64,000 nt of DNA from Proteromonas lacertae. Lineage: Eukaryota. The stretch's first letter is position 1. Each line of letters opens with the position of its first letter. The position numbers and the translations under genes were made by a program. The notes under the pieces were generated by a model. The model saw nothing but the letters and a program-made list of their open reading frames with translations, searched no databases and had not been told where the DNA came from. The stretch spans positions 1-64,000 of the forward strand of contig NGBS01000316.1 of assembly GCA_002245135.1 (NCBI GenBank), in the 5' to 3' direction. Shown in pieces: positions 1-64,000 of this stretch.

Positions 1-9961: not shown

Positions 9962-12752
9962 TTATATTCCGAAATTATCTCTAACAAACACATCCAAACT
10001 CTGACCTCGATTTGTCAAACCTCGTAATGATCGTATATATGATAATAATACAGTAATATCATTATTAATTCTTGATTTACCATCAAAATTCAATATTTCC
10101 TTATCAATCTTACTCAACTGATCTTGAATAATCTTACATATCATTGAAACAATGTCGCTAAATATAGACTATGTAAATAATACAAAAATAATCTAAACAA
10201 TATACAGCCATTTGTGAATCTGGTAATAATTGAATCAATTGTTTATATAATGTTTTCATATTCAATATAATAGAGTTTATAAAATCACTACCATTAGGAT
10301 TTGGTGCTATTTTATTCCATTCAATATACGGAATATCTTTACATAATCTACTAACAATATCCTGCATCATAGTAATAAACTTCTTATTAATGTTATTACG
10401 ATGTTCTTCATAAGCAGCTCCTATTCTATCCAACTCTAGTAAAAGTACATGTTGTTGAATGGGTAGTGATTGAGATAGTATATTCCTAATTGCTGGAATG
10501 CAAAGTAGAAATAAACTTAAAGATTGACTTACTAATGCTAATTGTTTTGCACTAATTTTCTTTAAAGAACCAATTGAAACTGCATTTGCTTCTAAAATCA
10601 TTGATTTTAATTGAGTATTGAAGGTCTATTTCAAATAAAACATATATATATATATATACTGCTAATATATCCATAATTCTATGTAAAATTTCAAATGAAA
10701 TAACTGAGAAATATTCTAAACATTGTAAATAATTACTCAACATTTGTATTAATTCTAATGAACAATTCAACATATTAAATGATAAAGAATTGACTTTTAT
10801 TGTTTTGGCAATACCATAGGAAGTTGGCATTCCATTATTCTCATCAACTTTAATATTTTTATTTGCTTCTTTATTTATATGCAATATTTTATCAATCATT
10901 ATTTGAAATTGTTCACTTACTAACACTTGTTTCCAACTTTCTGATTGTATTATTTGTATTAATGAAGACATTTGTTTTAAATGTAATTTTTCTAAGTAAT
11001 TCTTCAACTATTTATAATTATTATAATGATGATATTTATACAATAGCAATAAGAGAATTCATCAATAACTTTCCTTTAGAATTGAAATAATTTTCACTTT
11101 TAGTAATAAATACCCAACATTCTTTCCATATATATTTCAATTGTTCTAATGTAATATCAGTATTGTCTTGACACTTTATATTCAATAAAAATGTGACATG
11201 TTTTTGAGATTCTGTCCATATAGTTGTCATTATGTAATTACTCAATTTCTCTAAGTTCTTTTGATCATTCACTGACATTGTAATATGAGTTGATTTCTTA
11301 TCATCTCTATTGTTATTGTTATTATTACCACTTCCACTTGTAGTTGATGTTGTTGTTGTTATTGTTTCTTCTTCTTCTGTATGTTCCATTGTTGAAAGTA
11401 AACCAACAATAACATTATGAACATTTGATATAATATCAAAATATTTGTACAAATTATCAAATAATAAAGAAAGTAAACTGTGGAAATCTTTGTAAGGTAA
11501 TTTCTTCAGTGATTCTTCTCTTGATAGATTTGAATTTGGTTTGAGTGAAGCTTGAACTACTGTTCTTGTAATACCAACAATTTCATTAACACATTTCACT
11601 TTATATATTGCTAAAATATCATGTATCTTGTTAATTTGAATAATATTACTAATTAAATATAACAAATCATTCTCTAAATTATCATTCTTTTCATTATTAT
11701 GAAAAATCAAATTGATAAATTGTTCCGATAAAGATTTAGTTATTAGATTATCATAATTTGACAAATGTTCTTCCAATATACTATTCAATATATAAATATA
11801 TTATAATAATTATACGATAAGCACTTTATTCCTCGTAGTATTGTATTGATAATCATTCTTGATTTTGTTATGGTTCTTATCGCTCTGTCATATTTCTTTT
11901 CTACTATCAAATTACCAATTTTTACTTCATAATCTCTTACTTTATCTAAATAAGTAGTCTATTTAAGATAGAAGTGAATAAATACTAAGTATTGAACTCT
12001 CTTTAGATTGACTTGTCTTCGTTTTAAGACAGGAATAATAAATGATTTATAAATCACATTATGTTGCATTGTTTTTAATACTTGTCTAAAGTTTGTTATC
12101 CTTACCATTGTATCATTTATTTTGTTTTCTATTTCATGAACTTCATCCATTGTTTTTAATACATCTTCTGATTTGTAGGATATTATACAAGTAATCATGT
12201 ATTCTACTATATCTAAATAACGATTGTGCTATTTATGTAATATAAATATAAGAATTTATACATCTTTAATGGTTACAGCTTGTGTGTTATTGTTTAATGC
12301 GTTAATAAATTCTTCATTTCTAAAAATATCGAGTTCTGGATCAAAGAAATAGTATGGAACTGTTCCATAACAGCCAAGCAATTTTTCATCCACTATAATC
12401 ATGAAACAAATTCTTATATTTAAAAATACTTTGTCTCTGTGAAGAAGGCATTAAAGAAGCTTGTTTATCTCTTTTATTTTCGTAATTAATCAAGTCTTGG
12501 TAAGGTTCAGTAACAGTATACCTGAAATGACGAAAATTGTTTATATTATAGGGTATAATCATTGGAACAAATGGGACTTCATTTGCATCTATATCTTTGT
12601 CGCTAATAAATAACCATAAAAAGTGATATATACTAATTCTGTTTCTTTGATCTAGGATTTTGCACAACTGACTTTAAATTACAACTAGCGAGATAAGTTT
12701 TGTTTTGTATAATTTCTTTTAAGTGATCTGTTAACGGTGGACATCTAGACAT
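9962..12752 (-). CDS. VPS54: Vacuolar protein sorting 54 (GARP complex subunit), multi-exon
   Basis: LKKISAKQLALVSQSLSLFLLCIPAIR matches the Vps54 C-terminal domain; N-terminal VPYYFFDPELDIF; exons joined by ~30-40 nt GT-AG introns. Confidence 0.85.
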
Positions 12753-12822
12753 TTTGAAAATAGGAAGAAAAGGTTTTGGTGAGATCAAGCCTACAGTTTG
12801 TTTCAAACATTAAACATTTAAA

Positions 12823-14209
12823 ATGCCTAGAAGAGGGTCAAAGAGAGTATTTCTATATAATATTTTGTGATAGGTCAAACATAGAACACATGTAGAAGTT
12901 GATGAAAAAGTTCTAGAGAAAATTCCAAAGAGTTTTGTGATTAGAAAAGGTAAATTGAATGGAGAAGCCCCAGATTTATTGCAGAATTTTCGTATTGTAA
13001 TGTCACCAAATACTGCATTACATTTAAAAGAAAGAAAGTATGTTAATAAGTAATAGTCGATAATCTTCTATAGAAATTCATCAGTAAAAGATTATTTGAA
13101 CGTAGCATCTACATTAGGTGTAACTCATTTAGTAATGTTTACAGAATCATCTTCATCACTTAATTTTCGAATTGGTACAATTCCAAGAGGTCCAACAGTC
13201 TCATTTAAAGTATTAGGATATAGTACATGTCAACAAGTTAGTCATATAGTAAAACATCCATTTGAACCATCTAAAATATCGTTGGCAGCTCCACTTTTGA
13301 TATGTAACAATTTTGATAATACAAGAAAAGAACATCAATTATTATTAGTTACATTGCAGAATATGTTTCCGCCTATTAACGTCAATACAGTGTCACCGAA
13401 TAGTTGTAAACGTGTGGTGTTATTTCAATATAATGTATATTTATTATTATTATTATTATTAGAATGAAACTGATTTATTTGAATTTCGTCATTATGGTAT
13501 AAGAGTTATACCATCAGGGATTAGTAAACCGATTAAAAATATTATACAGAGGGATGGTATACCAATATTAAGTCAAGTTAAAGATATTGCAGAGTATGTA
13601 GATTGGATATATATTTTTATATAGTTTTGTTCTAAATTCAGCTGCAATGTCTGATTCAGAAATTGAAGATAATAATTTCGTTATTCCAGCAACATATGGT
13701 CAAAAGTATTATATATATTTATTATTATTATTATTATCGTATATAGAAATGTATCTAATAAGAATAGTGTAAGATTAACAGAGTTAGGACCAAGAATGAC
13801 ATTACAATTAGCAAAGATAGAAAAAGACTTAATGGGAGGTGATGTACTTTATCATGCATTTGTAACAAAATCTTCAGAACAAGCAGAAGCTGATAAACAG
13901 AGAGTAAAAGAGAGAAAGAGACTGAAGGAAGAAAGAAAGAAAATTCAGAATGAAAATGTGAAAAGAAAGCAGGAGTTGAAATCAGCTAAAAAGAAAGCAA
14001 AGAAGGAAAGATTAGAAGTTAAAAAGAAGTATCTTGAAGATCAATTGACAGGAGGAGCGACAATTGAAGATGATGATGATGTTGAGTATTACAGACAAGA
14101 AGTTGGTGAAGAACCAGATCCAGCTATGCTACAGTCTAAATCTATGAAAAGAAAATATTCAAATAACAAACCAATGGGATGGTCAAGAAAAAGAGTTAAG
14201 AAGCAATAG
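12823..14209 (+). CDS. PPAN: Peter Pan / Ssf1 Brix-domain ribosome biogenesis protein, multi-exon
   Basis: KHRTHV, IPKSFVIRKG, VMSPNTALHLKERK, LGVTHL, PRGPTVSF, QNMFPPINV, FEFRHY, VRLTELGPRMTLQLAKIE motifs. Confidence 0.95.
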
Positions 14210-14417
14210 AAGTGTGTTTAAAAAGGATAGTTTTTTCTTATTTTTGTTGTTATTATGTTATGTGTATTGTGCATCACAAGATTTTATGAAAATTCAAAAT
14301 ATTTGTGTTTCAACACTCAAGCTTTTGCTTGGAGCTCGTCAAGTTTTTATTAGTGTTTACTTAATTTCTCATTCACTACCACATATTTAAGACGTAGAAT
14401 AATAACATTGAATCTAT

Positions 14418-16570
14418 ATGGCATCTCAAGTTGATCCTGATTATAATCAAGAGAACGAAGTAATATCGCCCGAAAGTAACGATGAAAGTGTTTATGATGA
14501 TTTGATGCTGAGTACACAGTATGGAGAAATGCTTTTAGAAGAAAATTCGCATTTACAGGAAGTATATAGTTTTATTTTAAAAATCTAGCATATTAATGAA
14601 TTAGAAGAAGAACTGAGAAATACAATCAGCATAAACGAAGAATTAAAAGCAAGAATTAATGAAACAATTTCCTCACAGGAAAAGTAAATCTTATTTTTTT
14701 ATTTAATAGAAATGAAACCTTTATACAATCTCTAAAAGATAATTTAACATCCACTGAAGATACAATAGAAGAATTAAAAGAAAATATTACACTTCTAGAA
14801 GTATGATTTTTGTAATTATTAACATTTCAATAGTCTGAAAAGCAGATGCTAAAATCCTCATATGAAAACATCAAAATAGAATATAAAGATATAAAATCAC
14901 AGTTTGATAAACTACTGAAAGAATCAGAAAAAGAAAAAGAAGAATATCAAAATACAATTCAAAGATTATCCAATCAAATCACATCTCAAACAAATTCATC
15001 ATCTTCTCCATCATCCTCAGCATCATCCATGGGTTCTGCTACTGATGATATGTCAATATTCACAGTTTCTCCATTAACACCTTATGTTCATACTGATGAA
15101 GAATATGATACTTTATATAGTTTATATACCAAAGTAAATAATGAAAAAAGACAGTTGCATTTACAATGTTTAGATTCAGAGGAACAAATAAAGAAATTAA
15201 ATATTGATTTGGAAGATAGAAATAGAGTTATAGCTGAATATAAGAAAGTAATAGATGATTTAAACGAAGAGAATAATCGAAAAGAATCATATGATGATTA
15301 TAGAAGAGAAAGTAGTAGTGGGAGTAGTTTGAGTGATTTTTTCAGAGTTGATAGTTCAAATAATTATGATAAGAATAATGAAAATAGATCTGTAAGTAGT
15401 GAAAGTGAAAATGATGAAAATGATGATGATGATGATGATGAAAATATAGAAATTGACCTAAGAAGTGGAAAGAATGTTACAGAAACAGATATCTTAATGA
15501 AATCAAGAACATTATCATCTGTTAATTATGAAGATGAAGTTGATGAAGATATGATGATGATGAATAGAATGTCAATAGATCCAATCCTTTATCAAATTGA
15601 TGAAGTGAAAGCTTATTATAATAAAGTAATTTGTTCATTTATTAGAGGTGAAATAGATAAAGAAACACTGGGTACTTTATGTTTAAATTGTGAGAATGAA
15701 CCTGAGTTAAATAAAATATTCTTAAAAGTATCAGAAGGTGTAGAAAATCCAACTCAAGAAATGATCAATAAGACATTTGGTAAATTGAAGAATACTGTTA
15801 CTTCATCATTATTTACTATTTATAAAACAAGTAAAAAGACTATTAGAAGAACTAGAAAATTAGCGTTATTAGGAAAGAAAAGCAAACATCACCACCACCA
15901 TCACCATCATCATCATAAACATAGAGAAAGAAAAGAAAAAGAAAAAGAAAAAGAAAAAGAAAAAGAAAAAGAAAAAGAAAAAGAAAAAGAAAAAGAAAAA
16001 GAAAAAGAAAAAGAAAAAGAAAAAGAAAAAGAAAAAGAAACAACGAAAGAGGGAGAAAAAGATAATGTAAAAGAAATTGTTGATATTAAAGCTAAAGTAA
16101 AAGATGAAGAAATAAATAATAATAATAATACAAGTAATTGTGAAAATGAAACAGTAACTGAAAATGAAGTGAATGATGTATCTCTAGCAAAAGAAGAGCA
16201 GAATAATGAAACAACAGAAACTAATGAAATAGAATCAAAACCAGAAGAACAAGTGAAGGCAGTACATTCTCATGATTCAAGTCCAAAATCTCAAGAAGAT
16301 AATTCAACTATTATAGATAATGAAACAAATGAAAATACTTCAAAGATTGATGAAGAAGTAGAATGTAAAGAAAATAATAATAATAATAATAATAATAGTG
16401 AGAAGAAAAAAGAATCAAAATCTAAGAAACATCATCATCACCATCATCATAAAGACGGTAAGGATAAATCCAAACATAATTCACATAAACAACAACAACT
16501 ACCACCTTCCACAAAACAGATTGTTCAAAACACAGCTCAGTCTGTATTGTCGTGGTTTGTTAAAAAGTAA
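14418..16570 (+). CDS. Coiled-coil protein with N-terminal CC1-box-like motif and His/KE-rich low-complexity tail
   Basis: Exon 1 encodes DLMLSTQYGEMLLEENSHLQE; three short introns join to ORF 14846-16570. Confidence 0.7.
15931..16040 (+). repeat. GAAAAA hexamer microsatellite encoding (KE)n
   Basis: About 18 tandem GAAAAA units in frame within the CDS. Confidence 0.95.
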
Positions 16571-16973
16571 GTGTATATGTGAAATTATTTAAGGTTGTAT
16601 TAAGTATTTTAATAAAAACAATTTTCTATTAAAATTTGTAATATTCTTCTATTTTGTATTGGATTTTTCATCAATAATTAATATATTGTATGTATATTAC
16701 TTTTAATGATGTTAAATAACTAGTTAAGATGAAAAGAAAAGAAAAGTTCTAATTAACTGCTTCTTGCATTTCTGCTCAAAGAATGGAATGTACTATCCAA
16801 AAATAACAAATTTCATATTTCAATGTGATTAGATATGGTATAGCCAGCAAAAATAATCTTTGAGACTTAATTCATCACAAGATCAGAGTCAAGTATACTT
16901 TTCCTATTTGCAAATTACTTTTTAATCTATCATCTGTTGGTATTTGTTCTATTATAATCTGTACAGATAAGCC

Positions 16974-17617
16974 ATGAATACTACTCCAGAAAAACGAAAG
17001 CAAGAAGAAGAACCACCAGAAGATAGTAAAAAGCAGTATAGTTATATCAATGAGTTTGTTCTTATCATTTCTAGAAAATCAAATGAAGAAGTTTGTTGTG
17101 TGCTTATTGACACTGATGGCAAAAATTCAGAAATCCAATTAGACATATCTTTTTGTTGATATACATTTTTGTTCTTTAATTATGCAGCCTAATGATAAAA
17201 AGAAGGTCATGGAAATATTGGGTGGAAATTTTGGTCTTGGTGGATTAGTATTTTCATATTTTTATTAATTTGTAGTTTGTATCAGTTAATGTAACTGTTT
17301 TGATTAACAAAGCACAGGATGGAGAAGAAAATAAAGCAAAATTACCACCACCATTACATGAAGAGAAATTAAAGGGAAAGATACTTTTAGTTAAAACAAA
17401 CGATCAGGCTGATTATGTTGATCTAAAATTAACTGAATGGGATGAATACGTCAAATCAGATCACTCTAAAGAACTTAAACTTTATGAAGAAGGAGAAGAT
17501 GTAGAAGGAGACGAATTTAATTCTGAAGATGATATAGATGATGATGAAGACGAAGATGAAGTGTTTGGAGATGAAGATGATGATGATGAAGAAGAAGAAG
17601 ATGGAGAAGAAGAATAA
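16974..17617 (+). CDS. Small hypothetical protein with acidic C-terminus (four exons, one AT-AG intron)
   Basis: Continuous reading frame after splicing two GT-AG introns and the AT-AG intron 17145-17187; contains LPPPLHEEKLKGKILLVKT and a D/E tail. Confidence 0.75.
17145..17187 (+). other. Predicted U12-type (minor spliceosome) AT-AG intron
   Basis: 5' end ATATCTTT; branch-site-like TTCTTTAAT at 17172-17180; 3' CAG. Removal restores ...IQLD/PNDKKKVMEILGG. Confidence 0.7.
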
Positions 17618-17746
17618 TATAGTTTAAAGCATATTTAGATTTAAAATGTTCAAATCATTTCTATTAGCATTTATGTTGTTTTATTATTGAATATACAAAA
17701 ATTAACAAGAATTAACACCAAATCTATAGAATTAACATTTATTAAC

Positions 17747-20619
17747 CTATTTTTGTTTTCTTACTGGATTTTTGGGTGGTGGTACAAACCATGATGGTAT
17801 ATAATTACTTTTTTTGGAAGATGAACTTTTAGTTTTTGGTGGAGGAATATGAGATTCTTTCTTATCTTCTTCACCAGTTTCATATTTTTCACTGTCTCCT
17901 TCTCCTTCATTTTCATTGAATATATCATCATTTATATTACTTTGTTTAGCTTTATCATCTTTCTTCTTTGACATTCTACCTGGAATCTTACTCTCACTAT
18001 CATATTTTGGTTGAATTGTTGATCCAGATTTTCTATTGTTATTATTATCTTTCACACTTTCAGTCACACTTTCATCTTTTTCACTCTTCTTCGCTGATAT
18101 TTTAGATTGATTCACTTTCGGTGGAGTTGCAAATTTCAAATAATCCATTAAAGGTAAGTATAATGTATTTACAAATCCAACTAAAGATTTCATATCATCA
18201 TACAAAGCTATATCAAAATTATTAATAAATGTCATAATATTAATCTTTGAATTTTCAGTAAAGAAATACTTCAGCAACATTGTCACTTTATTACTTCTAT
18301 AAGGAACTACTTTAGCTTTCTTTTTCATTGCTAATAATACTTCTTTTACTGATGATAAAGATCTTAATACTCTTGGATTTGATGTGTCTTGAGTTGGGCA
18401 ATTGATTATTGTGAATTTGCTATAAACGTATTTCTCATCTGGCTGATTTTCATCATAATTGTACATAAATGGAACATATACTGTAAATATATAATATGAA
18501 GCTGCTTTTGCTCCAACATGACTATTGTAATTTGATGAAGCAATCTTTAGGAATTTTTGATATTCTTCTATTTTCTTTATTGTTAAACATTTGAGATTTG
18601 GAAGTAATACTTCTTTATCATTAAATCTTAATCTCAACTTCTTATTAGTTATTAAATCATAAAAATCATCATTACATATTTGTATACCAGTTAAACGAAC
18701 ATGAGTATTAATACTGCTATTAAGTTGATATGATAATAAAGATGATAAGAAATTCATATCAAAAGGTATAGAATGATTGCTAATAGTATTTTGTAATTTT
18801 GTATTACTTAATCCAATTGAACTTTCACCTGTCCAATTATATTTTGTACCAAATAATAATGTATTCTTTTCACTATGTGGAAATCCAAATGCAATTAAAT
18901 TAACATCTTCACCATTACATAAATGCTGTATATATGTTGGTATTTGATTGTATAACAATTGATTAGAATGAATATCAAAACAATCATCATATTCATATTT
19001 ATTCCACAAACCTTTATTTGTATCAAAGAATTTGATATAACACTCAGCTTTTCCATCTTCATCTTCTTCATTAAACACTTTTAAAAACTCTATTTCTTCA
19101 TTAATGTAAGGATCAGTTAGGATATGCATATATACAGCAAATTGAGGATTTTGTTGTGGTTTTGAAGAAGAAGGAGTACTGAAAGTAGAAAATGGAATAC
19201 TACTATGTGAATGAACTGACATTGGTGTAATAATTCTCTTATTAGTTGTTGATGGTGTATCAAATGATGTATCTATTTCACTTAGATTAGGTGACTTTGT
19301 TTGGAATCTGTGTGGTGTAGATTCTGATACTGCAACAATTCTCTTATTATCTGGTGTGAAGTATTCTTTTGGTTTTCTAATATGATGTTTTTCTGGTGTA
19401 TCAAATGAATTCATTACTGATTCTTCAACTTCTAGGTTTTCATCTTCTACTACTATTTCTTTCACATTTTCTTCATTCTCTTCTTCTTCTTCTTCTTCTT
19501 CTATTTCTTGTTGTAATGGTGTGTGTTGTCCTTCTCGTCCTTCTTCTTCAAGTAGTTGTTGTTCCTGCTGTTGTAATGAATCTTCCTCAAGATTAGAATT
19601 TTCAGTACTATTCATACTCTCTTCATTACTTGATGAAGATGGTTTAAATCCTAAAACACCATAACAAATCTTCTTCTTTCTCTTAACATAACCAACACTA
19701 TCTACTATTTGTGGTGAATATTTGAATTGTCTTTTGTTGTTACTATTCTGGATCATTGAAGATGATAGATTATCTACAACATCTTCATTTTTATTGTTTT
19801 TCTCTTTAGTATTGTCATTTTCATCTTGTTTCTCATTTTCATTTCCTTTATTGCTATTAATACTATCTCCAATCAATCTACTGTCATTTGATGATGCTGA
19901 TGATTTTCTTGGATTATTCAAAGACAATGAATCATTAAATATTGAAGATAATTCTCGATCTACATTTGCATTTGTATTTTCATTTGTTTCAATTTGATCT
20001 TTATTGTTTTCATTATTTGTTTTTGTTTGAGATGCTTGTATTTTTAAATCTGATATTACATCTTTTAAATTTTCAATTTCTTCTCTTTGTTGTTGTTTAA
20101 AATCATCATATTCAGATGATAGTATTATATTCTTTTCCATTTCATTGTCTAAGTCAGACTGCAATGATTCAACCTTTGCATCTAGTTGTCTTATTTTACT
20201 CTCATATTGATCTTTCTCATTATCATATTTGGCTGTAAGCTTTTTGTAGTTTGTTTCAAGATTTGACACCTTTTCAATATGTTTCTACATTACATAACAT
20301 ATTGTGAATAAATACCTGTAATTTATCAACTTTATTGCACAATTCAAAGTTCTCTTGCTTTAAATACTGAACTTGTCTGTTAGATTTTTCTAAATTCTCA
20401 GAACACTCTTTTAAAGTAGCTTCCAACTATTAATTATAGAAATAGATATAATCTTGTGTGTACATCTTGATTTAATTCTTCTAACCCTTTTATATATGTC
20501 GTATTATCACTCAATTGTTGATTGGATTCATTCTAAAGGGATAAAATGAGATTAAATACTTTAAACTTTTCAAACTGTTCTTCCAAAGATTTGTACATGG
20601 ACTCAAAGTCTTGAGACAT
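17747..20619 (-). CDS. Coiled-coil protein with divergent C-terminal kinesin motor-like domain
   Basis: YEYDDCF, NGEDVNLIAFG, IQICNDDFYDL, VPYRSNKVTMLLKYFF...KINIMTFI kinesin elements; N-terminal coiled coil in three small exons. Confidence 0.8.
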
Positions 20620-20785
20620 TTTAATAAAGGATTTAGATGACTATATTCTATATAGCACAAACAAAAATCAAATATTAACTGTCAATCCAAAAAAGTAATT
20701 TTCATTAACCCAATTTGATTTTTTCCTTCAAACCACACAAACAAGTAAATAATAATAAAAAAATATATAATAAGTTTAAATCAAT

Positions 20786-23700
20786 TTATTCTAACTTCAT
20801 AAACACTCTTGGTTTTCTCATCAAATTATAATCTCCCTTCAAATTCTCTTTTATTAGATTCTGCATAGTATTATCAAATATATCAAACAATAATGATTGA
20901 CACAATGGGTCACACAATGCAGTAGGTGTATCAGTTGGCCTAATTGTTGTACGAGGTGTTTTATTCATTGGAGTTGGTTTTTCTGTTGAGAATTGTAAAT
21001 AAGTTTCAGCTTTAGGTTTCACTCTATGTTCGTAAGTGTATAATAATTGAGAATCATTGACAATTTCCATCAATGTTGATGATAATAACTCATTAGCAAT
21101 ACTTCTACAACTATCACTCACTTGTTGTAATTCTGTTAATTGTTTTATTGTGGATGAACCTGGTCTTGAAGCAATAATTGGTTGTGAACTATTCTTTGTT
21201 TTATCTTCATTGTAATACTTCTCAATTGATTCATATTCACCTTCATTATATTCAACTAAGGCTTGAGGATTCCAAACCTCATAAATTACTTTTACATATA
21301 ATGTTTGATATCTTGTCAAGGCATTTGGATCATATACATACATCTGTGAATCACTAGATGAATTGAAATCTTTAATTTGTGCTCTTTCATACTGAATTTG
21401 TGTTTGATTCATTAATAACTGTGCTTTGATTGTTTTATCTTTCATTAAAGCCTCTTGTCTTAGTAATATACTTTTTGTTGTTTTATTTACTACACTTTCA
21501 TGTTTTGGTCGAGTTATTGGCTTGGATTTATCATTACTAGTATCTTTAATTACATTACAAGTCAAATTCTGTATTAAATGACTATAATTACCCATTCCTT
21601 TGAATGTAACAGTTAATATAGAAAATTGACCAGGTTGAATCGTTCCATTCATTGGAGTTAAACTTAAGGCTTCATATGGTAATAAATTAGTTCCCATTTC
21701 CCATTGAAATTGTACAGCATTATTCTTACAATTATTAGCCATTATCACTATATGCCTCATTATACCACCCACTGGAACTTTTCCTAAATTAATAATACTG
21801 GTGGAAAGTGTAATTAAATCATTTACTAACTCAAACTGTGGTTTGATTGGTGCTTCATACCAATTTGGATCTTTTAGACTACGATGAACACTTGGAATAA
21901 TTCCATTTCCATCTAATGTCAATTCTAATATTTGATTCTCTTGATTTTCACTTTCTATTCCATGCCATTGAATTGGTACTTTTAATTTATAATTCTTCGC
22001 TTCTAATGGATGGAATAGTATTGACAATGGGTAATAAGAATGAGCAGAAACAACACCTTCTTTATTCTCAATATTATAAACATACTGATTATAATTCTCA
22101 TTTGCAAAGTCTTTAAATACTTCAGAATCTATAGTATATTGTATATTACAATGACTCGAGTTGTACAAATAATACACTTGTCTGTTAGGATCCATTTGAC
22201 CAATAGGAATTGGATATAATGAAAAGAGTTTATTATCTACGAATAACATAGATTCATTATTACTCAAAGTATGTCCATGCAGCCATATTCTCACTTGTTT
22301 TCCATCTCTTAAGTATAAAACAACAGGTAAATCATGTTTACCATCAAAATCTAATGATATAAATCTATAAGTGAATTTAATTATAACACTTTCATCTGGT
22401 TTTAATGTTCCTTGTCTTGGTTTAATATCAAATAATTGTTTGTCAATGATTAAATTCTCCATTTGTTCTTTTGGTGTTGGTTCAGCACCATCATCCCAAT
22501 TCTCTAATTCTACACTTACTTCATTAGGTAATTTTAAATGATAACTTAATGGAATATCGCCATAATTGTGAAATAAAACACTAATAACTATTGGATCAGA
22601 ATTGATTGGAGATGGATCAAATGTAAAGTTAAATTCTTTTAATGCTAATGTAGTTTGTGCTAAACCTTTAGTGTTATTATTATCAATATCAAAACTAGTT
22701 AATAGTTTACTCATCTCAGTGTTAAACGGTAATATTTCAAATGAATTCCATAATCTATATGTTGGAATAACTCCACATCTTATATCTTGTATTTCTAATA
22801 AAGGTACTGTGCATTTACCGACTAAGTAACATATTGAACCTTCACCATTATCTGTATTCTCTTCATTATTTTCATTGTTGTTATTATTATCTCCCATATC
22901 AATTTTCCATGATATTTTATACTTATATTCTCTCTGAATCACTGGTTTAAATGTTATTTCTACTGTAATAGTGGATCTTGCTTCAATAAATCCTCTAGTT
23001 GGGTTTAATAATATCTCTGGAGTATCTTTACGGTTTATTCCCATTATCATTCTCTCTTCATCACCAGTTGGAATATATTCTTCTTCATCATTAGGTGTAA
23101 CTGATAATATATAATTCAATCCACAATCTGATGTATTACATAATGATATTTTCTTATGAGTTGTACCATTTAATACAACAGGACCTAAATCACAGTTGAC
23201 TGGTTCAAATTGTAATGCACCAGTACTTCCTTCACCTAATATCACAATAGTTTGATTCTGCCTTGAGTTTGTTTGGAAATTGATATTACTAATTGTACAA
23301 TCGACTATTCCACTGTATTTCTTCATTTCTTTGGGTGTAAATATCCAAGGTATTTCAATTGTATCATTTCCTTGAATAATTAATTCTTTTTCTTTTAATG
23401 TAATGATATTATCTAATCTTTTAGGTATTGATAATTGTAATAGAATTGGTATTCTTGAAGTATTATGAATTTCCATCTTCTTTTCACTAGATAATCCAAT
23501 ATAAGTCGGTTTAAAATAAATCTCTTTGTCATCACTAAATTCAACAGATGGTAATGCACCTAAACCTCTTATACTATAAGTTACTGAGAAATTCTCTTCT
23601 CTGTTGAATAATACATGGGCTAAGGTATTATATCCAATATCTTCAGCAGGACTAAATGAGAATAAAAATATTTGAAATTCACCTGCAGGGATCAAACCAT

Positions 23701-25920
23701 GTTCGGGATATATTTTAAATATATTTGGATAATTCTTAATATCAATATCAAATACTATTGGAGTTTCACCTTCATTTATAACTTTAGTAGTTTGATAGAC
23801 TGTTTCACCTACATAACATGGTGCAAATATAATATCTGGAGGTGACATATTGATATTGGTTTTAGGTAAATAATGTTCAATATGTGGCATAAATGTATGG
23901 CCTGTTGCTCTAATATTACACATCCATGATGGAGTTAATGTGTTATCATTCACCAATCTGAAGTTTCTATTGATTTTGAATGTAGCATAACCTTCTAATT
24001 CTCTACAGTAATAGAAATTATCTCTACCTGGTTTGAATAATACTCTAAATTGAAAGGTTTTATGAGGTTCAATTTCTGCTACAGCTGGTGATACTTGGAA
24101 TTCATTTTCTGTTTGATATTTATCTGTTCTATCATAATCAGGCATTCTCCACCAGAATAATATCTTTCCTTCTGTGTTATTTGTTACTGTTATTTCCTTT
24201 CTTACCATTCCATGCGATCTTATACATTGACCAAAATCTATACTTGATTTACTTAGTGTAATTTCTTTATTATTCTTTTCTTCTTTATTATCAGATAGTA
24301 TGAATATATTATTAATCATTTCTTCTTGTGAATTATACAATGTTCCTGTATTACATAACAACTTTCTCCATTTAATCAATTCTTCATTAGGCTTGTATAA
24401 GGCTTGTTCTCCTTGTTCATTCATTATAGCATCGATTTCTGCAGGACTATTAAATAAATAACCAGCTTCTCTTCTTTTAAAGTAATTCAATACATGATTA
24501 TAAGTCAAAGGTTGTGGTCTGCTTTCTTCATTATAAGAAGTACCAATTGTGTCAATATAAATAGGTGTTTGATTCTCAATAAATATATATAACCTTCTAT
24601 AGTAATTACCAGGATATAATGGATGAAATCGTATATTGATTGGTATATTTAACTTCGGTTGTAATACTCCATTATTTTGTTGGATATTAAATACACCATT
24701 CTTTTCACATTGGAAATGGTAATTGGCTGGAACATTGGAAGTATTGCACAAATATATTGTTTGACTAACAGACGAACCAGCTTCACAATCTGGAAATACT
24801 AAACATGGTGGATCAACTGGATTCTTATTTAAATCACATATTACCACTTGTGGACCTAATGCATATCCTTTTACATATAATATATTGATTAATCCACAAG
24901 GCATTTCTATTGTGTAAGATTCACTACTGTATAAACCATTGACTTTTGGTATAAATTGGACTTTGAGGGTGAGATGACCATTTGCTGGAATTACACCATT
25001 AAAAGTTGAAAATCTAAATAATTAATATTAATATATTTATTTATTTATTTATACTGAAACATAGATGGAATATCATTATTATTTCTAGTAATTTGAAATG
25101 TTGCATGAACTGATGTTGGATTATCAATTTCTACCTTCATTTCTTTAGGTTGAGAACCAATCTATATTTATTATAGTTACAATATATACAAAACATTCAC
25201 CAAAATCAAGTGTCTTTTCAGACATTTTCATAAATGGATAATGTCCAAATCCATCCAATAAGATTGGACAGTTCTGTCTTCCTTTATCGATAATACAAAT
25301 TGCTTTTCCTTTAATATAATCAGCAGTAACAGGTGAATAAGAGACTTTGATTGTTAATTTCTGATTTACTGGAACTACACCTTCACTTGGTTCAAAATTG
25401 AATGGTGATTTATAATCAAATTCAAATGGTGCATCTAACTGTCCAACATTGTCTAATACTAAATCTACAGTTGATGTTTCATTAACTGGAGTATCTGGGA
25501 ATGTTAGCGACTTTGGAACATCTACAGCAATTTTGGCAATACGAGCTGATATTGGAACTTTGAAAAATCCTCCTGATTTTGTATTAACAGTGATTTCATC
25601 GAAATATTCTTCATATTTAATTGGTCTGAATGTAACTTCGATATAGAACTTATTTCCTGGGGCTAGTTTAATCCATTGGGGAAATGGTAATGAAAAGAAT
25701 TTGTTTTCTGGCATTACATATTTAAAACTCACACTCTATAGCAAATATAAATATATAAATATTTCTATACTCTTCCACTGATATTTTGTATTTTGAGCTT
25801 TCTAACATATTCACCACCTGGAAGCCAAGATCCACCAGGCCATTCTAGACCACCTCCATAACTTAATCCAAAAGCTTCTGGTGTATCATCGGTCTGATTA
25901 TTATTTGTTACTTCTTTCAT
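20786..25920 (-). CDS. CFAP65: Cilia- and flagella-associated protein 65 (ASH/MSP-repeat protein)
   Basis: Repeated Ig-like ASH domains; FKYVMPENKFFSLPFPQWIKLAPG...VTFRPI..EEYFD; ELEGYATFKINRNFRLVND..LTPSW; ~1,670 aa after splicing. Confidence 0.85.
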
Positions 25921-25989
25921 ACAACGAAGTTAATCAATAAAATTTAAAAAACGTTATTTTTCTGACTTGAGGCTTGACTGATTTTAAAA

Positions 25990-27525
25990 ATGTCTAGTGT
26001 TCCATCTACAATTAGTTCATCTGTTTTAACACCAGGAAGAATTGCTACACCTAGTAGTGCAGATTATCAAACAGAGAAAAGGTTGTTCTTATCAGAATTG
26101 ACTAATCTGTTAGATTTAGTGAATAGATTCTGTAATAATGATCCATCCGAAATCAATGCTATGTATTCTCCAATTCAATCGGATTTAAAACCGTTTGAGT
26201 ATTTCTTTTATTACTCAATTCTTTTTCATAGCGTTGTATCTAAGAATCTACAAGATTTATATGCACACTATGTAAGATTAGATCAAGTTTTATCAAATCA
26301 AATAATGACAATGGATAACCAATACAAAGAACAATCATCTTATCAAAACAGAAAAATACAAGCTTTAGAAAATCAAATAAAAGCAAATTCAAATAATAAT
26401 CCAACAACAATAGTTTCACAATATGAAGAGCAGTTGAATAACTGTGATGAAGAAATAGCAGAATTAAAAGACAAATTATTTGAATATGAAAAACAAAATA
26501 AAGACATTCAAAATGTCATTGAACAACTTCAAAATGAAATTAATAATGAAAGAACAAAGAGAATCCAATTAGAAAGAGTAGCACAACATGCAGAACAGGA
26601 GAGATTAAGTTTAATCAATCAAAATAAAGAATTAATGAAAGAGAAACAACTTTATCAAGTAAAAGAACAAGATGTATATCTAATTTAATATATTGATATA
26701 TGAATATAGGCAAGATCTCAAGTTGAAGAATTGAATATGAAAGCAAATGAAATGGCTGAATTAATGGAGAGACAAAGACCTGATCCAAATCTGATAGTAT
26801 CAGCAAAACACAATGAAGTAACAATTCAACAATTGAATAAAGTATGTGAATCATTAAAAGAGCAATTGTATATAGCAAATCAAAACGAACAAAAGTATTA
26901 AATATATATATTTTTTATTTATTGGAAATAGTTATCAACAGAATATATTAGGATTAGAGAAAGAATTATCAATCATTAGAGATAAGAAAAGACAAAGTGA
27001 TAATTCAAAGTTACAATCTGATGAAATGGTTGATAGTGTATTTATATATTCTTTTATTATACTGATATGTTTATAGTTGAATATTGAAATTAGACGTTTA
27101 AATCGTGATATTAGTTCTCTAAATAACCAAATAAACATATTAAAATCAACATTACAGAATAATGGATTAGCAGTTCCAATGTATATTTATTATTAATGTT
27201 TATTTATATTCAGTTTACCATCACTAATTCCAAACTTACCAATTCAAAATAATAGAGGTTATAATAATCATAGTAGTCACGATTATAATGGGAATATATA
27301 CTCTGAAAGATCAAGACTTCCTGGTGTAACATCTGTTAATAATAATCTATGTATTTACTATGTTTGTCATCATATATTATAGTTGAGAATGATGTGTATG
27401 TTGAGAATTCATCCAGATCAGTTGGTAGTTTTATGGAACAACCTTTACCTCCAAGACAACCACCTCCACAACAAATGAATAACAATAATAATCAGAAGAA
27501 GAAAAGAAGCAATAAAAAGAAATGA
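25990..27525 (+). CDS. Hypothetical coiled-coil protein, multi-exon
   Basis: ORF 25990-26688 plus downstream exons bounded by GTAT...TAG introns; ends ...NNQKKKRSNKKK TGA. Confidence 0.7.
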
Positions 27526-27648
27526 GGTATAATAAATATATATGATATAAAAGTCTTTTAATAAATAATAATTTTTGGTTTTTTGAATATTTTGTTTTTT
27601 GAAATAAAAGAATAAAAAAGTAAAAATAATTTAAACATAATTCTAAAT

Positions 27649-28713
27649 TCATATTTTCCCTCCACTAATACTCAATCCACTTATTCCCATTCCATCAAAT
27701 GATTTACTATTCAAATAAACACATAATATATATAATACGGTATTGGTTTTGGTCTTGGTATTTTTGGATTTTTAAATTCTGTTCTTTTCACTTGTGGAAT
27801 AGATGGTATTTGTTGTTTCATTTGTTTTGGTTTATTGGATTTTGGTTTTGTTTTCCTTTCATATAATCTAATCAAAAATTCTTTCTGTGTAGCTAATACT
27901 TCTTTATCATTCAAATATGATAATCTTGGACTTGAACTTATTATCATATAATCCCAACTTCTATAAAGAATTAAAATATGAATATATACTTTGGTATATC
28001 ATTTACTGGATTTTCACGAATATCAATAGATGTAGCTCTAGTCGAACATATAAAAGAAGTCACATCCTAATAACCAATTAAATAAATAATTATATACTTC
28101 AAGTTCATCTATTTGATTATGTAAAGCTTTAAAATTATCTAAATAATACAACGCTGCTAATGGTGAAATGTATTTAACATGACTATTGGATATATCTAGA
28201 CTTAGTAGACATGTCTAAAACGATAAATAAATAACAAATATACAGCCAAAGTATTTAATGTCTCTGGATCATAAGAAAAATAAACAGATGGAGGAAGATG
28301 CTGGCTTGACAGTGATAATTGCTCCAACTTGTTTTGATATGTTAAACCTTCCAGGCAACTAATATAGTTTGAATCGAGATTTATGACTTTTAATTCAACA
28401 TTACAATTTAAATTATCAATTCGTTTTATTTTATTATTTTGAAGGTATAAATTTGTTAAAAATGGACAGACCACCAAATTCTCTATCATTTCTATATCAT
28501 TATCATAAAGATATAGGACTTTTAGGTTTTTACATAAATGTAAATTATCCTATTCAAGGTTATATTACAAATAGGATATACAATTTGACTTATATGTTTG
28601 TCTTGAAGATTAAGATGTGTAGTTTTTGCTAAAATTGTTTCAGGTTTATCCCATGGGTTTACTTTATTCCCTGTGGCTTTTAATATCATCTGCAAATTAA
28701 TCTCTTGTGACAT
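27649..28713 (-). CDS. PPP1R42: Leucine-rich repeat protein, protein phosphatase 1 regulatory subunit 42 (LRRC67)-like
   Basis: TTHLNLQDKHISQI, VLYLYDN, LYLQNNKIKRIDNL, LSLSSQHLP...YDPETLNTLA; SDS22-type LRRs in the PPP1R42 arrangement. Confidence 0.75.
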
Positions 28714-28836
28714 TTCCGTTTTTTGAATTTAAAAACTCTTCAAACAGGAATCAAGTGCACTTCTTTTCATTTACATTTTTTCTTTCATTTTACAACAAAA
28801 TATATAAAAGAATATGTATATATAATAATATAAGAA

Positions 28837-31134
28837 TCATGCAGTTGGATAATCAGGCATTTTTTCGGCTTTTCTTTTTCTTCCCTTTAATGTTTGTTTA
28901 ACCCTTTGTCTGAATTGTTCAGCATTTATTTTATCCTTCTTGATAACTTCATCATATTCAGCAATTGTTGCTTCAATGAACTCCATAATCTGAGTAGGTA
29001 AAGTATAAATCTTCTTCACTTTCTGTTTTTCTACAACATACCACAACAAATCATTAGCTGATGGATATTCCAATTTATTACATACATATCTCACAAAATA
29101 TTGATGTAATGATATTTGCTTTGATAAAGGTCCAAACTTATCTTCACTACAATCTTTCCATGTTTTATCACCAACCATTTTGATTGGATATAATGTTTGT
29201 GGATCTATTTCAATCTTAATATCATTCTTATAATCTAATGGATATTGATAATTTACCTCAGGAACAATAGGTTGTAATTCAGGGAATATATTAGGAATAT
29301 CAACATTATTTACAGTCTTATTTCTATCAACTAAATTAGATAAATAATTCAACTCTTCATTGGATATAACAATATCTGGAAATGGCATTATTTTCAAGAA
29401 TGGTAATTCTATTTTTACAGTTTCTTTACTACATTCTCCATCTAATAGTATAATCTTCTGATCTTCTATAATTAAATGATTTTGGTATTGAGCTTTAATC
29501 ATTTCTTTCCATTGCATTGGCTCTTTCTTTCTTGCTTCTTTAGACATCCACTTAAATGCACAGTATCTATTAATCTGTCTCTTTGCCCATTCAGATTTAT
29601 GTTTTAAATGTAATAATTCCAATATTTTAATAAGATACTTAGCAGTTACACCAAACACTCTTAATCTATTATGCTGAATTGATGAATCAAGTACAAAAGG
29701 ACTCATTACACAATACCAAATTGCAATATCTGTTGGTGCTTTTATTAACGGATCAATTGGTAAACCTGTCAATGTAATATTAGTATACTTCTTTTTTACA
29801 CTAAACTTTAAATAATCTTCAAATATCTTCATAAATCCCTCTTCATTCTTCAACCACTCAATATCTTTGATAATAAAATACATCACGAATAACCATAATA
29901 CATCATTCCCTACAATCTTTTCGCCAAAAAACATATTAGCAATAGAAAATCTATTAGCTTCAATATGTGTCTTGTCACTACCAAAACATAAAGCACAATT
30001 CACATTAGAACGAGTAAATGGTGATACTTTATCACCTCTGTTCCACATTTCTTTCAAAGAATTTAAACCAACTAAATGATCAATTCTAGTTTTTATTTTC
30101 TTTATTAACTTAAAATTAAATAACACTGATAATGGATTATTCACATAGTCATTGATTTGTTTTTGTTTTAAACCCTTAAATATTGGATCTCCTTCTTTGA
30201 TTAAACAACAAGGAATATCGGTATCTAATGAAATTGGACATTCAAATATTCCACTACATTCTACACTTTCAGGTAATTCTTCTTCAACAATATCTGCTCT
30301 TCTTACACGACTAATTACATTAAATGAGAAGTCAAGACATCCTGTACATTTATCAATCATTTCTTTACACAGTTGTTGGATTACTTTTGTTTCTTTGGTT
30401 GATGCTGCATTTGGCATTACATCATCTAATACAATTTTTATCGCTTCTTCTTCAGTTCCTTCTTTGGATGATAAAATTGATCTGATTCTGTCGTAATCAA
30501 TCTGATTATGTGATTTTGATACACAATTCAATAGATTCTTCTGTAATTCTAAAAGATCATCTCTCAATTGAAGATTCTCTAACCCTAAATTTTGCATGGT
30601 GATTTTTGTTAATAGATCTTTTGCTTCTTCTTTGAAAAGAGCTAAATTGTTGTGGTATTTCTTGAGATCTATCACTTCTCTTGAATTGCCTGCTGCATGC
30701 AATTTTTTATCAACATATATTTCATAGTTCGTCTTTCTTGTGAAAGGTGCTGATACTGATAAGTTCATATTTCCACCGCATGATGAAATGAAGTGAACTT
30801 CTACCTTCTTGAATGGTCTTGACTTTAAAATTTCATCACATCTCTTTACTTCACCATTATCTACTTGGCCATCTGTGACGAGAATAACATAAGAGTCTTC
30901 GAGTGTGAATGGAGCAATTAAGCTTGGACTAGTCCCACAATTACCTTGTCTGCTCTTTATAATTTTTAAAGCATCTTCATATGGCATAGTTTTAGGTTCT
31001 TCACTATCCCAGAAGGTTATAGTTGAATTATCTTTAAAACGATCAACTATAGCTTGCACACCATCCCAGTACTTATCACTAGATCCAGTAGAACCAGAAT
31101 AGTCTATAAATATGCATGGTTTCAACTCACTCAT
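28837..31134 (-). CDS. Intronless 765-aa protein with N-terminal vWA (MIDAS) domain and central U-box-like CPIS...SPFTR segment
   Basis: IFIDYSGST, GTSPS, ILVTDGQV MIDAS motifs; FECPISLD...SPFTR; single exon. Confidence 0.8.
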   Translation of the reverse strand: MSELKPCIFIDYSGSTGSSDKYWDGVQAIVDRFKDNSTITFWDSEEPKTMPYEDALKIIKSRQGNCGTSPSLIAPFTLEDSYVILVTDGQVDNGEVKRCDEILKSRPFKKVEVHFISSCGGNMNLSVSAPFTRKTNYEIYVDKKLHAAGNSREVIDLKKYHNNLALFKEEAKDLLTKITMQNLGLENLQLRDDLLELQKNLLNCVSKSHNQIDYDRIRSILSSKEGTEEEAIKIVLDDVMPNAASTKETKVIQQLCKEMIDKCTGCLDFSFNVISRVRRADIVEEELPESVECSGIFECPISLDTDIPCCLIKEGDPIFKGLKQKQINDYVNNPLSVLFNFKLIKKIKTRIDHLVGLNSLKEMWNRGDKVSPFTRSNVNCALCFGSDKTHIEANRFSIANMFFGEKIVGNDVLWLFVMYFIIKDIEWLKNEEGFMKIFEDYLKFSVKKKYTNITLTGLPIDPLIKAPTDIAIWYCVMSPFVLDSSIQHNRLRVFGVTAKYLIKILELLHLKHKSEWAKRQINRYCAFKWMSKEARKKEPMQWKEMIKAQYQNHLIIEDQKIILLDGECSKETVKIELPFLKIMPFPDIVISNEELNYLSNLVDRNKTVNNVDIPNIFPELQPIVPEVNYQYPLDYKNDIKIEIDPQTLYPIKMVGDKTWKDCSEDKFGPLSKQISLHQYFVRYVCNKLEYPSANDLLWYVVEKQKVKKIYTLPTQIMEFIEATIAEYDEVIKKDKINAEQFRQRVKQTLKGRKRKAEKMPDYPTA

Positions 31135-31510
31135 GTAAAAATGTAATAATGAAAGATTTTTGGAGTTTACAAAAGTGATGAATATTTTAGTTAGTCTAAA
31201 AATGAATATATTTACATAAGTAAATATTGCAAATAAAAACTGTGCAAAAGTGAGTATGTTAAAATGAAGTAGAAAAGTGATTTACGTTTATTGATTTTAC
31301 TAATTCTCAAATTCATTATATTAACTAGATTTAACATCATTAATACACTTTTTATTACTGTTTTAACTCAAATCATAAATAATGTTTAAATGTATACTAT
31401 ATTTGATATTTAGATAGTTGAAAATATATCTACTTCACCAGCGAAATATAACTGACTAATATTCAGCATAGAATGAGTAATTTTAAATTTTCTAAAATAA
31501 AATAAAACGA

Positions 31511-34500
31511 ATGAGGTTTGATACAGCTTGGTCTTTATCGTTATGCATATTGCTTATTTCTTTTTATTTATAATAGGCATATCGTCGTTCGATATGTTTT
31601 ATTATCCAAAAATTGGTGACCCATTAGATGGAGAGTTGAAGACATACTTTGATACATTAAAAGCTTCAATTACTGATGCAGCTGAACCAGATTCTACTAT
31701 TACTGCTTATTCCAAGAAGAAAGATATAGCTGATACAATAAAAGGTTATAATAAAACCAAGACAGCTGTAATCTTTAGTAGGTTTTTAGATATTACAAAT
31801 TCTGAAATTCAAGAGATATTTAGTGATACAAGGCATATAGTTTTTGTAATTTCATTAAATCCTTATGACATTTGTTCAAATAACATAATCTCTTATAGCA
31901 ACGATGTTATTGCTCCGGCACAATGTATATTTTATTATTAATTATTATAAATAGATATTATGTATCTTGCTAACCAAAAGAATGCAGAATCAACATCTTG
32001 TATTATTTATAATCAAAAATTGAAATCTGCACCATTGATAGAGAATATTATTGCAGAAGTAGGTATTCTAGGAGGAAAATTTATGAAAGTTATTAAGATC
32101 GGTAATTATGTTGGACCTCCAAGCCAACCTACTACTGCAGCTCCTTCTGGAAATTATGATGATGATTGTACAATTACTTATATTCATGTTAGTAAAGATG
32201 ATATAGCAAGTTTATCATTATCAGCTACTACAAAAGTTTATCTTCATATGTCAGAAAATGATGGTATTACTTTTAATTCAGGTGATTATTTTATTACATC
32301 ATCATTATCTAGTGTTAATGGTGGAATACCAGACACATCTACACCAGCTCCAGCTCCTTCATCAAAGTTGTCATATGAATTTTCAGCATTATATAATATG
32401 TTTATTGCATTTAAAGAAACATATGAGTCAATTCAATCATTAGATCCAATCAGTTTATTATCAACATTTAGAAGAATGACATTTGAGTTCAATCGTCAAA
32501 GTACCAAATTATTAAATACTAACTATTTTAATGTTCCATCAATCTTAGCTAGTCATGATGGAAGTACATTTACAGTAGAAAAGAATCTAACAACAGATCC
32601 AAACTTATACTATGCATTTGAATCAACAAAATATAAAATATGTGATGCAATTAGTGATTCAATGGAAGCTTATAATCCATATGGAATTATACTGTTATAT
32701 GCAAGTGAAGGTTATAATGCAACATCTGATTTAAAAGTATATCAAGTGTTAGAAGCAGAAGTAATGAATATGAATAAAATGGGAGGATTAAATGATAGAA
32801 GTATTGTTGTATTTCCTGTTAATTATGTTCAAGATTATGAAACAATGGTTACTGAAGTATAATTGTTATAATAATAATAATTATTATTATTATATTAAAT
32901 AGTTAAGACAAGCTTATAAAGAACATTTAATATTGGCTATTCTAAGTCTTGCAGATTCAGATACAAAAGCAAAAATATTAGATTGTATTTATTATTATTA
33001 TTATTATTATATATAGCTGGAAAAATGGAATCTGAAATAAAGGATACAGTAATATTAGATTTTACTAATACAGAAGGTGGTGTATGTAATCCAAATATAA
33101 TCCAAATTGGTGTCCCAGTCACATCACATTTTCAAGTTATTAATTATCAATTTATTGGAACTAAATTCGAAGGAATTAATATTATTGGTTCAGATTTATT
33201 GTATATATATTAGTTATATATAAATATTGATTAGATATGGTACTGAAGCTTATAATATTGTTGAATATTATGCACAGAGATATAAATATAAAATATTTGC
33301 TGAATATAGAATGGCTAATAATTCAGTTGGTGAAGCAACCAATGCAATTACTTTAATTAAATCAAAAGCTGCAATGAAGAAGTCAATTACAATATCAGTG
33401 CTTGAACCAGAATACATTAATACATACTTAGGATTGTTAAATACTTTAAATATTACAGCTGATGATTATCCTCATGTGTTCTTCAATTTAAATCCATATT
33501 ATATTGAAAAATTACCAAATTCAGTTATTGGTCATTATTTCACAGGTCATTACATCGCTGAAGAAGAAGAAAGTGATAATTTGACTAGAATACATAATTC
33601 TATAAAGGATATGTTATTATATGATATGACAGTTACTTCTCAAGGCTTATTAGTTAGTATAATACCAAGTATATTAATACAAGTGGTTGGATCTACTAAA
33701 TCTTATGCTGTAGAGACTATTACACAGTATTTTTAATAGGAATTTATATATTTGTTAATAGGTTTTTGATAGGATCAGGTTTAAAAACATTTTCAACAGG
33801 TTATATATCAATAGCACCAAATCAATATTTATTAATGACTTTACAATTAGCTAAAATTGTTGCAAAAGATGATTATGAAGTGATTGTTAATTCACCATCT
33901 GCTTATTATCCATATGAGTTTTATAAAGGTGATTATGTTTGTACTCTATCAGAAGCAGAGCCAGTTAAAGCATCATCACCATATTACTACCTTGTAGTCT
34001 TGCCAGATTTAAGTCTTGATAATTTATATTATAGAAATATATTTACTAGATTAACAGAAAGTATTGATGTTATAATGGGAATATTTAACCTAAATGGTGG
34101 ATTTCAGAATCATTATTTATTTGCTGACTTTTTCAGATTAACAGCAACAAATACAATGGATAAATTAGAAAAAAGAGTTAAAGATGACGATGTATTGTTA
34201 TTAGTTGGATTGTTATTAACAAATCAACAAAAACAAGAGATTGGTGATATTATAAAAGGTGTTGATAAGATATTAATGATAACTTCCAATGCAGCTGGTG
34301 ATTTTTGTCATCCTAATGTTTTACAGATTGGTTTAATGCCAAATCAATATTTATCAATATCTGTATTATTTATACAGAAACATGGAGATGGGTGTGCTTT
34401 TGTTAGAACAAATGATGAGTATAACCTATCTATCTATCTATATATTTATTTATTTATTTATTCGTATAGAGTATCTGAATCAATGTCAGCTTATATTCAA

Positions 34501-37500
34501 GATTATACTGATTTATATTATCCTGGTACCAAATGTTTTGAAATAATGTTGGATAGTGAAGATAAGGTTTCTGATAGAATAAATGAAATGTTCCAGAAAT
34601 TATCATCATTCTCTCATTCAATTATTCATATTCATGCATATGATTATTCTATTTATGCATTAAGAGAAATCAGACAACATGCAGATTATCAAGAAAGTAA
34701 AATAGATGAAGTGGTTTATGATTATCCAGCAATATTATTAGAATCAGAATTTAGATTTGCAAGACCACCAATGAAGTTGAATGAAACTGACTTAGCAGGA
34801 GTATATTTTATAGATACATTGTCATTTGAAAGTGGTGAAATGAGTGCGTTGAATATAGAAGAATCAGTAGGTGATATTTCCTATTTAAAAGTTACAGATG
34901 CAATGAATTTCTTAGAAACCATCCATAGTCTTCAAGATTTGTTTAATGTTGTTGGTTCATTAAGTAGAAATGCAATGGCAAGTTATTTAATTGGAAAGCA
35001 AATGCAAACTATGGAAGGAACGTTAGAAATAGATGGAAGTTTTGCAATATCAAAATGTGCTAAATTATTCCAATTTAATAATGATTTATCTTATAGTAAA
35101 GTATTTTCAGAGACTTTCTGTTATAGGCCACAAATATTTAATGTATATGAGAATGAAACTGAATATTATACATGTGATTGGATATTAAATAATGAAAGTA
35201 ATAAAACCGAAGGAAATGAAATATCACTTGGTTATGTAACTGATTTAACATATTCAAAATGGAGTTTAGGATATGAAATGGATTCTATGTGGGATAATAT
35301 TGAATTTCTTAATAAGAATGGAGGTATTGATAAACATTATGTAAGATTATTCACTGAAACTTGTCCAACCAATGATACTGAAGCTGAAGCTATGTTTGAA
35401 AGGTTCAAAAAAATCGGAATTAAAGTAATAATTGGAGGATGCAAACCATTTTATCGTCATATAATAGAGAAATATTTAGAAGAATATGAAATGTTATTAT
35501 TTGCAACAAATGATTATGAAGGTAATTCATGTGAAGAAAATGTATTTTATTTCAGAGAAACACCATCACAGATTATTCTACCAGCTACATTCTATATGGT
35601 AAGTCAAGTAAATGTTATTAATTTGGTATTCTTTGTATCAGAAGATGAACAATCTCAAGCATTAGAGGTATTCTGCGAAGACTTATTGAATAATTTTGGA
35701 GCACCATTATTAAAAATATTCACAGTTAATACTACTTTAGATACTCCTATCAAAACTCAAATTCGTCAATATGTTACTCAAATTGCAATGGTAATGAATG
35801 ATGGTGGTCTTATATGTAATCTAATGTCAGTGGATCAATCAGAATTATATGCTGCTGTTTATGAGATGTATAACTCTTCTGATACTGACTCGTTATTCCG
35901 TATTCTTGATTTCATGGAAATACCAGCTACAGTAGATCCAAAACAGAGAATAGGTAGTTATTTTGTAGAAACATTTGCTCCAGTTCCTCAATTTCCTACA
36001 ACATTGTTTTATTATAATCTGAGAAAGAAGAGATCTTCATTCTTTTCAATTAATAGAGTTATTTATACTGAATATCTTGCACTTAATGTTTTAGGTTTAA
36101 TACCATCATCGTCTCAACAGAATATAACAGAATTTAAGAATCAAATATTCACTGCAATGCAAACTAATAAAATTGCTGATGGTTATACATTTACTTATGA
36201 TCAACATTTAAAGAATAACATTTTTGTTGGTATGTATATCAATGAAACCTACGTAAAATATGAAACAGTTGCTTCAAATGTTATTGCTGATCCTTACAGA
36301 ACCACATTCATTGAAAAAGATTATCATTATATATGTAATCATTACAACGATAGGATTGGTAAAAGATTCAATAAAACTGTACAACCAGTCTATGTAGGAG
36401 TTGATATTAAGAACTCATTAGGTAGTGACGATTGGGATGTTGTACACACAACTGCAACTACTTTATATACAAGAAATATAGTAAATGATGAATTACCAGA
36501 TACACCATATTTTGGTATTAAAATATTAGGCCCAGAATACTATGCAGGTCAAAAGAAATTAGATGTTGATGCAATATTTGCTGTTAGAGATGAAAGATTA
36601 AGAAATGCGATACAAGCTCAAAATCCTAATGTTTTGTTATTATCTCCATATATAGCACCAGGTGATTCTTGTGAAAATGGAATAGTTCATCTTGGTAATT
36701 TATTTACTAATTATTTAGCCTTTATTACTTCATTAGTTCATCAATATCGTGATTCTGAGTATCTTATATTTTATTCTGCTTATGAAGAATCAATTACAAT
36801 GAAAGACCAAGTTGTTAATGGATTGAATGAATACCAATGCAATATAGCAGGTACATTTTCATTCCCAATTAATTCTGAATATACCGAACCATTAATAGAG
36901 AATATTGCTTTTCATTTACCAAATGGAGGTATTATTATAAACTTATTGTTAAGTCAAAGTGGTAAATCATTATACAAAGCAATGGCAGAAAACGAATACA
37001 ATCCACCAGATTATTTAATTGTGACTAGTACAATAGATATATCATCAATTCCAGAGGATGAATTACAATATACAGTTGGACATTATTTCTGGTCAATGAA
37101 AGATTATGACAAGAATTCAGATGATGGTAAAGAATTTGAATATGGTTTTAATACTTTATTCCATGATTTAACAAGATTTAGTAGTGTTTCAGTATGTCAA
37201 TATATTGCATTGAATTATTATATTCAAACATATGAAATAAAGAAATCGTTAGGTGATGATTCTACTAAAACGTTTATTGAAATAATGAGAGAAAATCCAT
37301 TGAAAAATACTCTAATTGGTACTGTAGAAATAAAGAATAATAATTATGCTACTTTTGATGTAATCTTGTTCACTACAATATATAATCAAGCCACTAATAC
37401 AGTTACAAAGGATATTCTATACAATAATTTATATCCAATAAATCCAAATCCATATAGATATTTTGGTGTAGAAAAAACAGTAAATTATCATACATGTGAT

Positions 37501-40500
37501 TTAGTAAAAGGTGAAATAAAATCATTAATTCGTAGTTACTATATCGCATTGTTATTACCATTAACAGGTGTGTATGCTGTTGATCCTATTACATATGAAG
37601 AAGTAATTACCGCCGTAGCAAAATACATCAATGATGTTGGAGGATTTAACCAAATATATGTTAGTTATATAGTGTTTGATACGAAATCAACAGAAGAAGG
37701 AACTAATAGAGTATTTGATATTTTAGAAATACAAAAGGAAAATATTACCACTTTTATAGGTTGTATTGATCCAATATGTCAAAAAATTGCTAAAGAGAGA
37801 TTGGAAGACAAACATTTCATTTGGATGCCATCTGTATCATCAGGTCAACAATGTAGTAGTAAATTCTTTGTAACAGGAGCTGTTCCTAATCAATATGTAA
37901 CTGCTATTAAAGATTATATGATTGGAGTTAGTTCAGCAAAATATGCATATTTCTTATATGATGATTTTGATCAATATAAAATACTAAGTGAAATTGTTAT
38001 AGCTACATTGAAAGGATATTATACTTTTCTTAATCCCTTGGTATTATCAGATGGTCAAATATTAAAAGCAGCAAATATTACTGATATAGTATCAAAGCTT
38101 CCAAATGGAGGATTGATATTTTCAATTGTTTCAGCTAATAATTTCCAATTATTAGTTAATGGTGTATTGTCAAGAGTAGTAAATCCAAAGAATTATTACA
38201 TTATTCCATTGAATTTAGAAGATAGTGATATAAAGCCATTAATAACAGATATTGCATATTTACAACAAATAATTTTCTATCAAACTTATTATAAACCCAT
38301 GAAAGAAAATCTATATTCGTTAAAGAACTTATTGTATAATTATGTCAGAGAAACAGCAGTGTCAAGTTTAAGTGATAATGTTTATACAGCCTTAATGTTT
38401 TGGTATAATGCTGTTATGGAACTAAAAGAAACTGATATGACTAAAATGTACAGTTATCTCTATAATGTTCAAATTGAAACTGATTCTGGCGTTGTACAAA
38501 TGTATACAAATCACCATACATCAAAATATATATTCTTATTCCGATATGATTCTAATGGTAATAGACAATTATTGAAGAGCAGTTCCTATCCATTAGTGCC
38601 AAATCCATACAGTTGGGCATTGGAAGATACATATGGTAAAGTATGTAATCATAATGTAACAGATGGTGAAAATGTACAATCTCATATTATAAAGATTATA
38701 TTAGGTATATCATTAACAGGTATTTATGCAGATAGTGATAAAGGTATTAGTGATGCATTCACATTAGTTTTAGATGCAATTAATAATCAGAATCCATTGT
38801 TAGATAGTCAAATAGAATTGTTATTAGTTGATATTCAAGAAGATTCGTCAGCATGTTATTCTGCATTAACCAAAGAGATTGTTCCTGAAGTATCTGCTTT
38901 ATTCACAACTGGTGATGCTGAATGTCGTGAATTATTATCGACACAATTGGTAGAGAATGAAGTGTTGTTATTTGCATTGAATAATGTTGCAGGTGAAACA
39001 TCTAATTCACATATGATTATGGCAACTCCAGATCCATCCATCTTTAGATATTACATACCTTATTTATTAGCATCACCAGTACATCAATATTCCATTATTG
39101 CTGTTAATACTGATACAGGCAAAATATTCTCAGAATATTTCAATGCATTGATTACAAATAACGGTGGTAATGTGTATGTATCAGTTACAGTTCCAATTAC
39201 AGTTACAGATGTTAGTTCAATTATTGATAATATTATTAATCAAATGTCAACAGGTATTATATTCTTAATTGTTCCAGAATCAATTGTTATATTGTTTGAT
39301 AAAGCTTTAACAGCTAAAGGTGTTGATCCATTTGCTTATAAAATCTATTCACTAATGGCAGGTGAGGAAATAACAAGTAAAGTAAATAATGCATATATTA
39401 TATTAAGAACTACATTCTCAGTAATGAGTAATACTAAATTAGATATGTTTAAAGAAGAAATTGAGCCATTATTAGGTGAGAACGTTCCAGTTAGTCAACC
39501 AATTCAATTAGCTTATACATTTTTGAATTTCTATTGTGGTGCTGTTAGAAATACAAATTCATTAAATACAGACAAATTATTGAATTATATGTATGAAAAT
39601 AATTATGAATCAATGATAGGAGATGTTCAATTAGATACTAATAATATGTTCCCTTTCACACTTCGTGGATATTATACAGTTGAAGATCAAATTATTTATG
39701 AATCTAATAAACCAATCGATCCAACACCCTGGAAGAGAGAATTGAATGGTGGTTTATATACTTGTGATTTCAGTAATAGTGAGATAGGAGATAAATATTT
39801 ACAACCATCCTTAAGAATTGGTGTTATTTTCCTTTTGCATGGTACTACAGTTAATCCAAATAAATATGATAATTTGTATATTAATGCTGCTCTGTATGGA
39901 TTTGATGCAATTAATAATGCCGGTGGATTACATGGTCAATATATTGATCCAGTGTTATTAGTAGTAAAAGGTGGTATTAATGATTTTAAAACACAAGCAG
40001 TGAATACATTCTCATTATTAACTACAAAGTATATGGTTGGTGGTGTAACTGATGAAGAATTAGAAGTAGCTATTGAATTGTCTAATAAGTATCAGAAGTA
40101 TTGGCTTTTCCCTGGTAAAACAGTTGGTTCTACTTGTCCTGAATTTGTTCTATTTAGTTATCCACCTCCAAACTTAGTTGTTGGTGCTGCTTTAAAAGCT
40201 ACTATGCGTTTTGGTTTATTTAAATTGGCATTAATTAGTGATTTAACAAGTGTTTCTAAAGCTTATACTAATGTAATTAGTTCAATATATGCAAGATTAG
40301 CTAAAACAATGATTGTTTATTATTACACAGTGAATAATACAAATATTGATGATATTGTTAGTGATATTAAATTACATTCTAATGATTTAAAAGGTATAGT
40401 AACAACAAGTGATGTTAGTAGAAGTGAAAGTGTTGAATTATTACAGAAATTATATGATAATGGTATTGATGGAACAAAGTTCATATATGTGCATACAAAT

Positions 40501-43438
40501 GCTGATGAGAATATTGTAAATACCTCCAATGAAGAAATACTTGAGAATCATTATATTATCACATCATTCTCAGAAAGTTTCAGTAATCCAAACGATATTG
40601 CATACAATTCACTAGCTGATGATTTCATAAAGAATATAGAATTGAGAAATGGAAAAAGTAAAAAGATAGATCCAATAATGGAAGGTGTGTATAGTACAGA
40701 ATTACTATGGAAAGATACAGTAGATAGAGTTTATAACTATGAAATTAAAGATATTAAAGATAATTTATACAGGAGAGAAGTATCTACACCATCAGGAACA
40801 ATGAAATTGAACGCTAATAATTATGTCGATAGAATTATTTATGTTCTACAATACAAAGCTAAAGAATTTAAGACAGTTTATATGACTGATAGTCCTTCAA
40901 CCGCAAATCCATATAATCAATACGATCCAACTGAATTAGGTTATATTTGTGACTGGTCTTCAACAGGTAAAGGTGCTAAATATAGAAGAAATGTAAAATG
41001 GATAAATATTGTAATTGAAGGAGATAAACATTTAGTTGTTAATTCATTTTTATCTTGGCATTTACTAGGTTCTGCAATTGACAAGATTAATAATGGTGGA
41101 TCTAATTTAGATTATTATTATGCTTATTATACAACAGTGGTTTATCCAAATACAAATACATCAGATATTGAAATAGAGAAAGGTTTTGAAGCTTATAAAC
41201 CAGTATTAATTATAGGTTGTATGGAAGTGGAATGTCTTGTATATTTTATTAATTTATATATATATATATATATATATAGACATGGATGTCAGAGAAAATG
41301 AATAAAGTAGATGCGTTGTTCTTATATATAGGTCAATCCTATAAATCAGTATGTAACAATAGAGTGTTTTATCTTGGAACAACTCCATACCAGAAATTAA
41401 CTACCTCATTAAGTTATGCTGAAAAGAGTACTGTATCTTTATTCTATATTTTGTGTAAAAATACTGAAGAGTATATAATATAATATATATATTTATCATT
41501 ATTTTTAATAAATAGTGCTCAACTTGAAATACAACCATTCTTAGATGAATTAACATATTCAAATATTTGGACACTTATAGGTATTGCTAGATTTGAAGAT
41601 TCTTCAACCAATAATGATTTTGAATCAACCTTAACCACAATCCTCAGTAAAACAAAGGGAGTTACTTGCATATGTATATATTTTTTATTATTTTATTATT
41701 CATGAATAGTACTGAATTTCTTAAAAGGTAATTTAGGAGTTAAATTTAGTAAGTTTTATTATTCATCAGACACAGATAGATCAACTTATATAATGTTATA
41801 TATGAACTATGATGAAAGTGATTATAGAGAAATGAAAATATCAGCATTAAGTAGTGCTACATTTGTGTCATCCTATTCTAAAGGTTTGACAAGTGGTCAA
41901 TCAACAGCATTTGAATCTTTCAATTCAAAGAGAATTGGTTATGACTCTGAATTAACAGACAATTTAGAAGCAGTCTACATTGCTATGACAATATATGGAT
42001 TGGGTCTAACAAAAGCGTCAGCCTTTACAGGAAAAAAATGGCCAGGAAATGATTATTTAAGATTAGCATTAGTTGGAATATCAGCAGAAACACCATCAGG
42101 TAATATTGTAGTAGAAAACAATAATTTTGTAAGTAGAGATATGAGAGTGTTTATTATCTCACAATATGGAGATTACAGTCAGATTTATCCATCCAGTACA
42201 ACTACATTACATATGTCACCTTGGTCAAATACATCAACCGAATGTCTTAATGTAAAAGAAGATACATATCATACAATTCAACCATTAGTAATTACTGTAA
42301 CATCAGTTCTTGCATTTGCAAACTTGTTGTTATTATGTCTAACATTATTCTTATTAGTAAAACATAGAGATCATAGATTATTCAGAGCATTTACAACAGA
42401 ACATAACTATCCAATTTTAGTAGCTTTACTGTTGTTTATGGCATTTCCATATTTGTTATTCCCACCTAATGAAGATAATGCAGATTTCCTATGTAAATTC
42501 AGAGTTATTTATGCTTCATTCTCAATGATATTGTTGTTAGCTTCAATGTCACATAAAACATTTAAGATTATGACACATGCAAAGAAAGGAAGAGTTCGAA
42601 AATTACCAATTCCTTTGTTAGAAACTGGTTTGATCTTTTTAGGTGATATTGTCATTGATATGATTTATGTAACAATATGGTTGGTAGTATCACCTCCTGA
42701 ATATGAAGTCGTGTTATATGAAGAAGGATCTACTTATTTCATTAATCAATGGGTTAAAAGATGTAGTACAAATAATTGGGGAATTGTCAATATTGGTTTA
42801 ATAGATTTTTGTTGGTTAATTACATTCTTTGTATCTTATTATTACAGAACAGCTGGAAATCGTTATGGTGATACATTGAGTCAAGCATTAGCAAATGGTG
42901 TAATTACATTTATAGGTGTTGCTGTTGCTATTTGTGGACAATATGTTACTAATGATCCAACATTGAATGATGGTTTAGTAATGATTGGTACTGAAGTTGC
43001 TGTTTTACTAACATTCTGTACATTACTTGGACCTAAAGTGTGGAAGATAGTAACAAAAGAAGGAATATTAAGTACAACTTCATCAGATTCTAGTTATGGA
43101 TCAACCACCAAGACACATAAGAGTAGAACACATCATACTCATACTCACAGAACCCATACAAGAAACACAAAGAGTCATAATACGAAAGCAAATAACACAA
43201 AGACAAATCCAGCAAAGAATGATGTTGCTTCACCTGCTACTACTTCAACCAATCCTGTGAAAGTTGCACCAGCTCCTGATCCAGTTGCTGCTACAGCAAA
43301 ACCTAACACTACTACACTAGCTACCAAACCAACACCTTCTACACAACCTACTCCTGTTAAAGATGCTGTAGCTCCAACTAGTAATCCTGCTACTACAACT
43401 CCTGTTGAACCTGTTACAACTACACCTGTAGAGCCTGT

Positions 43439-43488
<50 letters not shown>

Positions 43489-43739
43489 AAACTACTCCTG
43501 AAACTACTCCTGAAACTGCTCCAACTGTAGATGCAACTGCTGTTGAACCAGTTACTGTTACTCCAATTGAACCTGTTGATACAACAACTGTAAATGTTGC
43601 AGATTCAACTACCCCTGCTGCTACTGCTCCTCCAGCTGAAACAGCACCTCCAACAACTGTTACTGTAGAACCTCCTGCGCCTGATCCATCTGCTGCTCCT
43701 GTTGTTACAGATGCTGTAGTTCCAATCAATGATTCTTAG
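31511..43739 (+). CDS. Giant (~3,900 aa) class C-like GPCR: about nine tandem type-I periplasmic-binding (UrtA/AmiC-like) domains, 7TM_3 domain, Pro/Thr/Ala-rich tail
   Basis: All ORFs from 31528 to 43739 join in frame through short introns. ~400-aa repeats carry IN..GG, YEG..C..NVFY.G..PNQ and TPSG.+.+..NNY motifs; seven hydrophobic helices with KHRDHRLFRA, LCKFR and HKTFKI class-C signatures. Confidence 0.85.
43440..43520 (+). repeat. GCTCCT hexamer and CCTGAAACTACT 12-mer coding repeats (APAP, PETT)
   Basis: About 8 GCTCCT units followed by 12-bp units in the GPCR cytoplasmic tail. Confidence 0.9.
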
Positions 43740-43857
43740 ATATTTAGAGAAAGGAATTCATTATTATTTTTTATTATATAAGTAATATTGTTATTGCTAT
43801 TTTGTTAATAAGAATACAACAAATCTAATATATCAGTAAAAAAATAGAAATTGGTGT

Positions 43858-46800
43858 TTAATTATCTTCTTTTCTACTTACTTTGAGAAATCTACTTATC
43901 TCATTCAATATTTGATTAAATCCATCAGCAACAGGTGGATAGAAGTAAATACTACATAATTTCAAAAAATACTTCGATCTTAACTCTCTATTCCAATGTA
44001 TGTTTGGCTCATATAATATATCAAAATAAGCATTATCCAAAAGTGAATAAGGAGAGAAATGAGCCTATAAAAATGAAGATTAATTATATAAATATATACA
44101 GATCCACCTGACAAATCTAATGAATCAAACACAGTTCCATAAAAATAATCAATCATTTTGATATCATCATTAATTTCGATTAATAACGATATATATTCAT
44201 AATATTTACCTTTCAATTCAAACTTATATTTGTGTTTTTGTGCATCAAGTTCTAATATTAATATAAACCTCTCCAAGAATGATGCTTTTTGACTCTATTA
44301 ATATATTAATAACATAAATATACATCAATCAAATTGCATGGCCATCTTATTACCAATTCTATCATTTTACACTTATCTAAAACAGTAGAGAAATTGATTT
44401 GTGAAGAATTGTGATATTCAAATGATAAATCTGATAATACACAATCACAATCACGATTATTCTCACCAATTTCATTATATAGTTGGATTATATCTGATAA
44501 ATAGGTAAAATCATAGTTGGATAATTTCATAGCTAATAGATTACAGTAAAAGATTGTAAACTATATTAAGAAATAAATTATATATATACACATTTTTGAA
44601 GTAATTCAATTTGATTGTTTGATTTTAATTCTTTACAGAATATGATTAACTCTTTTAAAAATGATTCAGACAACTACATTATAATAATAATAAATAATAA
44701 ATACATTAATAGGTAAAGAATCTGATATTAATTTTCTATCATCTTTCTCTAACAATAAATGAATCTTTCTAATCGTTAAATATGAATCATATTCTAAGAA
44801 TTTCAATAAATAACTCATTAAATCACTATTCTTCTTTATTTCTATTGAATCTGGATTAATATTAAACAATGAATCTTCTTCTTGTTGTTGTTGTGATTTT
44901 GAATTTATACGTGATAAGAATTGATAGAATCTATTCAATAGATAATAATAATATTATATTAATAATCAATACTCTGATGTTTCATGAACAACTAAGTAAG
45001 GCCAAACGGGATATAAGTTATCATTAGAACCTTCACATTCAACTTTTAACTAAACAATTAAATTATAGACAATATATTCAAATACAGTTAATTTTTTAAC
45101 ATTATTAATAGAAATACGATGACTTTCATTTGGTCTAATTGGCTGAATGGTTTTATTACTTTTATATGCAACTTCATCATCCAATAACACACTGAATGTA
45201 ATACCATTCCTTATTTCATCATTATTACTAGCAGTATTAGTATTAGATGTAGTTAATTCAATTAAATCATACTATATAATACAATAATAATAAATATATA
45301 TATAAATACAATAAAATCAAAATATGCATATTTTCCTTCTAAATCATATGTTATACTACAATAACTATCAGAATCTGGTCTCATTGATATTCCTCTAATA
45401 GATGGGAGATAAGGAATATGGACTTTCTTAATAATCTAATATAAACATAATAATAATAATAATAATATATATATATATATACTTCATCACCATCTTTAAT
45501 ATCATAACCTAAATTTGATTTAATACCAAAATTCTTTTCTTCAATAATATTCTCTTTGTTACAAATTGGTAAATTATATAAGAAGTCTATACTAACAGCA
45601 CTTGGACCTTCACAATAACATAATTCTACTGTTCTATCACTTGAAGCAGTTAAAATACATGGATATAATGTTTTACCTTCTAATTGGTTGAACAATATTA
45701 TGGGTTGACGATTTCCAGTGTTTAATGTTAAAGTTCCTTCATTCATATCTAATATGAAATTAATAACGGCATTCTTTTCAATTTTGATTTTGGATGTTTG
45801 ACTTTTCCCATTATTGTACAAATTGCCATTTGAACATTTAATCATCCACATATCATTCGTTTCAGTATAATCATTATTATTAATAGGAAATTGGCATACA
45901 CCTAATAACAAATCATTTACACTTTCTTTTACTATTTTAAATCCCCATTTCGTTATTCCATAATTAAAACCACGATTCAATATTGCATAACTATAAGTAT
46001 CAACTGTTGATAATACTTCAGTGTTGTTATTGCTACAAACCATATCTATACTACTGTATAATGGATTAAAGGCAAATGTATTTGATTTCATTGAACGTAG
46101 TGATAATTCTTGTAATGAAGATATATCATCATTTGATTTAATTTCATTATAATATTCTATTAATAATTGTTTATAAGTGTTTGGCTCGTTTGTGATTGGC
46201 TTGTCTGGGTTTGTGTGTAATAGTTTGATTAGTTGAAGTATGGAAGATAATTCATGTGATTTGAATGATAAATCGAATAAAGATCGTAGAATATCATCAC
46301 TCAATTCATTCTAAATATAAAATTATAATAATAGAAATATATACATAAGTATTATATCCTTTGATTAACCATCCAGCTAAATCTGATGTAATCTTTTGAT
46401 TCGATACACTATATTCACTCTTTTCATATATCTTCAAATTAGAAATTGAAGAATTTTCTTGGAAATTTCTGAAATATATTCTTATATTATCTGTTGATAC
46501 AATTCTATTAAACACGGTGAAATCAGTATTGGATTTACTAGAACTTGATAATATTCCATCATACACTACTACCCACTCTTTATCACTATATTCAGACTTC
46601 GTTCTCTCTTTCTTTTCTTCATTCACTTTTTCTTCTTTCTTTTCTTCGTTTATTTTTTCTTCTTCTTTTTCTTCACTCACTTTCATTTCTTCTTTTTTCT
46701 CTTCTTTTTCTTCAACATTTACTTTATCAACTAATGCTTTAATAATCACACTAAATTTCACATTATTTGTTTGACATTGTATAGCATATGGTCTAACAAG

Positions 46801-48150
46801 TTGTTCAAAGGAAATACCCCAAAATATGTCCTTTTTCTCATTATTATTGTTATTATCATCTTTAGATATAGAGATTATTCTAGGAGACCATCCATTTACA
46901 TCATTTAAGATTGCTCTATTTGGATTGTTTAATTGATCTTTACTACTACTGGCATATACTCGTGAGGATGATAAATATAACTTTCTAAGTGGTTCTAATG
47001 AGGATATTTGCCAATTCTGAATTGATGGATCGGAATTTGGGATTTTTCATTTGTTCAATAAATACTATTTACAATATGTATACATAATATGAAATATAAA
47101 TATTCATACTTTTATAAAATTCTGGATTAGATTCATTCTTAATCATGTTAAACAATCCTAATGATAATTCATCGCACACTTTCTCTTGAATATAGAATGT
47201 ATTGAACTTGTGCTTGTCTACTGAGGATTGATAGGTTGAATTACTTAATTCTATACCACGAAATGCAATATAACTATAAAAATATAATGATAATAGATAA
47301 TATACTTTATATCTACATTAGCACCTGATGTCTTTGGTTGTCTTCTAATTACCTTAATTAATACATATTTTCCAGTAATATGAGAACAAGGGATTGGATA
47401 GTGAAATAATTGGTCATTTGTATTATGGAAAAATAACACTGGTTTTAATGGATCTCTTCTTTGATTTATCAAGTGAGATGGATTGTCTTTATAATGCAAT
47501 ATAAAATTACGAATATTTGGAAAACACTTTCTGCATGTTTTACATATGTTCAGGATTGACATTTTCTTGTTGATTATCATAATTCAATGAACTAAGTGGT
47601 GTCTGCTTTAATTCTTCAAGATTCTTTCCTCTAAATAGTAAATTTACTGTTTTTTCATTGGTATAATTGTATAGTAAAGCATCTTTTTCTTTTAAATAGT
47701 TGGCATTTGTTTCATCTAATTGTACAAACTTATCTATGTACTTTTCTAATGTATAATCATCATAACATGCGAAACAAGAGGGATCTGGATAATCATCAGT
47801 TACAAAAACCATTCCATCAGCAATTGGTGCTGTAAAACGAGAAGGATCAGGTGATCTTACAATTACCTATGCAAAAGCAGAATATAACATTTCTCTTAGA
47901 TATAAATACTTCTGTAAGTAAAAATGGATTACTTGTTGTTAATTGGAATAGAATGGTGAAATTTCCTGCTTTTTTAGAACACTAAAAATAAAATTGATAA
48001 TATTACATATGATTCATTGTTATCTTTGAGTAGGTTAGTAACTTTGTAATCTGCACCATCTTCTTCACCGTCACAAAATGGAATATCCATTGAAAGGTAG
48101 GTGATTTCATCTATGCAATAAAATTAAATAAAATTACTGTTAGAAGCCAT
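43858..48150 (-). CDS. Large multidomain protein (galactose-binding/discoidin-like, C2H2-like finger, SPRY, NPCBM-like); two apparent frameshifts
   Basis: Start MASN.EITYLSMDIPFCDG; CKTCRKCFPNIRNFILHY....H finger; SPRY AILNRGF..GITKWGFKI..LLGV...GKTLYPCI; NPCBM-like CSITYDLEGKYAYFDF. Frame breaks near 47545 and 47040. Confidence 0.65.
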
Positions 48151-48211
48151 TAACAGAATATTTTACTTTAATACAGTTAATACAACCTAATACACTTCTC
48201 AACGTATTCAG

Positions 48212-50845
48212 ATGTTTTTTTCTTTTATATTTGCTCTATTAATAAGTTATACAGCTCTTTGTCAAGATTATGTATTTCCCAAGTATCCAGCAATGCAAAG
48301 TAAGAAATTTTAGATTATAATTTTTAGTTAATTGGTCATTTAACCTAGGTCATGATGGATGGATCAATTTACCTTATGATAAATCTGGAATTGCTTTATC
48401 TTATAAGATTGGATTTTTAAGAGGAGATATATTAAACTTAACTCCATATTTCGAATCACCGCCATTTGAAATGATCGAGCCATATCCAGCATCTATTGCA
48501 ATTCGTATGAGTTATTCTGTTGGAGCAAATGTAACACAAGGTCAATTAGATATTCAAATTGATCCTAATGATGTTAACAAAACACTAAGTTATCAATTTC
48601 CAATAAATCCTGATGGAGATTTCCATCTATATACAATACCGTTAGAATATAGTGGTCCATTTTATAAGTTGAGGTTTTATCCTGCCATTAAAACAAATGA
48701 TAAGTATAATGATTTATTTATTTATTGTATTGAAATAGTGATGGCCCATCTCCCAATCAAATGATATATATTGATTTTGTTACAGTATATAGAAATCCAG
48801 TAATAGAGCATGTAGAAGGATGTTCAAATAATAGAACAATAGTAATAAGTGACAATAACACGTTTGATGATGGATTTGATGATCAAAAAATAGCAGGAAA
48901 TTACACACGAACTTACAATTGTTTAAGAACAGGTGGAGAAGTAATAACCATAAAAGGTAAATATTTGGGTAATGAAAATAGTCGAGTTTTGCTTGGTGAT
49001 TATGAATGTAAGAATGTAGTGACATTAGTGGCTGATGAAATAATACAATGTACTGTTCCACCAGGTATTGGTGAGAATTTAACAGTGAAAGTATTAAATG
49101 GCGAAGATTATGATGTGATTGGAAATATAACAAAAGGATTTTCATATCAACATGAGATTCTAAATTTAACTAAACCTTTGATATTTAATATTAATTCAAG
49201 AGCTGTTGATGTGAAATGGGAATATGGATCATATTATGAAAATGTATATATATAATATATTATTATGTTTTATTATAGTTGGCTACAACTGGATATAAGA
49301 TTCATTATGAAGAAATGGAAAAAACAGATGAATGTTTTGAATTAACAAAATACTTCTATCAACCTGTTCCTGATACTGAAAAAGAAAATTGTAAAAGATT
49401 AAAAGGAGGAGATATTAGTGATATTATAGTAACAAATGTAACACAAACAACAATCACTAATTTAAAAGAAGATACAATTTATTATTTATCGATATATTCA
49501 ATATCTGAAGATCAAACGTTTAGTAATATCACATTCTTTGGTGATTTATATAATCATAGAAAATTAGGAGATTCTCCAGTATTTGGATATGAATCAAATC
49601 CAATATACTTTAAGACATTGTTATGGGATATAAACTATAATAATTTCACAGCAAATAATACAATGAATTATGGAAGTTTAGATGAAAGAAATATCAAAGG
49701 AATATTGGAAGATATAGGTGGAAGTGGTAATTATGGTTTAATCTTGATTGGTGATAGTCAAATAGAGAATTGTAATGATTCAAGCACTTGTTGTGATGAT
49801 TATGATGAAAGTACAAAAACATGTAAATATATGTGTGGTAAGAATGGATTAGTTGGAAGAAAATCATACGATTTAACCAGTTCATATGATAATCAATATG
49901 GAGACAATGAAACTTTATATAATTTCTTACATTATAATGGTTTATTAGTTGGTAATTCTGAAATATTTCCTCAAGAACCAATGAGACAATGTGGTACAAC
50001 ATTGAGACTTACGACAAATACTTCGTTTCAAAATGGAATTGTTTATTATAACCAAAAAGTTCATATTCGTGAAGGTTTTGAAACAGATTTTACATTCAAA
50101 ATACATAGTAATTCTAATAATTGTAGAGCTCAGAATGGAATAAATACATTTTGTAGAAATCAACCAGGTGATGGATTTACATTTATTATTCAAAATAGTG
50201 ATAATAAATTCGTTAAAAGTGGTAAAAGATATAACAATTTGGGCTATGAAGGTATTAATAACTCAATAGTCATTGAATTTGATACAAATTATAACGATGA
50301 AGATTTAGATCCATATGAAAATCATATATCTGTTCATACAAATGGTATTTATGCTAATACAGCTAATCATACAGCTTCAGTTGGTTTTACAACGAAGATT
50401 CCAGAATTAACACAAAATATACATCATGTGTTTATTAAATACAAATCACAAGTATCAAAATTTGATGAGGATATAATTTATAATGATAATTTTATGTCTA
50501 ATTCGAAGATAATGGAGTTTTTAGAAGGTGGAGATTATGAGAATGGTGGAAATCCTACTTTTTATGATGGAATGGGATTATTAACAATGTATTATATTAA
50601 TTTTTATTATTTTGTAGTGCTATTGATAATGAACTTGATCCTGTGCTTATTATACCAATTAATATAGAAAGAACAATTAATTTAGATAATGGAAAAGCAT
50701 ATGTTGGTTTTACTGCCTCAACTAGTCCCAAGTTTTATGAAGTATTTCTTTATTTGTTTATATATATTTATTTATTTAGACACATGATATTCTTGATTGG
50801 CATTTTAGATCTACTCGTTACAGCCTTCCTTATTATGAAAATTAA
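48212..50845 (+). CDS. Secreted protein with IPT/TIG, FN3 and legume (L-type) lectin domains
   Basis: Signal peptide MFFSFIFALLISYTALC; GGEVITIKGKYLG...IQCTVPPG (IPT); TITNLKEDTIYYLSI (FN3); GFETDFTF, GDGFTFIIQ, IVIEFDT, AYVGFTAST (L-lectin). Confidence 0.85.
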
Positions 50846-50959
50846 TAAATCTATCCATATTAATTAATTTATTTTGAATTATATATATTTAAATATATTG
50901 TATTGCTTATAAAAAAGAAAAGAAAAGAATTAGGAAACGATCAAAATTTTAAGAACAAT

Positions 50960-51722
50960 ATGAATTTTGAAGAAAATAAAAGCAAATGTATGGAATTGAT
51001 GAGTAAAAGAGATAACATAGAGCAGAGAATCACATTTTTAACATCTTTTCTAACATCACCGGGTATATCAACTAAATCTGATATTTAGGACCAAACGGTG
51101 AACCTCCTCCAGGAATTAAAGAAAGTTTGGTTGATAAAGAAGGGTATCCAAGAGCAGATCTTGATTTATATGATGTATTCTATTTTTCTATTAATATTTC
51201 AGATAAGAGAAAAAAGACATGAACTAAATTGCTTGCAACATGACTACTTGGAGATAATGAAACAAATAGAAATATTATTACAAAAAGTATCTCATTCTGT
51301 GTTTAAATAAATATAGATTTATCCTACATCATCAGATAATAAAGAAAGCAATATACCAAATGCACCATCCATTGATAAATTGTCTATTTCAAAAAGCAAC
51401 ATGGAAGAGGATCTTCAACCTTTTGCTAAAATTGATGAAGTGATGGAAAAATCACCAGCAGAAAAATGTGGGTTGAAAATAGGTGATAAATTATTAAAAT
51501 TTGGATCAGTGACATACAAAAATCATAGAAATCTACAGGCAGTAGCTGATGTTGTGATGAATAATTTGAATAATAAAGTAAATGTGATTGTAAAAAGGGA
51601 AGGAATGACTGAAAATATGCTTTTAGACTTAATTCCACAAATCTGGGATGGAAAAGGTTATTTGGGGTATATTCTTACGAATTTCATATATTTTTAATAG
51701 CTGTCACTTGGTTCCTGCTTAG
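50960..51722 (+). CDS. PSMD9: 26S proteasome assembly chaperone p27/Nas2 (PDZ domain)
   Basis: LVDKEGYPRADLDL, IREKRHELNCLQHD, PFAKIDEV..SPAEKCGL..GD, LIPQIWDGKGYLGCHL. Confidence 0.95.
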
Positions 51723-51883
51723 AAGATGCATTTTCGTTAATTATTTATTATTATTATACTGTTTTGAATGAGTAAAAAATAACCAACAGAAAATTTGAAC
51801 ATGGTGTATAAAAACAACGAAAATTTCATTCCAAAAATGACAAACATTTTGAAACGACACTCATTTTAATATTTCTTTTATTT

Positions 51884-53051
51884 ATGAATAGTTTGTTATC
51901 TTTGCCAATAGACTCAGAAAATATGTATGATTTTCTATTAATATTGAAAATTAGAAATAATAACGATGTTTTTATACCAGATCTTCCTAGTAAAAGGCCA
52001 GCTAGATCTCTACAGTATATATTTAAAATGTAATATTTATTATAGCAATAATGATAATGAAAATGATTATTCTATACTAACGAAAGCAAGTATTTCAGTT
52101 TTTCTTACTCTATTCTAGCTACAAGGGGAAGCAGTTGTTCTGTAACAACATTAAATGAAATGTATAATATAAAAGAAGAAGAGAATTCTTACAGTGGAAC
52201 TGGAAGAGTTTTGAAGAAATCAAGGTCTCAGCCATTATTAGCTCCATTAGTCAATAGTCCAAGACCAGAACCAACTATTTCAGCAGAAGATAAAAAGAAA
52301 CAAAAGTATAATAGTGTTTAATTTATAATTATTAAATAGATTGGTAAGGAATAGGGCTGCAGCTAGACTCAGAAGAATAAAACAGAAGACATTAACAGAG
52401 AGTTTGGAGAGGGAAATAAAAAAGATAGAAGAAACAATACAGATATTGAATTTAGCAGTATTTTTATTAATTTAGATATATAATGTATTTAGAATATAAA
52501 AGAAACAGATTTAGCATTTTCACTAAAAGAGATAAATACAATGAATTATCCAAATATAGCTACTCATTCATTAAGAACTGAAGAAATCAAATTTAATTTA
52601 AAAGAATTGAACAATGAAATAATATCGTTAAAATCGAATATAAATGATATGGTTTTATTGCCTATATCACAAACTCAAACGGAATATCTCACCAATCCTT
52701 TATTTTTAGATTTGTGTAATGTATTGAAATTAACACCACAACAAGTGAATGAATTACAAGTATATTTATTATTATTAACATAATATATGTATATAGAGTA
52801 TATTACCTTTATGTATGTCATATCAAAGAGATTTTTCACATTTGAAGAGTATAGTGGATAATATAAACACTTCATTAGCTGATAGTGAGATACTATCGTT
52901 AATTGAAGATCTGAATGAATCATTTAGAAGCACTCTAAGTGATGATCAAGTTACAAAGTATTTTAATTTCCTTAATCGTAATGAGAGTATGATTAGATCT
53001 TTATTGATCAATCCACCAATCTCTATTCGTCCTAATTTTGTTTTTACATAA
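51884..53051 (+). CDS. bZIP transcription factor, multi-exon
   Basis: Spliced basic region EDKKKQRLVRNRAAARLRRIKQK followed by heptad leucines LTESLEREIKKIEE. Confidence 0.8.
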
Positions 53052-53132
53052 CTAATTATTTAATTTTCTTGAATGTTAGTTGGTATTTTGTAATAATAAC
53101 AGTAAAAAATCAATAATAATATAACACATAAA

Positions 53133-53564
53133 TTAATTTTCATTTTCTTCTTCGCTATCTTCCTCTTCTTCCTCTTCTTCTTCATCATCTGATTCTAGTG
53201 CCTGCTTTTCTCTAATATAATCTATAATTGCTTTTTGTGTTTGTCTTTCAAGCTTCTTTAGTTTACTTTCAATATCCCTCTTTAAATCTGCATCTGGCTT
53301 CAGTGGAACTATATTCAATTTCCTGTGCTATATATAATAATAATAAATCATTAATACTTTTGGAATATCTATAACTGGTTCATCTACTTTCACTTCAGCT
53401 GGTTCTATTTCAAATTTCTTTAAATCACTATCGGCTGGCTTATAATTTCGGAATACAATCTTTCTAATAGAATATTAGAATAATAAATACTTTTTAGGAG
53501 GAGCATTTTGTTGGGGTGATGTGGAATGTAATCTTTTCATTGATTCACTTTCATTGTTAGACAT
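53133..53564 (-). CDS. CCDC12: Cwf18/CCDC12 splicing factor
   Basis: IVFRNYKP and NIVPLKPDADLKRDIESKLKKLERQTQKAI motifs. Confidence 0.9.
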
Positions 53565-53706
53565 TATTTGCAATAATACTATATTAACTGGATTATAAAG
53601 GACAGATAATGAGATAAATCAAAAATGAATATTATTTTCAAAATAGAATTTTTATTTAAATAGACTTTTTATATACTTTTTATAAAAATATATTTTATCA
53701 GTTAGT

Positions 53707-54515
53707 ATGTCATCTGAAGATGTATTAAGTATAGATATATAATCTTTATTTGTTTTTATTGTTATAGAAAAGGAAAATGAGCAATCAAAATCGTCAAATG
53801 CAATAATCTTGCAGGAAGCGTTGAATAAAGTAGAAAAACCATTAGTATAGTTATGTTTTTATTTAATATTAGGTTTCACATAGTAAGAAATCATCAAAAG
53901 CATTACACATTTTTTCAACTTTACTAAAAACACATTTAAAAGAAACTACATCATCTCAATTCTTTAAAATTATTAAAATTATTATTGATGATAAAGAAAT
54001 ATTGGAAAATGATGATTATTTGAACGAGATTAAGCAAATGTATGAAGAATTTGATAAAAACAAAGAATTATTTAAACCAAATGATCGAGAATATATAGAA
54101 CAGTCAAAATATTTATCTTTATGTTTTGAAAAATTATATACTGACGATTCATTTGAATTTAGTCCAGAAATAAAGAAATATATAACATTACTATCAAATA
54201 TTAAAAGAAGAAAATCCAATTCAGTATTTAAAAGAAAGAACAATTCAAAGAATACTGAATTTCTTTATTAAGAAAATACGAACAATGTGGTTAAGAGATT
54301 GGTTAGATGTTTGTCTAAAGAAGTGTTATGAAAATGAAAAGTATTTGACAAAGTATATTGTATTCTAATAATTATTTAATAGAGAAACAAATGAAATGTG
54401 TTTAGAATTAAATAATGAACTTACCACTTTAAAAACAGCTGATAGAGCAATGAAAAGAGCTGATAATGGAGATAGTAATAAAGATAATAGGAAGAAAGTA
54501 AAAATGATGTTTTGA
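53707..54515 (+). CDS. Hypothetical protein, multi-exon
   Basis: ATG 53707, GTAT...TAG introns and TGA 54513; no family recognised. Confidence 0.55.
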
Positions 54516-54610
54516 TAATTTTATAATTTAGTTAATTCTTTCTGTTTGTTTTATATATTGAAAAATAAAAAATGAAATTGAAAAAAATTGGTTAAACAAT
54601 TGATAATGAT

Positions 54611-55149
54611 CTATTTATATTCTATAAACACTTTTTTAAACACATTCTCATAAAATCGATGATAATAATCATTTGGATTTAATGAAGATATATCATAATG
54701 ATTATAGAAAAGAAATAAATTCTTAAATTGAGATTCAAATGCCTTTTTAACTGTCCATTTTTGAAACACATCAATAATACCATATACATACAATTTACCA
54801 TCAACATCAAGACAAACATTCTTTTTTAAATCTTCAGGAATATCAGCCATTGTCAAGGGATTCTTTGGTATACATAATAACAAACTATAATCCATTATAT
54901 TATGGTTAAACAGGAATTTTATATCTGATAATATTATTTTCTTAATTTCATTATACACTTCTCTTGTTACTATTACAGCACCAGTATAATCATTATCTTT
55001 TAATCCTTCTGTTAATTCAATACCTTTAGGAGATAATTCTTCATTCTTTATTAACAATTCCTGATTTAAAGCATTATCTTCTAAATCTATAAATACACTT
55101 GGTCTTGATTCAGTTCTACCACGATTTACTGCTGATCCCTATTATAAAC

Positions 55150-55180
<31 letters not shown>

Positions 55181-56965
55181 ATTTAAATAAATACTTTTAA
55201 ATCAAATCTAATAAAATCGTCTTTATTTGGTGTAAGATTCTTCATTACTATTAAATATATTTTCACTCTTGACCAAGGTAATATTCCTTTTAATGATAAT
55301 GAATAACATCCATAAAATTCAGGTAAAAGTGTATTTTTATTATTATTATAGATATATTCCAAATAATCAGGTAAAATACCTCTAATTGCATCATATTCTC
55401 CCCGACTTACTGTTTTGATAATATATCTGCCATTGTCAGTTGAAAAGAATATTGCACCACTTCGTCTTGCAGTGACATTGATTAAATTTACATTTACATT
55501 CTAAATAATAATAATAATAATATATGTATATATATACACTTAGTGATTCATAATAAATATCATTCTCATTCAGTCTAGTTCTAACATATTGAAATGCTTC
55601 TATGAAATGTTCAGTTACAACCACAGTATCACTAAAATACATTACATCTGAATTAATAACATGATTTTTATATATATGATGTTGAGGTGGAACAGGACTG
55701 ATTGGTTTAGAATGAATAGAACTGAAATAAGTATTATGACATTTCTATTATATATAGAGTAATATATATAAGCTAAATATACTTGCATGCCTTCTAATAA
55801 TATAGAAATCAATTGCCTTTGTATTTCAGCAATGATGTTTATATCATTAGCAGGTAATTGTGGAAATGTTCCATCATTCTTACTAGAATTATGATCATCA
55901 TCAAAATTAACATAACTCTATAAATACAAATATATAAATAAGCAAATTAAATATACTTTTCTTCTATAATACCATAATGTCACTAGTGGTTTAATTCCAT
56001 AAGTTAAATTAAATAAATAAAAGAAAGGATTATTATATTGATCTAAATTCAATATTTCTGAAAATATTATCAACATTATCACTTCTAATACAGTTATAAA
56101 CCATAAAATTGCACTAACTAAGAAATATCTACCAGTATGAAATGATAAATGATTGTAGATATTTTGCATATTCTATTTATTTATTATTTTGATAAATATA
56201 TGTATGATTATAATCATACACTTGTTTTATTATATTCTTTTATATACTTAAAATATCTTGTTACAGATAATGTGCAATATAGACAGAATGAAAATACAAG
56301 GAAAAATGGAGTTAGTATATAAATCAATCCTCCTCTATATAATTAAGAATAATTATAGAGTATTATACACAGAATGAACAGATTGTGAATTTGGCAAACC
56401 AATCCAACAGTATTTTGTATTTGACTCTCTGATTCCTTCTGTAAATACAATACTAATAATAAAATCGATAAAAAAGAAAAATCCATTAACTCTATTGAAA
56501 ATTATTAATAATAAATAAATATATGTTTAATACTTAAATGCTGAACTTCCAAAACTAGTAAAAGGATTACGAATTGTAATGAAATTAAAAAACATGAATG
56601 TGAAATATCCAGTAACAGAAAACAACAGAGAAAAATGAGATACAAATGCCAAAAATGATCCTAAATGTTAAATTGAATATTATACCAAAACCTCCAGAAC
56701 AACTACTTTCACTTGCTTCGTATATAATTGATACAATTGCAGACAAACCATAAATAAGATCAGCAACACTAAACAAATAGAAAATACATATAATACCATA
56801 TGCTGCTTATAAATTTATTTGTCTGAATATCTAAATTAGCTTTACTCACTCTGTTAATCCCAATACACAGGAAAACCAAAATATAGAAAGATCTAAGTAA
56901 ATTTAGTAATAACTCTGTATTTAATACAACGACAAAGCAAATAATACATAATACACAAGAGACAT
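54611..56965 (-). CDS. GPCR-PIPK fusion (7TM cAMP-receptor-like domain plus phosphatidylinositol phosphate kinase domain)
   Basis: Seven TM exons (VADLIYG, TIRNPF, RYFLV..ILWF, GIKPLV) followed by PIPK motifs YIIKTV, TLLPEFYGC, RFDLKGS, IMDYSLL, GIIDVFQ, ISSLNPNDYYHRF; one homopolymer frameshift near 56588. Confidence 0.9.
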
Positions 56966-57117
56966 AATTCAATAAAAAATTAGAAAGTGTTTCATGCGAA
57001 AATTTTGGAACACCTAAGTGTTTAAAAAATGTCAATTTAACCTTATTTCATTATTCTACATATGTGTTTCAACAAATTAACCTACAATTATACACACTAT
57101 AAAAACAAAACGATAGT

Positions 57118-57587
57118 TTAATGACAACAATCACAATCAAAAGGACATAATGGAGTGTTACCACCTCTCCCAATTCCAAGTTGTGATGCTGAGTATATAG
57201 GCAAGCCAGAGTCACTGTCAAATCTTATTGGTTTTACTAAATAATAAAGATACAAAATAATACCATCATCATCATCATCGTTAGGAAAATTGTTATTATT
57301 TTGCTCATTAATCTTATTTTGCTTTTTTATTTTATTCTTTTTCTCTTCTTTCTCTTTCTTTTCTAAATCTTTATGTTTCTTCTCTTCTTTTGATTTATTA
57401 AATAAATCATTCACAAAATTAAACAATTTATTCTTTTCCTCTTTATTTAGTTTCTTTTCTAAACATGATACTTTATAATTGACTTACTCTGTTTTACATC
57501 AGCATAATTGCTTTTATTATGTTTTGATTTTATCTTTTCTCTGCTTTCATTTACTTCATTCTTCTCAGGCTTTGATTTTTTGCCCAT
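57118..57587 (-). CDS. DUF1764-family small basic protein
   Basis: C-terminal GLPIYSASQLGIGRGGNTPLCPFDCDCCH. Confidence 0.85.
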
Positions 57588-57698
57588 TTAAATTATTAAG
57601 CTTGATTTTGGCTTGATAAAAGTAAAGTAAATACAATGAATGATCATTTTTACAAACAGATAAACATAAAACAAAATAAGTACATACACATAATTACT

Positions 57699-58771
57699 TT
57701 ACAAAAATAGTAAACCATAAATTATATAAAATGTAGATAAAACAACTACTGCAATTGTCACGATTGTTACAACATCAGCATACTCTGACTCACCATTTGG
57801 AACTGACAGAAACTCTATCTTTTGATTATTTTCATTGTTGTTATATAATCTCCTTGATTGTCTTATACTTTTCTCTAACTGAGAATAATCACTTGGGAAT
57901 TCATCAACTTCATATACAGGAGGATATGTAAATGTATAAGTACTGTATTTACTACCATATTTAGCTTGAGAATATCTTAAATGAATTGGAATGGTTATAA
58001 CTTCTTCTTCCTTTTTGATTTCCACAAAATAATAAACCAAATGCTGAGTAGAATAGGTTATAGGTAATTCAACATCTATATATCTACTAGGTGTATATAT
58101 TTTACAGTTTTTATTGAAAATACAAAGATTCTTTACTTCATCTATATCAATATATAATCCTTCAGGAAGTATTATAGGAATTAAATAAAGTGTTATTTTA
58201 TTTATTTTAGATGTGATGTTTAAATTGTATTGTAAATGAAAACCTTCACCACTAATATAGTTAGTATAGGATATACTTTTACTATCAACTATATTAATCT
58301 GAGATTTGTTGTATTCTTGTTTATAAACTCCATCTGAATTTGCTTTATATAAAACTACATCTGATATTGGTGGAATAACAAATGATGATGTATTAATTGG
58401 TAAATGATATATACAAAATGAAGAATTTGTGTCAATTGATCTATAATAAGCAGGTTTCATTTCCATTTTATTAATTTGTATTAGATCTAGAAATGGTTTC
58501 ATTTCATCATTCATGTTTGAACAATTAGAACGATAATTATAGTAAATGACAAAACTTAATCCTAAAGAATGGTGTAATATTGGTAATTTGAACATTGATA
58601 TACCTACTTTATCATAAATTACAAACAGTTCCATCTAAATATAAATGAATTAATAAAACATACTGATTTGCTTAAATATAAAGAATCATGAATTTTAATT
58701 TCAGTTTCGTTAATAACACTAGCGTCACTAGTAAATACTATTGATAAAAAAATGAATAAAAAGAAGAACAT
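57699..58771 (-). CDS. PIGX: PIG-X/PBN1, GPI mannosyltransferase I stabilising subunit
   Basis: Signal peptide; LPEGLYID.DE, IDVELP, IPIHLRY, VPNG plus C-terminal TM helix. Confidence 0.85.
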
Positions 58772-60472
58772 TTTTCAAACCTAAAAATAAGTTTGACTTT
58801 TTTTCATATTTCTCGCTAATTAGAGTATGAAAGTATTGATCACTGTAAAGGTATATATTTTATTAGCTGAACCAGTTACTGGACGTCTATTTAATCCTTT
58901 CAATCAATATATATTATATATTTTTTATTTATAGTTATTCACCACTACCACCATCTTCATCTGATACCTTAACCTACGAAGAAAAAAAACTTCGTAATGA
59001 AAGTTTAGTAGGTAAAAGGATCAGAGATGGTAGAAAAAGCCAAGGCAGAAAGAGAATAATTTAATTTAAAAGTAGCTAGTGACATGGAACTAGCTGTAGA
59101 TATGTAGAGACATTACAAAATTAACATGTTTGGGCTAGTCCTATTTAATTTTTGTTAATGTTTCGTTTATTTGTGGTGATTCTAAACTATTATCTCAAAA
59201 TTAAAAATGTAATTTACATATAAAATAGTCCAAAAAAGTCAAAAAGTCATAATCAAGCTCAAATTTTATCATTACATAATTCATTTTCTTTAACTATCAA
59301 TAGTAAAGAGAGGGAGTTCATAAAAGCCTTTTGATTAAGAGAGAGCTAATTACCTCATCTTGTACTGTATAGAAGTTATTTGAGAATTTTGGATGAAAGT
59401 CTGATGTAGTTAAGAACAATGATCTTCTATTGCTTAAAACATTACTACTATCTTTAGGTTGCATTATGTATTATTAGATTGTAAGAAAAGTAAATGATAA
59501 AAATTTAGTAATAAATAGAATAGTTGTAGAGAAAGAATCATTGAGTATATACAAATATAGATATATAAACAAAAAAAGGATAAAAGTAAAAAAAAATCAA
59601 CTGTATATATTCATTCATCTCTATAAATGTAATGAACAATATTATTTTTTCATAACTAATTTCAATAAATATATGAAACTGTAATATTTATTATATAACA
59701 CTTTTTTGAGAAATACTTATTGAGGATGACAATATATAATGCAAATTGAGGACATTTGGTATATTCCTTGGACTTTATGATTATAATCTATGATTAGGAG
59801 GTTAGATGATATGCTCTGACGATTTGCTGTATTAACGACTTATTTGGAAGGTAATATTATGACTTGAATAGCTATTGAATCAAAAATCACTTCTCAGAAG
59901 AATTAGTTTGTCATGACAATGATAGAATCCACTAATATAATCAGTCTCATGTCTTCTTGTTGTATAGTGGATGTATATTAGTATATTATATATTTGATGG
60001 AATAGTTAATGGGTGAGGAAGTAATAAAAATAACCAATTGTGTTGATAATGGTTTGTTAATGTTTAATAAAGTCGAATATATGAGTAGTAGTTTTGATTA
60101 ACCAAACTTCATTATTGTCAACACACATGAGAAAAATATTGGTATTTATATTGGGTAATTTATATATATTTAGTTCTTTAATTATCTAATTATTACAATC
60201 CTGATATATTTATGTAATAAATACATTGTTTCTTAATCTTTTTAAAATTTTAGATGTAGATGGAATGAAATATGAAAGTAGAAATATAAATTTGAATAGC
60301 ACAATGTATATTTCATATGAATCAATGACATACATTTAATAGTATGTCATGATATATTAGAAAAAAATATACATGATAGATTAAACTTCAATCTTTCAAT
60401 GATTTTGTTCTTTCCTATCTATTTCATTATTATACAAACTAATTATCATCAATAAAATATTATAAAATATAT

Positions 60473-63400
60473 TTAGATGATTCTATCTTCATTAATTAAA
60501 GAAGAGGTAGATCTAGCTCTCTTTCTAAACATTCCTGATTTTAATAAGTAGAATATCACCGTCAATATTACCATTATTCCAACAAATACACAACTAATTG
60601 CAATTCCAATCACTGCACCACTGTTTATCTTACAATCACTATCATCTATTTCACTCCATATTCCTTTATTCTCATTATTCAATTTACACTTTCTTGTTTT
60701 CATTCCACCTTTCAATCCTCCACATTTTATTGAGATTTCTCTTCCTCTTTTATCAGCTGATGATTTAGGAAAGCCAGAATCTGATTCACAATAGATTACT
60801 TTTAATTCTATCTCTATATCTACAAATTCTATATTGGATGATGGAGGATTTTTTATTACAAATGTATAATTTCTTTTATCTACATATACTGAAGGTAATC
60901 CATATATCTCACCTGTTTTGGAATCTAATATAATTCCTTTTGGTAAATCTGGACTTACTGTTATTTCTATATTTGTTCCTGATGCTATAAACAAATAAGA
61001 TGATGTTATTATATCTCCAAATGTATATTTCATGCTTGACATTTTTGTAGATGGAATTATTATTGGATAATTTGGCATTGAGCAAAATAACATAAATGAA
61101 AATGACACTTGTTTTCCATTACCACTAATTGTTACTGTTAAATTCATTGGTTCAAATTCTTCAGTAATATAACCACTTATTATTCCACTTGAACTATTCA
61201 GTTTCAATGTTGTTGAAGAAGGTAAATTAGGATATATTCTATATAACAAATTATTGCCTGTTATTATTCCTAATGTGATATTATCATATTCTTTACCTCC
61301 TTCTATTGCCAAATTATCAATATGTGTAAATATTATGGGTTGTATTGAATGTTGATAATGAAATGTAATTGGTTTTGATAAATTATCACCATTATAACAC
61401 ATAAAAATATAATCAATATCACCTGGTTGTTGCAGATTCATTATTCCACTTATTATACCAGTGTATTCATTTATTTTTAATCCGGTAGGTAATTTTGGAT
61501 CAGTTGAATATTCAATTGATCTTCCACTACACTCATATGGTTTCAAAGAAGTATAATTCTCTCCAAATGTTAAATTTACTTCTTTTTCATATTTTATTAT
61601 CTTGAGATGCATTGGCTTTACAAATGCTATTTCAAGCGGAAATTTTATTTCATATTTATTTCTGGCTGTAAATAAACAAAACATTCTAATTTCTCTTAAA
61701 CATATTCCACTTATTAAACCAGTTGTTTTATTCATTTCTATCCCATTTGGTAATCCATCAACTTCATAAGTAATATTTCTTCCAGATACGTTGAATATAC
61801 AGTAATCATTATAATAAGTACCTACTTCCAATTCTATTATAGTTTTATAAGATAATATTTTTGGTTTTTCTGGTGGCAATATAGTAATATTTATGTAGAA
61901 TGAAATATTAGGAGCAAAAAAATTGCGATAGACTGAAATTTCAATTTCTTGTTTTTCTAATTCTTTTTGTGGTTGACCAGATATTAATCCAGTATTTTCA
62001 TCCAATGTCAATCCTTCAATTTTTGGATGTATATCATAGGTAGTATCCTTACCTGATACTGTAAATAAACTGACATTATAATAATAATTACCAGCTATGA
62101 AGGTATATTCACTTTCTTTATATATTAAGGTAGGTAGTTCTTTATTACTACAAGTTGAGACAATTTCTATCCATTTTCTATCATTTCCACAGTAAAATGT
62201 TCTTTCTCCGCCTAAAGTATCATTATTACATGGAATTGATATTTCAGTTCCACTTAAAGTCTTAGGAAGTTTCTTATCAATCGATGCTTCACAATACCTT
62301 ATAGGACATAAATGAAAATTAATATCACGTAATATCAGAAGCTTATCTGAACCAGTAACATATTTATAACTAATCCGAAATGAGGAATATAAAGTTGATA
62401 AATTATAGTTTGTAAATATTTTTCTATTGTTGTATGGATATAATATATTATCGAATTTTGCTATAGAAACATGAAAATTATTAATATCAAATCCATCAAA
62501 ATCAATATCTTGAAGAGCACTTTTACCTTTTACTACTGCCTGAATACTGAATTGATTAAAATAAGAATAAAAATGATCTTTAAATCTGATTTCTATCCAT
62601 CCATTTATATCACTCTTCCATATTGAATTTGGATTCTCATCAAAACCATATTTTATTTTTGATTGTAATGAATAATCATGAGTATCAGTTTCATTAACAG
62701 TATTTGTATATTTGTTTAATATTAAACAATCGCTTTCACTTCCAATGATTCTTAATAAATAGGTATTTATTTGAGGGAAATTAGTTTGATTCTCAAATTT
62801 ATGTAATTCGATTGTGATTATTACTTTTTCTTCTTCTAAAAATGACAATGGTAATATAAACACTTCATCTGTCATATTATCATTTCTTCCCGTTGCCATT
62901 GTATCTGGAGTTATCTCACCAGGTGGTAAATTATTTCGAAATATCTCTTCTCCATTTATCTTCATCAATATTCCACTTATATATCTTACTTTAAATGTAA
63001 ATGCATTATATTTCTCTAAATCACTAAATGAATCAATCTTTCGGATATAAACTACATTTCCACTTATTTTTCCTTTTAATTCACTCAATGATGATTCTTT
63101 CCATACACCACTTGCTTTATCAATATCATCCCAACCATCTTCATATTTACTTGAATATTCCCATTCTGTATTAAAATTATAATCAGAAATTGCATTGAAA
63201 TCGTCACTCCCTTCATTTTCATGTAGTATCAGAGATCTTCTAGTTACAGGAATATTATTAACCAATACATCAATATAAGCACTTTTATATCCGTAATAAT
63301 GATTATAATAATAATAAAAGGAAGTATAAACATCTTCATCAAGACAATAACTATATTCATATGTAGTATCTTTAGTCTTTTTTTCTTCATCCCAATCTAA

Positions 63401-64000
63401 AGTAATTATGGGATGTATGTCATCTTCACTTTCAACATTCTTCTTATATAATCTGTAATTGGATTTGAATGGATAACAAGTATTTTCATCAATATAGAGT
63501 TTTATTGTAATAACTGATTTTTGCTGTTTGAAACAATAATCAAAAATATTATCTTCATATATTATCAGATTCAAATTACTTGTTGTTATTCCACTTACTC
63601 CAATTGCTTTTATGATATATTCTGTTTCTGGCAATGATTCATTTACTTTTCCACTTATTATACATGCTGAACTATTAAAATTAAGAAATGATGGTAATTT
63701 AGGTGATATTTCACATCTTTCTAAGAATCTTGTAGATTCTGGTATAATAGAAAAATTATCATTTAAGTAATATTCATATATTTTTTTACTATATTCTAAG
63801 ATTGGCAACTTAATATCAGTGGTAAAATCTATCATTTTATAATAACCATTTTCATTTGTTACATTTTCGATTAACACTCCATTAGAATACAGTGAAAATG
63901 TATTTAATATTTTGTAATTACTGCTTTCATATGTGTATAACTTATAATCACCATCAATTAAACATACTGTTTGAGAATAAACAGGAAAAAAATCTGTATA
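60473..64000 (-). CDS. Type I membrane surface protein with He_PIG (putative Ig) repeats, Cys-rich modules and jelly-roll domains; 5'-partial
   Basis: Repeated P.LP.GL.+...TG.ISG motifs, C...C......R.C...W...C modules, TM AVIGIAISCVFVGIMVILTVIFYLL; frame stays open to the window end; intronless. Confidence 0.85.
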   Translation of the reverse strand, partial: YTDFFPVYSQTVCLIDGDYKLYTYESSNYKILNTFSLYSNGVLIENVTNENGYYKMIDFTTDIKLPILEYSKKIYEYYLNDNFSIIPESTRFLERCEISPKLPSFLNFNSSACIISGKVNESLPETEYIIKAIGVSGITTSNLNLIIYEDNIFDYCFKQQKSVITIKLYIDENTCYPFKSNYRLYKKNVESEDDIHPIITLDWDEEKKTKDTTYEYSYCLDEDVYTSFYYYYNHYYGYKSAYIDVLVNNIPVTRRSLILHENEGSDDFNAISDYNFNTEWEYSSKYEDGWDDIDKASGVWKESSLSELKGKISGNVVYIRKIDSFSDLEKYNAFTFKVRYISGILMKINGEEIFRNNLPPGEITPDTMATGRNDNMTDEVFILPLSFLEEEKVIITIELHKFENQTNFPQINTYLLRIIGSESDCLILNKYTNTVNETDTHDYSLQSKIKYGFDENPNSIWKSDINGWIEIRFKDHFYSYFNQFSIQAVVKGKSALQDIDFDGFDINNFHVSIAKFDNILYPYNNRKIFTNYNLSTLYSSFRISYKYVTGSDKLLILRDINFHLCPIRYCEASIDKKLPKTLSGTEISIPCNNDTLGGERTFYCGNDRKWIEIVSTCSNKELPTLIYKESEYTFIAGNYYYNVSLFTVSGKDTTYDIHPKIEGLTLDENTGLISGQPQKELEKQEIEISVYRNFFAPNISFYINITILPPEKPKILSYKTIIELEVGTYYNDYCIFNVSGRNITYEVDGLPNGIEMNKTTGLISGICLREIRMFCLFTARNKYEIKFPLEIAFVKPMHLKIIKYEKEVNLTFGENYTSLKPYECSGRSIEYSTDPKLPTGLKINEYTGIISGIMNLQQPGDIDYIFMCYNGDNLSKPITFHYQHSIQPIIFTHIDNLAIEGGKEYDNITLGIITGNNLLYRIYPNLPSSTTLKLNSSSGIISGYITEEFEPMNLTVTISGNGKQVSFSFMLFCSMPNYPIIIPSTKMSSMKYTFGDIITSSYLFIASGTNIEITVSPDLPKGIILDSKTGEIYGLPSVYVDKRNYTFVIKNPPSSNIEFVDIEIELKVIYCESDSGFPKSSADKRGREISIKCGGLKGGMKTRKCKLNNENKGIWSEIDDSDCKINSGAVIGIAISCVFVGIMVILTVIFYLLKSGMFRKRARSTSSLINEDRII

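Follow-up and report, generated by a model that had tools for sequence, protein, structure and literature searches.

One predicted gene for a class C G-protein-coupled receptor with a nine-repeat ectodomain occupies positions 31543..43739 of the forward strand (on which all features below lie) of the DNA analysed, a stretch of 64,000 nucleotides referred to here as the window. Its ten exons encode 3,948 aa comprising nine UrtA-derived PBP-I repeats, a class C 7TM domain and a low-complexity tail. The repeats are not of the animal flytrap type, and the gene belongs to a family whose paralogues have position-fixed repeats. The reading favoured here, held with roughly even confidence, is a class C receptor with nine UrtA-derived flytraps from which most of the urea residues have been lost, likely belonging to a chemoreceptor family that has diversified in a protist with flagella, probably a gut dweller.

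In the DNA the region is divided into separate ORF pieces of 303, 170, 2533 and 677 aa and contains no single ORF. Removal of nine GT–AG introns (30–51 nt, 5–18% GC) yields one 3,948-aa frame with a lone terminal stop. The start codon is likely to be ATG 31543, followed by a short hydrophobic N-terminus that was judged by eye to be signal-peptide-like (31543..31587); an ATG at 31511 was rejected as the gene start because a stop is reached after 20 codons. The predicted introns are intron 1 (31925..31954; 30 nt, phase 1, containing in-frame stops), intron 2 (32857..32902; 46 nt, phase 0), intron 3 (32985..33016; 32 nt, phase 1), intron 4 (33201..33234; 34 nt, phase 2, identical in aligned column and phase to intron 6), intron 5 (33727..33761; 35 nt, phase 2), intron 6 (34419..34469; 51 nt, in frame, phase 2), intron 7 (41239..41279; 41 nt, phase 0), intron 8 (41471..41515; 45 nt, phase 2, one column away from the intron 4/6 site) and intron 9 (41674..41709; 36 nt, phase 1).

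The repeats were scored with a profile of 75 repeats from relatives, with the window protein and its orthologue left out. R1 (31588..32658, spanning intron 1) scored 21.8 bits and is regarded as a genuine but degenerate ninth copy, since the best of 300 shuffles reached 12.4 bits. R2–R9 scored 89–219 bits: R2 (32668..33969, spanning introns 2–5; 110 bits), R3 (33973..35205, spanning intron 6; 89 bits), R4 (35212..36369; 107 bits), R5 (36373..37530; 136 bits), R6 (37531..38682), R7 (38683..39807; 213 bits), R8 (39808..40992; 215 bits) and R9 (40993..42272, spanning introns 7–9; 177 bits). Counted from the membrane, R4 is T6 (the sixth), R5 is T5, R6 is T4, R7 is T3, R8 is T2 and the membrane-proximal R9 is T1. 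The nine motifs quoted in the original prediction were all located, in order, from 31858 to 41337; its count of about nine copies was correct, and its unit of ~400 aa was revised to ~380 aa. The Peripla_BP_5 search that it had proposed returned five stretches on the 2533-aa ORF (E 4.8e-86), and half a Peripla_BP_5 domain was found in addition to 7tm_3 on the last ORF. Pairwise identity among the nine repeats is 18–27%, and no DNA-level repeats were found in the ectodomain-coding sequence. An AF2 model of R4–R6 (pTM 0.75) suggests that neighbouring repeats pack in a defined manner.

Every one of the nine introns lies inside a repeat, and the repeat–repeat and repeat–7TM junctions all lie within exons. 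R3 scores 95.4 bits with intron 6 removed versus 81.5 bits with it retained, and four of the five exon pieces of R2 map in order onto the repeat profile. Introns are also present at sites 6 and 7 in an orthologue (eight alleles) that is 80% identical to the window protein; its ORF starts by read-through of a frame-shifting intron at the intron 6 site and runs out in an intron at the intron 7 site. That the gene model is wrong and the locus holds more than one gene, such as one for a secreted protein made of the repeats and another for a shorter receptor, is exceedingly improbable: the single frame does depend on nine predicted introns and the N-terminal 430 aa match only weakly (R1), but all breaks fall inside repeats with the exon pieces in order, two intron sites are common to the window gene and its orthologue, and relatives carry up to nine repeats plus the 7TM domain within one ORF.

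The claim that the repeats are of UrtA/AmiC type rather than animal flytraps was borne out. Searched against the PDB, the repeat profile matched UrtA with E 1.9e-43 and AmiC with E 3e-9, and no animal flytrap was returned at E<=0.1; R6 matched UrtA (7s6e) by phmmer with E 1.5e-17. Fold models were made for R4, R5 and R6, and the fold comparison rests essentially on R6, the model of which has a PBP-I type fold nearest to UrtA (Z 42.7, rmsd 2.7 over 379 residues), with Z scores of 39.0 for AmiC and 31.2 for mGlu. The best NCBIfam match was TIGR03407 for all five of the repeats scanned (R4–R8 of the nine; 37, 25, 77, 65 and 73 bits), far under the family cut-off of 492.75; the control L004 scored 611 bits. 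The Cys pair of cyanobacterial UrtA is present in 66 of 70 scorable repeats, the first Cys of the pair being replaced by Ser in R7. Cyanobacterial UrtA (PDB entries 7S6E, 7S6F and 8HIC; TIGR03407) shares with the repeats the PBP-I fold, a GxxC motif and a C-terminal CDW tail with Cys, which the C-terminal linker of R8 resembles most closely, but the window repeats are about 20% identical to it, stand nine in series and are fused to a GPCR. AmiC is cytoplasmic and acts via an ANTAR partner. It belongs to the same PBP-I subfamily and is likewise a sensor rather than a transporter subunit, but it is the weaker match (PDB entry 1PEA; E 1e-8 to 3e-9, Z 39) and its alignment stops short of the C-terminal tail. 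ANTAR neighbours were observed.

A bacterial origin of the repeats, as originally proposed, is supported most clearly through a distant relative, the Logan protein P0030 (3,745 aa, single ORF), which likewise has nine UrtA repeats and 7tm_3 with the same linkers. Unlike the window protein, it retains complete urea sites (8/8 residues) in five distal repeats; the two proximal repeats are degenerate and retain 1/8 and 3/8. Cyanobacterial UrtA is the sister group of these five repeats (support 99/97; AU test p 0.007 against the alternative placement), identities of P0030 repeats to it reach 56%, and the residue composition is that of a GC-richer organism. The repeat phylogeny thus placed the P0030 repeats with cyanobacterial UrtA, whereas placement of the AT-rich repeats with AmiC/Liv proteins was not rejected (AU test p 0.138); two animal flytraps added to the tree grouped without resolution among long-branch repeats. 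Bacterial sampling beyond cyanobacteria was thin (6 UrtA, 8 AmiC/Liv). Among 12 neighbouring ORFs scanned there were no UrtBCDE transporter or permease genes beside the receptor gene; these ORFs are eukaryotic genes such as CFAP65, PIP5K, PIG-X and PDZ. P0030 did not join the AT-rich family in the 7TM tree and its repeats did not match those of the family by position, so it may be an independent fusion.

The 7TM_3-type domain that had been expected after the repeats lies at 42276..43034 and was confirmed by Pfam 7tm_3 (70.9 bits, cut-off 33.5; E 1.7e-19; profile positions 6–251 of 251). Its AF2 model (pLDDT 85.6) contains seven predicted helices, an ECL2 hairpin and helix 8. The best Foldseek matches of the C-terminal model were to GABA-B (7cum_B, E 9.5e-16), and all of the matches listed with a named receptor were GABA-B, mGlu or CaSR. 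The TM3 and ECL2 cysteines, the TM3 Lys, the acidic residue before TM6 and the TM7 PK motif, which we take to be class C motifs, align with two animal class C sequences. The large bilobed extracellular flytrap of class C is represented by nine PBP-I repeats instead of one. The last Cys of R9 lies about 10 residues before TM1, and no Pfam match to the NCD3G cysteine-rich domain (the mark of mGluR/CaSR/T1R) was found in the receptor ORFs. The predicted cytoplasmic tail (43050..43736, ~225 aa) consists of a Ser/Thr/His cluster followed by Thr/Pro/Ala/Val-rich low complexity. GABA-B thus shares 7tm_3, a short flytrap–TM1 linker and the ECL2 hairpin, but has one ANF-type flytrap versus nine of UrtA type, is about 15% identical and lacks the long Thr/Pro/Ala tail. 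The source organism is likely Proteromonas-like, and seven G-alpha domains and 116 class C domains are tabulated for this likely host group (PMC12129017 Table S5).

The same architecture recurs in relatives: in 15 of 55 match clusters two to nine repeats and a 7tm_3 match lie inside one uninterrupted ORF. The position of a repeat (its distance from the membrane) was recovered for 57 of 58 repeats in leave-one-out assignment, and T1–T6 of the window were all assigned to the right position class (6/6). The repeats are orthologous according to distance from the membrane, and their position identity persists across paralogues of about 20% identity.

Eight UrtA residues are described as strictly conserved and important for urea binding, and single mutations of W120, S122, Q144, Y190 or N246 as reducing or abolishing it, in PMC10392092. 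Of the eight residues scored (W120, S122, Y141, Q144, E146, Y190, N246 and S274), R1–R9 keep 1, 2, 0, 1, 1, 0, 0, 0 and 2, respectively. As each repeat keeps only 0–2 of the eight, the label 'urea/amide-binding' given in the original prediction fails for the window repeats, and the loss of most urea-gripping residues in all nine makes a diversified chemical sensor, not a urea sensor, likely. The most that any of the 68 scored AT-rich repeats keeps is 3/8. A multivalent nitrogen sensor, with binding of urea or small amides retained by the repeats, is very improbable: UrtA is the nearest known protein in sequence and fold and the site is complete in five repeats of P0030, but each window repeat keeps only 0–2 of the eight residues when in UrtA single mutations already reduce or abolish binding (PMC10392092), and for the likely host no urea or ammonium/urea transporter domain is tabulated (PMC12129017 Table S5).

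Somewhat unlikely, if to be taken seriously, is a receptor whose nine folds have dead pockets and serve as a structural stalk or a variable surface rod. It would sense macromolecules, cells or force (mucus, bacteria, neighbouring cells) with the tip or outer face of the array rather than small molecules with its clefts. Pocket sites are conserved no more than background in each of the five position classes, and in T1 and T4 less so (97–98% of random site sets score as high), a variability among same-position paralogues that would be compatible with decay as well as with diversification, such as the sensing of different ligands by different repeats suggested in the original prediction. Pocket identity between the window protein and its orthologue is 29/39 (74%) against a background of 1483/1801 (82%), giving no sign of extra constraint on the ligand site; this lower value would fit dead pockets equally well. 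All 14 T1 paralogue repeats examined, and 9 of 11 T4 ones, carry a new GC-x4-C pair on the W120/S122 site; R9 and R6 of the window have an extra GC-x4-C pair, that of R6 at the pocket. The best-conserved feature of the repeats is the fold-stabilising Cys pair, the two outer full repeats are among the most divergent and the protein carries 23 N-glycan sequons. A spacer, however, would not need position identity kept at about 20% paralogue identity, T5 repeats of several paralogues retain the pocket Ser, Tyr and Glu (up to 3/8), and P0030 has intact small-molecule sites in the same architecture.

GABA-B and T1R are known to be obligate heterodimers. The receptor might be a non-binding partner subunit like GABA-B2, supplying G-protein coupling or trafficking while another family member binds the ligand. 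GABA-B being the best fold match, the missing NCD3G, the absence of a recognisable pocket from all repeats and the 7TM tree, in which the window protein and P0009 share a long branch separate from the 11 other AT-rich members, would agree with this; it is nevertheless improbable, as no obvious binding partner stands out among the 68 AT-rich repeats scored.

The favoured diversified chemoreceptor would have arisen by transfer of a cyanobacterial-type urtA that was joined to a 7tm_3 domain; tandem amplification would have given a multi-site urea receptor, after which the array may have become fixed by position, the gene family grown and the pockets been rewritten. A small molecule would shut one or more clefts and, each repeat being held by a predicted disulfide and packed on the next via a short linker, the change would be relayed to the membrane-proximal repeat. 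Joined straight to TM1 with no cysteine-rich domain in between, as in GABA-B, this repeat would reorient the 7TM dimer and activate the G protein. Some repeats, most likely the proximal ones, may be non-binding relays; a relay through proximal repeats is called for in P0030 by the contrast between 1/8 and 3/8 there and 8/8 in five distal repeats. More doubtful, and proposed tentatively, is an undescribed design with as many as nine bacterial flytraps in a chain, in which the binding of a ligand by distal modules is relayed mechanically via non-binding proximal modules to the 7TM domain. It would have originated once, when a cyanobacterial urea-binding gene gave rise to the first known urea GPCR (P0030 type), and in a reptile-gut flagellate lineage would have grown to about 100 receptors whose modules are specialised by position and diversified in ligand, each receptor being able to integrate several chemicals.

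Class C GPCRs that carry a single bacterial binding domain are already known. In the accessible parts of PMC3251606, PMC3971589, PMC5168858 and PMC10445921, Dictyostelium Grl is a class C receptor with a Bmp domain, and chytrid, Allomyces and anaerobic gut fungal receptors carry SBP_bac_1, OpuAC, LysR_substrate or type II SBP domains. These non-animal receptors likewise combine 7tm_3 with a bacterial-type binding protein, with lineage-specific expansions and repeated independent fusions, but their N-termini as described there reach about 1,600–1,670 aa versus about 3,460 aa here, and neither UrtA/Peripla_BP_5 nor position-orthologous tandem binding arrays are named in those parts. Tandem UrtA arrays were not found in the literature searched.

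What is understood of class C activation comes from receptors in which each subunit has a single flytrap; a serial array of five to nine, with identity set by position, raises the question of how closure far from the membrane reaches it. Nature provides in this family a graded set that runs from the intact urea sites of P0030 to pockets that have been rewritten, and P0030 itself is a candidate urea GPCR open to direct testing, as well as a scaffold for biosensors with several sites. Should the host be Proteromonas-like, the family would account for the large count of class C and PBP-I domains tabulated for Proteromonas, and, the class C count being zero in eight of eight Blastocystis strains, the loss of flagella would be tied to the loss of a chemosensory repertoire.

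The predicted receptor gene occupies 31.5–43.7 kb on the forward strand, where its ORF pieces (303, 170, 2533 and 677 aa) are split by short AT-rich GT–AG stretches. Removal of nine GT–AG introns (30–51 nt, 5–18% GC) gave a single frame from the ATG at 31543 to the TAG at 43739, encoding 3,948 aa without an internal stop. An upstream start at ATG 31511 was ruled out as it reaches a stop after 20 codons, and a 24-nt candidate intron (36695–36718) was rejected because the orthologue codes for the same residues there. This orthologue (P0001–P0008, eight Logan alleles that are 99.5–99.9% mutually alike) is 80% identical to the window protein. Four lines of evidence favour one predicted gene for the nine repeats (R1–R9, N- to C-terminal) and the 7TM domain. 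All nine introns sit within repeats, with exon pieces that fall in order on the repeat profile (R2, 3–56, 90–142, 147–304 and 308–372, with one of five unplaced; R9, 26–81, 84–143 and 195–363, with one of four unplaced); the domain junctions are all exonic; the orthologue ORF starts inside the intron at site 6 and ends inside the intron at site 7; and relatives carry up to nine repeats plus the 7TM domain within one ORF. Set against these lines, an error in the gene model is scarcely credible.

Introns 4 (33201–33234, in R2) and 6 (34419–34469, in R3) share the same aligned column and phase (phase 2), and intron 8 (41471–41515, in R9) lies one column away, also in phase 2. This coincidence, a pattern spotted post hoc, has a probability of ~6e-4 under a uniform model, and the shared positions suggest that the duplicated unit already carried an intron.

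All nine motif variants quoted in the original prediction were found, in order. Peripla_BP_5 and 7tm_3, which it had proposed for checking, were both matched by Pfam: the 2533-aa ORF has Peripla_BP_5/6, and in the last ORF half a Peripla_BP_5 precedes 7tm_3. When scored against a profile based on 75 repeats from relatives, with the window and its orthologue excluded, R2–R9 reached 89–219 bits and R1 scored 21.8 bits versus a maximum of 12.4 among 300 shuffles; the expected count of about nine tandem units was thus retained as eight full repeats and one degenerate repeat (R1). The repeats are 18–27% identical pairwise and no DNA-level similarity was found between them, so that their amplification must be old.

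Their assignment as UrtA-type was upheld by both profile and structure. A phmmer search of the PDB with R6 returned four sequences, all urea-binding proteins (8TG1 among those so named; best E 1.5e-17), and a five-repeat profile matched UrtA (E 1.9e-43), AmiC (3e-9) and LivJ (3e-4), with no animal flytrap at E<=0.1. Structure prediction of R4–R6 with AF2 (pLDDT 78, pTM 0.75) gave a model matching UrtA best (Z 42.7), followed by AmiC (39.0) and mGlu (31.2), nearly all rows being on R6. The inter-repeat linkers correspond to the C-terminal tail of cyanobacterial UrtA. Of 74 repeats examined, 70 could be scored, and 66 of these retain the tail cysteine and that of the GxxC motif, which are predicted to form a disulfide. 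A complex prediction for R5 and R6, run without an alignment, scored 0.00, which is evidence neither way on an interface between them. In the ESM Atlas R6–R8 led to generic PBP-I clusters and the paralogue P0032 to diatom/animal ANF–7tm_3 clusters, with no multi-repeat cluster among the matches listed. Word-seeded searches, a method insensitive at 20% identity, returned nothing at E<=0.001 with either R6 (longer proteins) or the five-repeat alignment as query.

The AF2 model of 41706–43070 (26-sequence alignment, pLDDT 85.6) contains seven helices, then helix 8, and an ECL2 hairpin. Foldseek ranked GABA-B receptors best (E 9.5e-16), with mGlu and CaSR next. The class C motifs that align with animal class C receptors are the cysteines of TM3 and ECL2, the lysine of TM3, the PK motif of TM7 and an acidic residue preceding TM6; no NCD3G domain was found in the receptor. 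Together with the Pfam match, these results bear out the 7TM_3-type domain that had been proposed, and the predicted receptor agrees with class C in its sequence and modelled fold. The 7TM domain runs into a long Thr/Pro/Ala/Val tail (43050–43736, forward strand) with PA and ETTP runs, which is mucin-like in composition and odd for its predicted cytoplasmic location.

With the C-terminal 455 aa as query, a full HMMER search yielded 55 clusters. Fifteen contain 2–9 repeats and a 7tm_3 match in a single ORF (two of these matches being partial and below the cut-off), and a sixteenth contains two repeats and a glutaminase. Logan was the only source of the family members looked up; many of the sequences start or stop abruptly, which makes their repeat counts minimums. 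The AT-rich residue bias of the window is common to 14 of the 15 repeat–7TM proteins. When numbered outward from the membrane (R9 = T1, R6 = T4, R4 = T6), the repeats cluster by this distance: 57 of 58 were correctly assigned with their own protein left out, and T1–T6 of the window each matched their own position class best. The array is therefore older than the family expansion. A first tree (FastTree) served this position clustering only, since rooting on animal flytraps is prone to a long-branch artefact. A metagenome scan with P0001 confirmed no locus.

Other architectures were also observed. Proteins of the P0059/P0093 cluster (46 members; Logan, JGI and ENA) have a signal-like start and two UrtA repeats, of which the first has its urea motifs intact, together with a single predicted TM helix and a glutaminase domain; they are possibly urea-regulated membrane glutaminases. 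In P0123, P0056 and P0063, 7tm_3 is accompanied by a PDC/Cache domain, by LRRs or by SBP_bac_1 (Vermistella in EukProt); the 7TM domains of P0123 and P0056 group with that of P0030, a distant relative (85/92).

Eight residues are described as strictly conserved in UrtA and important for urea binding in the part of PMC10392092 consulted. Of this set, R1–R9 keep 1, 2, 0, 1, 1, 0, 0, 0 and 2, and on TIGR03407 R4–R8 score 25–77 bits versus a cut-off of 493. The repeats are descendants of UrtA but, by these sequence measures, not members of it, and the urea/amide binding originally ascribed to them was not upheld; that they still bind urea, as their ancestry might suggest, is very improbable. None of 68 scored AT-rich repeats has more than three of the eight residues. 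Within a position class the eight pocket sites are no more conserved than background (T1 0.12 versus 0.22, T4 0.11 versus 0.20, T5 0.23 versus 0.20), and 29 of 39 pocket sites are identical between window and orthologue, versus 82% overall. A new GC-x4-C pair occupies the W120/S122 site in 14 of 14 T1 and 9 of 11 T4 repeats. As sequence evidence, the pocket data fit diversification as well as decay. Decay would suit the main rival, an array with dead pockets that serves as a stalk or variable surface rod; we consider this reading unlikely, though by no means negligible.

P0030 (Logan; 3,745 aa, N-terminus cut, residue make-up of a GC-richer type) contains nine repeats and 7tm_3 and totals 2,996 bits on TIGR03407. 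Five of its repeats have all eight urea residues and the cut first repeat has 6/6 visible; one middle repeat keeps four, and the two membrane-adjacent repeats keep one and three. P0030 is hence a candidate urea-sensing GPCR of a eukaryote. In GTDB its best matches among those listed were 53–56% identical, and 79 of the 80 listed loci, of at least 592 confirmed in a scan by six patterns, were titled cyanobacteria; a metagenome scan with its C-terminal part confirmed no locus. Bacterial sampling outside cyanobacteria was limited to 14 proteins. In a 25-row tree the five intact repeats group together (100/99), with cyanobacterial UrtA as their sister (99/97). A clade of 11 sampled bacterial UrtAs without them, a group chosen after seeing earlier trees, was rejected (AU p 0.007). 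After addition of ten AT-rich repeats all 19 eukaryotic repeats formed one clade (SH-aLRT 99); against this, two animal flytraps, once included, fall among the long branches. The proposed bacterial acquisition was thus borne out in part: through P0030 the donor was likely of cyanobacterial type, but a shift of the AT-rich repeats to AmiC/Liv was not rejected (AU p 0.138). As the 7TM tree did not join P0030 to the AT-rich family either, the two may, but need not, stem from a single fusion event.

The window is 26.8% GC, dense in genes and has short introns. The receptor gene (GC 0.29, GC3 0.14) matches its neighbours and has therefore long been resident. A CFAP65 orthologue in pieces (20786–25735, reverse strand) indicates a flagellated host, and with the GC content, gene density, short introns and a large surface protein with He_PIG (putative Ig) repeats (60473–64000, reverse strand, extending beyond the window, with a C-terminal hydrophobic stretch) points to a flagellated AT-rich protist. 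Human-type Blastocystis was ruled out as the source by the GC content, CFAP65 and the lack of enrichment of TGTTTGTT (three matches versus 6.8 expected). Also present are an uninterrupted 814-aa ORF oriented divergently to the receptor gene (28837–31281, reverse strand; no Pfam match, N-terminus vWA-like by eye) and a predicted surface protein (48321–50667, forward strand) that combines TIG, FN3-like and legume-lectin-like domains. The rows of Table S5 consulted (PMC12129017) give P. lacertae 27.0% GC, 116 class C GPCR domains, 182 PBP-I domains, seven G-alpha and no urea transporter, and all eight Blastocystis strains zero class C domains and zero G-alpha. A Proteromonas-like source for the window, which these values suit well, is likely. 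These counts are published as table rows, and 'GPCR' is absent from the main text as consulted.

The consulted parts of PMC3251606, PMC3971589, PMC5168858, PMC10445921 and PMC12716839 describe class C GPCRs of amoebozoans and fungi that carry a single bacterial-type binding domain (Bmp, OpuAC, SBP_bac_1, LysR_substrate or type II SBP), have N-termini reaching about 1,670 aa and form expanded families; the window receptor, in contrast, has nine UrtA-type domains in tandem. A literature search, with the Proteromonas genome paper outside its scope, listed no paper describing a class C GPCR with a tandem UrtA-type array and none pairing 'Proteromonas' with 'GPCR'. The receptor is a real feature, and its tandem UrtA array sets it apart from the known single-domain bacterial-type class C GPCRs.

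A class C chemoreceptor is the best reading, to which we give about an even chance; a non-binding partner subunit, to which the few retained urea residues would also be suited, is improbable. In the chemoreceptor, ligand binding would shut one or more clefts of the array, and closure would travel from one tightly packed module to the next as far as R9, which, seated directly on TM1, would shift the 7TM dimer. The relay through proximal repeats is proposed because in P0030 the distal sites are intact and the proximal ones degenerate. Urea would be the ancestral ligand of the receptor, and the pockets would have been rewritten in the window's lineage during growth of the family.
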